A stretch of 64,000 nucleotides of DNA, from contig CAVQFQ010000021.1 in the NCBI GenBank assembly GCA_963711835.1, positions 1 to 64,000 of the forward strand. The letters run 5' to 3'. This document shows, piece by piece, positions 1-64,000 of this stretch. The position numbers and the translations under genes were made by a program. Numbering within the stretch: the stretch's first letter is position 1; the number at the start of each line of letters is the position of its first letter. A model generated the notes under the pieces. That model did not search any database and had not been told where the DNA came from. It saw only the letters and a list, made by a program, of their open reading frames with translations. This DNA comes from an uncultured delta proteobacterium (GTDB lineage Bacteria; Desulfobacterota; RBG-13-43-22).

Positions 1-1336
1 AACCCGTTTCCGGCGGTCTGCGGCCGTATCTGCATCCATCCCTGCGAATTCAAATGCCGCCGGGGGGAATTGGATTAGCCGGTGGCTATCCGATCCCTGA
101 AACGGTTTGCGGCCGATTGGTATTTTGAACATCTCCAAACGGCCCGGCAACCCTTTAGCAAAACCCAAAGGCAAAAGGTGGCCATTGTGGGCGCCGGGCC
201 GGCCGGCCTGACCTGTGCTTATTTCCTGGCCAAATCAGGCTACCCGGTAACGGTGTTCGAAGCCCAGTCGGTTGCCGGAGGGATGTTAGGGATTACGGTT
301 CCGGAATTCCGCCTTCCCCGGGAGATTATCCAGAAGGAAATCGACTACATTGAAAGCTGCGGGGTGGAAATCCGCTACAATTCCCCCATCAATGCCCGGC
401 ATACGGTTAATGACCTGAAAAAGGAAGGCTATAGCGCCATCTTTATTGCCGCTGGGGCCCAGTCCAGCAAGCGCATCGGCGTACCTGGAGAAGAAGAAGA
501 CCTGGAAGGGCTTTATTACGGTCTCCAATTCTTAAGCCAGGCCAAGACCGGCCAGGCCCCTGAACTGAAGGGCAAGGCCGTGGTCGTCGGAGGCGGCAAC
601 GTGGCCATCGATGTGGCTCGGACCGCCTTGCGCTTGGGGGCGGAGGAGGTCCTGCTTTACTGCTTGGAGGCCCGCCAGGAGATGCCGGCCTGGGAAAAAG
701 AAATTCACGAGGCCATCGAGGAGGGGATCATCATTCATCCTTCCTGGGGCCCGGTTCAGATCCTTCAGGAGGAAAGAAAGGTCACCGGTATCACCTTCAG
801 GCGCTGCCTGGCGGTTTTTGATTCCGAAGGCCGTTTCAAACCGACCTTCGATCCGGATATCACCCGGACCGTGGAGGCCGATACGGTCATCATTTCCATC
901 GGTCAGGCCCCGGACCTCTCTTTCCTCTCCGAGGACAGCCAACTGGAAAGGGCCCTCTGGGGAACCCTGGAGATCAATGACAATACCCTCAGCACCAATA
1001 TCCCGGGTATCTTTGCCGGAAGGGGACTTTACTACCGGTCCGACCTTTGTCATCCGGGCTATCGGGTCGGGACGCAGGGCCGCCGTCTCCATCGACCAGT
1101 ACCTTCAGGGCGTGCAGGGGCCGGTTCAACTGCCGGATGAAAAAACCGAGATGAAGGAAGGGTCACTCCTGGCCCTGGAAGAGGAATCCACCCCGGCCAG
1201 GCCCAGGATCAAAATCACCCTGGAGGACCCCGGGGTGCGCATCAAAGATTTCCGGGAAGTTGAACGAGGCTTAGATGAATCCCAGGCCCAGCAGGAGGCC
1301 CGCAGATGTCTCCGCTGTGACCTGGAAACAAAATAG
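1..1336 (+). CDS. GltD/NfnB-like FAD/NAD(P)-dependent Fe-S oxidoreductase, 5' end outside the window; in-frame TAG at 76-78 and a frameshift near 1020
   Basis: Frame 1 from base 1 reads NPFPAVCGRICIHPCEFKCRRGELD*PVAIRSLKRF, then GAGPAG and GGGNVA Rossmann motifs. The C-terminus (GDFTTGP...EARRCLRCD) continues in the frame of ORF 611..1336. Paralogous to 49117..50838. Confidence 0.85.
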
Positions 1337-1345
1337 GAGAATGCC

Positions 1346-2008
1346 ATGATCCGGTCTATTACACGTCAGAAAACCGAAGCAGAGATTGATCAGCTTTTAG
1401 AGGGCCTGGGCAGGATTTTTATCATCGGCTGCGGAACCTGTGTGACCCTCTGCCGAACCGGGGGAGAACCCGAGGTCAGGGAGATGAAGGACAAGCTCTC
1501 CAAAAAAGGGAAAATGGTGACCGGAACCCTGATCTTGCCGGTGGCCTGTGACAACCTGACCGAAGAGGCCCTTAAGGAATTCAGCCCCCAGATCAGCCAG
1601 GCCAACGCCCTGCTGATCATGACCTGTGCCTTCGGAGTTCAAACCGTAGCCCGTCAGCTGGTCTTGCCGGTCATACCGGCCCTGGATACCCTGTTTATCG
1701 GCAAGGAAAAGGGACTGGGGCAGTTTGACGAAATCTGTACCCAGTGCGGGGAATGCGTCCTGGGCCAAACCGGAGGCATCTGCCCGGTGACTTCCTGTCA
1801 TAAGGGGATGGTCAACGGCCCCTGCGGCGGCACCAACAACGGCAAGTGTGAAATCGATCCCGAAAAGGACTGTGCCTGGACCTTGATCCACCGCCGCCTG
1901 GAAGAGCTGGGTCAATTACATCTGATGAAGCGTTACCAGGGGCCGCGCAATCATCAAAAAGAACCCAAGCCCGGAAAATATTTTGTCCCCTTGGGAGAAA
2001 GGAGTTAA
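1346..2008 (+). CDS. metV: Methylene-THF reductase accessory Fe-S/Zn subunit (MTHFR C-terminal domain protein, MetV-like)
   Basis: GCGTCVTLC, CTQCGEC...CPVTSCHKGMVNGPCGG...CEID...CAW cysteine pattern; directly upstream of metF. Confidence 0.85.
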   Translation: MIRSITRQKTEAEIDQLLEGLGRIFIIGCGTCVTLCRTGGEPEVREMKDKLSKKGKMVTGTLILPVACDNLTEEALKEFSPQISQANALLIMTCAFGVQTVARQLVLPVIPALDTLFIGKEKGLGQFDEICTQCGECVLGQTGGICPVTSCHKGMVNGPCGGTNNGKCEIDPEKDCAWTLIHRRLEELGQLHLMKRYQGPRNHQKEPKPGKYFVPLGERS

Positions 2009-2012
2009 GGTC

Positions 2013-2897
2013 ATGGCTCACCCTTTTCGTCAGACCCTGCAATCCGGTAAGTTCGTCATTACCAGTGAAGTCGGCCCTCCTAAGGGTACCAATTTGGACA
2101 AGATGATTCATCACATTGACCTCTTGAAGGACAAGGTGGATGCCCTTAACCTGACCGACCACCAGAGTTCGGTGATGCGTTTTCCTTCGCTCGGGGCGGC
2201 CCTGATCGTCAAGGAAAGGGGCGGGGAACCCATCCTGCAGATGACCTGCCGGGATCGTAACCGCCTGGCCCTGCAGGCCGACCTCCTTTTCGCCTATCAA
2301 CGGGGCATCACGAATGTCCTCTGTTTGACCGGCGACTCCATTGTCGTCGGGGACCATAAAACCGCCAAAGCGGTTTTCGACCTCGACTCCAGCCAGTTGC
2401 TGGCCACGATCCGCAGCCTGGAAAAGGGCAGGGACCTGGGCGGGAGCGATCTGGACGGCGCCGTAGAATTTTGTGCCGGCGCCATCGTTACCCCGGAGGC
2501 CAACCCTCTGGAACCGCAACTCATCAAATTCGAAAAAAAGATCGAGGCCGGGGCCGAGTTCATCCAGACCCAGGCCGTATATGATCTGGATAAATTTGCC
2601 CGCTTCATGAAGTATGCCCGGCAATTCCCGGTCAAGATCCTGGCCGGGGTCATCCTGCTGACCTCGGCCCGGATGGCCCAGTACATGAACAAAAACGTCC
2701 CGGGCGTTTTTGTTCCCCAAAACCTGATTGATGAAATGGCCGGGGCCCCCAAGGGACAGGCCCTGGCCAAAGGCATTGAAATCACCGGCCGGATGATCCG
2801 GCAGATTAAAGAGGAAAAGATCTGCGACGGGGTCCATATTATGGCCATCGGTAAGGAAGAGGTGGTGCCGGATATTTTAAAGGCCGCGGGAATTTGA
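2013..2897 (+). CDS. metF: 5,10-methylenetetrahydrofolate reductase
   Basis: EVGPPKG, CRDRNRLALQADL, LCLTGD, QTQAVYD, GVHIMAIG motifs; ATG at 2013 after AGGAG. Confidence 0.92.
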   Translation: MAHPFRQTLQSGKFVITSEVGPPKGTNLDKMIHHIDLLKDKVDALNLTDHQSSVMRFPSLGAALIVKERGGEPILQMTCRDRNRLALQADLLFAYQRGITNVLCLTGDSIVVGDHKTAKAVFDLDSSQLLATIRSLEKGRDLGGSDLDGAVEFCAGAIVTPEANPLEPQLIKFEKKIEAGAEFIQTQAVYDLDKFARFMKYARQFPVKILAGVILLTSARMAQYMNKNVPGVFVPQNLIDEMAGAPKGQALAKGIEITGRMIRQIKEEKICDGVHIMAIGKEEVVPDILKAAGI

Positions 2898-2944
2898 ACG
2901 GGCATGGGGCCTAGCGCAAGGCGAGATGAACGAAAGGAGTTTTT

Positions 2945-3331
2945 ATGGACAAGAAAAGGATTTTAATCGTCGATGACGACCCCGACCTGGTGGAAACCGT
3001 CAGCATGATGCTGGAGGCCAGGGGGTTTGCTCCCATACCGGCCTATGGCGGACTGGAGGGATTGGATAAGGCCCGGCAGGAAAGACCGGATCTGATCGTC
3101 CTGGACGTCATGATGCCGGATAAGGACGGCTACGCAGTCTGCAACGAGCTCAAGAAAGACCCGGTCTTAGGGGAGATTCCGATCATTTTGCTGACGGCCG
3201 TGGGGGACCATATCGCCACGACCACCTATACCTTGCGCGGCGGCATGGAAACCCTGGCCGATGATTTTTTCCAGAAACCGGTCGATACCCAGGCCCTGGT
3301 GCGGCGAATCGGCGAATTGCTGCAACCTTAA
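2945..3331 (+). CDS. Single-domain response regulator receiver (CheY-like)
   Basis: ILIVDDD, LDVMMP (phospho-Asp), LLTA, QKP motifs; AAGGAG RBS. Confidence 0.9.
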   Translation: MDKKRILIVDDDPDLVETVSMMLEARGFAPIPAYGGLEGLDKARQERPDLIVLDVMMPDKDGYAVCNELKKDPVLGEIPIILLTAVGDHIATTTYTLRGGMETLADDFFQKPVDTQALVRRIGELLQP

Positions 3332-3377
3332 GTTTTTTCTTTAGCGGGGCTTTGAATTGGTTTCTAACCAAAAATTT

Positions 3378-3626
3378 AAATATTTGTAACACTTTAGGTG
3401 TTTGAAAATTTGTCAAAGCTAATTTTTCTTGGCACGGATTACACGGATAAACACGGTTGAGTTAAGAAAGGGATTGGCAACCTTGCCAATCCCTTGCCTT
3501 CCGGCCTCCGGCGGCTGGATGATTTTTCCCCCTGCGGTCCTTCCGCAGGGGGAAAATAAAGCATCAGTGGAATCCGTGAAATCCGTGCCAAAAATTTTAT
3601 AAAAAGCTAAATTGATACAAATATTT
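3378..3626. repeat. Nested palindromic intergenic element
   Basis: Outer IR AAATATTTGTA/TACAAATATTT; inner IR TTGGCACGGATTACACGGAT/ATCCGTGAAATCCGTGCCAA; internal hairpins AAGGGATTGGCAA-cc-TTGCCAATCCCTT and TTTTCCCCCTGCGG...CCGCAGGGGGAAAA. Lies between convergent genes. Confidence 0.8.
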
Positions 3627-3630
3627 TTGG

Positions 3631-5238
3631 TTAGGTTTCAGGGGGTCCGGCCTTCCGGACCTTGGCCGAAACCTTGGAGGCGTACTGTTTGAAGTTTTCC
3701 CGAAAACGGGCCGCCAGCTCCCTGGCTTTCAGGTCATAGTCCCCGGGTTTTTTCCAGGTGGAACGGGTCGCCAGGATTTCCTTGGGAACCCCGGCGCAAT
3801 AGGCCGGGACCCGAAGATTGAAAACGGGATCCAATTCCATAGGCACATCATCCAACCCTCCCTTTAAGGCTTGATGGATCATGGCCCGGGTATGGGCGAT
3901 TTTGATCCGTTGGCCGACTCCGAAAGGTCCTCCGGTAAGACCGGTATTGACCAGCCAGCAGTTTACCTGATGTTCTTTAATCCGGTCCCCGAGAAGACCG
4001 GAATAGACCGTAGGGGGCAGGGCCATAAAAGGGGCTCCGAAACAGGTGCTGAAGGTGGCCTGGGGTTCCTGGCCCAGGCCTTTTTCCGTTCCGGCCACTT
4101 TGGCCGTATAGCCCGTCAGAAACTGGTACATGGCCTGTTCCTGGGTCAGCTTGGCAATCGGGGGGAGCACCCCGAAGGCATCAAAGGTCAGCATAATAAC
4201 GTTCCGGGGATGCCCGCCCACCCCGGAACGGAGGGCCTTCTGGATATGGCTGATGGGATAGGCGGCCCGGGTATTTTCAGTATAGGTGCCGTCATTTAAA
4301 TCGATACGGCGCGTTTCCTGATCGATGGCGACATTTTCCAGAATGGTTCCAAACTTCCGGGTGCACGCGTAGATGTCGGGCTCGGCTTCCAGGGAGAGCC
4401 GGATTACTTTGGCATAACAACCTCCTTCAAAATTAAAAACCCCTTTGTCACTCCAGCCGTGTTCATCATCCCCGATCAGGTAACGATCCGGATCGGCCGA
4501 AAGGGTGGTTTTACCGGTACCGGATAGACCGAAGAAGACGGCCACGTCCCCTCCTTCCCCGACATTGGCCGAACAGTGCATGGAGAGGACTTTTTCCTGG
4601 GGGTAGAGGTAATTGAGCACGGTAAAGACCGACTTTTTTATTTCACCGGCATAGCTGGTCCCTCCAATAATAATCAAGCGCTTCCCAAAGTTAACGACAA
4701 TAAAGGCTTCCGAGTTGGTGCCGTCCCTTTCGGGATCGGCATGGAAGCGGGGTACGTTGATGATGGTAAATTTGGGAACATGCCGGGCATAGGTGTCGGG
4801 TTCTTTGAGTTGGATAAACATATTCCTGGAAAAGAGGTTATGCCAGGCGCTTTCGGTAATAATCCGGATGGGTACCTGGTATTTGGGGTCTGCTCCCACA
4901 TGGCAATCCTGGACAAAAATGTCTTTTCCCTGGAGGTAGGCCAGCAGCTTGGAATTGAGCATCTCAAACTTCTCCGCTTCCATAGGAACGTTTACCGGAC
5001 TCCACCAGATCTTGTCGGCCGTCGATTTTTCCCTGACGATCCTCTTGTCATTTGGTGAGCGGCCGGTATGATGGCCGGTCCTGACCACAATCGGCCCTAA
5101 ATGGCCGATGACGCCCTCTCGCCTGCGGACCACCTGTTCATAGAGCTCGGGGGTGGTTAAATTCCAATAGATGTTACCGGCGTTTTTTATCCCATGGTGT
5201 TCCAGCCCGTATTGCGGGGTCCGGTTTCCGTGGTCCAT
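3631..5238 (-). CDS. pckA: Phosphoenolpyruvate carboxykinase (ATP)
   Basis: TGRSPNDK, YAGEIKKSVF, FFGLSGTGKTTLS, LIGDDEHGW, FNFEGGCYAK, TENTRAAYP motifs; start 5238 after AGGAGGAGG. Confidence 0.96.
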   Translation of the reverse strand: MDHGNRTPQYGLEHHGIKNAGNIYWNLTTPELYEQVVRRREGVIGHLGPIVVRTGHHTGRSPNDKRIVREKSTADKIWWSPVNVPMEAEKFEMLNSKLLAYLQGKDIFVQDCHVGADPKYQVPIRIITESAWHNLFSRNMFIQLKEPDTYARHVPKFTIINVPRFHADPERDGTNSEAFIVVNFGKRLIIIGGTSYAGEIKKSVFTVLNYLYPQEKVLSMHCSANVGEGGDVAVFFGLSGTGKTTLSADPDRYLIGDDEHGWSDKGVFNFEGGCYAKVIRLSLEAEPDIYACTRKFGTILENVAIDQETRRIDLNDGTYTENTRAAYPISHIQKALRSGVGGHPRNVIMLTFDAFGVLPPIAKLTQEQAMYQFLTGYTAKVAGTEKGLGQEPQATFSTCFGAPFMALPPTVYSGLLGDRIKEHQVNCWLVNTGLTGGPFGVGQRIKIAHTRAMIHQALKGGLDDVPMELDPVFNLRVPAYCAGVPKEILATRSTWKKPGDYDLKARELAARFRENFKQYASKVSAKVRKAGPPET

Positions 5239-5422
5239 AGTCCTCCTCCTTGGTCGGCTCATTGCCGAGAGTCGGCTTCAATACCCTGTGATTCGGTATT
5301 ATAGATTAAGAAGGCCGCCCGATTCTATATAAATTTTGGGCCTCAAACCTCTTACCTCCAACCGGTAATTATTCCATCTCTTTATTGACAATCCGGGCCA
5401 TCTGTGGAATTATTCCTTCCGG

Positions 5423-5497
5423 GCCGGCGTAGCTCAGGGGTAGAGCAGCTGATTCGTAATCAGCAGGTCGCGGGTTCGAATCCCATCGCCGGCTCCA
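5423..5497 (+). tRNA. tRNA-Thr (anticodon CGT)
   Basis: Acceptor stem GCCGGCG/CGCCGGC, anticodon arm GCTGA-TTCGTAA-TCAGC, T-loop TTCGAAT, encoded CCA. Confidence 0.95.
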
Positions 5498-5574
5498 CTT
5501 AAATTCAAGAAGCCCAGCATATTTTTCTTTTCTTTTTTTGTCTAACCTCAATTTGGGGAGGATAAATGAAACTT

Positions 5575-5612
5575 AAAGGCCCTGCCTTATAATCAAGGGG
5601 CAGGGCCTTTTT
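5575..5612 (+). terminator. Rho-independent terminator after the tRNA
   Basis: AAAGGCCCTGCC...GGCAGGGCCTTT stem followed by T run. Confidence 0.7.
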
Positions 5613-5845
5613 GATTTTTAAGTAGCCGGCTTTTCAGGCACCTGTTCTGAGAAGCTTTAATGATCCTGTTTTTGATACCCTCTAAAGAGTATGAGCTGTC
5701 AGCTCTGAGCTGTCAGCTTAACCCCAATTCCTTTGCCCGAACTGGTCGGGAAATTCGCCGGAAACGAGTTTTATCAAGGCAAATGTGACTGGAGGCGGAT
5801 ATGGAAACGTTGGCGCCGTCTGAGTCTGTGGAGTAGATAATTTTC

Positions 5846-5874
5846 TTGACCAGGGAAAATTATTCGGATAAATT
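5846..5874 (+). promoter_or_regulatory. Sigma70-type promoter, probably near-leaderless transcript
   Basis: TTGACC-17 bp-TAAATT, 9 nt before the ATG at 5884, with no Shine-Dalgarno. Confidence 0.45.
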
Positions 5875-5883
5875 CCTATTATT

Positions 5884-7023
5884 ATGAAAATTAAAAACAG
5901 ACTGTTTGAGCTTAATCTGCCCCCCGGGAAGTCCGCTTTCCTTTGGGGCCCTCGCAAGGTCGGCAAAACCTATTGGATCACCCACCACCTGGTCGGGGCC
6001 GAGATTATTGATTTGCTGAAGACCGATGTTTTTGCGGAATACATCTCCCGCCCGGCGTTGCTCCGAGAGCGCTATCAGAATCACCGGGGACTGCTGGTTA
6101 TCGATGAAGTCCAAAAAGCCCCGGCCCTCCTGGATGAAGTCCACTGGCTGATTGAAAACACGACCCTTTCTTTTTTATTGACCGGTTCCAGTGCCCGTAA
6201 ACTACGGCGCGGACATGCCAATCTCCTGGGAGGCCGAGCCTGGCGTAGAACCCTGACCCCTCTGTCCTATATGGAGGTAACCGGGTTTAACCTGGAACGC
6301 GTTATGTTTTCCGGGCTGCTCCCGCCCCACTACCTCTCACCCGACCCGATTGAAGATTTACGCTCTTATGTGGCCGATTATTTAAAAGAAGAGGTGGTCG
6401 CGGAAGCGCTCACCCAAAACATCCCGGCCTTCAGTGAATTCATGCGGGTGGCGGCGATCACTTCCAGCGAGCTCATCAATTACGTCAACATCGCCAGAGA
6501 AACAGGCGTTTCGCATAAAGTCATACGGACTTATTTCGACATCCTGGAAGATACCTATCTGGGATTCAGAATACCACCCTGGAAGAAATCGAAAAATCGG
6601 CGAATGATCACCACCGAAAAGTTTTATTTGTTCGACGTGGGGGTAGCCAACTATCTGGCCAGACGCCAACCCAAAATCGGAAGTCCGGAATTCGGCAAAG
6701 CTTTTGAACACTATATTTTGATGGAATTAAAAGCGTATCAGGCCTACCGAAATCCCGATTGGCCCATTACTTTCTGGCGGACTTCAACCGGCCGTGAGGT
6801 TGACTTCCTCCTCGGGGACAAGGAGCTGGCGATAGAAATTAAAGGCTCCTCCCGCGTCCACGAAGGCGATATCGGCGGGCTACAAGCCCTTCTGGAAGAC
6901 GGACCGGTAAAAAAATGCTGTATCGTCTGCCTGGAAAAACAGCCTCGCCGGCTGGCAAAAAATATTGAGGTGATACCCTGGCCCCAGTTTATTGAACGGT
7001 TATGGGCCGGTGAATTTAAATAG
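5884..7023 (+). CDS. AAA_14 ATPase with DUF4143 C-terminal domain
   Basis: GPRKVGKT Walker A, IDEVQK Walker B, LTGSSA, LLGGRA, KFYLFDVG, EVDFLL...AIEIK nuclease-like tail. Confidence 0.88.
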   Translation: MKIKNRLFELNLPPGKSAFLWGPRKVGKTYWITHHLVGAEIIDLLKTDVFAEYISRPALLRERYQNHRGLLVIDEVQKAPALLDEVHWLIENTTLSFLLTGSSARKLRRGHANLLGGRAWRRTLTPLSYMEVTGFNLERVMFSGLLPPHYLSPDPIEDLRSYVADYLKEEVVAEALTQNIPAFSEFMRVAAITSSELINYVNIARETGVSHKVIRTYFDILEDTYLGFRIPPWKKSKNRRMITTEKFYLFDVGVANYLARRQPKIGSPEFGKAFEHYILMELKAYQAYRNPDWPITFWRTSTGREVDFLLGDKELAIEIKGSSRVHEGDIGGLQALLEDGPVKKCCIVCLEKQPRRLAKNIEVIPWPQFIERLWAGEFK

Positions 7024-7143
7024 AATGTCTATGCAAAAGGGTGGCCGCCGCTCCGGCCGCGGGCTGCGGTAGATCAAGCCGTGGCTATGCTTTCGACTGT
7101 GGAGAGGCCACAAGTCAACGAACTCAATAAGGTCCCGTTTACC

Positions 7144-7223
7144 CTGATGGCCCAGCCAGAGCAGCCAGAAAGAAAATCGGCTTTCTGGCCAGGGAGCCCA
7201 GGGCAAAATATGGCAGGAAATGA
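7144..7223 (+). pseudogene. Orphan duplicate of the 3' end of the ORF6N gene
   Basis: 7176-7224 matches 7818-7866 with one mismatch (encodes IGFLAREPRAKYGRK*). Confidence 0.8.
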
Positions 7224-7322
7224 TTCAAGGACCTGGAGTTTTTGTTGAGGCCGGAAATGGTTGCTAAAAGAAGCAACTCCTGCACCAACGCTCTACTGAA
7301 AAGAGGCTAAGAGGAAAATACC

Positions 7323-7865
7323 ATGGATAGCCTTGTCCCGACAGAAGTAATTGAAAACAAAATACTTTTAATTCGCAGTCAAAAGGTAATGCTCGATGCC
7401 GATCTGGCCGAATTATACGGTATACCTACAAAGGCATTAAATCAGGCAGTAAGAAGAAATATAAAGCGTTTTCCAGCCGATTTTATGTTTCAATTGACTG
7501 GCGACGAAAAGCTGAAACTGGTCACAATTTGTGACCGGTTCGTCCGTTTAAAACATTCAACTTCTCCTCCTTTTGCCTTTACCGAGCAGGGAGTAGCTAT
7601 GTTGTCCAGTATTCTCAACAGCGAAAGGGCCATTGAAGTCAACATCGCCATCATGCGGGTATTCGTTCGCCTTCGCCGATTAATGGTTTCTCATCGAACT
7701 CTGGCCAGCAAGCTAAAGGAATTGGAGGATCGCATCCATGATCACGATGAAAAGATCGTTGCAGTTTTTGAGGCCCTCCGGCAGCTCATGGCCCCGCCCG
7801 AGCGGCCCCGAAAAAAGATCGGCTTTCTGGCCAGGGAGCCCAGGGCTAAATATGGCAGGAAATGA
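7323..7865 (+). CDS. ORF6N (KilA-N-like) DNA-binding domain protein
   Basis: IRSQKVMLDADLAELYG...NQAVRRNIKRFPADFMFQL...FAFTEQGVAMLSSILNS...KKIGF signature. Confidence 0.92.
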   Translation: MDSLVPTEVIENKILLIRSQKVMLDADLAELYGIPTKALNQAVRRNIKRFPADFMFQLTGDEKLKLVTICDRFVRLKHSTSPPFAFTEQGVAMLSSILNSERAIEVNIAIMRVFVRLRRLMVSHRTLASKLKELEDRIHDHDEKIVAVFEALRQLMAPPERPRKKIGFLAREPRAKYGRK

Positions 7866-7933
7866 TCCCTTCTTTCCCTCTCCCCACCGTGGGAGAGGGG
7901 CGGGGGGGTGAGGGGGGACAAGGTAGACCGGGC

Positions 7934-7984
7934 CCCACACAGGCCAATTCGTGAGGCGGATAATAATGCAACTTAGAACCAACG
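7934..7984 (+). repeat. 51-bp direct repeat, copy 1 (copy 2 at 9106-9156)
   Basis: CCCACACAGGCCAATTCGTGAGGCGGATAATAATGCAACTTAGAACCAACG is identical at both positions. Confidence 0.9.
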
Positions 7985-8023
7985 GTCTACGGATATCCAC
8001 ATCAAAATTGATATTGATCTTTC

Positions 8024-8394
8024 ATGGAATTCAGTATAGAATTTTTTGAAACTATCTCGGGGGGCTGTCCTGTCCGGGAATTTCTGGAATCCCTCAAGGT
8101 GTCGGACCCGGATGACTTTGCCTCGGTGATGGCCGGGATAACCAAACTGCGAAACCGGGATTGCCATCGGCCCCCGTTATCCAAACCGCTGGGCAAAGAT
8201 ATGTTCGAGCTTCGCCATGTGGGCAAATTGAATACCCGGATTATTTATTTCTTCGCTGGAGGCAGGCGAATAATTCTTATCCACGGAATTCGAAACAAGG
8301 GCTGGGGAGTCCCGAAAGAGATAGTATTGTGGCTGTAAAAAGGAAAAATGAATGGGAAGCTGGAAACAAGCATGAAAAGAAAAACCAACTTTGA
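8024..8394 (+). CDS. RelE/ParE-family (HigB/Gp49-like) toxin, apparent frameshift near 8315
   Basis: PVREFLESL, KPLGKDMFELR, RIIYFF...IILIHG; typical tail (RDSIVAVKRKNEW) is in another frame and overlaps the antitoxin start. Confidence 0.8.
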
Positions 8395-8722
8395 GAATTA
8401 TCTGGAAAAGCAGTTGCAGGATCAGGATTTTGCCGAGCGGTTTAAAAAGGCCGGCCGGGCCTGGGAGGTGGCCCTTCAGTTAGCTGCGCTTCGCCAACAA
8501 TCGGGGCTTTCCCAGAAAGAATTGGCCCGGAAGATAGGCACCACCCAACAGCAGATCAGCCGACTGGAATCCCCGTCCTATGAAGGGCACTCTTTGAGCA
8601 TGATCCGTCGGGTGGCGGAGGCATTAGGGGCCTCTATTCGGATTGAAATTGAACCCATGGAGATGGGGAGGAAATGTTCAGTGGCGGATAAGCGAACACC
8701 CTATCGGATGAAATCGGCATAA
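8372..8722 (+). CDS. XRE-family HTH antitoxin (HigA-like)
   Basis: LRQQSGLSQKELARKIGTTQQQISRLES HTH; directly downstream of the toxin. Confidence 0.85.
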   Translation: MKRKTNFENYLEKQLQDQDFAERFKKAGRAWEVALQLAALRQQSGLSQKELARKIGTTQQQISRLESPSYEGHSLSMIRRVAEALGASIRIEIEPMEMGRKCSVADKRTPYRMKSA

Positions 8723-9105
8723 CAGCTTGATCCAGGATCCGGAGCTTATCCCCCTTTTCCTGTCACGGCGGGAAATCCTTCTTAGGTCAGCCGCAGGAGT
8801 AATGGGGGTGATAACGTCATCCCGGACTCGATCCGGGATCCAGGTCCTGGAGTGATCCTTCTTGCCGGCCGGTATCTCCGGTTCCAAAAATAGCTATTGG
8901 GGGCAGGGAGTTGGATTAGTAGGGGTCACCAAAAGGTTATAGAAAAAAATACAAACGAAGGTCAATGAATTCAACAAGGTCCCGGATTCCGTCCCCGCGC
9001 AGAGGGTGGGGGGGTCATGTCAAATGTCAAGGCCTGGCACGGATATCATTCTCTCCGCAATACGGGAGAGTAGCGGGGAGGGGAGGGGGGGGGGTGATGC
9101 CTTGG

Positions 9106-9156
9106 CCCACACAGGCCAATTCGTGAGGCGGATAATAATGCAACTTAGAACCAACG
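9106..9156 (+). repeat. 51-bp direct repeat, copy 2
   Basis: Identical to 7934-7984. Confidence 0.9.
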
Positions 9157-9524
9157 TCCCGGTCTAAGATAATCCGTCTGGCCAATTGTTTTTGGGGAGG
9201 ATTCCCTTTCGGCTATCTTCCCAAGCCAGTTTTTATTTATTCTTATGATTAAAAAATTAGATTTTGAGCAACAGGCCCTCAAGACCTGGCACGGATATCT
9301 TTACTAACTGAGATCTATGAACCCGGCAGCATGGTTTCTGAGAATCGGGAGGCTTACAACCTTCGAGCTTGATTCCTTCAAGACTCATGAATTGATTGCT
9401 AAGACTTAGAGATTTACGCCTAACCCGATCCCATGTTCGGGGGTTGGGGGGAACGGTCACCGTAAATAAACTGGATTTTCTGAGACTTAAAAATTGCATC
9501 ATGGGTTTCAGATAGGGAAAGCTG

Positions 9525-12500
9525 ATGAAAAATTTTGCCAAAAGCGTTCTCAATTATTTTGCGGCCTTCAATGAAACCCGGTTTCGTTTCAGCCGAAAAC
9601 TCCCCTATGAATGGACGGATGATCCCTATACCCTGGATTTATCCGTTTTCCCTGTTTTCCAAAAGCAACTCTTGGATTCCATTACCCAAGGAACACCGAT
9701 AACGATTGAAGTCCGGAAGGGCGACCATACCGTTTCCCTGGATTCGGAAGAGGTCAAAGAGAAATTAAATCCGGCCATTGATTTGAATCTAAACGCAGAA
9801 TTTCTAAAAACAGTTATTGAAAACAAGCGGACTCAAATTGCCGAGGCCTTTCCGGGTTTGGATCCACTGAGCTTCAGGCCAGAAGTTTTTCCGAAGGGTT
9901 GAGGGATTTCAACCTGGCTTTTCGCCGTTTGCTGGACCAGACTCTTACCGAATGCCAGGCCCAAAAAATCAAAGAACTGCAAATCCAATGGGGTTTTCAA
10001 CGGGTTCCCCCTTCATCCTTTAATCCCCAGCGTGAGGTTCAAAGGATTTATGATGAACTCCAAAAGCTGGCCCTTGATCAAACAACCCGGAAGGATATTA
10101 CCAGGCCTTTATAGTCCATATTAAAGACCAGGATTTGAACTTTGTAATTTTCGATCTCCATCCAATCTTCAGGCGATATTCTCAACTTATCACCACCCAA
10201 TCCCTTTATATTTTTTTCCATGAAATCGCAAAAGACGAGCAGAAATACCCCCTTTTTTCCGTGGAAATCTCTATCCGGGATGGCGAGCAAAGCGTCTGGA
10301 TCGAATCGCTGCGTAACGTCATCATGCTCAATTCTCCGGCGATTAATAATTTTGAATTTGACAGCATTCTGACCACCCCTCGGGCCTGCCGGTTTGAAGA
10401 TGGCAGATACCGAACTCTCCACCATTCAACGATTCTTTCAAGCCAAATATAATGTTTCAGAGCCTTTTCTTGTTTCTGCCCATTTCCAACCCCTGGTTAG
10501 TGAAGGGCTACCGACTGTCAGTTTTCGAATTGGTTTGCAGTCCGTTAAAGAAGAGGACCGAAGGATTCTGGATTATTCGGAATTGCTGACCAATCTGGAC
10601 CAAGGCCCAGGCCGGAAATTTATTGACCTTGTCTCCCAATATATTGAGGGAAATGTAAAAAATTTATCTGACGAGGTCTATCAAAACTATATCCAACATT
10701 ACCCCAGGAAATCAATAGACAGGTTGATCCCCCTCCGCCTGACCATCCCGCTCAGCCTGAATGAAACCCAAAAGAAAATCCTGACTGCCGTTGAAAACCA
10801 GAAAAGCGAACTGATCGTCAGTGGACGGCCCTCCCGGAACCGGGAAGTCTTATACCATCACGGCCATCGTTTATTTGGCCAACCAGTTGGGAAAATCAGT
10901 GGTCATAACCTCCCATAAAAAACAGGCCCTTGATGTGATTGATCAAGTGCTGACTGAGCAGTTCAAAAATCTCCATCCCAAGTCCAAACCGTCTATCCTC
11001 AGAATCCAGCGAGCCAGCGAACCCCAAAGTTTAAACAGCCTTCAAAATACCCTCTCAACGGTAGTAATAAATGCCGCCAGGTCCCGATCTCAGACAATGA
11101 ACCAGGAAGCCGTCGCCCATGATCGCCTCCACCTGGTTGAAGAAATCAAAGAAGACGTCGATAAGTACTGGAAGGAAATAACTCATTATGATGAGGCCGT
11201 TCAGAAAACCTTTGAGCTGGCCCGCCTTCAGGAAGTGCTTTTTGGGCCAGATCCAGTTCCTTCGGATGTCCTTCCTGCCCGCCTCCCCGAGGGCACACAG
11301 ATCAATCTGGACCGTATTCAGAACCTCTTACCCTGGCTGGCCAATGTTTCCATCCCTTTATCGTTAGAAGCCCTGCTCTTTTTTTCCAAAAATCGGGATG
11401 GCCTCCCGGATATTCTAAGCAAATGCGAACAACTGAACCAGCTAACTACCATATTGCCCGACGGGATTATTGTTCGGATAGAATCAGTTCCTGTTGAATT
11501 CCGGCCATTAAAGGATTTGGTGGATCAACTTTTAAAATACCTTCAAAATAATACCCCCTTAAATATGGTAGTCTTAGATGGGCTTAACTTGACCCCCCCA
11601 AGCGATATCGACAGGACCCTGTTCCCTTCATACGAGGTATTAATTGAAGTAAGGGGCGATCGTTTCACGTTTGGCCGAATTAGAAGGAAAGTTCCTGGGG
11701 AAAGTTCTTAAAGGCAAGGAGATTAAAGGAATTAAATCCTCCCTGGAAAAGGATCATCCCTCCGTTTACAATTGGATAGCCCGTGAGGGTTGTTCCTTAT
11801 CTTTAAACAAAGCCGAAAGCCTGGTCTCTTATCTGGATCAGACCCAGGCTGGGTTTCCTTTTCTTGCCAAAACCTACCTCCTGCATGGCTATGAGGAGTT
11901 CCCTCCCGAGGCATTGAACGTCATTATTAAAAAGCTGGCCAGTTTAGAATTTAATTCCGTAACCACTCTTTTAGCCGATTTGCTTGGAAAACCTTTTCCT
12001 CAGGCAACCCTATCTGAAATAAAGGAAAAGTTGAAATTATTGGAGGCGCTGGATCAGGTTATCAAGCTCCAGAATGATTTGCAGGCTTATTCCGCCCATC
12101 TGGGGATACTATTGGAAAACCTTCCCGTGTTTCATAAGGCACTTAAACATATCCATGACTTAACGAGCAAACTGTATCCGGAAGATCTGAAGGCCCTATC
12201 CGAATTATTTCAGTATTATGGTTTTTTTCTACATAGCCTCAACATTGAACCCCAGGATTTATCTACTCTTGGAAAACTGGCCGCCGAGCAGGAAAAAGCC
12301 GCCCATATCCTGCAATATATCCGGGTGCATACCGCCCTCTCGGCTTTTTCCATAACCCTGCCGCCTGCCAAAGCCCGTTTGGACGATTATTTTACCAAGA
12401 CCCAAAAATTGCTTGAACATCAGACCGACCTCCGATTCAGTCAACTCCTTCACCACGCCGCCGATATTCAGCGTATTCAAACCGCTATGGCCGCAGGAAA

Positions 12501-14063
12501 ACGTATTACCCCGGAGCAGGCTCAGGTCCTGCTGTGCCAACTTATCCTGCATTCTTTCCGATCCCGGCCTGATCGCCCAATATTTCCCCATGGAAGCCGA
12601 CCTGATCGACCTGCTTGATCATCGACGAAGCCTCCCAGGTCTCCATTGCCGAATCCATTTCCCTGATGCTCCGGGCCAAGCAGACCATCGTCTTTGGCGA
12701 CGAACTCCAGTACGGCGCCGTCGGGGCCGTCAATGTCTCTCAGCGTTATTCGCAGTTACTATTTCAAAGACATCCTGCGCGATTTTGCCCTGGACCGAAA
12801 TCAGGACTATTTCCGAGGAAGAAAAAGAGCGGATCGCCCGGGAGGCATCCGAAACCCCTTCCGAGGAGGAAGAGGAATCCAGCCGCCTCATCCCAGTAGA
12901 ACCGGGAACCCGGGAATGGCTAAAGACCTTCAGCGTCCGCACCTCCACACTGGCCTTTGCCAAAGCCCTGCAAAATTATTCGCGAATCCTTAACGGTCCA
13001 TTTTCGCAGCTTTCCGGAAATCATCAGCTACTCCAATGAATTCTTTTACAAGGAAAGCCAGATCGAGCTGATCCCCAACCGGATCCGGACCAAGCCGATC
13101 CAGGAGGTCCTCCGATTTATTACGGTTGATACCCAGGGCAATTCCGGCCGGAATGTGAATCTGGACGAAATCGAGGCCATTCAAAAGGACCTCATCGAAA
13201 TGTTTCAAAACGGCTACAAGGGAACCATCGGCGTCATTTGTTCGTTCCAGGAACAGACCGCCCGCATGGAAGAGCTCTTTCGAAAGGAGACTGCCCATCT
13301 ATCCCGATCTGGTTCGAAATCATAAGCTTCACCATCTGGTTTGTCGGCGATGTCCAGGGAGAAGAACGGGACATGGTCTATTACTCCTTTGTCCAGGACA
13401 AAAAGCTGGACAATGCCGACCTGAAATCCATCTATCCCACCATCGGCGGGACCGCCGACAACATCCGCCGCCTGAAAATGCAGCGACTCAATGTGGGCTT
13501 CAGCCGGGCCAAGGATATCATGGTCTTCGTCCACAGCATGCCCTTAGCCGATTACAGCGACACCCGTCTGGGCGATGCCCTGCGCCACTACGAGAAGATC
13601 CCGCAACGCGGCCCAGGATCATTACATCGAGGACGAAAGCGTTTTCGGTTCGCCGGCCGAAAAAGAGCTTTACCGCTTATCACCCAGACGCGCTTTTTTC
13701 AGGAAAATCGGGACAAGCTCCGCCTGATCGCCCAGTTTGAGATCGGCAAGTACATCCGGGAGGAATACCATCGGAACATCCCCCGCTACCGCGTCGATTT
13801 CCTCCTGACCCGATCCAGGGCGGCAAGGAAAAATCGCTGATCCTCGAATACGACGGGGTGGAGTTCCATACCCAAAACCCGGACCTGGTGACCCGCCACA
13901 ATTTTGACCAGGAATATCTGGAATACGACGTCGAGCGGCAGTTGGAGCTGGAGAGCTACGGCTACTCTTTCTTGCGGATTAACAAGTTCTCTCTGATCCC
14001 GGACCGGAAGGCCGTCTACCGGTGGATGTTTTAAACGATTTGTTATCGAAAAGCTTCACATAA
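9525..14063 (+). CDS. Large SF1 (DNA2/NAM7/Upf1-like) helicase with C-terminal Vsr/DUF559-like nuclease, split by many frameshifts
   Basis: Ordered motifs across fragments: DGPPGTGKS, IIDEASQ, FGDELQ, VHFRS, DVQGEERD, RLNVGFSRAKD, then YRVDFLL...LILEYDGVEFH...ERQLELESYGYSFLRI. Confidence 0.8.
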
Positions 14064-14167
14064 AACAGGAGTCCCTTCACGTTTGAATCCATTTAACTAT
14101 CTGTTTTAATTTGATTTCATGTAATGGTTTTAGCAAATTTTTTAAAGCGTATGGCATAAATTTCCCC

Positions 14168-14203
14168 TTGACAATCAAGACTGTTGTATTAAAGTATACA
14201 ACA
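14168..14203 (+). promoter_or_regulatory. Sigma70 promoter with overlapping palindromic operator
   Basis: TTGACA at 14168; inverted repeat TGTTGTAT-taaagt-ATACAACA (14182-14203) brackets the -10-like hexamer. Confidence 0.65.
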
Positions 14204-14231
14204 AATCTAAAAGGAGGGGGGTGATACAGGT

Positions 14232-14606
14232 ATGGAGGTCGCCAGCGGATTTGGGGAATTTTTTAAAAAAAAGAGAAGGGATCTCGGGCTAACCCTACGT
14301 GAATTTTGTAGAATAAATGGATTCGATCCGGGAAACATAAGCAAAATAGAAAGGGGGCTTTTCGCCCCGCCGCAATCTCGGGAGAAGAGATTGGATTATG
14401 CCAAGGCTCTGGGGATTAAGGAGGGGACAGATGATTGGCTTGAATTTTGTGATTTAGCGGCGACCAGTATTGGAAAGATACCTTCGGATATTGTTTCTAA
14501 TCATGAACTAATGAACGCGCTTCCTGTTCTTTTTAGATCCATTAGGGGTAAAGGGGAAGACCCGGAAGCTGAAAAAGATAAACTAAAAAGCTCGTTGAAT
14601 CGATAA
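14232..14606 (+). CDS. XRE-family HTH transcriptional regulator
   Basis: RRDLGLTLREFCRINGFDPGNISKIERG HTH; GGAGG RBS. Confidence 0.85.
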   Translation: MEVASGFGEFFKKKRRDLGLTLREFCRINGFDPGNISKIERGLFAPPQSREKRLDYAKALGIKEGTDDWLEFCDLAATSIGKIPSDIVSNHELMNALPVLFRSIRGKGEDPEAEKDKLKSSLNR

Positions 14607-14619
14607 GAAAACAATTACG

Positions 14620-15258
14620 TTGAGTCCAAACATTCCCTATCTAACCTATACCGATATCGGCAGGAAGGCTCAGGAGTTCCTTAATAGTATTACCCTTCTC
14701 TTGAGCTTCCTATCCCCATTGAGCATATTATTGATGTCGAGTTGGGAATTGATATTTTCCCTTTTCCGAGATTATATAAGGATTTTGGACAAAATGGTTT
14801 TTTATCTCGGGATAGATCCAACATTTATGTTGATGAAATTCAATCAGAGGAATTTCCCGAGAAATATAGATTTAGTCTTGGCCCATGAACTCGGGCAATT
14901 CTTTTCATGAAGATTTTTACTGTGATCCACCATTCGAATCGGTGGCTGAATTTATTCAATGGAAATTATCAGTCCCTCAAGACGAAATCGGATGGTTCGA
15001 AACTCATGCTGACTGGTTCGCCGAACAAGTTTTGGTTCCGTTAACTTGCCTCGAAGCAACTTGCTAGAAGTCATTGAAAATTATCAGCATATTTTTTCGC
15101 AATTTAAAGTAATTCCGGATGATTTTTGGTCATATATCTCTAAAGAAGTGGCACGTCCATTTGAAGTTAATCCACCCGTAATTGAACTACGAATAAAAAG
15201 ATCAGGCCTTGCCGATAGTATCTCTATAATTAAAAATACTGAAAATATTAATCCATGA
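14620..15258 (+). CDS. ImmA/IrrE (DUF955) metallopeptidase, frameshifted into several pieces
   Basis: RF-S-LAHELG (HExxH-type) region and E-x-x-A-x-x-FA-x-x-x-L-x-P motif (ETHADWFAEQVLVP); follows the XRE gene. Confidence 0.7.
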
Positions 15259-15364
15259 AAAAGAATATCGGTTAAAAAGCCCTTACGACCTGACCTTCAT
15301 CACCAATGAAGAAAGCTAATATCTCTTGGAACGTTTCAAGGTTTTGATCAAGGACACCCGCTCT

Positions 15365-15490
15365 TTTGATTGTAGCGGATTGGCATGGGGATCAAGAGAA
15401 TGAGAGAGGCGGTGACCGGGGCCGGGTTAAAGGAACCCGAGTTTGAAACCGATGGCTTTTTCAGGGCGGTTTTTATAGACCTTTCAAAGG
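15365..15490 (+). pseudogene. Fragment of a HATPase_c_4 (RecG C-terminal-like) regulator gene
   Basis: Translates as IGMGIKRMREAVTGAGLKEPEFETDGFFRAVF; no start; ends about 20 bp before the IS21 left end. Confidence 0.55.
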
Positions 15491-15517
15491 GGGTCGCGCT
15501 TATCCCCCCCTGTTAAT

Positions 15518-15667
15518 GATCGCTGCTATAGTGCCATTTGAGGATCGCCGTAATCGAGCCACCTGAAGATCGCCGCAATGGAGCCAGTCCATGATCGCCG
15601 TAATGAGGCCAGTCGATGATCGGCGTAATGGAGCCACTCGGTGATCGGCGCAATCGCGCCAGGTGGA
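15518..15667 (+). repeat. Six tandem 25-bp IS21 left-end repeats
   Basis: GATC at 15518, 15543, 15568, 15593, 15618, 15643; consensus GATCG(C/G)CG(T/C)AATGGAGCCA; two inverted copies at 18127-18170. Confidence 0.88.
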
Positions 15668-15739
15668 TTAAAAAGCGTCTCGGACCTGTGCTGTAAATCG
15701 GGTAGACTTCCCGGAAAATCGTTGACCGGGAGGGCTGCC

Positions 15740-17273
15740 ATGAGCAACAGGAGGATCGAGATGTTTCATTACCGACAGGCTATCTTTGCGATGCGCCAGG
15801 GCGCCAGCGATCGGCAGATCGCCAAGTCCAAACTCATGGGCCGATTGAAGTGCGGCCAGGTTCGGGAGATCGCCGAGCAGAAAGGCTGGCTGTTGCCCGT
15901 GCCCCTTCCGGAAGACCGGGTGCTGGCCCAAACCTTCGAAAGTCAAAAACCCAATCCCACCCACCAGTCCCTGGTGGAGACCCATGCCGAACAGGTCGAA
16001 CGGTGGTGGCAGGACGGGATCAAGGGCACGACCATTCACCAGGCCCTGGTCAACCGGTTCGGATTTACCGGGGCCTATTCCTCGGTCAGGCGGTATTTAA
16101 AAAAGCTGCACCGGGACCATCCCCAGGCCACCTGTATGCTGGAGTTCGAGCCGGGGGAAGCCGCCCAAGTGGACTTCGGCCAGGGGCCGGTAATCACCGA
16201 CGCCTGGACCGGCGAGGTGATCAAGACCTGGATTTTCATCATGACCTTATGCTACAGCCGGCATATGTATGCCGAGATCGTCCCGGACCAGAAGTTAGGC
16301 ACCTGGCTGGGCTGCCACCGACGAGCCCTGGAATGGTTCGGCGGGGTCACGCTTAAAATGATCATCGACAATACCAAGTGCGCCATCACCCGGGCCTGCT
16401 ACTATGATCCGGAAGTCCAGCGTTCCTACGGGGACCTGGCGGAGGGCTACGGCTTTTTGATCGCTCCCTGCCCGCCGCGGGATCCCCAGAAGAAGGGGCG
16501 CGTGGAATCGAGTGTTAAATATGTCAAAAACGCCTTTGTGCCTTTACGTGAGTTCCGGTCCCTGGAAGACGCCAATGTCCAGCTAAAAACCTGGCTGCTG
16601 GAGGTGGCCGGGAACCGGACCCATGGAACCACCCACCAAAAGCCTTTAACTCTGTTCGCGGAAACCGAGAAGCATCTATTGCGCCGGCTGCCCGATGTGC
16701 CGCCGGAACTGTCGGTCTGGACCCGGGTCAAACTGCACGGCAACTGCCATGTCCAGTTCGAAAAGGCCTATTACTCCGCCCCGTATCCACTGGTCCATCG
16801 GGAGCTGTGGCTCAAGGCGACGGATACCACGGTGAAGCTGCACCACAACCTGGAACTGGTGGCGGTCCATCCCCGGCTGCGGAAACCCGGCGCCCGGTCC
16901 ACGGTCCCGGACCACTTGCCGCCGGAGGCGGTGGCCTATCTCATGCAGGACCCCCAACGGTGCCTGCGGGATTCCGAAGCGGTGGGGCCGCACTGCCATC
17001 GCTTCATACAGGAGTTATTCAGCCACCGGGTCCTGGACAACCTGCGGGCTGCCCAAGGCACCCTGAAGCTGGGACGGCAGTATGGAACCCGGCGGCTGGA
17101 AAGCGCCTGTCAGCGGGCCCTGTTTTTTGGCGACATCCGCTATCAGGCCTTAAAAAGCATCCTGGCCAAAGGGTCTCGATCAGCAGCCTCTGGCCGAACC
17201 CGATCGGCCGCTTTCGGCCTCCTACACTTCCGGACGCTTTGTCCGCCCCGGCGCTGAGCTGTGGGTCCATTAG
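15740..17273 (+). CDS. istA: IS21 DDE transposase, frameshift near 17171
   Basis: EPGEAAQVDFG, IIDNTKCA, PQKKGRVESSVKYVK, HGTT, YYSAPY; corrected tail LAKGLDQQPL...LWVH*. Confidence 0.92.
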
Positions 17274-17284
17274 GAGGTGCGCCG

Positions 17285-18076
17285 ATGAACCCTATGCCCG
17301 AGTTGACCCCTATGCTCAAGCAGCTTAGGCTGTCCGGGATCCTGGACTCCCTGGAGACCCGGAACCGCCAGGCCATCGAGGAGAAGTTCTCCCATATGGA
17401 CTTCCTGGCCACCATCCTTCAGGATGAGATCGCCCGGAGGACCCAGAAGCGGTTTGCCTCGGCCCTGCGCCGGGCCAACTTCCGCAACCAGAAGACCCTG
17501 GAGGAGTTCGACTTCACCTTCAACCCCAACATCAACCGCGCCCTGGTCCTGGACCTGGCCTCCTGCCGGTTTCTCCAGGAAAAGGTCTGTGTCTTCGTCG
17601 TCGGCCCCTGCGGTACCGGCAAAAGCCATATCGCCCAGGCTCTGGGGCATGCCGCCATCCGGGTCGGTTATGACGTCCTGTTCACCACCCAGTCCAAGAT
17701 GCTCAACCAACTCCAGGCGGCCCGGGCCACCAATAGCTATGACCGGCACTTTGCCAAACTGGCCGCGGTGGATCTGCTCATCATCGACGACTTTGGACTC
17801 AAGCCATTAAAGACCTCTCAGGATGAGGATTTTCATGAGGTGGTGGCCGAGCGGTACGAGCGAAGAAGCACGATCGTTACCTCCAACCTGGATATCCCGG
17901 AGTGGGTGGATGCCTTTCCCAACCGGATCCTGGGTGCCGCCACCATTGACCGGCTCCGGCACGGGGCCTATAAAATCCTCCTGGAGGGCAAAAGCTATCG
18001 CGCCCCCCAGGGGCCAAAAACGCCAAAACCAACGACCTCTAAAATCAGAGAAAAACGCCACCGAAAAAGGAGGTGA
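17285..18076 (+). CDS. istB: IS21 helper AAA+ ATPase
   Basis: KTLEEFDF, GPCGTGKSH, LLIIDDFG, IVTSNL, AATIDRLRH, GKSYR. Confidence 0.95.
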   Translation: MNPMPELTPMLKQLRLSGILDSLETRNRQAIEEKFSHMDFLATILQDEIARRTQKRFASALRRANFRNQKTLEEFDFTFNPNINRALVLDLASCRFLQEKVCVFVVGPCGTGKSHIAQALGHAAIRVGYDVLFTTQSKMLNQLQAARATNSYDRHFAKLAAVDLLIIDDFGLKPLKTSQDEDFHEVVAERYERRSTIVTSNLDIPEWVDAFPNRILGAATIDRLRHGAYKILLEGKSYRAPQGPKTPKPTTSKIREKRHRKRR

Positions 18077-18244
18077 AAAAGCCTAATTGCCAAGGGTGTC
18101 CGAGACGCCTTTTTGACCACTTCAAAGTGGCTCCATTACGGCGGACATGGGTGGCGCCATTAGGGTGATCATTGACACAATCTGAGAAAGCAGGATGCCG
18201 ATAAAAGGGCCAGATAGATCCTTAATGATTTCACAAGAGGAAGA

Positions 18245-18316
18245 GCATAATAATGCCATGCACACAGATGGAAATTCCGCTATGCTCCATTCTCTCCAGC
18301 GATGGCCCAGTTGATA
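18245..18316 (+). repeat. Degenerate integron attC-like site
   Basis: GCATAAT (decayed inverse core containing a TAA stop)...GCCATGCAC...GCGATGGC...GTTGATA; arms pair with one extrahelical G. Confidence 0.45.
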
Positions 18317-18602
18317 ACTTTAAAATCGTAATAATTAATTCAAGCAAAAACTAATGGCGAAGACTTGTAAATGAAGTCCTAATATGGACCTTCTGGAAAC
18401 CACAGCAGACTATGTTCCTGAGCTTTGGTCTGGAAGGTAGTCTTTATAACTGGAAGCGCTTGCAAGAGGTAGTTTCTAATAATTAGTGCAAGTTAGTTTT
18501 TCCAGGAAATGGCGGTAAATCAATAACATATAATTAGATAAATAGTTATCTATTGAGAGAGTTTCCGATTCCCATGCACTTCCGCCAATAAAAAATAGGC
18601 TC

Positions 18603-20026
18603 TCAAAGCTGCTCCGATTCGGCCTTTTTTTGACGCCAGCGCTGGTATCGAAAAACCTGGGCATAGGTCCGCACGGCCCGCTCGACCGAATCAAAAAAGG
18701 GAATTCCGGCTTGGCAAAATTGCCGGCTCAGGTTGAAATCACGACCGGGTGTCCTCACCATCACCAGCGGCTTCCCGCAATCCTGCCGGACCCCGAACAT
18801 GTATTGAACAAAGGTCTGATTATCCTCCGGGCTCAGGCCGCCTCCGATAATCACCAGTGCATCAACCCCGGGATCCCGGGCAACCCATTCGGCGGCCCGT
18901 TTAAAAATGGTCAGATCGAAATGGCCGCTCAGACTCACATCAACGGGATTCTGCAGGCTGGTGCCGGTGGAGGGGACAAACTCGGCCAACCGGGTCTTGG
19001 TCGGCTTCGGAAAGGGAGGCGAGAGCGAGTCCTTCATTCCCGCAGGCCTCGGCGGCCGATACAGCCAGCCCGCCGGGACCTGAAATAACCGCCAGATTCC
19101 GGCCGAGATTTTCCGGCAACAAGGAAAAACCCATCAGGGCATCGACCCAGGCCTCAAACCCGACTGCGGGAATTACTCCGGCCTGACGTTCCACCGCCTG
19201 CCGAGACCTTTTTTCGAGAACCGGCCAGGGCGCCGGTATGAGGAGCCAAGGCCCGGGAACCCTACGGCGTCAAACCCACTCCAGATAATCACCGGCTTTT
19301 TCAGAGAAGCCTGTTGAAGCGCCCCCAGAAAATCCGGGCCGTTCTTGATGCCTTCAATATAAGCACCAATAAGCCCGGTCTCCGGATCGTGGCCCAAATA
19401 GGTCAAAAAGTCGACGGTCAGATCGCCGTCATTTCCCGAACTGATCACCTTGCTGAAACGGATCCCTTTCCCGGAGGCCAGCCTCCCCAGGATATTGGTC
19501 AGGGAGCCGCTGTGGGAAACGATTCCGACCGGCCCGGTTTCCTTGGAAACCCCGGGGAAAAATGAAAGCCCTGTTTTCGGACAATAGAGGCCCATCCCGT
19601 TGGGGCCGATAGGCGCCGCCGCATCCCGGCCCGTCGCGCCAGGCGCACCAGTTCCTCCTCCAGGGCCTTGCCTTCCGCGGTTCCGGTCTCGGTGTATCCG
19701 GCGGTGAAAAGGACCGCGCCTTTGACCCCCCTTGGCGGCACACTCCCTGACGACCGCCAAAGAATTCTGGTGAGGCACGAGTACAATGGCCAGATCCACG
19801 GGCCGGGAATAGCGGCCAGGCCGGGATAGGTCTTGAGCCCGCTGATTTCTTCGGCCCGATCACCGGGTAAATCGGGCCGGGGAAACCCCTGCTCCAAAAG
19901 GGCGGTCAGAAAAACAGCCCCGGTTTTCATCCCTCGGGGGGCGCCTACGACAGCGATGGACCGAGGATGGAACAAGTCATCGATCTGGGCGATCAGGGCC
20001 GGGTCGGATTTCATCTGGGGAAACAA
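18603..20026 (-). CDS. Acyl-CoA synthetase (NDP-forming) alpha-like CoA-binding protein, heavily frameshifted
   Basis: FHPRSIAVVGA, IGPNGMGLY, VSHSGSL, VISSGN, YIEGIKNG, ISGPGGLAVSAAEAC, QNPVDV motifs spread over several frames. Confidence 0.8.
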
Positions 20027-20169
20027 TCTCTCCTTCGGCTATTTAAACGCAAAATAATACCCTCCTCTTTCCGGATGGCCGGGATGCTTTTCCGGTTTCA
20101 TCGGCGGAAGGCTCCGCCACGGCGAATCTTTCCTTTATCCTGGCTTCGGCATTTCAAGCCAGGCGGCGA

Positions 20170-21315
20170 TTATAGATCCATCATCTTGGCGATGACGCCT
20201 TTCATGATCTCGGTGGTCCCGGCATAGATGGTGGCGGCCCGGATGTCCCGGTACCACCGGCTGATTTCATATTCGTCCATGTAGCCATAGCCGCCGTGCA
20301 ACTGGACGCACTGGTAGGCCACCCGGTTGGCCATCTCGGCAATCCACCACTTGGCCATAGACACCTTCTTGACGATGTCCTTCCCCTCCAGGTGGTCGGC
20401 CAATAAATCGTCCACAAAGGTCCGGCCCAATTCGATCTCAGTGGCCATTTCCACAATCTTAAAGGAATTATGCTGGAAAAGGCTGATGGGCCGGCCGAAG
20501 GCTTCCCGGCTCCGGCAATAGGCGATGGTCTGCTCCAGCATAATCTCCGCCGCCACCTGAGACCGCAAAACCACGATCAGGCGTTCCTGCTGCAGTTTTT
20601 CCATAAGATAGACAAATCCCCGGCCCTCCTCACCCAGGAGATTGGATCGGGGAACCCGGCAGTCCTCGAAAAAAAGCTCGGCCGTATCCTGAAACCCCAG
20701 CCCCATTTTTTTGAGTTTGCGCCCTTTGACAAAGCCAGGCGTCCCGGCTTCTACGACGATCAGGCTGATCCCCTTGTAGGCCGGTTTGGCCGTCGTATCG
20801 GTCTTGCAGGCCACAATAACCAAATCGCAACAATGGCCGTTGGTGATAAAGGTCTTCTGGCCGTTAAGGAGGTAATCATCCCCTGCTTTTACGGCCCGGG
20901 TTCGGATGGCCTGCAGGTCCGATCCGGCCCCCGGTTCGGTCATGGCCACGGCCGTAACCATCTCTCCCGTGGTGCAACCGGGCAGCCACTGGTTCTTTTG
21001 ATCCTCGGTCCCGTAGGCCTCAAGATAAGGGACGACAATGTCATTATGTAGGGAAACGGAGAAACCCATGGCCCGGACCCGGCTCATTTCTTCGTTGATA
21101 ATTACCGAATAGCGGAAATCGGCGCCCGAACCTCCGTATTTTTCTTCCAGCCAGGGGCAGAGATAACCCTGCTCCCCCATTTTCCTCCAGGCGCTGCGGG
21201 GCACCTCGGCCTGGGCTTCCCATTCATCCAGATGGGGAACGACTTCTTTTTCCAGATATTTGCGAAAAGCCGTGCGGAATATCTCATGGTCCTCGGTGAA
21301 GATTTTTCGTGACAT
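20170..21315 (-). CDS. Acyl-CoA dehydrogenase
   Basis: AMTEPGAGSDL, NGQKTFITNG, DTAELFF, QLHGGYGYM, IYAGTTEIMK. Confidence 0.95.
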   Translation of the reverse strand: MSRKIFTEDHEIFRTAFRKYLEKEVVPHLDEWEAQAEVPRSAWRKMGEQGYLCPWLEEKYGGSGADFRYSVIINEEMSRVRAMGFSVSLHNDIVVPYLEAYGTEDQKNQWLPGCTTGEMVTAVAMTEPGAGSDLQAIRTRAVKAGDDYLLNGQKTFITNGHCCDLVIVACKTDTTAKPAYKGISLIVVEAGTPGFVKGRKLKKMGLGFQDTAELFFEDCRVPRSNLLGEEGRGFVYLMEKLQQERLIVVLRSQVAAEIMLEQTIAYCRSREAFGRPISLFQHNSFKIVEMATEIELGRTFVDDLLADHLEGKDIVKKVSMAKWWIAEMANRVAYQCVQLHGGYGYMDEYEISRWYRDIRAATIYAGTTEIMKGVIAKMMDL

Positions 21316-21406
21316 AAATCCCCTCTCGATCTCTTTTTGTTTTACTATTCAAATATTTTGGAATATATTTTTCTGATCCGAAACCGCCGGGCGGGCTATT
21401 TTTTTA

Positions 21407-21464
21407 TTGACAAGCCAAGCCCATTGTACATAAATTTAATAAAAAATTTAACTAAATTCTTAGT
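21407..21464 (+). promoter_or_regulatory. Putative promoter and palindrome upstream of the TRAP operon
   Basis: TTGACA (21407)-18 bp-TAAATT; palindrome ACTAA-attc-TTAGT at 21451-21464 in an AT-rich divergent intergenic region. Confidence 0.4.
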
Positions 21465-21582
21465 AATCTTAAAAGTTGGATTAGGACCCGTCTGAAGGAG
21501 CGGAAAAACCAGGGGTCAAGGCGGTTACCTAAAATCAGATAGCCCGGCCCAGGGCCGGTTTTTTAAATGAAAGGAGGAAAAC

Positions 21583-22637
21583 ATGAGAAACAAACATTTT
21601 TTGGCCGGTTACTTTATTGCTGCTCTTTTCTTTGGTAACCTTTTTCCTGCTGGCCCCTTCTCAGGCCTCGGCCCAATCCAAGCCGATCATCCTGAAATAC
21701 TCCGATCCTTCCAAGGAGGGCACGGCCCGAACCGATGCCACCAAGGAAACCATGTTGGAAATAGAGAAACGGACCGGGGGAGCGGGTCAAGCATGAATTT
21801 TACTGGTCCGAATCCCTGGTCAAAGCCAAGGATTCGTTGGAGGCCATCAAAGCCGGCACCTGCGATCTTGGAGGGGCTCCGGATGTGGTTTATCATCCCG
21901 GCCGTTTCCCCATCTGGCAGTTTTCCCAGCTCATGTTTCTGGGCGGTCCGGATTTGACCGGAGTGATGAAGGCTTGGAATGAGATGGCCCTGACCAATCC
22001 CCAGTTGAAAGCGGAATTCGACAAGCAGGGGGTGAAATTCTTGAGTACCTTCGGTTATCCCACTACCCTGATTTGTAAAAAACCCTTGGACGACCTGGGC
22101 GATTTTAAAGGGGTGAAATTCAGAGCCGTCGGAGCCACGGCCAAATGGATCGGTTCACTGGGCGCTACGGCAGTTCCCCTGACCTTTTATGAGGTGACCG
22201 AGGGACTGGCCCGCGGTGTCATCGATGGAACCGTGGGTTACCTCTATGTGCATGTCCCCTATAAATTTCATGATTTCTGTAAATTCTTTACCCTGACTCC
22301 CTTGGCCAATACTCTGATTGTAAACACCTGGATGAACCTGGATGCCTGGAACAAACTCCCTCCGGATATTCAGAAGATCTATGAAGAAACCTGGCGGGAA
22401 TATTATCCCAAGGCCATTGCCAAGCATTGCGAGGAGGAAATTTCCAAACAATTGAAAGCCCTTCGGGACAGCGGGGTAAAAATTATTGAATTGCCCCCGG
22501 CCCAATACAATAAATGGAAGGAATCGGCCAACTTTCTGGTGGCTGATTATCTGGCCAAGATGAGCAAGATGGGGGTGGACGGCAAGAAAATAATCGAGGA
22601 TTTCGAAAAGCTTTATAAGAAGTACGAGAAAAAATAA
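21583..22637 (+). CDS. dctP: TRAP transporter substrate-binding protein, frameshifts in the 5' part
   Basis: Signal-peptide-like start after AAGGAGG; DFKGVKFR, LGATAV, EVTEGLARGVIDG, WNKLPPDIQK. Confidence 0.85.
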
Positions 22638-22729
22638 CGGACTGCTTGAGGGGTCCAGGGTTCACGGATTTTTGGTCTTTTCGCTCGAACCCTTGACCCC
22701 TCGACCCCTTGAACCCTTCTTTTCTTACC

Positions 22730-23248
22730 ATGTTCGCAACCTTTGAAAAATACCTGACCGCCATCGGCGGAGGCATCCTGCTCATGGCCATGATGCTCCT
22801 GGTGACGACCGACGTCCTGGGCCGGTTCTTCTTCAGTAAACCGGTGCAAGGCACTACGGAAGTCACCGAATTTATGATGGTGGCCCTATTGTATCTGTCC
22901 CTGGCGCACACCCAGGCCCTCAAAGGGCATATCAATGTAGATATCTTCCTTTCCTACTTCAAGAAGCGAACCAGACTGGTTCTCGACTTGATAACCTACT
23001 TGTTGGGCCTCGTTCTTTTCGCTTTAATCACCTGGCAGGGAACCCTGGCCGCCATCAAGGCCTGGACCTTCTGGGAAACAACCTTCGGCGTTCTCCCTTT
23101 CCCTCTTTTTCCCACCAAGGTGCTGGTGCCCCTGGGGTCTTTTCTGCTTTGCCTTCGTTATCTGTTCGATATTAAGAATGGGCTTAAGTCGTTAACCCAA
23201 AAGGAGTCCTCGCCTTGCCCGCCCTTGACCCGACCTGGATCGGAATAA
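22730..23248 (+). CDS. dctQ: TRAP transporter small permease
   Basis: Four TM segments, DVLGRFFFSKPVQGTTE, GHINVD. Confidence 0.88.
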   Translation: MFATFEKYLTAIGGGILLMAMMLLVTTDVLGRFFFSKPVQGTTEVTEFMMVALLYLSLAHTQALKGHINVDIFLSYFKKRTRLVLDLITYLLGLVLFALITWQGTLAAIKAWTFWETTFGVLPFPLFPTKVLVPLGSFLLCLRYLFDIKNGLKSLTQKESSPCPPLTRPGSE

Positions 23249-24529
23249 TCGGATTCTTTATCTTTGTTTTCATGATGGTCATCGGGGTGCCGATCGGGAT
23301 CGGCATGGGCGTGGTCGGTTTTGCCGGCATCTGGGCCATCCGAGGCTGGCCGGTGGCCTTGAATGCCCTCTATCAGTTGCCCTACAGCGCCATCTCCAAC
23401 TGGCTCTTGTCCGTCATTCCCATGTTTATCTTCATGGGCTACATTGCCTTTCATGCCGGTTTTGCCCGGGATGCCTATGAAACGGCCTACAAATGGGTGG
23501 GCAAACTGCCCGGCGGGCTGGCCGTGGCCACCCTGATCGGCGGCGCCCTCTTCGGGGCCTGCAGCGGCTCCAGCGTGGCCGCCACGGCGGCGATCGGTAA
23601 GTTGTGCCTGCCGGAGATGGAACGCCACGGCTACGACCGGAAGCTGGCCGCCGGAACAGCGGCCATGAGCGGCCCTCTGGATGCCCTCATCCCGCCCAGC
23701 ATCCTGCTGGTGCTCTATGGGGTGATCACCGAGGAAAACGTAGCCAAGCTCCTGATTGCCGGCATTCTGCCGGGCATCCTTTCCATGCTGGCCTTTATTG
23801 TTCTGGTTATCGTTCGAGTGAAACTCAACCCCAGCCCTGGCCCCAGCCGGAGAGAGCTTTTCCTGGAAGGAAAGACTGGTCAGTTTAAAAGGGACGGTCG
23901 GCATTGGAATTATTTTTTCCGCCATTATCGGCGGGCTCTACGCCGGGGTCTTCACTCCGACCGAGGCCGGAGCGGTCGGGGCCTGCGCCAGTCTGATTCT
24001 GTCCCTGATCATGAAAAGAGTCAACTGGAAGGCCTTTAAAGAAGTTACCTACGAATCCCTTAAAGTGTACTCATCGATATTTTTAATCATCCTTGGGGCC
24101 TATATCTTCGTCCGCTTTCTGGCCCTGACCCGTCTGCCCATAGCTTTCTCGGAATTCATTGTAGAACTTCCCATCCATCCCATGCTGATCTATGCCGGCA
24201 TCCTCGGCGTTTATCTGATCCTGGGCTGCTTCATGGACGCCCTGGGCCTGCTTTTTCTGACCATCCCTTTTATCTTCGCTCCCATGGTCAAACTCGGCTT
24301 TGACCCCATCTGGTTCGGGATCATTGTGGTCAAGATGCTGGAAATCGGCCTGATCACCCCGCCGGTGGGCATACAGGCTTACGTTTTAAAAGGGGTGGCC
24401 CCCCATTTGAGTATGGATGATATCTTCAGGGGCTTTGTGCCCTTTTTCCTGGTTGATCTCTTCATCGTCATCGGCCTCCTGACCCTGTTCCCTCAAATCG
24501 TCACCATCCTGCCCTCGATGATGAAATGA
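23215..24529 (+). CDS. dctM: TRAP transporter large permease, frameshift near 23850
   Basis: IPMFIFMG, FGACSGSS, LIPPSI, GVFTPTEAG (second frame), GFDPIWFGI, IGLITPPVG. Confidence 0.9.
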
Positions 24530-24690
24530 TCCGGCTGCCTTTTTAGCGCCTCCAACCCATTGCTGACCTTCACCAACAGCCGATTTTATTTCTTCTTGAT
24601 CCCCTGACCCCCCTGTTTTATACTCCTGCAGGTTCAGACCGGGTGCCCGGCCATCCATGGAAATCTCACCAGCTTTTTATCGGAGGAAAG

Positions 24691-25419
24691 ATGCATATCC
24701 GAGAAATTAAAATACTAAGCAATTCCTTTCCCTCCCGGGACTGCTATCCTTTCGAGCTGGAAATTTTCAACCAGACGGAATCCTTGGTCTTCGACAAACC
24801 CATTACCTTCTTTATCGGCGAGAATGGAACCGGCAAATCCACCCTGCTCAAGGCCATGGCCAAGAGATGTTCCATCCATATCTGGCGGGATGAAGAAGGC
24901 TATCAGAGAAAGGTATTTTACAGCAATCCCCAGGCTGAAGAGCTTTATAGATACCTGAAGGTGGAGTGGGTCCACGAAAGGGTTCCGGGATCCTACTTCG
25001 ATTCCGAAATCTTCCGCTATTTTGCCGAGTGCCTGGACGAATGGGCCAAGCCCAGTCCGGCCCTCTTCAACTATTACGGGGGCGACTCCCTTATCGCCCG
25101 GTCCCATGGTCAAAGGCATATTCAATATTTTAACAGCACCTATCGGAAAAAAGGCATCTATTTCTTAGACGAGCCTGAAAATGCCCTTTCGCCGAAACGG
25201 CAGATCGAGCTCTTGAAAATTCTAAAGGAAACCAGCGCCGGCGGCCAGGTCCAATTTATAATCGTTACCCATTCCCCTATTCTGCTCTCCTATCCTGAGG
25301 CCACCATTTTCAGTTTCGATGCCCTACCGATCCGGGAAATGACCTATGAAGATACCGACTACTTTAAAATCTACCGGGATTTTCTGAACAACCGGGACCG
25401 CTATTTAAAAAATCTCTAA
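24691..25419 (+). CDS. ABC-like AAA ATPase (COG3910-type)
   Basis: GENGTGKST, SHGQ, YFLDEPENALSP, IIVTHSPILL. Confidence 0.88.
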   Translation: MHIREIKILSNSFPSRDCYPFELEIFNQTESLVFDKPITFFIGENGTGKSTLLKAMAKRCSIHIWRDEEGYQRKVFYSNPQAEELYRYLKVEWVHERVPGSYFDSEIFRYFAECLDEWAKPSPALFNYYGGDSLIARSHGQRHIQYFNSTYRKKGIYFLDEPENALSPKRQIELLKILKETSAGGQVQFIIVTHSPILLSYPEATIFSFDALPIREMTYEDTDYFKIYRDFLNNRDRYLKNL

Positions 25420-25613
25420 TCTCTCCCCGGCCCCAACCAATCTCCAGGAATTAGCAGGAATTCCGATAAGAAGGAACGGGTTCAAATCTTCTTTCCGCCA
25501 AAGAACAGGATTCCCCTTGACCCGGCCCGGCCCTTGCTATATAAAAATTAAAGGAATGCTGGGATAACCTAACGTAAAGATATTTGAAATTGGTTTTTAA
25601 AGTCCTGATGAAA

Positions 25614-25840
25614 TGGTGTAGGGGGGTCCTATTTTTTATGTTGTCCACCCCCAAGCCATGAGCTTTCCGCCGCGGCGGACCGGGCCAAAATCAGATAGTG
25701 TTTTGGCAACAGGCCTACACCCGAGCTGGAAATGGGCTGGGGTGAATGCCCTGCTCTAAAATAAACTTAGTTATTCGGGCCGGATTAGGGGCTCTTAGTC
25801 ACCCTTTGGACAACATAAAAAATAGGACCCCCCTACACCA
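25614..25840 (-). repeat. Non-coding element A: perfect 34-bp inverted arms around a conserved core (homologous to 35639-35949)
   Basis: 25614-25647 is the exact reverse complement of 25807-25840; the core shares ordered sequence blocks with element B. Confidence 0.85.
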
Positions 25841-25900
25841 ATTTTGGAAAGTTAGAGATAAATTCTCAGACTAAGAGATGTAACAATCTAAAGTAAAATC

Positions 25901-26278
25901 ATGATTTACGGTATCGGAATAGACTTGGTGAAAATGTCCAGGATCGGGCAGGCTATGGAAACCTGGGGGGAGCGGCTTCAACAAAGGGTCTTTACGGATC
26001 GGGAAAGAGCTTTCTGTCTGAGTAAACCCCGTCCCACCCGCTACTGGGCCATGCGGTTTGCCGCCAAGGAGGCTTTTTCGAAAGCCATAGGACTGGGGAT
26101 GCGACAGGGTTTGCGCTGGAAGGATATCGAGGTGACGGCCAACCGTTTCGGAAAGCCCGAATTGATCCTTCACGGCCGGGCTCGGGAGATCTCCAGCCAG
26201 GCCGGGATCAGCAACAGTTTTTTATCCTTGACCGATGAAGGGGATTATGCCCTCGCCGTAGTAGTTCTGGAGGTCTGA
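25901..26278 (+). CDS. acpS: Holo-ACP synthase
   Basis: GIGIDLV, RFAAKEAFSKAIG, GKPEL, LSLTD. Confidence 0.95.
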   Translation: MIYGIGIDLVKMSRIGQAMETWGERLQQRVFTDRERAFCLSKPRPTRYWAMRFAAKEAFSKAIGLGMRQGLRWKDIEVTANRFGKPELILHGRAREISSQAGISNSFLSLTDEGDYALAVVVLEV

Positions 26279-26279
26279 G

Positions 26280-27878
26280 ATGATCCTGACTACAGCCGCC
26301 CAAATGAAGGAACTGGATCGCCGCACCATCGAAGAACTGGGCATCCCGGGACTGGTCCTAATGGAGAATGCCGCTCGCAGCGCGGTTCAGGTCATTGCGC
26401 ATCATTATCCCCGGATGCATTCTCCGGCCGTCTTCTGCGGCAAAGGGAATAACGGCGGGGACGGCCTGGCCATGGCCCGTTATTTCCATCAGCAAGGGTT
26501 GGACGTCCGAGTTTATTTAGCCGGGTCGCGAAAAACCCTGAAGGGCGATGCCGCCCATCAATTCCGACTCGTAGAAAAATCGGGGGTTCCCTTTATCGAG
26601 ATGGATGAAAAGGTGGACCGGTCCTTTTTAAAACTGGAAGTCTCACGGTCCGACCTCCTGGTGGATGCCCTGCTGGGAACCGGCTTGGAAAAAGAGGTGC
26701 AAGGGCTTTTTAAGGAGTTGATAGCCCTCATGAATGAACTTCCAATCCCAAAAGTTGCGGTTGACCTCCCTTCCGGACTTTCCTCCGACACCGGCCAATC
26801 TTTGGGAATCTGCCTCCAGGCCGACCTGACCGTTACCTTCGGCCTCCCGAAGGTAGGGCAGGTCCTTTTCCCGGGATGCCGCTGGCTGGGAAGACTCTTT
26901 GTTGCCGACATCGGACTCTCACCCCTATTTTTACCGCCACCCGAAGACCGGGTGGAATTGTTGGAGGCCTCTCAACTGAGATCCTGTTTGCCTCAGAGGG
27001 ACCCGGGAGGCCATAAAAGTTCTTACGGCCACGTTTTGATCCTGGCCGGATCCCAAGGTAAAACCGGGGCGGCGGCCTTGGCTTGCCTGGGGGCTCTTCG
27101 AGCCGGTGCCGGTCTGGTCACGCTGGGCATCCCTGAAAGCCTGAATGCCATAATGGAAGTAAAGCTGACCGAGGCCATGACCGAACCCTTGCCGGAAGGA
27201 ACCAGGGGGACCCTTGGCTCCAAGGCCCTGGGCAGGATTGTTACCCTCCTTCAAGGGAAAAAGGCCCTGGCCATCGGCCCCGGGCTCTCAACCGCCCCTC
27301 AGACCAAAAGGCTGGTGCAAACCCTGACAAAAGAAACCTCCCTGCCTCTGGTCATTGATGCCGACGGCTTGAATGCCCTGTCAGAGGCCCCAAAAGTTCT
27401 GAAACACTTGGCCGGCCGGGCTATTTTAACGCCTCATCCGGGAGAAATGTCCCGCCTTTCGGGAAAGCCGGTGGCTGAAATCCAGGCCGATAGAATTAAG
27501 GCCGCCCGGGAATTTGCGCAACGACACCAACTAATCCTGGTCCTCAAGGGGGCCGGAACGGTCATAGCCGATCCGGAGGGACCGGTTTACCTGAATCCGG
27601 TGGCCCATTCGGTCTTGGCTGCCGGGGGCACCGGAGATGTACTGACCGGGGTGATCTTAGGTCTATTATCCCAAGGGCTTTCCCTGAAAGAAGCAGCCTG
27701 TCTGGGGGTCTATCTCCATGGCCGGGCCGGGGTCCTCCTGGCCGCCAGACGGGGAGCTCAGGGCCTCCTGGCTTCCGAACTGCCCGAAGAAATCCCCGGA
27801 CTTTTGTCTCAAAAGGATCTCTGGACACCCCTGCAAAAGGAAGCGATTCCTTTGATACGGGAAGTGAAATTAGGATAA
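26280..27878 (+). CDS. nnr: Bifunctional NAD(P)H-hydrate epimerase/dehydratase
   Basis: LMENA, CGKGNNGGDG, DALLGTG, DLPSG, GAGLVT, IDADGLN, TPHPGEM, GGTGDVL. Confidence 0.95.
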   Translation: MILTTAAQMKELDRRTIEELGIPGLVLMENAARSAVQVIAHHYPRMHSPAVFCGKGNNGGDGLAMARYFHQQGLDVRVYLAGSRKTLKGDAAHQFRLVEKSGVPFIEMDEKVDRSFLKLEVSRSDLLVDALLGTGLEKEVQGLFKELIALMNELPIPKVAVDLPSGLSSDTGQSLGICLQADLTVTFGLPKVGQVLFPGCRWLGRLFVADIGLSPLFLPPPEDRVELLEASQLRSCLPQRDPGGHKSSYGHVLILAGSQGKTGAAALACLGALRAGAGLVTLGIPESLNAIMEVKLTEAMTEPLPEGTRGTLGSKALGRIVTLLQGKKALAIGPGLSTAPQTKRLVQTLTKETSLPLVIDADGLNALSEAPKVLKHLAGRAILTPHPGEMSRLSGKPVAEIQADRIKAAREFAQRHQLILVLKGAGTVIADPEGPVYLNPVAHSVLAAGGTGDVLTGVILGLLSQGLSLKEAACLGVYLHGRAGVLLAARRGAQGLLASELPEEIPGLLSQKDLWTPLQKEAIPLIREVKLG

Positions 27879-27943
27879 ATTTTACGCTCTCTTCCCCTCC
27901 TCTTCGGGGGGGAAGATTCGAATCACCGCGAAAGGACCCTATT

Positions 27944-28393
27944 ATGACCTCAGCCCAGGAGATAATGACCCGAGAAGTGATCACCGTTCAGGAGGATACC
28001 CCCGTCAGCGAGGTAGCCCGATTGCTGACTGAAAAACGGATCAGCGGCCTCCCGGTTCTCAATCAGGCCAAGGAACTGGTCGGGATCGTCTGTGAAAGCG
28101 ATATCATCGACCAGTCCAAGAAACTTCATCTGCCCACCGTAATTAACCTCATGGGCTATCTGGTTTTCCTGGAAAGCGGCAAGACCCTCGAAAAAGAGCT
28201 GAAAAAAATGATGGGCCTGGTAGCTCGGGATATTATGTCATCCCCGGTCAAAACCATAGCCCCGGAAACCCCGGTGGAAGCCATTGCCGCCCTCATGGTC
28301 GAGCAGCGCATCCATTCCATACCGGTCTTGGAAGGGGGTACCCTGGTGGGCATCATAGGGAAAAAAGATATTGTCCGTTCCCTGGCCCGCTGA
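27944..28393 (+). CDS. CBS-domain protein
   Basis: Two CBS repeats (IMTREVITV...ISGLPV; DIMSSPV...IHSIPV). Confidence 0.9.
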   Translation: MTSAQEIMTREVITVQEDTPVSEVARLLTEKRISGLPVLNQAKELVGIVCESDIIDQSKKLHLPTVINLMGYLVFLESGKTLEKELKKMMGLVARDIMSSPVKTIAPETPVEAIAALMVEQRIHSIPVLEGGTLVGIIGKKDIVRSLAR

Positions 28394-28405
28394 AAGGTTC
28401 GGATC

Positions 28406-28873
28406 TTGCAGATTCATTGCCTGGAGGAAATCCTGGAAGGGGAAAAGGCCACGGAAGAACTGGGCCGCCGGCTGGCCCCCTTTCTTCGCCCGGGAGATGT
28501 AGTCGCTCTTTACGGGGAATTGGGTTCAGGCAAGACCTGCTTGGTCCGGGGCCTGGCCCGGGGATTAGGGGTTAAGGAAGGGGAAGTAAGCAGTCCTTCT
28601 TTTACCCTGATCAACGAATACGCAGGCCCGATACCCTTCTATCATATCGATTGTTACCGCCTTCAGCTCCGGGAAGAGATCCGGGAATTGGGGTTGGAGG
28701 ATTACCTGGAAGGGCCGGGGGTTTCGGCCGTAGAATGGGCGGAGCGGATAGAGGACCTGCCTGAGGTCCGGCTGGATATTTTTTTCGAGATTCTCGACGA
28801 ACATCGCCGCCGGGTAGTGCTGAAGACCGGCGCTGAAATAGCAGGACGAATCGGTTGGGTCTGCCGGACCTGA
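28406..28873 (+). CDS. tsaE: t6A biosynthesis ATPase
   Basis: GELGSGKT, SPSFTLINEY, HIDCYRL, VEWAER. Confidence 0.95.
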   Translation: MQIHCLEEILEGEKATEELGRRLAPFLRPGDVVALYGELGSGKTCLVRGLARGLGVKEGEVSSPSFTLINEYAGPIPFYHIDCYRLQLREEIRELGLEDYLEGPGVSAVEWAERIEDLPEVRLDIFFEILDEHRRRVVLKTGAEIAGRIGWVCRT

Positions 28874-28904
28874 CGGAACCAAACCTTTAAAGGAGGAATG
28901 ATTT

Positions 28905-30137
28905 ATGCCTTTAGTTGTCCAGAAGTATGGCGGGACCTCGGTCGGGTCGATTGAAAAGATCCGAAACGTCGCCAAACGGGTAATCGAAATAAAAGAGAAA
29001 GGGATCGACCTGGTGGTGGTCCTTTCGGCCATGTCCGGCGAGACCGATAAGCTGATCCGTCTGGCCCAGGAAATGACCGAATCTCCGGACCCCCGGGAAT
29101 TGGATGTCCTCATCTCCACCGGGGAGCAGGTTACGGTAGCCCTCTTCAGCATGGCGGTTCAAAGCCTGGGATTTAAGGCCACTTCCCTATTGGGCTACCA
29201 GGTCAAAATCGTCACCGACCAGGCCTACGGCCGGGCCCGGATCAGTGAAATCGATACCCGGCGGATTATGGAAGAGATCCGGAGGGATAAAATCGTGGCC
29301 GTGGCCGGTTTTCAGGGATTGGATGAAGCCGGAAATATTACCACCCTGGGGCGAGGCGGATCCGACACCACTGCCGTGGCCGTGGCCGCGGCCTTGAAAG
29401 CCCAGGTCTGCGAGATCTTTACCGATGTGGAAGGGGTCTATACCACCGATCCCGGTATTTGTCCCAAGGCCCGGAAGCTTAAAAAAGTCTCCTATGACGA
29501 GATGCTGGAGATGGCCAGTTTGGGGGCCAAGGTTTTGGAAATTCGATCGGTGGAGTTCGCCAAAAAATTTAAAGTCCCGATCCACGTTCGTTCGACTTTT
29601 ACCGATAAGGAGGGAACCATGGTAATGCAAGAGGATAAAAGCATGGAGAAGATCCTGGTCTCCGGAGTCACCTATAATAAAAACGAAGCCCGCTTAACCA
29701 TCACCAAGGTCCCAGACCGGCCGGGTATCGCCTCCAAGATATTCATCCCTATTTCAGAGGCCGGTATCGTGGTGGACATGATCATTCAGAACACCAGCGC
29801 CGAAGGACTGACCGATTTAACCTTTACGGTGCCCAAAGTCGATTTCAAAAGAACCATGGCCATTATTAAAAAGGTGGCCAAAGAAATCAAGGCCGAAAGG
29901 GTTTTGGGGGATGAACATATTGCCAAAGTCTCCATCATCGGCCTGGGGATGCGCAACCATGCCGGCGTAGCCACCAGTATGTTTTCGGCCTTGGCCAAGG
30001 AAGGGATCAATATTATGATGATCGCCACCTCGGAGATCAAGATTTCCTGCGTCATTGACGAAAAATACACCGAACTGGCCGTCCGCACCCTTCATGAGGT
30101 CTTTCATTTGGATGAAGAACCGATAGGACGGGGATAG
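28905..30137 (+). CDS. lysC: Aspartate kinase
   Basis: VQKYGGTSV, TLGRGGSDTTA, TDVEGVYTTDP, two ACT domains, TSEIKIS. Confidence 0.95.
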   Translation: MPLVVQKYGGTSVGSIEKIRNVAKRVIEIKEKGIDLVVVLSAMSGETDKLIRLAQEMTESPDPRELDVLISTGEQVTVALFSMAVQSLGFKATSLLGYQVKIVTDQAYGRARISEIDTRRIMEEIRRDKIVAVAGFQGLDEAGNITTLGRGGSDTTAVAVAAALKAQVCEIFTDVEGVYTTDPGICPKARKLKKVSYDEMLEMASLGAKVLEIRSVEFAKKFKVPIHVRSTFTDKEGTMVMQEDKSMEKILVSGVTYNKNEARLTITKVPDRPGIASKIFIPISEAGIVVDMIIQNTSAEGLTDLTFTVPKVDFKRTMAIIKKVAKEIKAERVLGDEHIAKVSIIGLGMRNHAGVATSMFSALAKEGINIMMIATSEIKISCVIDEKYTELAVRTLHEVFHLDEEPIGRG

Positions 30138-30138
30138 A

Positions 30139-30320
30139 GCCGGATGACGGATGATCGATAACAGATAAAAAAGCCGATACTGAATACTTGAAAAAGGCTG
30201 ATACTGGATACTTGATACTGGATAAAGACAAGAAACAGGAAATCAATCATCCGGTAACCGGCATCCAGTAACCAGTATCAAGTATCAAGTTCAAGTATCC
30301 AGCAACCAGTATCCAGCATT
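30139..30320. repeat. Gene-less inverted element of 7-nt tandem units (GATACTG/CAGTATC family)
   Basis: Left arm GATACTGGATACTTGATACTGGAT; right arm CCAGTATCAAGTATC...CCAGTATCCAGCAT; related copies at ~34085, 44064 and 46701. Confidence 0.8.
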
Positions 30321-30327
30321 TGTCTTT

Positions 30328-31941
30328 ATGAAACCCATCGAAATCTACGACACCACCCTTCGAGACGGAACCCAAGCCGAGGACTTTAACTTATCGGTAG
30401 AGGATAAAATCCGGATCTCAAAAAAATTGGATGAACTCGGGATCGCCTATATTGAAGGGGGCTGGCCCGGCTCCAACCCTAAAGATGTTCAATTCTTTCA
30501 GGCCATGCAGGGGACTTCCTTAAGCCAGGCCAAATTGGCCGCTTTCGGCAGCACCCATAACCCCCGGACCAGTCCTTCCAACGATCCTAATTTAAAAGCC
30601 TTGATTCAGGCCCGAACTCCGGCAGTGACCATCTTTGGGAAAAGTTGGGATGTCCACGTCCGGGATGCCTTGAGGGTCCCTTTGGAGAGGAATCTCCGGA
30701 TCATCGAGGATTCCCTGGCCTTCATCCGTCCCCAGGTCAGGAAACTTTTTTATGATGCGGAACATTTTTTTGACGGTTATAAAGCCAACCCGGAATATGC
30801 CCTGGCCACCCTCAAGGCCGCTAAAAAAGCCGGGGTGGATTGCCTGGTGCTCTGCGATACCAACGGAGGGACCCTGCCCCGGCAACTGACCCGGATCATC
30901 CTGGAGGTTAAAAAAGAAATCAAGAGGATCCCTTTCGGCATCCATGCCCATAACGACTGCGACTGTTCGGTTGCCAATGTGATGGCCGCCGTGGAATTAG
31001 GCATCACCCAGGTGCAAGGGACTATTAATGGATTTGGCGACCGCTGCGGCAACGCCAATCTCTGCTCCATTATTCCCAACCTTCAACTGAAACTCGGGGT
31101 CCCGGTCCTGGCTCCGGAACAACTGGCCATGATCAGCGAAGTCTCCCGTTTCGTCAACGAACTGGCCAACATCCGCCACAACAAATACCAGCCTTATGTG
31201 GGGGCCAGCGCCTTTTCCCATAAGGGCGGAATCCATGTCAGCGCCGTTGTCAAAAATCCTGAAACCTACGAGCATATCCGTCCTGAACTGGTGGGAAACG
31301 TGCAGCGGATTTTGGTCTCGGACCTGGCTGGAAGAAGCAACATCCTTTCCAAAGCCCAACGCTATGGCCTGGATATATCCCGAACCGACCCGGCTGTTTT
31401 AAAAATTTTATCCCGGCTCAAAGAACTGGAACACCAGGGCTTCCAGTTCGAAGGGGCCGAAGGGTCTTTCGAATTATTGATGCAGCGGGCCATGGGAACC
31501 CAGAAACGCTATTTTCAATTAGTAGGCTTCCGGGTCATCTCCCATAAGACCCGGGAGGATCTGCCTCCTCTGGCCGAGGCCACGATCATGGTCAAGGTGG
31601 AAGGCCGGGTGGAACATACGGCCGCTGTCGGGAACGGCCCGGTCAATGCCCTGGATAATGCCTTGCGCAAAGCCTTGGAGCGATTTTATCCCGAATTACG
31701 GGAGATGCGCCTGGATGATTATAAAGTCCGGGTCCTGTCCAGCGTTGATGGAACCGCTGCCCGGGTACGGGTTTTGATCGAATCCGCGGATCAGGAAAAC
31801 AAATGGGGGACCGTCGGGGTGTCCACCGACATTCTAGAGGCTTCCTGGCAGGCCCTGGTCGACAGCATCAATTATAAGCTTTACCAGGAAGACAGGAAAC
31901 AAAGGGCGGCCAGGGTTAAGACCGGGAGTTCGAAAGACTGA
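30328..31941 (+). CDS. cimA: Citramalate synthase
   Basis: YDTTLRDGTQ, EGGWPGSNPKD, YDAEHFFDG, CDTNGG, HKGGIH, GNGPVNALD, WGTVGVS. Confidence 0.93.
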   Translation: MKPIEIYDTTLRDGTQAEDFNLSVEDKIRISKKLDELGIAYIEGGWPGSNPKDVQFFQAMQGTSLSQAKLAAFGSTHNPRTSPSNDPNLKALIQARTPAVTIFGKSWDVHVRDALRVPLERNLRIIEDSLAFIRPQVRKLFYDAEHFFDGYKANPEYALATLKAAKKAGVDCLVLCDTNGGTLPRQLTRIILEVKKEIKRIPFGIHAHNDCDCSVANVMAAVELGITQVQGTINGFGDRCGNANLCSIIPNLQLKLGVPVLAPEQLAMISEVSRFVNELANIRHNKYQPYVGASAFSHKGGIHVSAVVKNPETYEHIRPELVGNVQRILVSDLAGRSNILSKAQRYGLDISRTDPAVLKILSRLKELEHQGFQFEGAEGSFELLMQRAMGTQKRYFQLVGFRVISHKTREDLPPLAEATIMVKVEGRVEHTAAVGNGPVNALDNALRKALERFYPELREMRLDDYKVRVLSSVDGTAARVRVLIESADQENKWGTVGVSTDILEASWQALVDSINYKLYQEDRKQRAARVKTGSSKD

Positions 31942-31960
31942 GCAGCAAAAATCCGACCTT

Positions 31961-32155
31961 ATGGAAAAGATACCGGTTATTGAAGGCGAAGATTGCGTCG
32001 GCTGCGGCAGTTGTCTGGAAATCTGCCCGGAGGTCTTTACCTTAAACGAAGCCCTGGGCAAGGCCTTGGTGGTCAATCCCCAGGGCTGTCCGGAGAGCCG
32101 GATTGAAGAAGCCATCGAGATTTGTCCGGTAAATTGTATTCACTGGGAAGAATAG
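31961..32155 (+). CDS. Single-cluster ferredoxin
   Basis: CVGCGSCLEICP...CPVNCI. Confidence 0.88.
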   Translation: MEKIPVIEGEDCVGCGSCLEICPEVFTLNEALGKALVVNPQGCPESRIEEAIEICPVNCIHWEE

Positions 32156-32192
32156 TCGGATAAGGCCAATCGCCCCTTATGAGACGGTCCAT

Positions 32193-32789
32193 ATGAACCT
32201 GTCCTTTCCAAGGATTGCCCCCTTTCAGCGGAAGGGCCTTTTTCTTTTTGCCGTCCTGGTCGGGGCTTGTCTGGCTCAGCAGTATTGGGCCTTGTCTCAT
32301 AGTCTGAAGCCTGTTCCCGGGCCCGTTGGTTTAAGCAAAGGTTTCTTTGTTGAATTAAGGGGAGACATCCGGCGCCCGAGCCTTATTCACTACGGCAAAG
32401 CTCTGCCGGTCTGGCAGGTTATTCAGGATGGCGGAGGATTGGCCTCAAATCGGTCGCTGTTGGCGGTCGAGGCCGCTCAAGTCCTTTCCGAAGATGCGGC
32501 CCTCGAAATTGGATATCATCCCGAACAAGGGGCCTTTGTTCGACCAGGGCCTCTTTCCAATCGGGCCCGTTGGATTCTGGGGCGATCCATACCCCTTAAT
32601 CAGGCTACGGCCGAAGACCTGGACCGGCTGCCCGGGGTTGGTCCGGGGCTAGCCCGGCGCATCATCGCCTATCGGGAGGCCCAAAGAGGCTTTTCTTCTT
32701 TGGAAGAACTGAAACAGGTGGAAGGCCTTAAAGAAAAGACCTTTGACAAAATTAAAAATTTACTGACCCTTTCCGACGAAAAGGCCTAA
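32193..32789 (+). CDS. comEA: ComEA-family helix-hairpin-helix DNA-binding protein
   Basis: N-terminal TM segment; LNQATAEDLDRLPGVGPGLARRII...FSSLEELKQVEGL. Confidence 0.8.
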   Translation: MNLSFPRIAPFQRKGLFLFAVLVGACLAQQYWALSHSLKPVPGPVGLSKGFFVELRGDIRRPSLIHYGKALPVWQVIQDGGGLASNRSLLAVEAAQVLSEDAALEIGYHPEQGAFVRPGPLSNRARWILGRSIPLNQATAEDLDRLPGVGPGLARRIIAYREAQRGFSSLEELKQVEGLKEKTFDKIKNLLTLSDEKA

Positions 32790-32826
32790 GATCTATTGGA
32801 TAAATTATTAGAGGAGGGAATTTCCG

Positions 32827-34041
32827 ATGGCTTCCATTAAACGGATTGGCGTGATAACCAGCGGCGGCGACTGCGGAGGCCTTAATGCCGTCATCAAAGG
32901 CATCGCCCGAGAGGCCTATTCTCTGGGGATTGAATCCGTGGTCATCCCCAACGGCTATGCCGGACTGTATAATCTGGTGGACTTGCCCGAGGTCGTGCTG
33001 CTCAATGCCGACCGGGTCAGCCGTATCGAAGCCTCTTTAGCCGGTTCGGAGGCCGGCCATTCCCGGGTTAAGATCAGCAAGATTGCCGACCCTCGGAAGT
33101 ATGAACGCATAAAAGAAGGACTTAAAAAATTCGGCATCGACGCCCTGATCATCAGCGGCGGAGACGATACCGGCAGTGTGGTGGTGGATTTGAGCGGGCG
33201 GGGAATCCCCTGCGTCCATGTGCCCAAGACCATGGACCTCGATCTTCAACCCTACAGCGTGGGCGGGGATTCGGCCATCAACCGGATAGCCGTGTTCGCC
33301 CGGGACCTGAAGACCACCGGCCTGAGCCACAACCGGATCCTGGTCATCGAGGTCTTTGGCCGCTACGTGGGCCATACCGCCTTCCGGGGCGGCGTCGGAG
33401 CGGAAGTGGATTGCATCCTTATCCCGGAGATCCCCGTGGACTTCGATTGCGTTTATAAACACATGAAAACGACCTATTTCGGCCGGATCGAGCGCAGTGA
33501 TGTCCAGGCCGGAACTTATATCATAGTCGTGTCCGAAGGGATTCAAAACGCCAACGGAGAATTGCTCATTGACGAGTCGGCCGGGGTGGATGCCTTCGGC
33601 CATAAAAAATTAGCCGGAGCCGGCCGCTATGTCCGCCAGCAGTTGGAAAGACGCCTAAAAAAGGATCCCGCCGTTCTGGAATTTATGAAGCGAGTGGGCA
33701 TGTATGCCCCCGGGGTGTACCTGGTCCCTGAGGTTCGAGAGGTCACGCCCGGGCACCTGGTCCGCTCCGGTCATTCTTCGGCCTTTGATGTCATTTTCGG
33801 ACATCGAGCCGGCGCGGTGGCCGTCTTCCTGTTGCTGGAAGGCAAGACCGGCTATACCGTGGTCAACGTCGTCGGCGATAAAATTTATTACATGCCCACC
33901 TCCGAAGCCATCAAGCGTATGGAAGTGGACCTCAACGAAGTGGCCTTGTTCGAATCCCTGGGCACCTGCTTCGGCCGCCCTCCCCGGAAGTATGATTACG
34001 AGTTGATCGAAACCGCCGAACCGAAGAGACGCCATATTTAA
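32827..34041 (+). CDS. 6-phosphofructokinase family protein, probably PPi-dependent
   Basis: TSGGDCGGLN, SGGDDT, PKTMDLD, EVFGR, DAFGH, GHLVRSG. Confidence 0.85.
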   Translation: MASIKRIGVITSGGDCGGLNAVIKGIAREAYSLGIESVVIPNGYAGLYNLVDLPEVVLLNADRVSRIEASLAGSEAGHSRVKISKIADPRKYERIKEGLKKFGIDALIISGGDDTGSVVVDLSGRGIPCVHVPKTMDLDLQPYSVGGDSAINRIAVFARDLKTTGLSHNRILVIEVFGRYVGHTAFRGGVGAEVDCILIPEIPVDFDCVYKHMKTTYFGRIERSDVQAGTYIIVVSEGIQNANGELLIDESAGVDAFGHKKLAGAGRYVRQQLERRLKKDPAVLEFMKRVGMYAPGVYLVPEVREVTPGHLVRSGHSSAFDVIFGHRAGAVAVFLLLEGKTGYTVVNVVGDKIYYMPTSEAIKRMEVDLNEVALFESLGTCFGRPPRKYDYELIETAEPKRRHI

Positions 34042-34135
34042 GGTCGGGATTCGAGGAGTCGGGAGGGTAAGGATTCAAAAGAACGGATAAAAACAAACGA
34101 CGATACAGGATGCTGGATGAAAGCAAAAAGCGATC

Positions 34136-35143
34136 ATGGTAGTCCTCGGCATTGAAACCTCCTGTGATGAAACCGCAGCGGCTGTTCTCGAGGACGGTCA
34201 GAAGAATCCTCTCCAATGTAGTCTATTCCCAGATCGCCCTCCATCGCCCCTACGGGGGGGTAGTTCCGGAGCTGGCCTCTCGAAGGCACTTGGACAAAAT
34301 AGTCCCGGTGGTCGAGGAAGCCCTGTCCCAGGCCGGAATGAGTCTGGAGGCCGTGAAGGTATTGCCGTCACCCGCGGCCCCGGGCTGGTCGGGGCCTTGC
34401 TGGTGGGCTTGTGTTTCGCCAAATCCTTAAGTGTCGTCCGTGAGATCCCCTTCATCGGCGTCAATCACCTGGAGGGACACATCTGCTCTATTTTCTTGGA
34501 ACAAGAGGTCCCCCTGCCTTTTTTATCCCTGACCGTTTCCGGGGGACACACCAGTCTTTTCCTGGTGACGGATATCGGGTCCTATCAATTACTGGGACAG
34601 ACCCGGGACGACGCCGCCGGCGAAGCCTTTGATAAAGTAGCCAAGCTGTTAAATCTGGGCTATCCCGGTGGGGGGGTTATTGAAGCCCTGGCCAGGGAGG
34701 GGACCTCCAGCATCCCCTTCCCCAGGGCCATACCTTCCCGGGATTCCCTGGATTTCAGCTTCAGCGGTCTTAAAACAGCCGTGGTTAATTATGTAAAACG
34801 ATCCGCAGACCCTTCCAACAAAAACCAAATCCTGCCGGTCAAAGATATTGCCGCTTCCTTTCAGACCGCTGTCGTGGAGATGTTGATCAAAAAGGTCATC
34901 CTGGCTCAAAGGGAGTTTAAGATAGGACGTCTGGTCCTTTCCGGCGGGGTGGTTTCCAACGGCTATCTCCGCGACCGCTTTCAAATGTTGGCCGAGGAGG
35001 AAGGTCTGGATTTATATCTGCCTTCCCCGGCGCTCTGCACCGACAATGCGGCCATGATTGCCTGGGTTGGGAATTACTACCTGGAAAGAGGGCGGCAGGA
35101 TTCCCTGGATATCGACGCCTTTTCCCGCTGGAAGCTTGGATGA
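34136..35143 (+). CDS. tsaD: t6A transferase, two compensating indels between ~34200 and ~34355
   Basis: LGIETSCDET; YGGVVPELASRRH sits in another frame; GPGLVGAL, HLEGH, SGGHT, DDAAGEAFDK, FSFSGLKT, CTDNAAMI. Confidence 0.93.
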   Translation: MVVLGIETSCDETAAAVLEDGQKNPLQCSLFPDRPPSPLRGGSSGAGLSKALGQNSPGGRGSPVPGRNESGGREGIAVTRGPGLVGALLVGLCFAKSLSVVREIPFIGVNHLEGHICSIFLEQEVPLPFLSLTVSGGHTSLFLVTDIGSYQLLGQTRDDAAGEAFDKVAKLLNLGYPGGGVIEALAREGTSSIPFPRAIPSRDSLDFSFSGLKTAVVNYVKRSADPSNKNQILPVKDIAASFQTAVVEMLIKKVILAQREFKIGRLVLSGGVVSNGYLRDRFQMLAEEEGLDLYLPSPALCTDNAAMIAWVGNYYLERGRQDSLDIDAFSRWKLG

Positions 35144-35211
35144 TCTTTTCAAAGGTCTCAAAACAGGTGGCCGTTCTTGGAAAGGTCTTTACCGGGAGGA
35201 TCGAAAAGAAA

Positions 35212-35240
35212 TTGACAAGACCTGCCGGTAGAAATAGAGT
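35212..35240 (+). promoter_or_regulatory. Sigma70 promoter for the small HTH gene
   Basis: TTGACA-17 bp-TAGAGT. Confidence 0.55.
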
Positions 35241-35389
35241 GATGGGGATTCGCCAGCCGGGAAAAACCGGGCCCATGGTCAATAAGGGGTGGGCTTTGGT
35301 GGCGGCAACCTTTATTGGTTAAGCCCGCCGAACAGCCTTTTGGTTGTCTGGTGAGTTGAAGATTTTGTTAGAAAAAGGAGGAGGTTTGA

Positions 35390-35566
35390 ATGGAGAAGTC
35401 GGAATTGCACCAGCTTAAAGAACAGTTGGAAACCAAAGGGGTTTCCTGGGCTGAGGCTGCGGAAAAGATCAAATTTGATGTCCGGTTGTTAAATCTTTAC
35501 CTGGTTTCCCCGCCTGTCCCTATCAGTGTGATTAATCCTCTCAAAAAATTACTCGAAGCTGCCTGA
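35390..35566 (+). CDS. 58-aa small protein with Cro/XRE-like HTH (absent from the ORF track)
   Basis: AAGGAGGAGG RBS; MEKSELHQLKEQLETKGVSWAEAAEKIKFDVRLLNLYLVSPPVPISVINPLKKLLEAA*. Confidence 0.7.
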   Translation: MEKSELHQLKEQLETKGVSWAEAAEKIKFDVRLLNLYLVSPPVPISVINPLKKLLEAA

Positions 35567-35638
35567 TCGCCCTTATAGGGAGGCCAATGCATCAGGGAAA
35601 TTCGGAAGTCACTACCGGAAGGCAAAAAAGTGAAATCT

Positions 35639-35949
35639 TAGCATCGTTCAAAAGTTGTGGCACTGGCGCATTATTGCCTGAATAGGGGACCGTAGGTCTT
35701 GATTTCAAGGTTTGTCCAAAGGGTGATCCTTCCCGCCAATCCGGCCCAGATTTCTAAGGTTGCCTTAGAGCCGGGTCTTCACCCAACCGAACAAACAGCT
35801 TTGGTGTAGGCCTACTTAAGGCCTTATCGTCAACCTTCCAGCCCGGTTTTAAAGTGAGGCGTTTATGGTGGACAACCTTGAAATCAAGACCTACGGTCTC
35901 CTTCCATCGGGTATCAGAAATATAATGCCCAAACTTTTGAACGGTGCCA
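35639..35949 (+). mobile_element. Non-coding element B (MITE-like): terminal IRs, inner ~30-bp IR arms, conserved core, 6-bp flanking duplication
   Basis: Ends TAGCATCGTTCAAAAGTT/AACTTTTGAACGGTGCCA; AAATCT at 35633-35638 and 35950-35955; inner arms GACCGTAGGTCTTGATTTCAAGGTTTGTCCA/TGGACAACCTTGAAATCAAGACCTACGGTC. Confidence 0.8.
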
Positions 35950-36001
35950 AAATCTTAGGCCTTACGGTAGTCCCGGCTTGTGAGTCCCGTGAGAACCTCT
36001 G

Positions 36002-36901
36002 ATGGCAACCGTTCGATCAGCCGGAAGGAAGTGGGACGAGATAGAAATCCACCTGAAACGATCTCTGGAAAGGATGCTCCAGGAGATTCATTCCCCGGCA
36101 TCCTTCCAGGAAGTCTGGCCTATCTTTCAGGCCGAGCCCTCTTTCCGGCAGGCTTTCGGCCAGTGGGCCGGCTGGAGCGAAGACCGGAGAGAAAACCATT
36201 GGCTTGTTTTATCCCGAGCCTTGGAAAGGAGGGCTTACGCAACCCGGCCTTACTGCCTGCGCTGCGGGGAATGCTGCCGAAAGGGCAGCCCGACCTTTTA
36301 CCGGGAAGACATTGAAATAGTGCGCCGGGGGGTTGTTCAGCGGGAACAATTAATCGCTCTGCGGCCGGGCGAGGTCGGTTTTTCCCACGAGGCCCAGGGG
36401 TTGGTAGTCCTGGCCGAGGAAAGGTTGAAAATTCGGGAGAAACCGGATTCCCGGGAATGCCTTTTCTTTCTATCGGCCAGCGGGGATTGTACCATTTATG
36501 ACCACCGTCCTATTCAATGTCAAAATTTGGAATGTTGGAATCCTGATGGGTTTGAGAAACTGACCCCCCTTGTCTTCCTAAAACGAAAGGATCTGATCAA
36601 CCCCGATGATCCCCTGCTGGCCGTGATGGAAAACCACGATACAAAATTTTCTCCCGAAAACCTGAAAAAGGCTCTCAGGAAAATTTCAGATGGAGGGTCT
36701 TCAAACCAGGAAGAAGCCCTGGATATGCTTTCTTTCGACCGGCAGATCCGCCAATTTTTAGGGGAAAAATACGGCCTGAGCCCGGATCGGCTTACTTTTT
36801 TGTTCGGAAGGCCCCTTCTGGACCTTTTGCCCGCCTTGGGTTACAAGATGGAAAAGGGGCCGGAGGCCGGATTGGGGATCGTGTCCTCTTCCCCCATTTG
36901 A
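36002..36901 (+). CDS. YkgJ-family (CxxCxxCC) cysteine-cluster protein
   Basis: CLRCGECC, CLFF...CTIYDHRPIQC. Confidence 0.85.
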   Translation: MATVRSAGRKWDEIEIHLKRSLERMLQEIHSPASFQEVWPIFQAEPSFRQAFGQWAGWSEDRRENHWLVLSRALERRAYATRPYCLRCGECCRKGSPTFYREDIEIVRRGVVQREQLIALRPGEVGFSHEAQGLVVLAEERLKIREKPDSRECLFFLSASGDCTIYDHRPIQCQNLECWNPDGFEKLTPLVFLKRKDLINPDDPLLAVMENHDTKFSPENLKKALRKISDGGSSNQEEALDMLSFDRQIRQFLGEKYGLSPDRLTFLFGRPLLDLLPALGYKMEKGPEAGLGIVSSSPI

Positions 36902-36920
36902 TACTACGGCTAATCCTTCC

Positions 36921-37760
36921 ATGTCGCTGAAAAACTATCCGGCCCTGAGATCCCTCAGCCAGAATTTTTTAAAAAGCCCTCTCCTAGCCCAAAAGCTGGT
37001 TGACCGATTGCCCTTGACGACAGCCGATTGCGTGGTGGAATTAGGGGCCGGTCAGGGAGCCCTCACTTTTCTCTTATCGCAAAAAGCAAAGAAGGTCCTG
37101 GCCGTTGAAATCGACGCCGGACACAGCCTCCAATTAAAAGAAAGAATTCGGCAGGCCGGCCAGACCAATATTGAAGTCCTTCATCAGGATATTTTGAAGG
37201 CCGATTGGCAGGAATGGTTTGGGATCCTTAAGGAGCCCTTTTATATTGTCGGCAACCTGCCCTACCACATCTCCACCCCGATTCTGTTCAAGATTATTGA
37301 ACATCGACGCCTCCTGCGGGCGGCCTATGTCATGCTTCAAAGAGAGGTGGCCGATCGTCTTCTGGGGCAACCCGGACATAAAGCCTACGGGGTAATCACC
37401 ATCTTGATCGGTTATTACGCCCGGGTATTTACCATGATGCACTTGGGACCTAATGCCTTTTTCCCAAGGCCTAAAGTCGCTTCCACCTTTGTGGGGATCC
37501 TTTTTGATTCGGACCGCTTTCCCAAGATTGAAGAGGAAGATCTTTTTCAATGGGTTGTCCGGGCGGCTTTCCATCAGCGCCGGAAACAACTCAAGAACGC
37601 CTTAGTCGCCGACGGCCGTCTGGACCCGGAAATGATATTGAAGGTCCTGTCCCAAAACGGTATTGATCCCAAAAACCGAGGGGAAAGGCTGAGTATCAGC
37701 CAATTTGTAGCCCTCTCGAACGGCCTGGCCGGTCTTGCGGGCCAGGACGGCTCCCTATAA
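36921..37760 (+). CDS. rsmA: 16S rRNA dimethyladenosine transferase
   Basis: LSQNFL, VELGAGQGALT, AVEID, GNLPYHISTPIL, MLQREVA, FFPRPKV, QRRKQL. Confidence 0.93.
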   Translation: MSLKNYPALRSLSQNFLKSPLLAQKLVDRLPLTTADCVVELGAGQGALTFLLSQKAKKVLAVEIDAGHSLQLKERIRQAGQTNIEVLHQDILKADWQEWFGILKEPFYIVGNLPYHISTPILFKIIEHRRLLRAAYVMLQREVADRLLGQPGHKAYGVITILIGYYARVFTMMHLGPNAFFPRPKVASTFVGILFDSDRFPKIEEEDLFQWVVRAAFHQRRKQLKNALVADGRLDPEMILKVLSQNGIDPKNRGERLSISQFVALSNGLAGLAGQDGSL

Positions 37761-37764
37761 CCCC

Positions 37765-38952
37765 ATGAACCTTAAAGTTCTATTTCTATTAAGCCTGGCC
37801 CATCTGGTGGCGGATCTCACCCAGGGGGCGATACCGGCCCTGCTGCCTTTCATGAAGGAAGCTCTGGGACTATCGTATACGGCTGCCGGCGCCGTCCTCC
37901 TGGTTTCCAATCTCACCTCCTCCATCATCCAGCCCATATTCGGTTATTTTTCCGACCGCCGGCCCAAGGTCTGGCTCATTCCTTTAGGGGTTTTTCTTGC
38001 TGCTCTGGGCCTCAGTCTTTTGGGATTGTCCCCTAACTATCCGGTCCTCATTCTTCTGGTAATCGTCTGCGGAATGGGAGTGGCTTCTTTTCATCCGGAG
38101 GGCTTTAAAACCGCCCATTTTTTTATCGGTCAGAAGAAGGCCTCCGGCATGTCTCTGTTTGCCGTGGGTGGAAATTTAGGATTTGCGCTGGGTCCTGTTA
38201 GCATGACCTTTCTGGTCACAAGCTTTTCGCTATCAGGCACCCTGGCCTACATCATTCCCGGGGTGCTCATGGTTTTTTTTATTCTCTACTCCCTCCCGAC
38301 CTTGCGCTACACCCATCCCTCACCCCAGATAAAAACCGGAGAAAAACCCAAGGGCCGGGATTCCTCTTATGGCAAATTGACCCTCTTGATCCTTATCGTG
38401 ACTATGCGCTCCTGGGTTCAAATGGGACTGGTCAGTTTCATCCCTTTTTACTATATCAACTATCTCAAAGGAGATCCGCTGCTGGCCGGCAAGATGGTCA
38501 CCACCTTCCTGGCCGCCGGAACGCTGGGGAGCTTGCTCGGGGCACAACTGGCCGACCGCTGGGGGCATAAGCGTTATCTGTCCCTGACCATGTTGCTTAC
38601 GATCCCAATGCTTTTCCTCTTCCTTCAGGTTAGTGGCTGGTTGGCGTTCCTGGCTCTGGCCTTGGCCGGGTTTGTCCTGATATCCAGCTTTTCGGTGACC
38701 GTGGTCATGGCCCAGGACCTGCTGCCGGGCAAACTGGGCATGGCTTCCGGCCTGATGGTCGGCTTTGCCATCGGCACCGGCGGGCTGGGGGTAACCCTTT
38801 TGGGAATAGTAGCCGATCATTGGGGCGTCCCGGCCGCCCTGCATTCTCTGGCCTTCATGCCCATCATGGGTTTCCTCCTGAGCCTGCTGCTGCCGGCCGC
38901 CCCTTTTCACCGGCCGAAGAAATCTCAAAGTTGCATAAAAATTGATCGATAA
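37765..38952 (+). CDS. MFS transporter (Fsr-like)
   Basis: QPIFGYFSDR, FHPEG, GGNLGFALGP, LADRWG; about 12 TM segments. Confidence 0.88.
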   Translation: MNLKVLFLLSLAHLVADLTQGAIPALLPFMKEALGLSYTAAGAVLLVSNLTSSIIQPIFGYFSDRRPKVWLIPLGVFLAALGLSLLGLSPNYPVLILLVIVCGMGVASFHPEGFKTAHFFIGQKKASGMSLFAVGGNLGFALGPVSMTFLVTSFSLSGTLAYIIPGVLMVFFILYSLPTLRYTHPSPQIKTGEKPKGRDSSYGKLTLLILIVTMRSWVQMGLVSFIPFYYINYLKGDPLLAGKMVTTFLAAGTLGSLLGAQLADRWGHKRYLSLTMLLTIPMLFLFLQVSGWLAFLALALAGFVLISSFSVTVVMAQDLLPGKLGMASGLMVGFAIGTGGLGVTLLGIVADHWGVPAALHSLAFMPIMGFLLSLLLPAAPFHRPKKSQSCIKIDR

Positions 38953-39059
38953 ATTGTTTTTTCTAAATTAAAATAGTGTGCTCTAACGATTTCAGAGCTG
39001 AGACCAAAACTCACTCCAGGTGAGGTTTAGGATCCTAAAAAGTATCGATCACTTTTTAC

Positions 39060-39172
39060 CCTTCGGGAAAGTCTGGGAAGCCGCATCTCCTTTGTTGTCC
39101 AGGGCTCGCGGTATGCATATACAGCTTCGCCCTGGACGCCTCGGATCTGCAACTTCCGAAACTTTTGCAACA
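39060..39172. repeat. Imperfect hairpin intergenic element between convergent genes
   Basis: AAAGT..GGAAGCCGCA...GTCCAGGGC...GCCCTGGAC...TGCAACTTCC..ACTTT nested pairing. Confidence 0.55.
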
Positions 39173-39187
39173 TCGAGAGAAACTTGC

Positions 39188-40414
39188 TTAAAGAATAAGA
39201 AATCGCTCATCCGCCAGAGTTAATTTTTCCACCCGGTCCTTATGGATTACAACCGTATTTTCAAATCCTACGGCCCCCTTCTCCAGAACAATTTTGAGCT
39301 CCAGAGCCAGGGTCATGCCTTCACGCAGGGGATAAGTATGGCCGGGGGCCAGAAAGGGATTTTCCGGACTTTCCAGCCCCACCCCATGGCCCACGTAGCG
39401 GATCTTTCTTTCAAGTGGTCCGAGAAACACATCCTCATATCCCAGTTCCCTGCCTTTAGCCAGGGCCAGGGGGAAAAGACTCTCCGCCGGAACCCCCGGA
39501 CGCAGGTGCTGAAGCAGATGGGCTTCGATTTCCATCAAGGCTTCATAGGCCTCCAAATATTCATGGCCTGGTTTTCCAATGGAATACATTCGGGTCTGAT
39601 CTACCTGGTAGCCGGTGTAGCAGGTGCCGAAATCGATCAACACCGGCTCCTTTTCTTGGATAGGTTTCAGGCTGGCCCCCAAAGGAAAGGCCGGACTAAG
39701 GCCCAGCCCTGAAAAGGGGGCGTCTATATTGCTGGGCAGGGTGCCCAACCGGCCGCTGACGACATGCCAGGTATAGATCTCACTGTTGAATCCCCGGCTG
39801 CGCAGGATGTTTTGGTGGCCCTGGCGCATGGCCAGGTAATTCATCCAGCCGGCGATTTCGATCTCAGAGCTGCCGGGACGGATAGTTTCGCAAATTTCCC
39901 GATAAATTTTCCCGCCGATCTCCCCTGCCCTTTTCAACAGACCCAGTTCATATTCAGACTTGGTCTCCCGAAGCGACCTGATCAAAGGCCAGACATCCCG
40001 GGACTGTTCAAATTTGAGAATTTCCTTCAGGAATTGGAAGGTGGAAAAAGGTAGCACGTCCAGCTCCAACCCAAGGCAGGCGGGGATGCGAAGGCCGCAC
40101 CGGCGGATCCCTTCACCCAGGTCGGTTATGGAGGACAGCCATTCAACTCTTTCCAGAGGGCTCTCCGCCTGGGCCCTTTGAAATTCTTTCTTAATTAAAA
40201 GTATTGGTTCCCCTTCCGAAGGAAGGAAAAGAAATCCATTTTGCAGGGTTCCGGTAAAATAATAGAGATCCACATTCTGATAAATAAGGGCCCCTTCGAT
40301 CCCTTCCGTTGACAGGAGCTTCTGAAAAGACAGAATCCTGCGGTTTATCTCCTCAGGCGGCGTTAAGGTGTCCCGGTAAAAAGAGGGGAGAGTAAATTCA
40401 CTGTTAATCGCCAT
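39188..40414 (-). CDS. Xaa-Pro peptidase family (M24) protein
   Basis: Creatinase-like N-domain; metal ligands in IDFG, VDQTR, GHGVG, LELK, FEN. Confidence 0.88.
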   Translation of the reverse strand: MAINSEFTLPSFYRDTLTPPEEINRRILSFQKLLSTEGIEGALIYQNVDLYYFTGTLQNGFLFLPSEGEPILLIKKEFQRAQAESPLERVEWLSSITDLGEGIRRCGLRIPACLGLELDVLPFSTFQFLKEILKFEQSRDVWPLIRSLRETKSEYELGLLKRAGEIGGKIYREICETIRPGSSEIEIAGWMNYLAMRQGHQNILRSRGFNSEIYTWHVVSGRLGTLPSNIDAPFSGLGLSPAFPLGASLKPIQEKEPVLIDFGTCYTGYQVDQTRMYSIGKPGHEYLEAYEALMEIEAHLLQHLRPGVPAESLFPLALAKGRELGYEDVFLGPLERKIRYVGHGVGLESPENPFLAPGHTYPLREGMTLALELKIVLEKGAVGFENTVVIHKDRVEKLTLADERFLIL

Positions 40415-40548
40415 AATCCAACTCCAATCTTTCAACCTAAAAAACAAACAAAGCCGGTTTTTTAGGTATTAATAATCCCGAAAAGCCTCAACCTTATAGG
40501 TATCCATGATAACAAAAATGGTGGTTTTCCTAAAGGTCATTTTTTTGC

Positions 40549-40617
40549 TTGACAAAATCTTTTCCTAATATTATTAGACTAAGAAAGTTATTAAATTTTA
40601 ATTGGTTATCAATTAAA
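40549..40617 (+). promoter_or_regulatory. Promoter and candidate TetR operators
   Basis: TTGACA at 40549; palindromes CTAATA-t-TATTAG (40565-40577) and TTTAATTG-gttat-CAATTAAA (40597-40617). Confidence 0.5.
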
Positions 40618-40663
40618 CACCGGTTAATAAAGATAATTATCCTAATTATATTAGTTTTTTAAC

Positions 40664-41269
40664 ATGAATAATAAAACCCCCAAAGAAAGCACCAAAGACC
40701 GCATTATAAATTCCGCTAAAAAGCTTTTTGCCGACCAGGGCTATCAAAAGACTACCGTTGTCGACATTTCCAAGCAGGCCGGACTGTCGGAGGCGGCCCT
40801 TTACGAATATTTTCAGGGCAAGGAGGACTTACTGCTGACCATACCCGATCTCTGGGTGGCGGACCTGATCGAAGACCTCAAAGACCAGCTTTTCGGTCTC
40901 AAAGGGGCCTTCAACAAGCTCCGGAAATACCTCTGGTGGAACATGCGACGGATCGAGCAGTCTCCTCTGGATGCCAAGATTGTCTATCTGTTTCTAAAGA
41001 CCAATGCCAATTTCATGAAGACCGAGGTTTACTCCAACGTCAAAATCCTTTATTCTTTCCTGACCGATATCTTTGAGGAAGGAAAGAAGAGCGGGGAAAT
41101 GAAACCGGACCTGGATCCCCTGCTGGCCCGGGCCATCTTTATCGGTGCCATGGACCACCTGGTAACCCGTTGGCTGCTGAAGGACATGTCTTATTCCCTG
41201 TTCGACAACCTGGAAGGGGTCTTTTCCTTAATGGAAGATGCCTTTCGAATTTCGGATTTGAAAACTTAA
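40664..41269 (+). CDS. TetR/AcrR (FadR-like) regulator
   Basis: IINSAKKLFADQGYQKTTVVDISKQAGLSEAALYEYFQGKEDLL HTH. Confidence 0.93.
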   Translation: MNNKTPKESTKDRIINSAKKLFADQGYQKTTVVDISKQAGLSEAALYEYFQGKEDLLLTIPDLWVADLIEDLKDQLFGLKGAFNKLRKYLWWNMRRIEQSPLDAKIVYLFLKTNANFMKTEVYSNVKILYSFLTDIFEEGKKSGEMKPDLDPLLARAIFIGAMDHLVTRWLLKDMSYSLFDNLEGVFSLMEDAFRISDLKT

Positions 41270-41287
41270 ACAAACGAAGGAGGGCAA

Positions 41288-43279
41288 ATGGCAAAGTTAC
41301 TGTTTGAATGGGATTACTCGTCCTACCCGGGGGCCCAACGGTACCCCAACCTTTTCAAGCCGATCCAGATCGGGAATCTGATGATTCCCAACCGGATCAA
41401 GTATGCCGCCACCGAGGACAACTTCAATGACCACAAGGGCTTTGTCACCGATGCCGATGTGGCCTACATGCGGGCCAGGGCCGAAGGCGTCGTCGGCGGT
41501 CTGTGCTTCATGCAGGGGGTGTATATGGATCCGGCCCGCAAGGGCCAGGGCTATGTGGGGCAGGCCGGAGCCTGGGACGACCAATACATCCCCGGCCTGA
41601 AAAGGCTGGCCGATGCCATTCACGGCGAACGGGCCGTGGCCGGCTTTCAGTTGATGGACTGCGGCCGCGTAGGCGCCGTGGAAGTGGAAAGCGGGCATGG
41701 TCCCTCTACCGTCCCCCAACGGCTCCGGGTCTTCAAACCCATGTTTGAGATGACCCATGCCGAAGTAAAGGAGATGATCCAACAACACGTCGAGGCGGCC
41801 ATACGAGGTCTGAAGGCCGGATTCGATATTATCGAGATTTCCGGTATCGTGGGTTATTTGATCTCCAACTTTCTCTCCAGCTATACCAATCGCCGGACCG
41901 ACGAATACGGCGGGGATATCCGCGGCCGGTCTCAGGCCATGATTGAGATCATCCAGGGCGTTAAGGCGGCCGTGGGTCCGGATATCCCGCTGGGCATCCG
42001 CCTTTGCTCCGAAGAACTACTCAATGATGTCCGGGGCAATACACCCGAAGAATCCATGATGACCTATAAGTTCGCCGAAGAAGCCGGGGCCGATTATATC
42101 AGTTGCACCCTGGGCTGGCAGGAATCCATCTTCCCGGTCATCAGCCGCGACATTCCCCAGGGCAACTGGCTCTACCTGGCCAAGCGGGCCAAGGAAAACG
42201 TCAAGATCCCCATCCAGATGGCCTATCGGATTTTCCTCCCCCACTTCCCCGATAGCGCAATAGCCAAAGGAGAACTGGATATTTGGGAGATCTGCCGCTC
42301 TATGATCGCCGATCCCCTGATGCCGAAAAAAGTGGCTGAGGGGCGGGAGGACGAAATCCGCCATTGCGTGGCCTGCAACCTTTGCCTGGCCCGTCTCTTC
42401 CGGGATGCACCCATGACCTGCTACATCAATCCCCTCTGCGCCCATGAACACGATCCGCGCTTTTATCCCCAGCCGGTCAAAGAAGAGGATAAAAAGAAGA
42501 TCATGATCGTCGGGGCCGGTCCTTCCGGACTGGAATGCGCCTATGTGGCGGCCCAGCGGGGCCATGAAGTCCATGTCTATGACAAACGGAACGAGCTGGG
42601 CGGCACCATCCTGGAGGCCTCCAAGGCCCCCTACGGCGACGATGAACTCATGACCTGCATCAACTTTCAAAAAACCCTCTGCAATAAATTCGGGGTCCAG
42701 TTCCACCTGGGAACCGAAGTGACCGATGAAATGATTTCCGACGAACTGCCTGACACCGTGGTCCTGGCTACCGGTCCGATTTATTCCCGCCTTACCGGCA
42801 AGGTAGCTGAGGGGGCCAAAGTGGTCAACATCCTGGATGTCATGGCCGGCAAGGTTGAAGTGGGCGAAAACGTCATCGTTTATGGAAACCGGAAACCGGG
42901 CATCGGCTGCGCCCTTCACCTGTCCAAACAAGGCAAGAAGGTCACCCTGGTCGGCAAAGAAAAGTCAGCCGGCTTTGACGTCAACCCCTCTTTCAAATGG
43001 CGGTATATGATCTACCTCCGGCAACACGGGGTCATGGTCTATAACGACTGCGATCTGGAAGAGGTGAATGCCGGCGAGGTCATTGTCAAAACCTATGACG
43101 GCTACCGATTTCCCTTGAAATGCGACACCATCATCCTTTCCGAACGGCAGGCCAACGAGAGTCTCAAGAAATCCGTCCTGGCGGAGGGGATTGAACATTT
43201 TGTCATCGGAGATGCCTTGGTGCCTCGTAACCTGTCCAGCGCCGTTCATGACGGCTACCGGGTCGGACTCCGGATCTAA
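41288..43279 (+). CDS. Old-yellow-enzyme family FMN/[4Fe-4S]/FAD reductase (dienoyl-CoA or aryl-CoA reductase-like)
   Basis: LFKPIQIG..NRI TIM-barrel start, GYLISNFLS..TNRRTDEYGG, CVACNLC-x11-C cluster, GAGPSG FAD motif; second dinucleotide motif is degenerate (VYGNRKPG). Confidence 0.88.
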   Translation: MAKLLFEWDYSSYPGAQRYPNLFKPIQIGNLMIPNRIKYAATEDNFNDHKGFVTDADVAYMRARAEGVVGGLCFMQGVYMDPARKGQGYVGQAGAWDDQYIPGLKRLADAIHGERAVAGFQLMDCGRVGAVEVESGHGPSTVPQRLRVFKPMFEMTHAEVKEMIQQHVEAAIRGLKAGFDIIEISGIVGYLISNFLSSYTNRRTDEYGGDIRGRSQAMIEIIQGVKAAVGPDIPLGIRLCSEELLNDVRGNTPEESMMTYKFAEEAGADYISCTLGWQESIFPVISRDIPQGNWLYLAKRAKENVKIPIQMAYRIFLPHFPDSAIAKGELDIWEICRSMIADPLMPKKVAEGREDEIRHCVACNLCLARLFRDAPMTCYINPLCAHEHDPRFYPQPVKEEDKKKIMIVGAGPSGLECAYVAAQRGHEVHVYDKRNELGGTILEASKAPYGDDELMTCINFQKTLCNKFGVQFHLGTEVTDEMISDELPDTVVLATGPIYSRLTGKVAEGAKVVNILDVMAGKVEVGENVIVYGNRKPGIGCALHLSKQGKKVTLVGKEKSAGFDVNPSFKWRYMIYLRQHGVMVYNDCDLEEVNAGEVIVKTYDGYRFPLKCDTIILSERQANESLKKSVLAEGIEHFVIGDALVPRNLSSAVHDGYRVGLRI

Positions 43280-43293
43280 GAAGGAGGTGTGCC

Positions 43294-43824
43294 ATGCCAG
43301 TTAATGCGACCAAAGAAATTACGACCTTATGGAGAAATCTCCATGGTGCCCAGGATGAAATCTGCAAAACCTTTTACCGCTGGCGGCAGGCCGCCCTGGA
43401 AGCTGCCGGTCCGGAGGCCAAGCCCCTGGATGTAGCTCTGAAAGCAGCCGAGATCTTCGGCAAGGAAATCGGGAAAAGCTTCCTGCCCCGCCTCAATTGG
43501 CTCAAAGGCAAGGAGGCCTTTATGGGGAGTTTGGCCGGGCTCATAGCCGGTTCTTGGGCCAACGAAGGGGCCGTCACTCAGGTTGAAAAAGGCGAAAAGG
43601 CCAACGAGGTCATCATTAAATGCACCCGGGATCCCTGGCCCAGCTTCGCCAAAGATTACGGCGTTCCCATGGAAGAGGTTGCCCTGACCCGGGAGAAGAT
43701 TCTTCAGACCATCCTGGAAGACGTGAGCGCCTTCTTTTGCATCAAGCTGGGTATTGAAATGCTCAAAGCCATCCCCAGAGGCCACGGCCTTTATATTTTC
43801 AGGCTCTACGAGATCGAAGGGTAA
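43294..43824 (+). CDS. Hypothetical protein, possible V4R/ATC-hydrolase-like fold
   Basis: AAGGAGGT RBS; pattern GKEIG...KCTRDPW...KAIPRGHG.YIFR resembles V4R-type proteins without the usual cysteines. Confidence 0.6.
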   Translation: MPVNATKEITTLWRNLHGAQDEICKTFYRWRQAALEAAGPEAKPLDVALKAAEIFGKEIGKSFLPRLNWLKGKEAFMGSLAGLIAGSWANEGAVTQVEKGEKANEVIIKCTRDPWPSFAKDYGVPMEEVALTREKILQTILEDVSAFFCIKLGIEMLKAIPRGHGLYIFRLYEIEG

Positions 43825-43835
43825 GGAGGTTGAAT

Positions 43836-44042
43836 ATGGCAGCTCAAGTGGATCCCAAAAAATGTACGATGTGCGGGGGGACCATGCAGCCGCTCTGCGT
43901 GGAGGTCTGTCCCGATGCCGCCATCCGGGTGCAGGATGGGCGAGTGGTGGTCACGGAATTCATCTGTGAGGACTGCAATGAATGCGGCTGTGTCTGTCCC
44001 GACCAAGCCATCAAGGTGCCTATGGAAAAGGTGACGTTCTAA
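43836..44042 (+). CDS. 2x[4Fe-4S] ferredoxin
   Basis: CTMC-x7-CVEVCP and CEDCNECGCVCP; AAGGAGGT RBS. Confidence 0.9.
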   Translation: MAAQVDPKKCTMCGGTMQPLCVEVCPDAAIRVQDGRVVVTEFICEDCNECGCVCPDQAIKVPMEKVTF

Positions 44043-44276
44043 CAAGGTGGGTTTGAGATGTCGGATACTGGATAAAAACAAAAAACGATACTGGATGCTG
44101 GATAAAGACCCGTTCTGTATTGGTTTGTTTTCATCCAGTATCCAGTATCGGTATTTTATCCAGAATCGGATGCAAAATCCTTGACCCCTTGAATCCTTTG
44201 ATTGCCCACCCTGGTGCAGGTGATCATCAAATGCCCAGAGAATCCATAAGGGACATAATGCCGGAGGAGAAAAGAA

Positions 44277-44714
44277 ATGAAAGTCAACAAAATGGATCAT
44301 ATCTGTATCGCCGTTAAGAATTTGGATGAGGCTCGAAAGACCTGGGAACCTCTTTTGGGAAAAACAGGTCCTGATGATGCCTATATCGACGAACCGGAAA
44401 AGATCAGGGTAGCCCGTTACTGGGTGGGCGAGATCGGCTTTGAGCTCATGGAATCCACCACCCCGGATGGCGATGTGGCCAAGTTCATCGAAAAACGGGG
44501 CGAAGGGGTCATGCTCATCAGTTTTAACGTGGGCAATACCCGGGAAGCGGTCCAGGAGCTTCAGGGAAAGGGGTTTCCCTTTATTCCCGATCCCAAAGGA
44601 GAAATCGCCCGGCCTTTCCGGGACTGCGAGTTTGCCTTTGTCCATCCAAAAAAATTAAACGGCGTTCTGACCGAACTCATTGATTATAAGTGGGATGAGT
44701 TGAAGGGCAAGTAA
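44277..44714 (+). CDS. VOC-family protein (methylmalonyl-CoA epimerase-like)
   Basis: MDHICIAVKNLD, FELMES, KFIEKRGEG, AFVHPKKLNGVLTELI. Confidence 0.85.
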   Translation: MKVNKMDHICIAVKNLDEARKTWEPLLGKTGPDDAYIDEPEKIRVARYWVGEIGFELMESTTPDGDVAKFIEKRGEGVMLISFNVGNTREAVQELQGKGFPFIPDPKGEIARPFRDCEFAFVHPKKLNGVLTELIDYKWDELKGK

Positions 44715-44737
44715 TAGACAACCTGACATCTTGGTTT

Positions 44738-44878
44738 AAAATTCGAAATTCGATCCGTCGCCGCGGACGAAACAAACTCAAATGATCAAAATCCAAAACT
44801 CGAAAGGTTTTTGTTTGGAACATTTGAATTTAGAAAATTTGGGTTTGTTTCGGATTTCGTGCTTCGGGTTTCGAATTT
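44738..44878. repeat. Gene-less inverted element of (CGAAATT/C) 7-nt units with a GC palindrome inserted in the left arm
   Basis: Right arm TTTGTTTCGGATTTCGTGCTTCG..TTTCGAATTT; an intact solo left arm occurs at ~53497-53560. Confidence 0.75.
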
Positions 44879-44917
44879 AGAGGTTTTTCCTGTTGAACGA
44901 GTCTGGAAAAATAGTCT

Positions 44918-45124
44918 ATGGCCAAACGAAATGTTTTTGAAGTTTACCTGGTCTACGTTGATCCGGATCGCTGCGACGGCTGCGAGGAATGCATCAAATT
45001 CTGCCCGGTGGACGTCTTTGATATGTTCCACAAGGCCATACCGGCCCGGCCTCGACACTGCCTGGGCTGCCGGACCTGCGAGGGAGTCTGCAAGTCGAAG
45101 GCTATAGTGATTACGGAGATTTAA
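44918..45124 (+). CDS. 2x[4Fe-4S] ferredoxin
   Basis: CDGCEECIKFCP and CLGCRTCEGVC. Confidence 0.88.
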   Translation: MAKRNVFEVYLVYVDPDRCDGCEECIKFCPVDVFDMFHKAIPARPRHCLGCRTCEGVCKSKAIVITEI

Positions 45125-45353
45125 AAAGAGGGGTCAAGTAGGAAATAACCTGCCTGATAAACTCCCGGGGAAATATCGTTGAGGTTCATTCCGCCGAAAG
45201 CCGGAATCTAGTACCTTAAGCCATTTTTGGATCGCAGGTTTTGCGGGAGCGGAAACAATTGGCTCGTTATATGAACGTCTGATGTAATTTTTTTCTGGAC
45301 CCTCGAACCCTTGAATCCTTGACCCCTTGAACCCTGGTATTTAGGACTTCGAT

Positions 45354-46712
45354 ATGAGTGATGCTATTCTGGTAATCGGCGGCGGCATTGCCGGCATCAA
45401 TTGCGCCCTGAACGCCGCCAAATACGGCACCAAAGTCTATCTGGTGGATGATACCCCTAGTATCGGGGGCATGATGGCCCGCCTGGACAAGACCTTTCCT
45501 ACCAATGATTGTTCCATCTGCATCGAATCCCCGGAAATGTACGAGGTAAACAATCACCCGCAAATCGAAATCCTGACCAACACCGAGGTTCGCAAGGTCA
45601 ACCGGGTCAATGGAAACTTCAAAGTCAAACTCCAGAAAAAAGCCAAGTTTATCGATGAAGAAAAATGCACCGGCTGTGGAGCCTGCGTCGAGGCCTGCCC
45701 GGTCAGCTTGCCCGACGTCATGGACGGCAAGATCGGAGGTCGGCGAAAACTGATCTCTCTGGCCTTTCCCCAGGCGGTTCCCAATTGCGTTTACCTCGAT
45801 CCGGACTGCCGTCACGGCCGGAAGCGGGACCAGGGTGCCTGTGTCGGAGGCTGCGTAGTAGACTGCAGCCAATGCCGGGAATGCCCCATCGCCCTCTGTG
45901 TCAAGGCCTGTCAAAAAGAAGGGAAAGATGCGATCCGTCTCTGGCAATCCAACAAAAATCTCGATCTGGAAGTAAAAAGCATCGTAGTCGCCGCCGGGAT
46001 CATGGGCGCCCCTCCTCCCCAAGGTCTCTACGGGTATGATCTGTTTCCTAACGTCATCACCAATATTGAGTTCGAGCGTCTGATGAATGCCGGCGGTCCC
46101 ACGGAAGGCCGGATCATCCGGCCTTCCGATCAGAAGCATGCCCAGCGCATCGCCTGGATCCAGTGCGCCGGCCGGGGACTGGTGACCGGTGTGCCCTACT
46201 GCTCCAAAGTCTGCTGCATGATCGCCGCCAAACAGACTATTATCACCAAGGAACATGACCCGTCGGTGGAAACCACCATCTTTTATAATGACTTGAAAGC
46301 CTATGGGAAAGGCTTTTGGGGTTTTTACCGCAAGGCCCTGGAGAGCGGGGTCCGTTATGTGCGGGCCCGGCCGCATGATGTCTGCGAAGATCCGGAAACA
46401 GCCAATCTGATTCTTCGCTTCGAGGATCTTGAAAGCGGAGATATCCGGACTCAGGAATGTGACCTTTTGGTCCTGTCCACCGGGTTGATCCCCAGCGACC
46501 GCAACGAAAAGCTGGCCAAGGTTCTCGGAATCGAGCTGGATAAATTGGGATACTTTAAAGAGGAAAACCCTCTTAGAGACCCGCTGGCCACCCGGATCGA
46601 AGGCATCTATGTCTGCGGCGGGGCAACCGGCCCCATAGACATTTCCGAATCAGTGGTCCAAGCCACGGCCGCCAGTATGAAAGCGGTATTAAGAAGACAA
46701 GATACTGGATAA
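45354..46712 (+). CDS. hdrA: HdrA-like flavoprotein (QmoA-sized)
   Basis: GGGIAG, LDKTFPTNDCSIC, ferredoxin insertion, EFERLMNAGGPT, CAGR...YCSKVCC, GPIDISESV. Confidence 0.88.
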   Translation: MSDAILVIGGGIAGINCALNAAKYGTKVYLVDDTPSIGGMMARLDKTFPTNDCSICIESPEMYEVNNHPQIEILTNTEVRKVNRVNGNFKVKLQKKAKFIDEEKCTGCGACVEACPVSLPDVMDGKIGGRRKLISLAFPQAVPNCVYLDPDCRHGRKRDQGACVGGCVVDCSQCRECPIALCVKACQKEGKDAIRLWQSNKNLDLEVKSIVVAAGIMGAPPPQGLYGYDLFPNVITNIEFERLMNAGGPTEGRIIRPSDQKHAQRIAWIQCAGRGLVTGVPYCSKVCCMIAAKQTIITKEHDPSVETTIFYNDLKAYGKGFWGFYRKALESGVRYVRARPHDVCEDPETANLILRFEDLESGDIRTQECDLLVLSTGLIPSDRNEKLAKVLGIELDKLGYFKEENPLRDPLATRIEGIYVCGGATGPIDISESVVQATAASMKAVLRRQDTG

Positions 46713-46827
46713 AGACAAAAAACGATACTGGATGCTGGATAACTTCTAATACGCTATTTTGGGATTCTCATCCAGTATCCAGTATCCGGCATCCAGTATC
46801 GTTTTTTTATCCGGAAAAGGTTTCCAA

Positions 46828-48888
46828 ATGAACGAAGAAATCAGGGTCGGTGTTTTTATCTGTGACTGCGGATCCAATATCGCCGGGGTGGTTAATGTCC
46901 CCGAACTGGTGGAGTACGCCAAAGGGCTTGACCGGGTCGTCTTGGCCGATGAAGGCCGATGGTCCTGTTCGGTGGACTACCTGGCCCGCTTACAGGATTC
47001 CATCAAGGAGCACAACCTCAACCGGGTGGTGATCGCCTCCTGTACCCCGCGCACCCATGAACCCTTATTTAAACAAACGGTCAAAGAAGCCGGGCTTAAT
47101 CCCTATCTCCTGGAATTCGTCAGCATCCGCGAGCAGGTTTCCTGGGTCCACATGAAAGAGCCGCAGAAAGCCACCGATAAGGCCAAGGACCTGGTCCGTA
47201 TGGGTGTGGCCAAGGCCGTCCTCCTGGAAGAAGGGGAAGAGATCCGCCTGCCGGTCGGCAGCGACTGTCTGATCATCGGGGGCGGGATGGCCGGCATGAC
47301 TGCGGCCTTGCAAATCGCCGACCAGGGCTTTCAGGCCATCCTGGTGGAAAAAGAAGCCCGTCTGGGCGGACTGCTCAACAAAATATCCCACATCTCCCAT
47401 GACCACTACAACCTGCCGGCTGAGGAAATCCTTCAGGAGATGATCGCCCGGGTGCAGGCCCATCCCCGTATAAAAATATTTTCCAATGCCGAAATTGAGA
47501 GCTTGGAGGGGTATATCGGGAACTACCGCCTGGTCCTGAAGGCTGACGGCAACCAGGTGAATTTCCCGATTTCCACCGTGATCGTGGCCACCGGCATGAA
47601 GGAGCTTGAACCGATTGGCTTGTTTGAATACGGCCGCGATCCGAAGGTCATCACCCAGCTTCAACTGGAAGAACGATTGAAAGCCGGCGGTTTGGGACCA
47701 ATCAAAGATGTAGTCATGATCAACTGCGTCAATTCCAAAAACGATACCCGGGGCTGTTGTAATGTAGGTTGTCCCATTTCAATAAAAAATGCCCTGGTCC
47801 TTAAGTCCCTCTTTCCCGAGGCCCGCATTCATATTCTTTACCGCGACCTGAGTCTGGTGAAAGAGGAGCATTTCCCTTTGGATGCCGCCAAAGGGGCCGG
47901 CATCAAGTTTATCCGGTTTCCGGACAGCCGCTATCCTGAAGTAAATCAGGTCCATGGGGGGCTGCAGATAAAGGTCTATGATATCTTATTAGGCCGAGAA
48001 CTCTCCCTTCCCTGCGATTTATTGGTTCTGACTACGGCCTTTACCGGTGACGATACGGTGGAAAAGGTCAAAGGACTCCTGAAGGTCTCCAGTAATGCCG
48101 AAGGGTTCTTTCAGGAAAGACATATCAAACTCGGGCCCTTGGATTTTCCGGCCGACGGCATCGCTCTGTGCGGCTGTGCCAAGAATCCCAAAAGCCTCAA
48201 GGAGACCTGTGAAGAAGGCTTAGGGGCGGCCATGCGGGTCTCCATCCCCATGAACAGGGGTTTTATTGAAGCCGAAGGAATCGTAGCCGAAATAGACCCC
48301 TCCCTCTGCAACAACTGCGGCATCTGCTGGAAGCGTTGCCCCTACACGGCCATCAAGGTGACCGAAGCCAAGGAACCGCTGGTCATCAAGGCCCTCTGCA
48401 AAGGCTGCGGCTTGTGCGCCGCCGACTGCCCGAAGGAGTGTATCACTATCGTTCATTATACCGATGCCCAGCTCCAGGCCCAAGTGGAAGCGGCTTTGGC
48501 CGAAAACCCAGGAGAAAAAATCCTGGGTTTTGTCTGCCACTGGTGCGCGCTGGGCGGTGTGGACATGGCCGGTGTCAGCCGCCTCCAATACCCGACTCAT
48601 GCCCGATTGATCCGAGTCATGTGTTCGGCTCGGGTGCCCATCAAGCTGATCGAACGGGCCTTTGAACTGAAGGCCGGCGGCGTACTGGTGGCCGGATGCG
48701 AATTCCCCACCTGTCACTATATTTCCGGCAATTACGCCTGCGAAACACGGGTGAAACGGGCCAAAGGCAAGCTGGCTAAAAAAGGCTACGACCCGGATAA
48801 GCTCTGGAACGTCTGGTGTTCGGCCGCCGACGGCCCCAAGTTCGCCAACACCATGCGGGTAATGTCCAAGCAGTTAGGCCTAACATAA
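46828..48888 (+). CDS. hdrA: HdrA-MvhD fusion (QmoB-like architecture)
   Basis: FICDCGSNI...CTPRTHE...IREQVSW N-domain, GGGMAG, two CxxCxxCxxxCP, C-terminal MvhD motifs GFVCHWC, RVMCSAR, GCEFPTCHY. Confidence 0.88.
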   Translation: MNEEIRVGVFICDCGSNIAGVVNVPELVEYAKGLDRVVLADEGRWSCSVDYLARLQDSIKEHNLNRVVIASCTPRTHEPLFKQTVKEAGLNPYLLEFVSIREQVSWVHMKEPQKATDKAKDLVRMGVAKAVLLEEGEEIRLPVGSDCLIIGGGMAGMTAALQIADQGFQAILVEKEARLGGLLNKISHISHDHYNLPAEEILQEMIARVQAHPRIKIFSNAEIESLEGYIGNYRLVLKADGNQVNFPISTVIVATGMKELEPIGLFEYGRDPKVITQLQLEERLKAGGLGPIKDVVMINCVNSKNDTRGCCNVGCPISIKNALVLKSLFPEARIHILYRDLSLVKEEHFPLDAAKGAGIKFIRFPDSRYPEVNQVHGGLQIKVYDILLGRELSLPCDLLVLTTAFTGDDTVEKVKGLLKVSSNAEGFFQERHIKLGPLDFPADGIALCGCAKNPKSLKETCEEGLGAAMRVSIPMNRGFIEAEGIVAEIDPSLCNNCGICWKRCPYTAIKVTEAKEPLVIKALCKGCGLCAADCPKECITIVHYTDAQLQAQVEAALAENPGEKILGFVCHWCALGGVDMAGVSRLQYPTHARLIRVMCSARVPIKLIERAFELKAGGVLVAGCEFPTCHYISGNYACETRVKRAKGKLAKKGYDPDKLWNVWCSAADGPKFANTMRVMSKQLGLT

Positions 48889-48911
48889 AGCTTTTTTATG
48901 CAATTTTTCTT

Positions 48912-49100
48912 TTCGCCACAGACGGACGCAGACCTTCAAATTGGATCTGGGGCGGTCCGTTATAAACCAAAACGGACCACCCCAGTCTTGCCAGCCCTTT
49001 CGGGCACAAATTCGGCTTTAGCCCGGACAGGATTTTACCGGCCTTAGTCGGCCGGAAAAATATCCCGTCTGCCTTTGTCCGTGTGGGTCTGTGGCAAAAA
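48912..49100. repeat. Gene-less inverted element
   Basis: GCCACAGACGGACGCAGAC ... GTCTGCCTTTGTCCGTGTGGGTCTGTGGC arms. Confidence 0.7.
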
Positions 49101-49116
49101 AATTGAGGTGTTCTTA

Positions 49117-50838
49117 ATGCCAATGGCTGTAAAAATCGACGGCGTCAACATGTTCCGCACCTGCGAGCAGTGCGGCTATTGCAGCTCGGCCTGCCCGGTT
49201 TCCGGGGTCAACGGTTTTAATATCCGGCGTATCCTCAGGCATGCCGAATTGGATATACTCGATGAATTGGCGCCAACGCCGCTGCCCTGGACCTGCACCA
49301 CCTGCGGACGATGCGAAGGAGTCTGTCCCAACGGCATCGCCATACTGGACATCATCCGTCCCCTTCGTTCCCTGTCCCCTCCGGAGTTTGTTCCAGACGG
49401 TCCGCCCTGCACCCTGGCCTGCCCGGCCGGAATCGATGTACCGGGGTATGTGCGGCTGATTGCCCAAGGAAAGCCCGAGGAAGCCTATGCCCTGATCCTC
49501 GGCAAAGTACCCTTTCCGGGAATCCTGGGCAGGGTCTGCACCCATCCCTGCGAAACCTCCTGCCGGAGAAGGGAAGTGAATCAGCCGATCGCCATCTGCG
49601 CCTTGAAGCGTTTTGCTGCGGATAAAGGAGGCCAAACCCCGGCGAGTTGGCTGACGATTTCTCCCGATACGGGCCGCCGAGTAGCGGTCATCGGCGCCGG
49701 TCCGGCCGGATTGACAGCCGCTTTTTATCTGCGTCGGAAGGGCCACTGGGTCAGCCTGTTCGAAGAAAAACCCAAACCGGGGGGCATGATGCGCTACGGC
49801 ATCCCGGCCTATCGGCTGCCTGAAGATATTTTGGAAAATGAGATCAATCGGGTTTTGTCGGCCGGAATAGAGCTGAAAACCAATCAAGCCTTGGGCCGGG
49901 ACTTCACTTTGGGGCAGTTACAGGCGGATGGATTTGAGGCGGTCTTCCTATCCCTGGGTCTTTCTTCGAGCCGAAAAATCGAGTTGGAGGGGGTCGCCCT
50001 GGACGGAGTCCTCTGGGGGGTGGACTTTCTTAAAGCCGTAAAAGAAGGACAAGCCCCGGACCTGAAGGAGAAAGTCATGGTCATCGGCGGCGGCAATGTG
50101 GCCGTGGATGTGGCCCTGACCGCCCTTCGGCTGGGGGCCAAGGAAGTAACCCTGGCCTGTCTGGAGAAGCGAGAGGAGATGCCGGCCAACCCCTGGGAGA
50201 TCGAAATGGCCCTGGAAGAAGGGGTCAAGATCATGGCTGCCTGGGGGCCCCATAAGATTTTAGGGGATACCGGTCAGGTCAGCGGCATCGAATTGATCCA
50301 ATGCACTTCGGTCTTTGACGCCCAGGGGTATTTCTGCCCCCGGTTCGGGGAGGCCAGAGAATCGCTGCCAATGGATCAGGTCATCCTGGCTGTCGGCCAG
50401 ACAACCGACTTATCCTTTGTTCCGGGAGACCTGTCTCTGGGAATGGAAAAGGGGCTGATCGTTATTGACCCTGAAATCCTTCAAACCAATCTGTCCGGTG
50501 TCTTTGCCGGCGGTGACATCGTCAAAGGACCAGGCACCATCATCGAAGCCATCGCTTCGGGCCGGAAAGCCGCCTCTTCCATCGATCGATTTCTGGGAGG
50601 CGACGGCAATATCGAAGAATCTTTCACCTGGAATCAGGAGTCTGTTGACTATTCCGGTAAAAGGGAACAAGGTTTTGCCGATCAGCGGCGGGAAGAGAAC
50701 CCTGTATTGCCCGTGTCGGAGAGGACCCCCGGCTTTCCCGAAGTGGACCTGCCTTTCACCGACGAACAGGCCTTGAGAGAAGCCGCCCGCTGTCTCCAGT
50801 GCGACTTGGAAATCCGCCTGGCCCTGGCAGAGGGCTAA
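49117..50838 (+). CDS. HdrC-like ferredoxin domain fused to a GltD/NfnB-like NAD(P)H oxidoreductase
   Basis: CEQCGYCSSACP and CTTCGRCEGVCP, then CPAGIDV, GRVCTHPCE, GAGPAG, GGGNVA, FAGGD, EAARCLQCD. Confidence 0.88.
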   Translation: MPMAVKIDGVNMFRTCEQCGYCSSACPVSGVNGFNIRRILRHAELDILDELAPTPLPWTCTTCGRCEGVCPNGIAILDIIRPLRSLSPPEFVPDGPPCTLACPAGIDVPGYVRLIAQGKPEEAYALILGKVPFPGILGRVCTHPCETSCRRREVNQPIAICALKRFAADKGGQTPASWLTISPDTGRRVAVIGAGPAGLTAAFYLRRKGHWVSLFEEKPKPGGMMRYGIPAYRLPEDILENEINRVLSAGIELKTNQALGRDFTLGQLQADGFEAVFLSLGLSSSRKIELEGVALDGVLWGVDFLKAVKEGQAPDLKEKVMVIGGGNVAVDVALTALRLGAKEVTLACLEKREEMPANPWEIEMALEEGVKIMAAWGPHKILGDTGQVSGIELIQCTSVFDAQGYFCPRFGEARESLPMDQVILAVGQTTDLSFVPGDLSLGMEKGLIVIDPEILQTNLSGVFAGGDIVKGPGTIIEAIASGRKAASSIDRFLGGDGNIEESFTWNQESVDYSGKREQGFADQRREENPVLPVSERTPGFPEVDLPFTDEQALREAARCLQCDLEIRLALAEG

Positions 50839-50856
50839 GTCCTCAAGAGGGTGCCG

Positions 50857-51366
50857 CTAATTTTTATTTACTGTACCCTTTTGGCTTAATGGTCTAACCT
50901 TGGATCCTGGAACTATCTCCAGTCGATCAATGCCATGGACTTCGAATTCTTCCATGTATCTAATACGATATGGTTCTTCTTTCTTGACCCGAGCCATTGG
51001 ATCAAGGGCCAGGTATTTTTTCTCTCCTAATTCACGATAAAGATCCCGTGCTACAAGACGCTCGATCAATTCATCCCAGAAACTGTCGTTTTCAAATTCT
51101 TCAATATAGTCCATCGAAGGATTCGTTTTTTCAAACTCCAGAGTCGGAAAATAGCTCTGCAATTCCGGGTCATAGTCAACCAAGTGGCCGTTTCCAAAGT
51201 CTTTGGCCAGACCGCAAATTTTCTGTTCTAAATCCCGATAGGGCTTGGTCTCCTCCGGCTCATCGATCTTGTGGGCATAGAGGATCCACTCAGCCATTTC
51301 AATCATTTCAAATAGGGTTTTAAATTCACTTTTTGTGATCTCGATTTTCATCTTACTTTTCCTCAT
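50857..51366 (-). CDS. Acidic hypothetical protein, AT-richer than its neighbours
   Basis: 169-aa ORF with plausible composition; no motif recognised. Confidence 0.65.
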   Translation of the reverse strand: MRKSKMKIEITKSEFKTLFEMIEMAEWILYAHKIDEPEETKPYRDLEQKICGLAKDFGNGHLVDYDPELQSYFPTLEFEKTNPSMDYIEEFENDSFWDELIERLVARDLYRELGEKKYLALDPMARVKKEEPYRIRYMEEFEVHGIDRLEIVPGSKVRPLSQKGTVNKN

Positions 51367-51428
51367 GAATTGGGAGGGATGAAGTTAGGGCAATTTTTGG
51401 AAACCCACCCCTACCTGTTCATTATTTT

Positions 51429-53453
51429 CTATTTTCTAAATTCCGGCTTCCTTTTTTCCAGAAAGGCCGAGATGCCCTCCCTGGCCGCATCAGTGCAGGC
51501 GATCTCCCCGAAGCCCTGATAACCAATCTCCAGGGCCTCCGCCAGGGTTTCGGCCTTGGCAGCCGCCTGGATCGTTTTCATGGTAATGGCAACGGCCTCC
51601 CTGCTCAAAGGCCGTTTGCCGGCCAGAGGAGGATCGGGAAGCTGAAATTCAGGCAGATCCACCCTGCCCTCGGGAATCCTTTCAATCTTTCCCTGGAGGT
51701 TCTTGACCTCTTCAACAGCCATTTCAATCATCCCGGCATAATCATCGGCCAATTTTTTAACCAGCCCCACCTCCGCGGCCTCCTTGGCCGGGATGGGTCT
51801 GGCCAGGCAGATCATTTCATGAAAAAGCTTTGCCCCCTGAGGCCAGCGGCGATATGGCACGACGCAGCCGCCGATTCCGGGCAGGATGCCCAGGGTAATT
51901 TCCGGGAATTGAAAGGTGGATTTCCGGGTAGCCACGATGCCGTGGCAGCGCAGGGCCACTTCCAGACCGCCGCCCATGGCAAAACCGTTTACCGCAGCTA
52001 CCACCGGCTTGTCCATCTGATCCATGAAGCGTTGGACCTTGGCGCAATCCCGACTATACTGAACTGCGGCCTCCTTGTCGCCCAGCATCTCAGGGAATTT
52101 TCCGATGTCCGCCCCGGCTGAAAAAGCCTGATTTCCATAACCGGTAATGACAAACCCTTTTACTCCCGGATCCTGGCTGTATTTCATAAGGACGGACAGG
52201 ATTTCATCGGTGATTACATCGCTCAGGGCGTTCATAGCCTGAGGCCGGCGGAGGGTAATGATTTTAACGCCTTCTATTTCATCCAGCAGCAGGTAACGGT
52301 TGAAGTCCAGATAATAAGAGAGACCCTGCCTGGCTGAAGGAAACCCCGGCCGGTCCTTCTGAAATCGGCTCATAATGCGATTGACTTCCTTTTCGCCCAA
52401 CTCCGCCATGATATCCAATACCCCTTTCCGAAAGCCGAGGGCTATCTGGCAGCCGAAGTTGAGGTCTTCCCGGGTCCCGATGCCGCGGTCTATGACGTCA
52501 AAGGCTTGCGAGAAAAGGATCCCCAGCAGCCGGTCCCGGATGGTCCCTTTCAAGGCCTCCGGCACCTCCACTTTAGCGCCCGGACGATGGGTCAGCCATT
52601 TCTCCACCGATCCCAGAATGGCAGCCGGTTTATAATGAGCGCCCTCTTCCATCTGGAGGGTGTTGGTTTCGATGATGATCGGATTTCCGTTGGCCAGATT
52701 CAGGACAAAGAACGGACCGGCGGAAACAAAGGCTTCGGCCACCTTGTCGATCTGGCCGGCGTTGGCCTGGTCCAGCAGATAGGCGGCATCGTTGCACCAG
52801 TTGTCGAAGATGCGGTCCAGCATAAAGCAAAGGGCATTATCCGTTACCATCGGGGCCTTGCCGGTAGCGGCAAAAAACCAGCAGAGCCAATCCACGGTAT
52901 CCGGATCGGCCCCCGGCCAGTTGATTACTTCCACGGGAAGGGAACGCCAGGCCGGGGCAAAAAAGTGAGTAATGGTGGTCCGTTCCTGACGTTTCATTTT
53001 GTTAAAGATCCGGTCGGCCGGGATGGAACTGGTATTGGAGGTAATGATCGCCTGGTCGCTGACGATGCCTTCTACTGTCTCAAAGATCTTTTGCTTGATC
53101 GGGATGCGCTCCGTAGCCGCTTCGATAACCAGGTCGCAGTTTTTAATCTGAGCGTAATCCTGGGTATAGAGGATGCCCCCCAGGACTTCCCGGGCCTTTT
53201 CCTCTTTCATCTTCTTCATGTCCAGGGCTTTTTGCACATATCCGGCCAGCCTCTTCTCGGCCTTTTTGAGGGGCTCATCGGCTACATCAACCAGATATAA
53301 CCGGATGCCGGGCAGGGCGCTCTTCAGGTAATAGCCGATGTCCGGGCCGATGGTCCCGGCGCCGATCACGGCGATTTCTTTGGGCAACGGCCTTTTCGGT
53401 TTCAGAAATAAGGGATTAAAAAACGAGGGGTAGAGTTTTTTCACTTGATCCAT
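51429..53453 (-). CDS. 3-hydroxyacyl-CoA dehydrogenase / enoyl-CoA hydratase fusion (dehydrogenase first)
   Basis: GAGTIG, VIEAATE, SNTSSI, HFFAPA; then AMNAL, FSAGADI, GGGLEVAL, PEITLGILPG; GGAGG RBS. Confidence 0.92.
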   Translation of the reverse strand: MDQVKKLYPSFFNPLFLKPKRPLPKEIAVIGAGTIGPDIGYYLKSALPGIRLYLVDVADEPLKKAEKRLAGYVQKALDMKKMKEEKAREVLGGILYTQDYAQIKNCDLVIEAATERIPIKQKIFETVEGIVSDQAIITSNTSSIPADRIFNKMKRQERTTITHFFAPAWRSLPVEVINWPGADPDTVDWLCWFFAATGKAPMVTDNALCFMLDRIFDNWCNDAAYLLDQANAGQIDKVAEAFVSAGPFFVLNLANGNPIIIETNTLQMEEGAHYKPAAILGSVEKWLTHRPGAKVEVPEALKGTIRDRLLGILFSQAFDVIDRGIGTREDLNFGCQIALGFRKGVLDIMAELGEKEVNRIMSRFQKDRPGFPSARQGLSYYLDFNRYLLLDEIEGVKIITLRRPQAMNALSDVITDEILSVLMKYSQDPGVKGFVITGYGNQAFSAGADIGKFPEMLGDKEAAVQYSRDCAKVQRFMDQMDKPVVAAVNGFAMGGGLEVALRCHGIVATRKSTFQFPEITLGILPGIGGCVVPYRRWPQGAKLFHEMICLARPIPAKEAAEVGLVKKLADDYAGMIEMAVEEVKNLQGKIERIPEGRVDLPEFQLPDPPLAGKRPLSREAVAITMKTIQAAAKAETLAEALEIGYQGFGEIACTDAAREGISAFLEKRKPEFRK

Positions 53454-53641
53454 GGTTTGCCTCCTTAATGCACTTTATAAAAAGTTGAGATATATAAATC
53501 CGAAATTCGAAGCACGAAATCCGAAACAAATACAAATGACAAAAATTCAAATGTACTAAACAAGTTGAAGAGCCTGCCACGGAAAATACATTTTGCCCTT
53601 CCCCTTTCAGCTACGAGCTATGAGCTGTGAGCTATCAGCTT

Positions 53642-54556
53642 CTATAAGGCCCTCATCCATTCCGGCCTTAAGCCCACTTCCCCTTTAATGGCCCTGGCGA
53701 TCAAGCCCAGGGCCGGTTCTTTGCCTTCAGGGAAGCGCACCTTAATCGGCAGGTAATTGGAGGCATGGTTGGAATAAAAAAGACCCCGGGAAAGCCGGGT
53801 GGCGGCCAGCATCTCTCCCAACTCCAGCAGCAGTTCTTCCACCGTCAGGGGCTCGAATCTTCCCTCGGCCTGTTCCCGGCCCAGGTCGGTATTGGGTAGG
53901 ATCATAACCGTCAAGGCCCCCACGAAATTCGGATCCATTTCAGTCAACAGGCTGCCGGTAGCCCGGGCGTGTTCCAAGGACATTTCCTTTCCGGCGATAC
54001 CCAAAAGGACGGTGACGGACAGTTTAATCCCGGCTTCTTTGATCCTCTGCCCCTGAAGGATCAAATTCTCACGGCTGCTGCCCTTGCAAATCTTTTTAAG
54101 CAGTTCAGGGTGGCCGGTTTCCACCCCCAGATAAACGATTCCCAGCCCCAGGGCCTTCAGTTGCCGCAGTTCATCATCGCTTTTCATCTTGATGCTTTTG
54201 GCGTTGGCGTAGAGCCCCACCCTCTTGACCCAGGGCAGATGCTCCCTTATCCGTTCCAGAATCCAGACCAGCCTTTTCTGGGGGATAATCAGGGCATCGC
54301 CGTCCATCAGGAAAACCCGGTCCTGGCGCCGGCAGATTCTCGCGGCAAACAGGATATCTTTCAATATCCTTTCTTCGGATTTGATCCGGAAGCGCTTTTC
54401 CTTATAGGTTCCGCAAAAGGAACACTTATTGTGGGAACAGCCGACCGTGACCTGAAGCAGGATGCTGAAGGCCTCGCTCGGCGGCCGGATGACCATGCCT
54501 TCATATTCCATCTCATCGTCTTGTACTTCATCAACCATGGGAGCTTTCTCCTTCAA
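53642..54556 (-). CDS. Radical SAM protein
   Basis: IRPPSEA, GCSHNKCSFC (CxxxCxxC), FLMDGDAL, SNHASNYL; true start may be a downstream Met. Confidence 0.9.
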   Translation of the reverse strand: MKEKAPMVDEVQDDEMEYEGMVIRPPSEAFSILLQVTVGCSHNKCSFCGTYKEKRFRIKSEERILKDILFAARICRRQDRVFLMDGDALIIPQKRLVWILERIREHLPWVKRVGLYANAKSIKMKSDDELRQLKALGLGIVYLGVETGHPELLKKICKGSSRENLILQGQRIKEAGIKLSVTVLLGIAGKEMSLEHARATGSLLTEMDPNFVGALTVMILPNTDLGREQAEGRFEPLTVEELLLELGEMLAATRLSRGLFYSNHASNYLPIKVRFPEGKEPALGLIARAIKGEVGLRPEWMRAL

Positions 54557-54845
54557 GATGAACTCATTTCACTTCCGATTACTTACCATATCTCCGGGTA
54601 AGGAATAAATAGAATAAGAGGTTCCCCTTTCGATGATTTCATCTTCAGCCGTAACGTAATTTTACTCCGTTAGCCCTCCGCTTGAAGACATTTTTTGTTA
54701 TTTTTCGCAATTTTTTTGTCCCCCGGCGTCCTTGAAGCAACAAAAGTTGGCCTTTGACGAATTCCGTCCTGTTGAAAATGGTTTTGCATTTCTATAACTA
54801 TTCATTATTTCACGTAAATTTACTTATACCGTCCAGTTCTTTTCC

Positions 54846-54862
54846 TTGGTGTTTTTCTTGCA
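54846..54862 (+). promoter_or_regulatory. Putative sigma-54 (-24/-12) promoter of the minor-pilin operon
   Basis: TTGGTGTTTTTCTTGCA gives GG-N10-GC, about 60 bp upstream of the ATG at 54923. Confidence 0.55.
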
Positions 54863-54922
54863 AGGATTTAAGTCGAATCTATTAATTTTTTCAACGCCCT
54901 GGGGTGACTGATCTACAGGTTT

Positions 54923-55495
54923 ATGAATTTTTATCGTAACGAATCCTTATCCCTTGATTTTAGAAATCCTCCCCCAGGCCCACCGATCCTTTCAGGCCGT
55001 GACAACCGGCAAGGCTGGACCCTTATTGAAATGCTGACCATTATTGCGGTCATTGGTATTATCGCCGCTATCGGCATCCCTAATTTTTCAAACTGGATTC
55101 ACAGCTTTCGCTTAAAAAATGCCGCCAGTGATATGATGTCCAATCTTCATAAGGCCCGAATGAGAGCGATCAGTCAGAATAGCAACTGTGTGGTGTCCTT
55201 TGATCTGACCGGTTCCGGGAGTTATCTCCTGTTTATGGACGACGGCGCGGGAGGAGGCACAGCCAAAAACGGCCTAAGAGACGGCTCTGAAGAACTGATC
55301 AAGAGTGTTTCTCCGGCCACCGATAATCCCGGCATTGCCTTAATCGGCGTCACCTTAGACGGGTCCTCCGCCTATGGGTTTACCCCCATGGGGTTGTCTT
55401 TCGCCAACCGCTCCGGATCCGTAGTTTTTCAAAATCAAAGCGGCACAACACGCCAGGTCGATCTTTCGGCCGGGGGAAATATCAGCCTTCATTGA
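54923..55495 (+). CDS. fimT: GspH/FimT-family minor pilin
   Basis: Prepilin site RQG/WTLIE plus hydrophobic helix; LHKARMRAI. Confidence 0.85.
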   Translation: MNFYRNESLSLDFRNPPPGPPILSGRDNRQGWTLIEMLTIIAVIGIIAAIGIPNFSNWIHSFRLKNAASDMMSNLHKARMRAISQNSNCVVSFDLTGSGSYLLFMDDGAGGGTAKNGLRDGSEELIKSVSPATDNPGIALIGVTLDGSSAYGFTPMGLSFANRSGSVVFQNQSGTTRQVDLSAGGNISLH

Positions 55496-55503
55496 GGTCG
55501 GGT

Positions 55504-55863
55504 ATGGGATTTAGAAAGAAGCGTAACCAAAAAGGATTTACCATATTGGAGGTTTTGATTGCCGTCTCGGTCTTCTCCTTTGCCTTGCTGGCCCTGGCCC
55601 AAATGCAGATTATGGCTATTCAAACCAATGCCACCAGCCAGCAGCGAACCACGGCCATCACCTTGGCCCAGGATAAAATGGAAATTTTAAAAAGGCTTCC
55701 TTATACCCAGATCGGCACCGGCAACGACGTTTCCGGCCTGTTTGCCCGAAGCTGGAATGTACAGAACGATTTCCCATCGAGCGGGATGAAAACCATAAAC
55801 CTCACGGTGAGCTGGGCCGCGGGTTCCAAGGCAGTAACGCTGCAGACCATGGTTACCCAATGA
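55504..55863 (+). CDS. pilV: PilV-like minor pilin
   Basis: QKG/FTILEVLIA; AITLAQDKME. Confidence 0.85.
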   Translation: MGFRKKRNQKGFTILEVLIAVSVFSFALLALAQMQIMAIQTNATSQQRTTAITLAQDKMEILKRLPYTQIGTGNDVSGLFARSWNVQNDFPSSGMKTINLTVSWAAGSKAVTLQTMVTQ

Positions 55864-56828
55864 AAAAAAGATTTCCTTTTAAACCTGCGGCCATAAAAAA
55901 ATTGTTTAAAAACTCAGGGTTTACCCTGGTTGAATTATTGGTGGCCATGTCCCTGAGCGGGATTATTGTTTCGGCGGTCTATAGCTTATTTATTCATCAA
56001 AACAAGAGTTTCATCGTTCAAGGGCAGGTGACCGAGATACAACAAAATCTCCGAGGTGCTTTGGAGATTATGGGCTTGGATATCAAGATGGCCGGCTTTG
56101 GATTTTCAACGACCGGAACAGCCTCCTACTATAACGGCAGCGGGATTGTCACTTTAAAATCGGTCGTGCCGACCAACAGCACTAACGGCCCGGATAGTAT
56201 TCAAATCAGTTACGGAGATAACGCCCTCAAAACAAAACTAAGCGAACCCGCACTTAAGGCCACCCACTCCGCTCCCCTGTCGGTGGATAATACAGCCGGC
56301 TTTCAGGTGAACGATATCATCCTCCTCAGCGATGGGACCAATGCTTCCTTATTACAGATAACGGGCATCAATACTTCGCAGCTCCTGCATGCCTCGGTCT
56401 CGGGCAATCTCAACCCCCCGGCGGGCATGGATTTTTTTCCCAGGGACTACGTGAAAGGGAGTTGGGTCTATAAATTAAAAAATGGTTCCTATCGGATTAC
56501 TAATGCCAACCCCAACCATCCCCGTTTGGAAGTGAACTGGGGTGGAGCCTGGACCGGCGGAACCTTTCAATCCCTGGCCGAAGATATCGAAGATCTCCAG
56601 ATTGCCTACCGGGATGATGTCGGTATCTGGCATTATACGCTCTCCAACAGCACACCGCCCGGAAATATTCGAGATGTCCGGCTCAATCTGGTCGGCAGGT
56701 CCAGAGGACTGGACCCGGTTTTTTCAGGACGGCGGCCTGCGCTGGAGGACCGTCCCAGCGGTATTTTGGACAACCTGCGCAGGAGAACCTTAACCACCAC
56801 CTTCATGATCAGGAATTTGGGGATTTAG
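55860..56828 (+). CDS. pilW: PilW-like minor pilin
   Basis: NSG/FTLVELLVAM; QQNLR...DIKMAG; LAEDIEDLQIAY; C-terminal IRN. Confidence 0.87.
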   Translation: MKKRFPFKPAAIKKLFKNSGFTLVELLVAMSLSGIIVSAVYSLFIHQNKSFIVQGQVTEIQQNLRGALEIMGLDIKMAGFGFSTTGTASYYNGSGIVTLKSVVPTNSTNGPDSIQISYGDNALKTKLSEPALKATHSAPLSVDNTAGFQVNDIILLSDGTNASLLQITGINTSQLLHASVSGNLNPPAGMDFFPRDYVKGSWVYKLKNGSYRITNANPNHPRLEVNWGGAWTGGTFQSLAEDIEDLQIAYRDDVGIWHYTLSNSTPPGNIRDVRLNLVGRSRGLDPVFSGRRPALEDRPSGILDNLRRRTLTTTFMIRNLGI

Positions 56829-56830
56829 AG

Positions 56831-58540
56831 ATGAATGACTTCAGGGATTCCAAAGGGTTTAAGACCCTCAACAACAATAAAGGAAGCGCCTTAATCATTG
56901 CTTTGGCCGTCATGACCATCCTGTTGCTGATCGGCGGGGCCGGCCTGTTGATGTCCAATCAGGAGACCCAGATCTCCGGGAACGGGGTCCTGGTTAAAAA
57001 AGCCTTTTATGCCGCCGAAGCCGGAACGGAATATGGCTTGTCCAACCTGCGGGGTTTGCTTCAGAACACCCTCTACCCGACCATTAACATCCCGGCACCG
57101 ACTATGGCGGGCTATGCCATCGAGGATTTTTCAGTCGTTAAACTCAATGCCACTCCCGTTCAGATGGATATTAACCAAGGCACCTATCGAGGCTTACAGG
57201 CCTTCCTCACCCGATACGAAATTAAAACCAAAGCCAGGGTGAACAACTCCAACACAAATGCCAGCGTCGGCCTGCTGGTGGATGATCAGCTTATCCCCAT
57301 TTTTCAATTCGGGATTTTTTATTACAACGACCTGGAAATGATCCCCGGAGCCCGCATGGATTATTCCGGGGGCCGGATCCATTCCAACCATGATATTTAC
57401 CTCCAGGCCAATGGGACCACCTTTAACATTAACGCCCCGATCACCACCGCCGGAGATATCATCAACGGGCAAAAAGACGGCACCGCCCGTTCCACAGGGA
57501 CGGTTCAGATCATGGACGGGAAAAACCCTCCCGCCTATCAAACCCTGAATATCGATAGTCGTACCGCCGATTGGGCCAATCTGGCCATTAACCGATGGGA
57601 TTATCAGGTTCAAACCAAAGACCATGATATCTTTCCGATCACCTTGCCTCTTCCCTCCTCCAGCAACACCATCGATATTATCAAACGAGGACAGGCAAGC
57701 GATCCGTCATTACTCAGAGAAAGCCGGTTGTACTGGAAAGCCGGGTTGAGAATTTTGGATGGGGTGGCCTATGACAAAAATGGAAATGTAGTTAACCTAA
57801 GCTATAATGACAGCGGTGTAATCAAGAATCCCATTTCTACTCATACTATGTATGACCAGCGCGAAGGGAAAACCATGCAGGTCACCCAGGTGGACGTGGA
57901 CATATTGACGAACCCGTTATACCCTTGGCTGGCTAAAATAAATGACCCGCCCAGCGGCGGCGACCCCGGTATTTTTTATATCTCCGAAACCCCCTCGGTC
58001 AACCCGGCTGAAATTAACGCCGTACGCCTGGTTAATGGATCGGTCATCCCGGCCACCGGGCTTACGGTGGCCACCGACAATCCCCTTTATATTCAAGGCG
58101 ACTATAATAACCCCGCCAACAGGCCTGCGGCCGTAGCGGCCGATGCCGTTACGGTCCTTTCCAAAAGCTGGAACAGCACCAGCGATAGCACCTCCAGCTT
58201 TGAAAATAATCTCAGCCACCGGGTTGCTGCCGCCACGACAGTTAATGCCGCTCTGCTCACGGGAAACCGGGAAAGCGCTTCCGGAGGACAATACAGCGGA
58301 GGCATAGAAAATTTCATCCGGTTCCTGGAGAATTGGACCGGGAAGCCCTTTACCTATAAAGGCTCCCTGGTTTGTCTCTGGCAAAGCGAGCAAGTGACCG
58401 GCAATTGGCGATACGGCTCTCCTGTTTATACCGCCCCGAACCGCGTCTGGTCCTATGGTATCGATCCTGCGCATTTGCCTCCGGGCACTCCCCGGGTTCG
58501 CTACATGCAGCGGATCCAGTGGTATCAGACCTTAAATTAG
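56831..58540 (+). CDS. pilX: PilX-N domain protein with a large C-terminal domain
   Basis: KG/SALIIAL (no Glu5), AFYAAEAG; C-terminal SGGIENFIRFLENW...Y.APNRVWSY. Confidence 0.8.
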   Translation: MNDFRDSKGFKTLNNNKGSALIIALAVMTILLLIGGAGLLMSNQETQISGNGVLVKKAFYAAEAGTEYGLSNLRGLLQNTLYPTINIPAPTMAGYAIEDFSVVKLNATPVQMDINQGTYRGLQAFLTRYEIKTKARVNNSNTNASVGLLVDDQLIPIFQFGIFYYNDLEMIPGARMDYSGGRIHSNHDIYLQANGTTFNINAPITTAGDIINGQKDGTARSTGTVQIMDGKNPPAYQTLNIDSRTADWANLAINRWDYQVQTKDHDIFPITLPLPSSSNTIDIIKRGQASDPSLLRESRLYWKAGLRILDGVAYDKNGNVVNLSYNDSGVIKNPISTHTMYDQREGKTMQVTQVDVDILTNPLYPWLAKINDPPSGGDPGIFYISETPSVNPAEINAVRLVNGSVIPATGLTVATDNPLYIQGDYNNPANRPAAVAADAVTVLSKSWNSTSDSTSSFENNLSHRVAAATTVNAALLTGNRESASGGQYSGGIENFIRFLENWTGKPFTYKGSLVCLWQSEQVTGNWRYGSPVYTAPNRVWSYGIDPAHLPPGTPRVRYMQRIQWYQTLN

Positions 58541-58566
58541 CCCGGGGGTTCAATCAAGGAGGCAAC

Positions 58567-60531
58567 GTGAAAATTCTGCGTGTTGGCGGTCTTTCTGCTC
58601 TCTTACTCTTGGCCTTCGTTGTTTTGGTGTTTGCGCCGGCGGCGGCCAAGACGTCCGAAAAAGCGACTGCCCACCAGAGACCTGCCGATCTATCGGACCT
58701 GCCGGTCTCAACCCAGGCCCCTATTTCCGCTGCTCTGGGCCAGGATAACCCGGCCTATCATTTTCAGCCCATTGCCGACGGCTGGCGAGCCCGGCAAATG
58801 CGTCAGGGATTGGAAATCGATCTGGAGGCTGACGGTCTGGTGCTGCGCACCGCTGACCACCGATTAGCCCTGAAACTGGTGGCTTGGGGAAACCCTAAGG
58901 GGCTCCGGCTGGTATCGCCGTCCCTGCCCCAGACCACGGCCAATCGCATCGCCTATGCCCATGGCCGGCTGACGGAATGGTACCTCAATGGACCCCTTGG
59001 TCTGGAGCAGGGTTTCAGTATTGAGTGCCCACCGGACACCCCCTCCGGATTATTGGAAGAGGATGGCCGTGGGCTGACCCTGGCCCTGGCCGTTACAACT
59101 GATTTGGACCTCAGGCTGGACGCTGATAAAAAAGGGATTACTTTGAGCCGTCCCCATGGCCCGGCCCTGCTTCGCTACGGAGGGCTGACCGCCTTTGATG
59201 CCGCCGGCAAGGAACTGCCGGCCTGGCTGGAGCTCGAAGGTGAGGCCTCCACAATACTCCATTTACACGTGGACGACCGGGGGGCTGTCTATCCGCTGAC
59301 GATTGACCCCTGGATTCAGTCCGCCAAACTGATTGACCCCAATGGGGCGGACTTCGACCAATTCGGGTACTCGGTGGCCGTCAGCGGAGACACGGCTGTA
59401 GTCGGGGCCTATGGCAACAACCTGTTCCACGGTGCGGCTTACGTCTTTGTTAGGCCCGTCTCCGGATGGGCTTCTATAGCCACTTTCTCCGCCAAACTGA
59501 CCGCCTCCGATGGGGCAGTCAATGATTATTTTGGTGTGTCGGTGGCCGTCAGCGGAGACACCGTTGTGGTCGGAGCGGATGGCAACCTTGGACGCGGTGC
59601 GGCTTACGTCTTTGTTAAGCCCGTCTCCGGCTGGGCCACCACATCCAATTTCTCCGCCAAACTGACCACCTCCGATGGGGAAGACAACGACCGATTCGGG
59701 TACTCGGTGGCTATCAGCGGGGACACCGCCCTGGTCGGAGCCTATGGTGCCGGCCTAATACGGGGTGCCGCTTATGTCTTTGTTAGTCCCGTCTCCGGCT
59801 GGGCCACTACCTCCGCCTTCTCCGCCAAACTGACCGCTTCCGATGGGGTGGAGGATGACAATTTCGGTTTCTCGGCCGCCCTGAGCGGGGACACGGCTGT
59901 AGTCGCGGCCTATGGCCACAATCAGGGCTCCGGCGCCACTTACGTCTTTGTTAAGCCCATCTCCGGCTGGGCCACTACCTCCGCCTTCTCCGCCAAACTG
60001 ACCGCTTCCGATGGGGCCGCTGGGGACAATTTCGGCTTTTCGGCGGCCATCAGCAACGATACCGTCATAGTCGGGTCCCCTTACGATCAAATCATTAGCA
60101 ACTCCAGCCAGGGTTCGGCCTATGTCTTCGTCAAACCTCCAGGTGCCTGGGCCACCACTAATATCTTCAATGCCAAACTGACCGCTTCCGATGGAGCCGC
60201 CTATGACAATTTCGGCGTCTCGGTGGCCATCAGTGGCGACACCGTACTGGTCGGGGCCTACGGCAATGCTCTCAGTCGTGGGGCCGCTTATCTCTTCGAT
60301 AAACCGGTCACCGGCTGGACCACTACCAATAACTTCACAGCCAAGCTAACTGCTTCCGATGGGGCAACTGTTGACAATTTCGGCGTCTCGGTGGCCATCA
60401 GCGGCCTCACTGCCCTGGTCGGGGCCTACTATGATGATATCGGGACGAATACCGATCAAGGCTCGGCCTATGTATTTACATCAGGGACGCCGAGTTTTTT
60501 CTCGCTCTATCTGCCCTTAATTATGAAGTAA
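58567..60531 (+). CDS. Secreted FG-GAP repeat (beta-propeller) protein
   Basis: GTG start after AAGGAGG, signal peptide, seven repeats of KLTASDG...FGxSVAxSGDT.vVGA...GAAYVF; ends LYLPLIMK. Confidence 0.88.
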   Translation: MKILRVGGLSALLLLAFVVLVFAPAAAKTSEKATAHQRPADLSDLPVSTQAPISAALGQDNPAYHFQPIADGWRARQMRQGLEIDLEADGLVLRTADHRLALKLVAWGNPKGLRLVSPSLPQTTANRIAYAHGRLTEWYLNGPLGLEQGFSIECPPDTPSGLLEEDGRGLTLALAVTTDLDLRLDADKKGITLSRPHGPALLRYGGLTAFDAAGKELPAWLELEGEASTILHLHVDDRGAVYPLTIDPWIQSAKLIDPNGADFDQFGYSVAVSGDTAVVGAYGNNLFHGAAYVFVRPVSGWASIATFSAKLTASDGAVNDYFGVSVAVSGDTVVVGADGNLGRGAAYVFVKPVSGWATTSNFSAKLTTSDGEDNDRFGYSVAISGDTALVGAYGAGLIRGAAYVFVSPVSGWATTSAFSAKLTASDGVEDDNFGFSAALSGDTAVVAAYGHNQGSGATYVFVKPISGWATTSAFSAKLTASDGAAGDNFGFSAAISNDTVIVGSPYDQIISNSSQGSAYVFVKPPGAWATTNIFNAKLTASDGAAYDNFGVSVAISGDTVLVGAYGNALSRGAAYLFDKPVTGWTTTNNFTAKLTASDGATVDNFGVSVAISGLTALVGAYYDDIGTNTDQGSAYVFTSGTPSFFSLYLPLIMK

Positions 60532-60788
60532 CCGGGGGTCCCCCGGCAGAAATCGAAGCTGAGGAGATCTCTTAACTCTTCCAAATAGTACAAGTCCCCT
60601 CCCCCCATTCAAAAAAATTTTCATTCTTCTGATCTGTTTGCTGGTCGCCTATCATCCCTAAAAGCAAACCGCTCTATCTTGATTTCTGTTGACATCCTAA
60701 AAATTTTTCGGTAAAGGATAGTGAACTTGTTTGACGGCGATTGTGGATTTGTTCTTTTTGACTGATATCAACTGAATAGGAGGGTAAA

Positions 60789-61475
60789 ATGACTTTTACA
60801 GGCTTTGTCGAAGGCCCCCTGGTCTGGATTGCCTTTCTCACCTTTTTTATCGGGAGCGCCCTGCGACTCCTTTTTTTCTTCACCCTCAGTACCAAAAAAG
60901 ATAAGCCCGTCTATCATTATTACAAATCAAAATGGATGTTCCTTTCCATCTTACGCTGGCTTTTCCCGGTTAATCCGGATCTCAAAAAAAATCCCGTCTT
61001 TTCCATCCTCGGTTATATCTTTCATATCTGTCTTTTAGGCGTGCCCATTTTTTACGGAGCCCACATCTATGAATGGGAGCAAAGCCGTTTTGGCTGGAAA
61101 TGGTGGACCATGCCCGACAAATGGGCCGACTGGATGAGTCTTGTCCTCCTGGCCATCGCCATCTTTTTTATCATTCGCCGCATTGTCCTGGCCGAGGTCC
61201 GGATCATTACCCAGGTTTCCGACTATTTACTGATCCTCATCTGCGCCCTGCCCTTCCTGACCGGGTATGTTAATGCCCACCCGGACGGGACCATCTATAA
61301 CTGGCTTACCGCCCTCATACCCATTTACAGCACCTACCCCAGGGAACTCCATATCCTGACCGGTGCCTTGATGATGATCGTGGTGCCCTTTAGCAAGCTT
61401 TCCCACTGGGTCCTGTTTTTTACGTCCCGTATGGTTACCGGGGTCGAATTCGGCCGACGCAACTATACCGTATAA
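60789..61475 (+). CDS. NarI-like membrane cytochrome b (TmcC/HmcE/DsrM family)
   Basis: FVEGPL start, FHICLL..PIF..AH, LPFLTG, LHIL...PFSKLSH heme histidines. Confidence 0.85.
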   Translation: MTFTGFVEGPLVWIAFLTFFIGSALRLLFFFTLSTKKDKPVYHYYKSKWMFLSILRWLFPVNPDLKKNPVFSILGYIFHICLLGVPIFYGAHIYEWEQSRFGWKWWTMPDKWADWMSLVLLAIAIFFIIRRIVLAEVRIITQVSDYLLILICALPFLTGYVNAHPDGTIYNWLTALIPIYSTYPRELHILTGALMMIVVPFSKLSHWVLFFTSRMVTGVEFGRRNYTV

Positions 61476-61508
61476 TTTTTCTCATTCATAAAAGGGAGGA
61501 AAAGAATT

Positions 61509-62855
61509 ATGGCCGAACCGCAAGCCAAACCTCAACGCCCGGAAATTCAAATCAATCCTGAAGCCATAAGACAGGCTGTCGATGCCCGGCTGAATGCCCG
61601 GCTTAAGATGTGGATGCGTATCTGCGCCCATTGCGGGCTTTGTGCCGACACCTGTCATTTTTATACGGCCAAAAACAAAGATCCCCGGATGGTGCCATCC
61701 TTCAAGGCCCAAAAATTGAAAAAACTGGTCAAGAAGAAGGGAAACGTCGATCAGGCCTTTATGGACGAACTTTATGATACCGCCTATGGGGAATGCACCC
61801 TCTGCCGCCGCTGTACCCTCTATTGTCCTTTTGGGATCGATATGGCCATGATGGTGGCCACCCTGAGAGGAATCCTGACCTCCCAGGGAATGACGCCGGA
61901 AGGCTTAAAAGCCGCCATCCAAAATTATCTGGAAACGGGCAACCAGATGGCGGTCAGCGAAGAGGACTGGGTGGAAACCCTGAAGTGGATGGAAGAGGAA
62001 CTGCAGGAAGAACTGCCCGGGGCCACCATCCCGATTGATAAAAAGGGCGCCAAGATCATGTACACCGTCAACGCCCGGGAACCCAAATATTATCCCCAGG
62101 ATATCCAGATGGCGGCCAAGATCTTTCATGTGGTCGGGGAGGACTGGACTTTTCCCAGCAAACCGGGTTGGGATGATACCAACCTGGCCATGTTTGCCGG
62201 GGATATCAAAACGGCCGGGTATATCGTCAGCTTAATTAAAGAACAGGCGGAGGCCCTGCAGGTCAAACGTGTCGTCATAACCGAGTGAGGCCACGCGCTC
62301 AGGGCCGTTCAGTTTGAAGGGCCGATCTGGTTAAAAGGCGATTATAAATTCGAGGTGGTTCACAGTGTAAAACTCTTTGCCGAATATATCCGGGAGGGCC
62401 GGCTGAAGTTTACCCGGAAGATGACCGAGCCGATTACTTATCAGGACCCCTGTAACGTATCGCGCAGCGGGGGACTGGCCGACGAAGCCCGGTTTATCAT
62501 CAGCCACATTGCCGAAGACTTCCGGGAAATGACCCCCCACGGGAATGACAACTACTGCTGTTCCGGCGGCGGCGGAGCCATCCCCATGGGCCCCCCTTTC
62601 AAACGGCGCCGTATGGAAGCCGGAAAGGTTAAGGCCGATCAGATCAAGGTCACCGGAGCCAAGATCGTCATCTGCCCCTGTCACAACTGCTACGACCAGG
62701 TCCGGGACCTGGGCAAGGAATACGATCTGGGGATCAAGGTCATGTCCTTCAAAGAGATCTTCGAAGAGATTATGTACATCCCTGAGGAGCTGAAGGCCAA
62801 GGAGGAAGAGGAAGAAGAAGCCGAGGGAGGAAAAGAAGGGGGCGGGGAAGAATAA
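61509..62855 (+). CDS. HdrD/DsrK-family (TmcB/HmcF-like) Fe-S protein, probable selenoprotein (TGA 62286-62288)
   Basis: CAHCGLCADTC, CTLCRRCTLYCP; ITE-TGA-GH replaces the ECGH motif; frame stays open into QDPCN, CCSGGGG, PCHNC. Confidence 0.88.
62286..62323 (+). promoter_or_regulatory. Putative bacterial SECIS hairpin
   Basis: GGCC-g-TTCA-GTT-TGAA-g-GGCC; G-first loop about 23 nt after the UGA. Confidence 0.6.
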
Positions 62856-62898
62856 AAACAGTTCAAACCTCAAATTTTATAATTCAAATGGCAAAATG

Positions 62899-62939
62899 AA
62901 CAAAAAAGCCGCTTGAATTAGCCAAGCGGCTTTTTTGTT
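62899..62939. terminator. Bidirectional Rho-independent terminator
   Basis: AACAAAAAAGCCGCTTG-aattagc-CAAGCGGCTTTTTTGTT between convergent genes. Confidence 0.9.
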
Positions 62940-62962
62940 TCTTCCAGGGAAAAGCTGATGGC

Positions 62963-63889
62963 TCAGTCCACCTGCGGGCGGGGGAGCAGTCCGGCCATCT
63001 CGGCGATCTCAGGGACCCGTTCTTCCCACTCGATGGCCATAATGTGGACTCCGGCGATGCCCTTCATTTCCTTGAGACGTTGAATGGTCTCAATGCAGAT
63101 GGCGATCCCTTCTTTGGCCTGGCTTTTCTTGTCAACGCCCTGAAGCCGCTTGATGAGCGCATCGGGAACATCCATGCCGGGGACCAGATTCTTCATATAT
63201 TTGGCCATACCGACCGACTTCATGGGAGTGACCCCGCCTAAGATATAGACCTTTTCATCCAGCCCCATATCGCGGGCCTGCTGCATGAATTTCTCAAACC
63301 GGTCCATGTTGTAAATGCACTGGGTCTGGACGAAATCCACACCGGCGGCCACCTTCTTTCCAAGTCGTACGGCCCGGAACTCCGCCGGGTCGGCAAAGGG
63401 GTTAGCAGCGGCTCCGATAAACATCTTGGGCGGATATTCGATCTCTTGATCGTTGATAAACTTGCCTTCGTCCCTCATTTTCTTGACGGTCTGGATGAGT
63501 TGCATGGAATCTAGGTCGAAAACATTCTTGGCCGAGGGGTGATCACCAAACTTCTGGTGGTCGCCGGAGAGACAAAGCATATTCCGGACCCCTAAGGCAT
63601 AGGCCCCCAGAATATCACTTTGTATGGCGATGCGGTTCCGATCCCGGACCACCATCTGCAGATTGGGTTCCAGGCCTTCCTGTATCAACAGCAGACAACC
63701 GGCAAAGCTGGACATGCGAACCACTGCCGTTTGGTTGTCGGTGACATTCACGGAATCCACTACGCCCTTAAGATGGGCGGCTTTTTTCTTAATGACTTCC
63801 GGGTCCGCACTCCGGGGAGGACCGCATTCACCGGTAACGGCGAACTGACCGCTGCTTAATATTTTTTCTAACCTGCTTCCTGATTTCAT
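62963..63889 (-). CDS. metF: Second methylenetetrahydrofolate reductase
   Basis: ECGPPRS, NVTDNQTAVVRMSS, RDRNRIAIQSD, CLSGDH, QTQCIYN, GVHIMAI; ATG at 63889. Confidence 0.92.
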   Translation of the reverse strand: MKSGSRLEKILSSGQFAVTGECGPPRSADPEVIKKKAAHLKGVVDSVNVTDNQTAVVRMSSFAGCLLLIQEGLEPNLQMVVRDRNRIAIQSDILGAYALGVRNMLCLSGDHQKFGDHPSAKNVFDLDSMQLIQTVKKMRDEGKFINDQEIEYPPKMFIGAAANPFADPAEFRAVRLGKKVAAGVDFVQTQCIYNMDRFEKFMQQARDMGLDEKVYILGGVTPMKSVGMAKYMKNLVPGMDVPDALIKRLQGVDKKSQAKEGIAICIETIQRLKEMKGIAGVHIMAIEWEERVPEIAEMAGLLPRPQVD

Positions 63890-64000
63890 AGCCTCAGATC
63901 CTCCCTGATCATTTTTCTGGGTCCGCCGTCGCGGCTGGTAGTCCAATCCTTACAAGGGATGACCCGGTTCAGCTTGTCTAATTGGCCCAGCCCCTGGAGC
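63886..64000 (-). CDS. metV: 3' end of a second MetV-like gene
   Basis: Reads LQGLGQLDKLNRVIPCKDWTTSRDGGPRKMIREDLRL*; the stop overlaps the metF start (ATGA). Confidence 0.7.
   Translation of the reverse strand, partial: LQGLGQLDKLNRVIPCKDWTTSRDGGPRKMIREDLRL

Follow-up and report, generated by a model that had tools for sequence, protein, structure and literature searches.

2-Naphthoyl-CoA reductase (NCR; PDB 6QKG) and the other type III aryl-CoA reductases (DHNCR and AprB-E) are three-domain OYEs with a four-cysteine cluster and a lost NAD(P)H glycine motif. Their natural donor has been assumed to be a ferredoxin, the NCR genes adjoin NADH:quinone-oxidoreductase-like genes and not an Hdr module (PMC6849830, Table 4), and whether an OYE reduces a plain benzene ring is unsettled even for AprE (PMC13365417, Discussion). 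BamDEF of Geobacter metallireducens is the proposed low-potential electron supply of the class II benzoyl-CoA reductase (BCRII). BamE corresponds to two HdrA units in one chain, the first FAD being the bifurcating one, the HdrBC-like BamD receives the high-potential electron from that FAD, and the inserted ferredoxin domain of BamE supplies the catalytic unit (bioRxiv 10.64898/2026.04.10.717634). In QmoABC, the order is HdrA, HdrA-MvhD, and HdrC-X (PMC3333476), and some organisms have HdrBC in place of QmoC (PMC13416013). The iaa route of Aromatoleum aromaticum ends at 2-aminobenzoyl-CoA (PMC12852158), and no gene assigned to anaerobic reduction of the anthranilate ring was found.

The window, a stretch of 64,000 nucleotides from an uncultured delta proteobacterium, carries nine genes from tetR to hdrC-gltD. 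Their co-orientation, described in the first-pass annotation, was borne out by open reading frames and family searches, all nine lying on the plus strand, with gaps in the putative operon of 11-18 nt as far as the Fd1 gene and 115-234 nt beyond it. In common with BamDEF, the locus has homologues of the BamE halves, an MvhD adaptor, and an HdrC-type subunit. It differs in that the HdrA pair is divided between separate genes, MvhD being joined to HdrA2, four extra cysteines lie in the inserted domain, a flavin OYE replaces tungsten BamB as the putative catalytic unit, the BamGHI input is missing, and a GltD domain or HdrB stands where BamDEF has BamD-ETF. The gene order of QmoABC/AprAB is shared as well, including a flavoenzyme and a small ferredoxin to be served and an X that may be HdrB, but the membrane haem domain is absent and the partner is an OYE; neither aprA nor sat was found in the window genome. 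Genomes with the cluster also encode, like A. aromaticum, a ligase, a CoA-transferase, a B12 mutase, hydantoinase, a Mo-hydroxylase, an acyl-CoA dehydrogenase and its ETF, a fused hydratase/dehydrogenase, and a thiolase, whereas the available part of PMC8360864 mentions no OYE, ferredoxin pair, or Hdr genes.

The OYE and its conserved neighborhood

The three-domain OYE (FMN, [4Fe-4S], and FAD; 41288..43279, +), a candidate 2-aminobenzoyl-CoA reductase, scored 456 bits against NCR and 243 bits against FadH of E. coli, with which it has the three domains in common. Its structure matched NCR (6QKG) at TM 0.91 and 38% identity and FadH (PDB 1PS9) at TM 0.89. By sequence it is closer to NCR than to FadH, which supports the earlier view of an NCR-like enzyme that acts on a CoA ester and no longer has the NAD(P)H glycine motif; many homologues carry the database label 2,4-dienoyl-CoA reductase. 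The three motifs reported before are all present (EISGIVGY at 183-190, GWQE at 276-279, and VYGNRKPG at 531-538). Loss of the HxxH/N pair is likewise true but does not separate the OYE from FadH, which in the alignment is also without the pair. The two are told apart by IVGY, common to the OYE and NCR; FadH has SEGY, retains the GWHE histidine, and has an intact NADPH glycine motif.

NCR residues I194/V195/Y197, R245, T280, G282, Y320, E341, F379, and D569 are retained, among them the thioester-enolate residues T280, G282, and Y320 and the FMN-lowering E341. NCR residues V38, H117, N247, H284, and F375 are replaced by E, D, C, Q, and L, respectively. By residue counts the signature of the OYE is E43, I187-V188-x-Y190, C240, Q278, Y313, and E334, and its invariant Glu43/Cys240/Gln278 indicate that the enzyme is no NCR orthologue. 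I187, V188, Y190, Q278, and G533-G538 were invariant in 119/119 close homologues, and E43, IVGY, C240, Q278, Y313, and E334 in all 120 proteins of a sister clade with labels including Planctomycetota, Latescibacteria, and Myxococcales. The acidic FAD shell of NCR is missing (T, K, L, and G stand in place of E446, E541, W459, and Q545), as is its PAH gene context. The altered shell argues against a very low-potential FAD, and the acidic residues added near FMN (E43, D124, and E334) may point to a low-potential flavin there.

The cluster was found again in 76 GTDB loci with its gene order retained, in dozens of uncultured sediment bacteria. Among 301 sampled genomes, the OYE (at least 70% identity) and an HdrA1 orthologue occurred in exactly the same five. 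Given the order kept across 76 loci and this co-occurrence, the OYE-Hdr linkage is not due to chance. Both checks named in the first-pass annotation, grouping of the OYE with NCR or with FadH and conservation of the linkage in other genomes, thus came out on the side of NCR and of conservation.

The TetR/FadR-type regulator (40664..41269, +; PF00440 and PF08359, with NF053878 FadR as the best profile, below cut-off) adjoins the OYE in 51 of 76 loci and is likely acyl-CoA responsive. A 176-aa protein (43294..43824, +), present in 72 of 76 loci, had no Pfam match; its earlier V4R-like label was confirmed at the fold level, the AlphaFold2 model (pLDDT 94.7) giving TRAPP/Bet3, H-NOX, and the PoxR phenol-sensing domain as top Foldseek matches. 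Its look-alikes in the Atlas are named ATC-hydrolase family, with PF14196 on 12% of the members of the second match. Ligand binding or enamine hydrolysis are guesses at the role of this accessory protein.

Architecture and wiring of the Hdr module

HdrA1 (45354..46712, +) and HdrA2-MvhD (46828..48888, +) are recognized from their sequences as a split BamE/Hdr pair, HdrA1 matching the N-part of the same genome's BamE at 37% and HdrA2 the C-part at 41%. HdrA1 bears bifurcating-FAD motifs and an inserted ferredoxin domain with four extra invariant cysteines; C152/163/167/171 are found in 48/48. Aligned to 5ODC HdrA, it retains the LDKTFPT-CxxC motif and the positions of E356 and K409 (numbering by eye). 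HdrA2-MvhD comprises an N-terminal cluster domain, an FAD domain, a C-terminal ferredoxin, and the fused MvhD (PF02662 at 565-683), with cysteines invariant across 41 loci. In the alignment to 5ODC, its FAD domain is without the LDKTFPT motif and the inserted ferredoxin. Since HdrA2 likewise retains the Lys beside its core cluster, that Lys does not fix which FAD bifurcates.

The HdrC subunit (49117..50838, +; TIGR03290 at 14-86; PRK12771) forms a fusion with an NAD(P)(H) flavodomain of the GltD/NfnA/StnC type, which has an intact nucleotide-binding motif, the closest structures being NfnA 9N5U, 9BOV, and 8OH5. This fusion lies directly 3' of HdrA2-MvhD in 34 of 41 loci, HdrC+HdrB takes its place in 6, and GltD is absent in 7. 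The claim that HdrB is lacking therefore holds for the window locus, with no CCG/HdrB domain in 40664-50838 and the nearest CCG match at 62433, but fails for the family, where the variant HdrB retains both CCG motifs. In five HdrBC-type genomes searched, no HdrC-GltD orthologue was found elsewhere, the best match reaching 52% inside 850-960-aa proteins. The HdrA1 tree unites the HdrBC type in a single clade (support 97), but the OYE tree requires three changes to account for it, which marks the Hdr half as a swappable module. Because BamD takes the high-potential electron in the BCRII structure, HdrC-GltD would occupy the HdrBC slot and, by this analogy, quite probably sits on the high-potential branch. 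That branch, earlier thought not to be encoded, would then be encoded here, since HdrC would dock there and HdrC+HdrB exchanges with HdrC-GltD.

By the same homology, the chances that the module runs in the bifurcating direction are about even. Reduced ferredoxin, for example from indolepyruvate:ferredoxin oxidoreductase, would enter at Fd2 (44918..45124, +; 2[4Fe-4S], Pfam Fer4, eight invariant Cys in 59 loci), likely the input relay, and pass through the C-terminal ferredoxin domain and MvhD, with the HdrA1 FAD as the site of bifurcation. The low-potential electron would leave through the enlarged inserted ferredoxin domain of HdrA1 for Fd1 and the OYE, and the high-potential one through HdrC for NAD(P)+ at GltD, or for HdrB in the variant. 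Fd1 (43836..44042, +), an acidic 2[4Fe-4S] ferredoxin with eight invariant Cys, is likely the dedicated donor to the OYE; a small ferredoxin also lies downstream of the OYE in Hdr-less sister clades. As these clades manage with ferredoxin and without Hdr, extra driving force is perhaps unneeded. Locus L054, despite room, is without the Fd2-Hdr half.

Confurcation of the kind proposed for QmoABC, in which electrons of NAD(P)H (via GltD) or of a thiol (via HdrB) join those of reduced ferredoxin at HdrA1 and pass, merged at mid-potential, through MvhD to Fd1 and the OYE, would spare ferredoxin; it concerns wiring only, fits either substrate reading discussed below, and appears somewhat unlikely. 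The gene order shared with QmoABC, the HdrBC that replaces QmoC in some organisms, a weak match of Fd1 to AprB (22 bits against a cut-off of 136; 3GYX_B, E 0.004), the missing acidic FAD shell, and sister clades running on ferredoxin alone are consistent with it. HdrB in the slot would, however, make a thiol the co-donor, and the mean of the thiol and ferredoxin potentials, about -325 mV, seems insufficient to reduce an aryl-CoA. The GltD/HdrB interchange is more easily explained if both are sinks, and the extra cysteines of HdrA1 lie on the domain that is the low-potential output in BCRII. The first-pass annotation had let NAD(P)H enter at GltD and HdrA bifurcate to ferredoxin, with an acceptor encoded elsewhere and a PAH-type aryl- or dienoyl-CoA as substrate. 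The prevailing position of HdrC-GltD and its intact motif would suit such an entry, 37 CCG-domain matches in the whole genome might supply a trans partner, and NCR is the best structural match. This wiring is nevertheless most improbable, with HdrC at the high-potential exit in the BCRII structure, 7 of 41 loci without GltD at that position, five HdrBC-type genomes in which no HdrC-GltD orthologue was found elsewhere, and differences from NCR at the naphthyl-pocket residues F375 and F573 and at H284. The PAH setting also gave way: the genome has one UbiD, no PAH genes were seen near the cluster, and the genes that recur beside it belong to indole, tryptophan, and indoleacetate metabolism. Entry of NAD(P)H is tenable only in the confurcation reading, and GltD is likely an exit or a co-donor rather than the sole entry.

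Indoleacetate context and the candidate reaction

A link between the cluster and indole/indoleacetate catabolism is highly probable, the iaa assignment resting on gene content and not on sequence orthology to the Aromatoleum proteins. The genome's iaa-like cluster (C21:188370-205823) encodes a CoA-transferase, B12 mutase, hydantoinase A/B, CoA ligase, and Mo-hydroxylase, of which ligase, transferase, and mutase correspond to the iaa enzymes named in PMC8360864; dedicated genes exist for the remaining redox steps. A hydantoinase-B orthologue (at least 64%) occurred in 44 of 50 cluster genomes, counts that overstate independence because these genomes are related MAGs (family f9 alone has hydantoinase in 10/10). 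Among the 301 sampled genomes, hydantoinase was present in 4/5 with the core OYE, 11/16 with the sister OYE (43-49%), and 23/280 others; the fifth core-OYE genome has a variant cluster (L195). The OYE is not required for the iaa route, since 23 of the 38 genomes with hydantoinase carry no OYE of either clade. In 14 of 76 loci, a TrpB2 or hydantoinase gene is found less than 10 kb from the cluster, TrpB2 and IorAB often neighbor it, and in genomes G249 and G010 the cluster and iaa-like genes lie within one stretch. Hdr-less sister OYEs are located within iaa-like clusters, OYE and ferredoxin adjoining mutase, Mo-hydroxylase, CoA-transferase, hydantoinase, or VOC genes in loci L147, 148, 151, 154, 159, 164, 174, and 176 of the 33 examined.

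The methylmalonyl-CoA-epimerase-like VOC protein (44277..44714, +; TIGR03081 75 bits, below cut-off) likely belongs to the iaa route, as its (aminobenzyl)malonyl-CoA epimerase, and not to the reductase; its orthologues occur in 30 of 301 genomes, 24 of which also have hydantoinase. Convergent to the cluster, a 3-hydroxyacyl-CoA dehydrogenase/enoyl-CoA hydratase fusion (HCDH-ECH; 51429..53453, -; Pfam) adjoins it in 13 of 76 loci and is found in 40/50 cluster genomes. With orthologues (at least 65%) in 4/5 cluster genomes and 0/296 others of the 301 sampled, it is co-inherited with the cluster, and we infer an IaaP-like role. Divergent from the cluster lies an M24/creatinase-like hydrolase gene (39188..40447, -; PF00557 and PF01321), and related M24 genes turn up repeatedly close to the cluster and to the VOC gene.

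2-Aminobenzoyl-CoA is slightly more likely than not the substrate of the OYE, and tentatively the whole cluster may be an ATP-independent 2-aminobenzoyl-CoA (anthraniloyl-CoA) reductase ending anaerobic indole/indoleacetate breakdown. Ring C4 would receive a hydride from FMNH- and C3 a proton from Tyr190, and Glu43, positioned beside FMN N5, would either interact with the amine or make the flavin potential more negative. Hydrolysis of the amino-dienoyl-CoA with loss of ammonia would yield 6-oxocyclohex-1-ene-1-carbonyl-CoA; because Oah opens this product, BamB, Dch, and Had would be bypassed. Oah was present in 45, BamB in 33, BzdN in 2, and Had in 41 of the 50 cluster genomes, although in two BamB-negative genomes BamB is in fact broken at contig ends; the window genome itself retains BamB, Had, and Oah. 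The bypass argument rests mainly on G329, a single 5.57-Mb contig with the cluster, iaa-like genes, and Oah. No Had and no BzdN were found in G329, and the BamB search gave only 30-44% AOR-type matches. Against the bypass speak the retention of Had in most cluster genomes, the window genome's own BamB, Had, and Oah, and, in G329, unassigned HAD/BCR-family genes scoring under the Bcr/Bzd cut-offs together with a dch-like gene beside oah.

The OYE could instead remove the amino group and keep the ring, making benzoyl-CoA from 2-aminobenzoyl-CoA or cinnamoyl-CoA from 2-aminocinnamoyl-CoA. A hydride would add to the amino-bearing carbon and ammonia would depart, with Glu43 as acid, the product then passing through HCDH-ECH, thiolase, and class II benzoyl-CoA reductase. 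Azoarcus was reported to reduce 2-aminobenzoyl-CoA to benzoyl-CoA (PMC4539516), and NCR defluorinates 6-F-naphthoyl-CoA through hydride addition (PMC6502838). NCR His284, the activator of the carbon-protonating Tyr, is Gln in the OYE, and the amino carbon of 2-aminocinnamoyl-CoA would equal the delta carbon attacked by FadH-type enzymes. The HCDH-ECH fusion closely tracks the cluster, in G010 the OYE, VOC, acyl-CoA dehydrogenase, ETF, HCDH-ECH, and thiolase genes are co-directional, and BamB is frequent in cluster genomes, that of the window included. Deamination is nonetheless unlikely: in G329, without a recognizable benzoyl-CoA reductase or Had, benzoyl-CoA would be a dead end, the HCDH-ECH orthologue is missing from 10/50 cluster genomes, and Oah is commoner than BamB. 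It is more improbable still that the OYE acts earlier or oxidatively on an indolic CoA ester (indole-3-acetyl-CoA, oxindole, or indole-carbonyl-CoA), with Hdr conserving the electrons as reduced ferredoxin and NAD(P)H or thiol. Three-domain OYEs include histamine and trimethylamine dehydrogenase, an NCR-like pocket would suit a bicyclic indole, and TrpB2 and IorAB neighbor the cluster. These genomes, however, carry separate genes for hydroxylation, ring opening, rearrangement, and oxidation, and the acidic residues near FMN would favor a low-potential flavin. Should ring reduction of 2-aminobenzoyl-CoA by the OYE prove true, the anaerobic reduction of the anthranilate ring would gain candidate genes.

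Content and distribution of the cluster

The nine genes at positions 40664 to 50838, all on the forward strand, were confirmed by ORF, Pfam and NCBIfam analyses to be co-oriented and to belong to the families named in the first-pass annotation: tetR, OYE (41288-43279), a 176-aa V4R-like gene, ferredoxin Fd1, VOC, ferredoxin Fd2, HdrA1 (45354-46712), HdrA2-MvhD and HdrC-GltD. The probable start codons of the last two are ATG 46828 and ATG 49117, respectively. The 176-aa gene gave no Pfam match, and its predicted fold resembles TRAPP/H-NOX/V4R domains, in keeping with its label.

In a scan of GTDB genomes, 107 stretches were confirmed, and the best 80 of them yielded 76 loci, with the weaker 27 lying outside this set; no cultured carrier was found among the 76 loci, and every source was a MAG or an uncultured symbiont. 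The order OYE-V4R-Fd1-VOC-Fd2-HdrA1-HdrA2-MvhD was kept in all loci whose contig permits, except for L054, which is without the Fd2-Hdr half, and an aminotransferase gene was inserted 3' of VOC in 15 loci. Across 301 evenly sampled genomes of the phylum, core OYEs (close homologues, at least 70% identity) and HdrA1 orthologues occurred in the same 5 genomes and in no others. The OYE-Hdr linkage, flagged earlier as needing to recur in other genomes, is conserved, and the cluster is a real feature. What is new is the pairing of its two modules, each of which was already known. Among the freely available papers searched, none dealt with an OYE linked to HdrA genes, and a prior mention is possible.

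Promoter scanning (10 found against 10.4 expected by chance) and terminator scanning (15 against 20.2) both stayed at chance level. Contigs from three RNA runs of one study carried pieces of a relative, mostly 90 to 99% alike, over most of the stretch; such contigs show neither level nor transcript and are given no weight as evidence of expression. Intergenic repeats, some of them palindromic, were common to several gaps of the cluster (window 44064-44178, 46701-46829, 44768-44879, 53495-53563, 44176-44199 and 45298-45337) and, as they match many unrelated contigs in the RNA runs, resemble dispersed REP-type elements. In relatives from the same family (L118, L122 and L124), a VOC gene 82 to 86% identical adjoined an M24 gene without OYE-Hdr genes, with a radical SAM gene also beside the pair in two of them, an arrangement that suggests gain or loss of the cluster at the VOC/M24 site. 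Between the cluster and a 3-hydroxyacyl-CoA dehydrogenase/enoyl-CoA hydratase fusion gene (HCDH-ECH; 51429-53453, reverse strand), a 169-aa gene (50857-51366, reverse strand) had no family match, and genes at 54923-58540 (forward strand) resembled type IV minor pilins as judged by eye.

Kinship and active-site residues of the OYE

The OYE was nearer to 2-naphthoyl-CoA reductase (NCR; 6QKG) than to the NADPH-using 2,4-dienoyl-CoA reductase FadH of E. coli, the grouping that would have spoken against the first-pass annotation. It scored 456 bits against NCR, 243 against FadH and 198 against amine dehydrogenases, and NCR ranked first in Foldseek (TM 0.91, 38% identity), a kinship judged by scores and fold. 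Pfam returned the three-domain architecture with FMN, [4Fe-4S] and FAD sites, and the cluster cysteines C360/363/366/378 were kept in 75/75 core sequences. The three motifs described earlier (no HxxH/N pair, GWQE for GWHE, a lost NAD(P)H glycine motif) were present as written, with their key residues invariant in 119/119 close homologues. GNRKPG replaced the glycine motif in all 119, yet the blocking W459 of NCR is Leu in the OYE. In the FMN pocket, the two His are absent (I187, V188) and E334 is equivalent to NCR E341.

NCR positions were mapped by eye from the OYE-NCR alignment and the numbering of PMC6502838, and were tallied in 75 core, 11 sister and 2 distant sequences. Retained were I194, V195, Y197, R245, T280, G282, Y320, E341, F379, D569 and the four cluster cysteines. 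Changes comprised V38 to E43, N247 to C240, H284 to Q278 and H117 to D124, the naphthyl pocket was not kept (F375 to L367, F573 to S568), and the low-potential FAD shell was wholly replaced (E446 to T440, W459 to L454, E541 to K536, Q545 to G540). Since the type III core residues are retained while the FAD shell and pocket are changed, the OYE is, judged by its residues, an enzyme that would act like a type III aryl-CoA reductase and is no NCR orthologue. A PAH-degradation setting with a UbiD carboxylase cluster and thn genes did not hold up, the genome having one UbiD and no genes of such a setting being seen among the annotated neighbours.

E43, C240, Q278 and Y313 were also fixed in 120/120 proteins of a sister clade whose identity to the core OYEs is about 47%, and this joint invariance suggests that both groups catalyse the same reaction, on a polar substrate. 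Sediment bacteria from several phyla commonly carry OYEs of the Glu43 clade, often under the database label of NADPH-dependent 2,4-dienoyl-CoA reductase. Close to the sister OYEs lay a ferredoxin and no Hdr genes. A distant clade (36 to 38%; Ser at position 43; another cluster motif) was seen in L110 and L111, with CoA ligase, transporter or bam genes close by; the L110 OYE scored 426 bits against NCR, and by sequence these OYEs are another uncharacterised type III-like group.

In PMC6502838 and PMC13365417, ferredoxin is the natural donor of type III aryl-CoA reductases by assumption only. Complex prediction for OYE and Fd1 scored 0.23, against a mark of 0.32, and speaks neither for nor against an interaction. 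The likeness of Fd1 to AprB was weak, a lead at most, and its insertion was missing from the sister ferredoxins.

The Hdr module

Compared with 5ODC, HdrA1 carries an FAD domain with LDKTFPT-CxxC, the conserved Glu and Lys, the core [4Fe-4S] cluster, whose cysteines were invariant in 48/48 sequences, and an inserted ferredoxin domain. The inserted domain (residues 152-186) has eight Cys against four in methanogen HdrA, all invariant in 48/48; the four extra Cys would be enough for a third cluster, making extra Fe-S possible. HdrA2 comprises an N-terminal cluster domain, a second FAD domain that lacks the LDKTFPT motif, a C-terminal ferredoxin and MvhD, whose cysteines C570, 573, 599, 624 and 629 were present in 41/41 sequences. 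The MvhD of the cluster has no in-frame TGA. In the source genome, which gave 13 MvhD and 37 CCG matches in total, five other MvhD-domain places contain one (C21:64704, 111633, 116585 and 303624; C17:736927), likely selenocysteine.

HdrA1 and HdrA2 aligned to the two halves of BamE from the same genome. As described in the BCRII (class II benzoyl-CoA reductase) cryo-EM preprint, BamE is an HdrA dimer fused into one chain in which a single FAD bifurcates, electrons enter through the C-terminal ferredoxin and the MvhD-like BamF, the low-potential output leaves via the inserted domain and the high-potential output goes to the HdrBC-like BamD. A natural HdrA1-HdrA2 fusion was considered in L083 and L087 and rejected, the genes lying in different frames. 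The BCRII map places HdrC-GltD on the high-potential branch, which the first-pass annotation had held not to be encoded in the operon; that claim is not supported, and HdrC plus HdrB alternates in the same place. In the 41 loci reaching the gene 3' of HdrA2-MvhD, it was HdrC-GltD in 34, HdrC in 6 and neither in 1. HdrB, said to be lacking, is indeed absent here, but 5 of the 6 HdrC loci contain it with both CCG motifs intact, and the sixth is cut at a contig end. No relocated HdrC-GltD was found in the five HdrBC-type genomes searched. Loci of the HdrBC type fell into a single clade in the HdrA1 tree and into three in the OYE tree, the latter a quick one. The GltD domain reads GGGNVA then CLE in 28/31 sequences, which gives no choice between NAD(H) and NADP(H).

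In comparison to QmoABC, the membrane haem-b subunit QmoC was not matched here, and a GltD domain stands in its place. Neither sat nor aprA was found in the source genome (89% complete; the aprA search had no positive control). At C21:155386-157801, a dsrA match exceeded the cut-off and another dsrA-family match adjoined it, and the organism may reduce sulfite or organosulfonates only.

Gene context, substrate and electron direction

Recurring neighbors of the cluster were TrpB2 and IorAB (both over the NCBIfam cut-off), SerA, SerC, an aminotransferase, hydantoinase A/B, a Mo-hydroxylase, HCDH-ECH and a thiolase. Hydantoinase and Mo-hydroxylase reportedly belong to the anaerobic indoleacetate (iaa) gene cluster, in work of Ebenau-Jehle from 2012. 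The cluster and iaa-like genes shared one stretch in two genomes (G249, G010); in the source genome, the iaa-like genes share its contig at a distance of about 140 kb (L193; C21:188370-205823), without an acyl-CoA dehydrogenase, for which contig C17 has a 53% match. Ligase, CoA-transferase, B12 mutase, hydantoinase, Mo-hydroxylase and acyl-CoA dehydrogenase formed one cluster in L099/L100 and L198. NCBIfam assigned the iaa-like genes to generic families only. The L193 mutase, hydantoinase A and hydantoinase B were each spread over several frames, and so were parts of the Bam cluster on C17; assembly errors may be the cause.

Among 50 of the 76 cluster genomes, hand-chosen with mostly short or near-duplicate loci omitted, hydantoinase-B orthologues were found in 44, including the query source, and HCDH-ECH orthologues in 40. 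The corresponding backgrounds were 23/280 genomes without either OYE clade and, for HCDH-ECH at 65% or more, 0/296 without a core OYE. The OYE was missing from 23/38 hydantoinase-bearing genomes, and kinship of genomes inflates all these co-occurrence counts. Three of 14 sister loci (L108, L109, L114) adjoin TrpB2, IorAB or mutase/CoA-transferase genes, most others lying in unrelated surroundings, and 8/33 metagenome sister loci adjoin iaa-like genes or VOC.

TrpB2 together with SerA, SerC, aminotransferase and IorAB stood beside OYE or VOC in L017, L019, L045, L048, L056, L062, L067, L082, L108, L114 and L135-L139. This suggests that anaerobes may not hydroxylate free indole directly but may instead join it to phosphoserine, giving tryptophan, and then pass through indolepyruvate to indoleacetyl-CoA; no paper on such a TrpB2 route was found among those searched. 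The aminotransferase near iaa-like clusters was considered as a kynureninase and scored as a cysteine desulfurase family protein.

The iaa route passes (2-aminobenzyl)malonyl-CoA and 2-aminocinnamoyl-CoA (PMC8360864) and reaches 2-aminobenzoyl-CoA, with an epimerase converting the unused enantiomer (PMC12852158), a role that fits the VOC gene. VOC as a partner of ring reductases was discarded; it adjoins bamB in G256, 1/30 loci, and tracks hydantoinase. The step left without a gene is amino-group removal or ring reduction. The best explanation, advanced tentatively and at somewhat less than even confidence, is that the OYE and Hdr module form a 2-aminobenzoyl-CoA reductase. By formula balance, addition of two electrons followed by enamine hydrolysis would give 6-oxocyclohex-1-ene-1-carbonyl-CoA, the substrate of Oah. 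In the 50 cluster genomes, Oah was found in 45, Had in 41, BamB in 33 (query 78% identical to the BamB of the source genome; certain gaps are assembly breaks) and BzdN in 2, while Dch gave weak matches in 26, none above the cut-off. One genome assembled as a single 5.57-Mb contig (G329) has the cluster, iaa-like genes, TrpB2, HCDH-ECH and Oah, and Had, BzdN and a BamB orthologue were not found in it; the fragmented MAGs G335 and G348 showed the same pattern. Deamination to benzoyl- or cinnamoyl-CoA instead of ring reduction remains a strong rival, because the argument from Oah and the bypass comes mainly from G329, which also carries HAD/BCR-family genes of no set identity. Reduction activity on 2-aminobenzoyl-CoA is mentioned in a review (PMC4539516), and no gene assigned to an anaerobic 2-aminobenzoyl-CoA reductase was found in the freely available papers searched. 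In several marine Desulfobacterales (L075, L077, L249), had and oah of the benzoyl-CoA pathway are about 8 kb distant from the cluster. 4-Aminobenzoyl-CoA was also considered as substrate; a Mo-type candidate for that step exists in Desulfatiglans anilini (PMC7500099).

As to electron direction, bifurcation from reduced ferredoxin, with GltD or HdrB as alternative sinks, would account for their interchange. Confurcation of the kind proposed for Qmo (PMC3333476), which here would merge electrons from NAD(P)H and ferredoxin, suits the less acidic FAD shell of the OYE.

It is rather unlikely, though worth stating, that a W-free, ATP-free, flavin-only OYE dearomatises the single benzene ring of 2-aminobenzoyl-CoA by BamE-type bifurcation, with the high-potential electron passing to NAD(P)+ or HdrB. 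If true, this would explain anaerobic anthranilate reduction at the level of genes and open a third way into the benzoyl-CoA pathway, one without benzoyl-CoA itself; it would also provide a type III aryl-CoA reductase with a natural electron supply whose genes are defined. Anthranilate is the shared intermediate of anaerobic indole and tryptophan breakdown, a 'black box' according to a review of 2018 (PMC6221969), and its reduction becomes testable with a defined gene set; the Glu43 clade could mark anaerobic indole degradation. The in vivo donor of type III aryl-CoA reductases becomes testable too, as the OYE is accompanied by its own ferredoxin and by an Hdr module, a set that occurs naturally in two forms with a different terminal at one point. 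An ETF short-circuit blocked the bifurcation assay of BCRII, according to the cryo-EM preprint; the GltD version would require ferredoxin and NAD(P)+ only, free of that short-circuit. For the cluster, the outcome is a substrate proposal that can be tested, together with a revised wiring.
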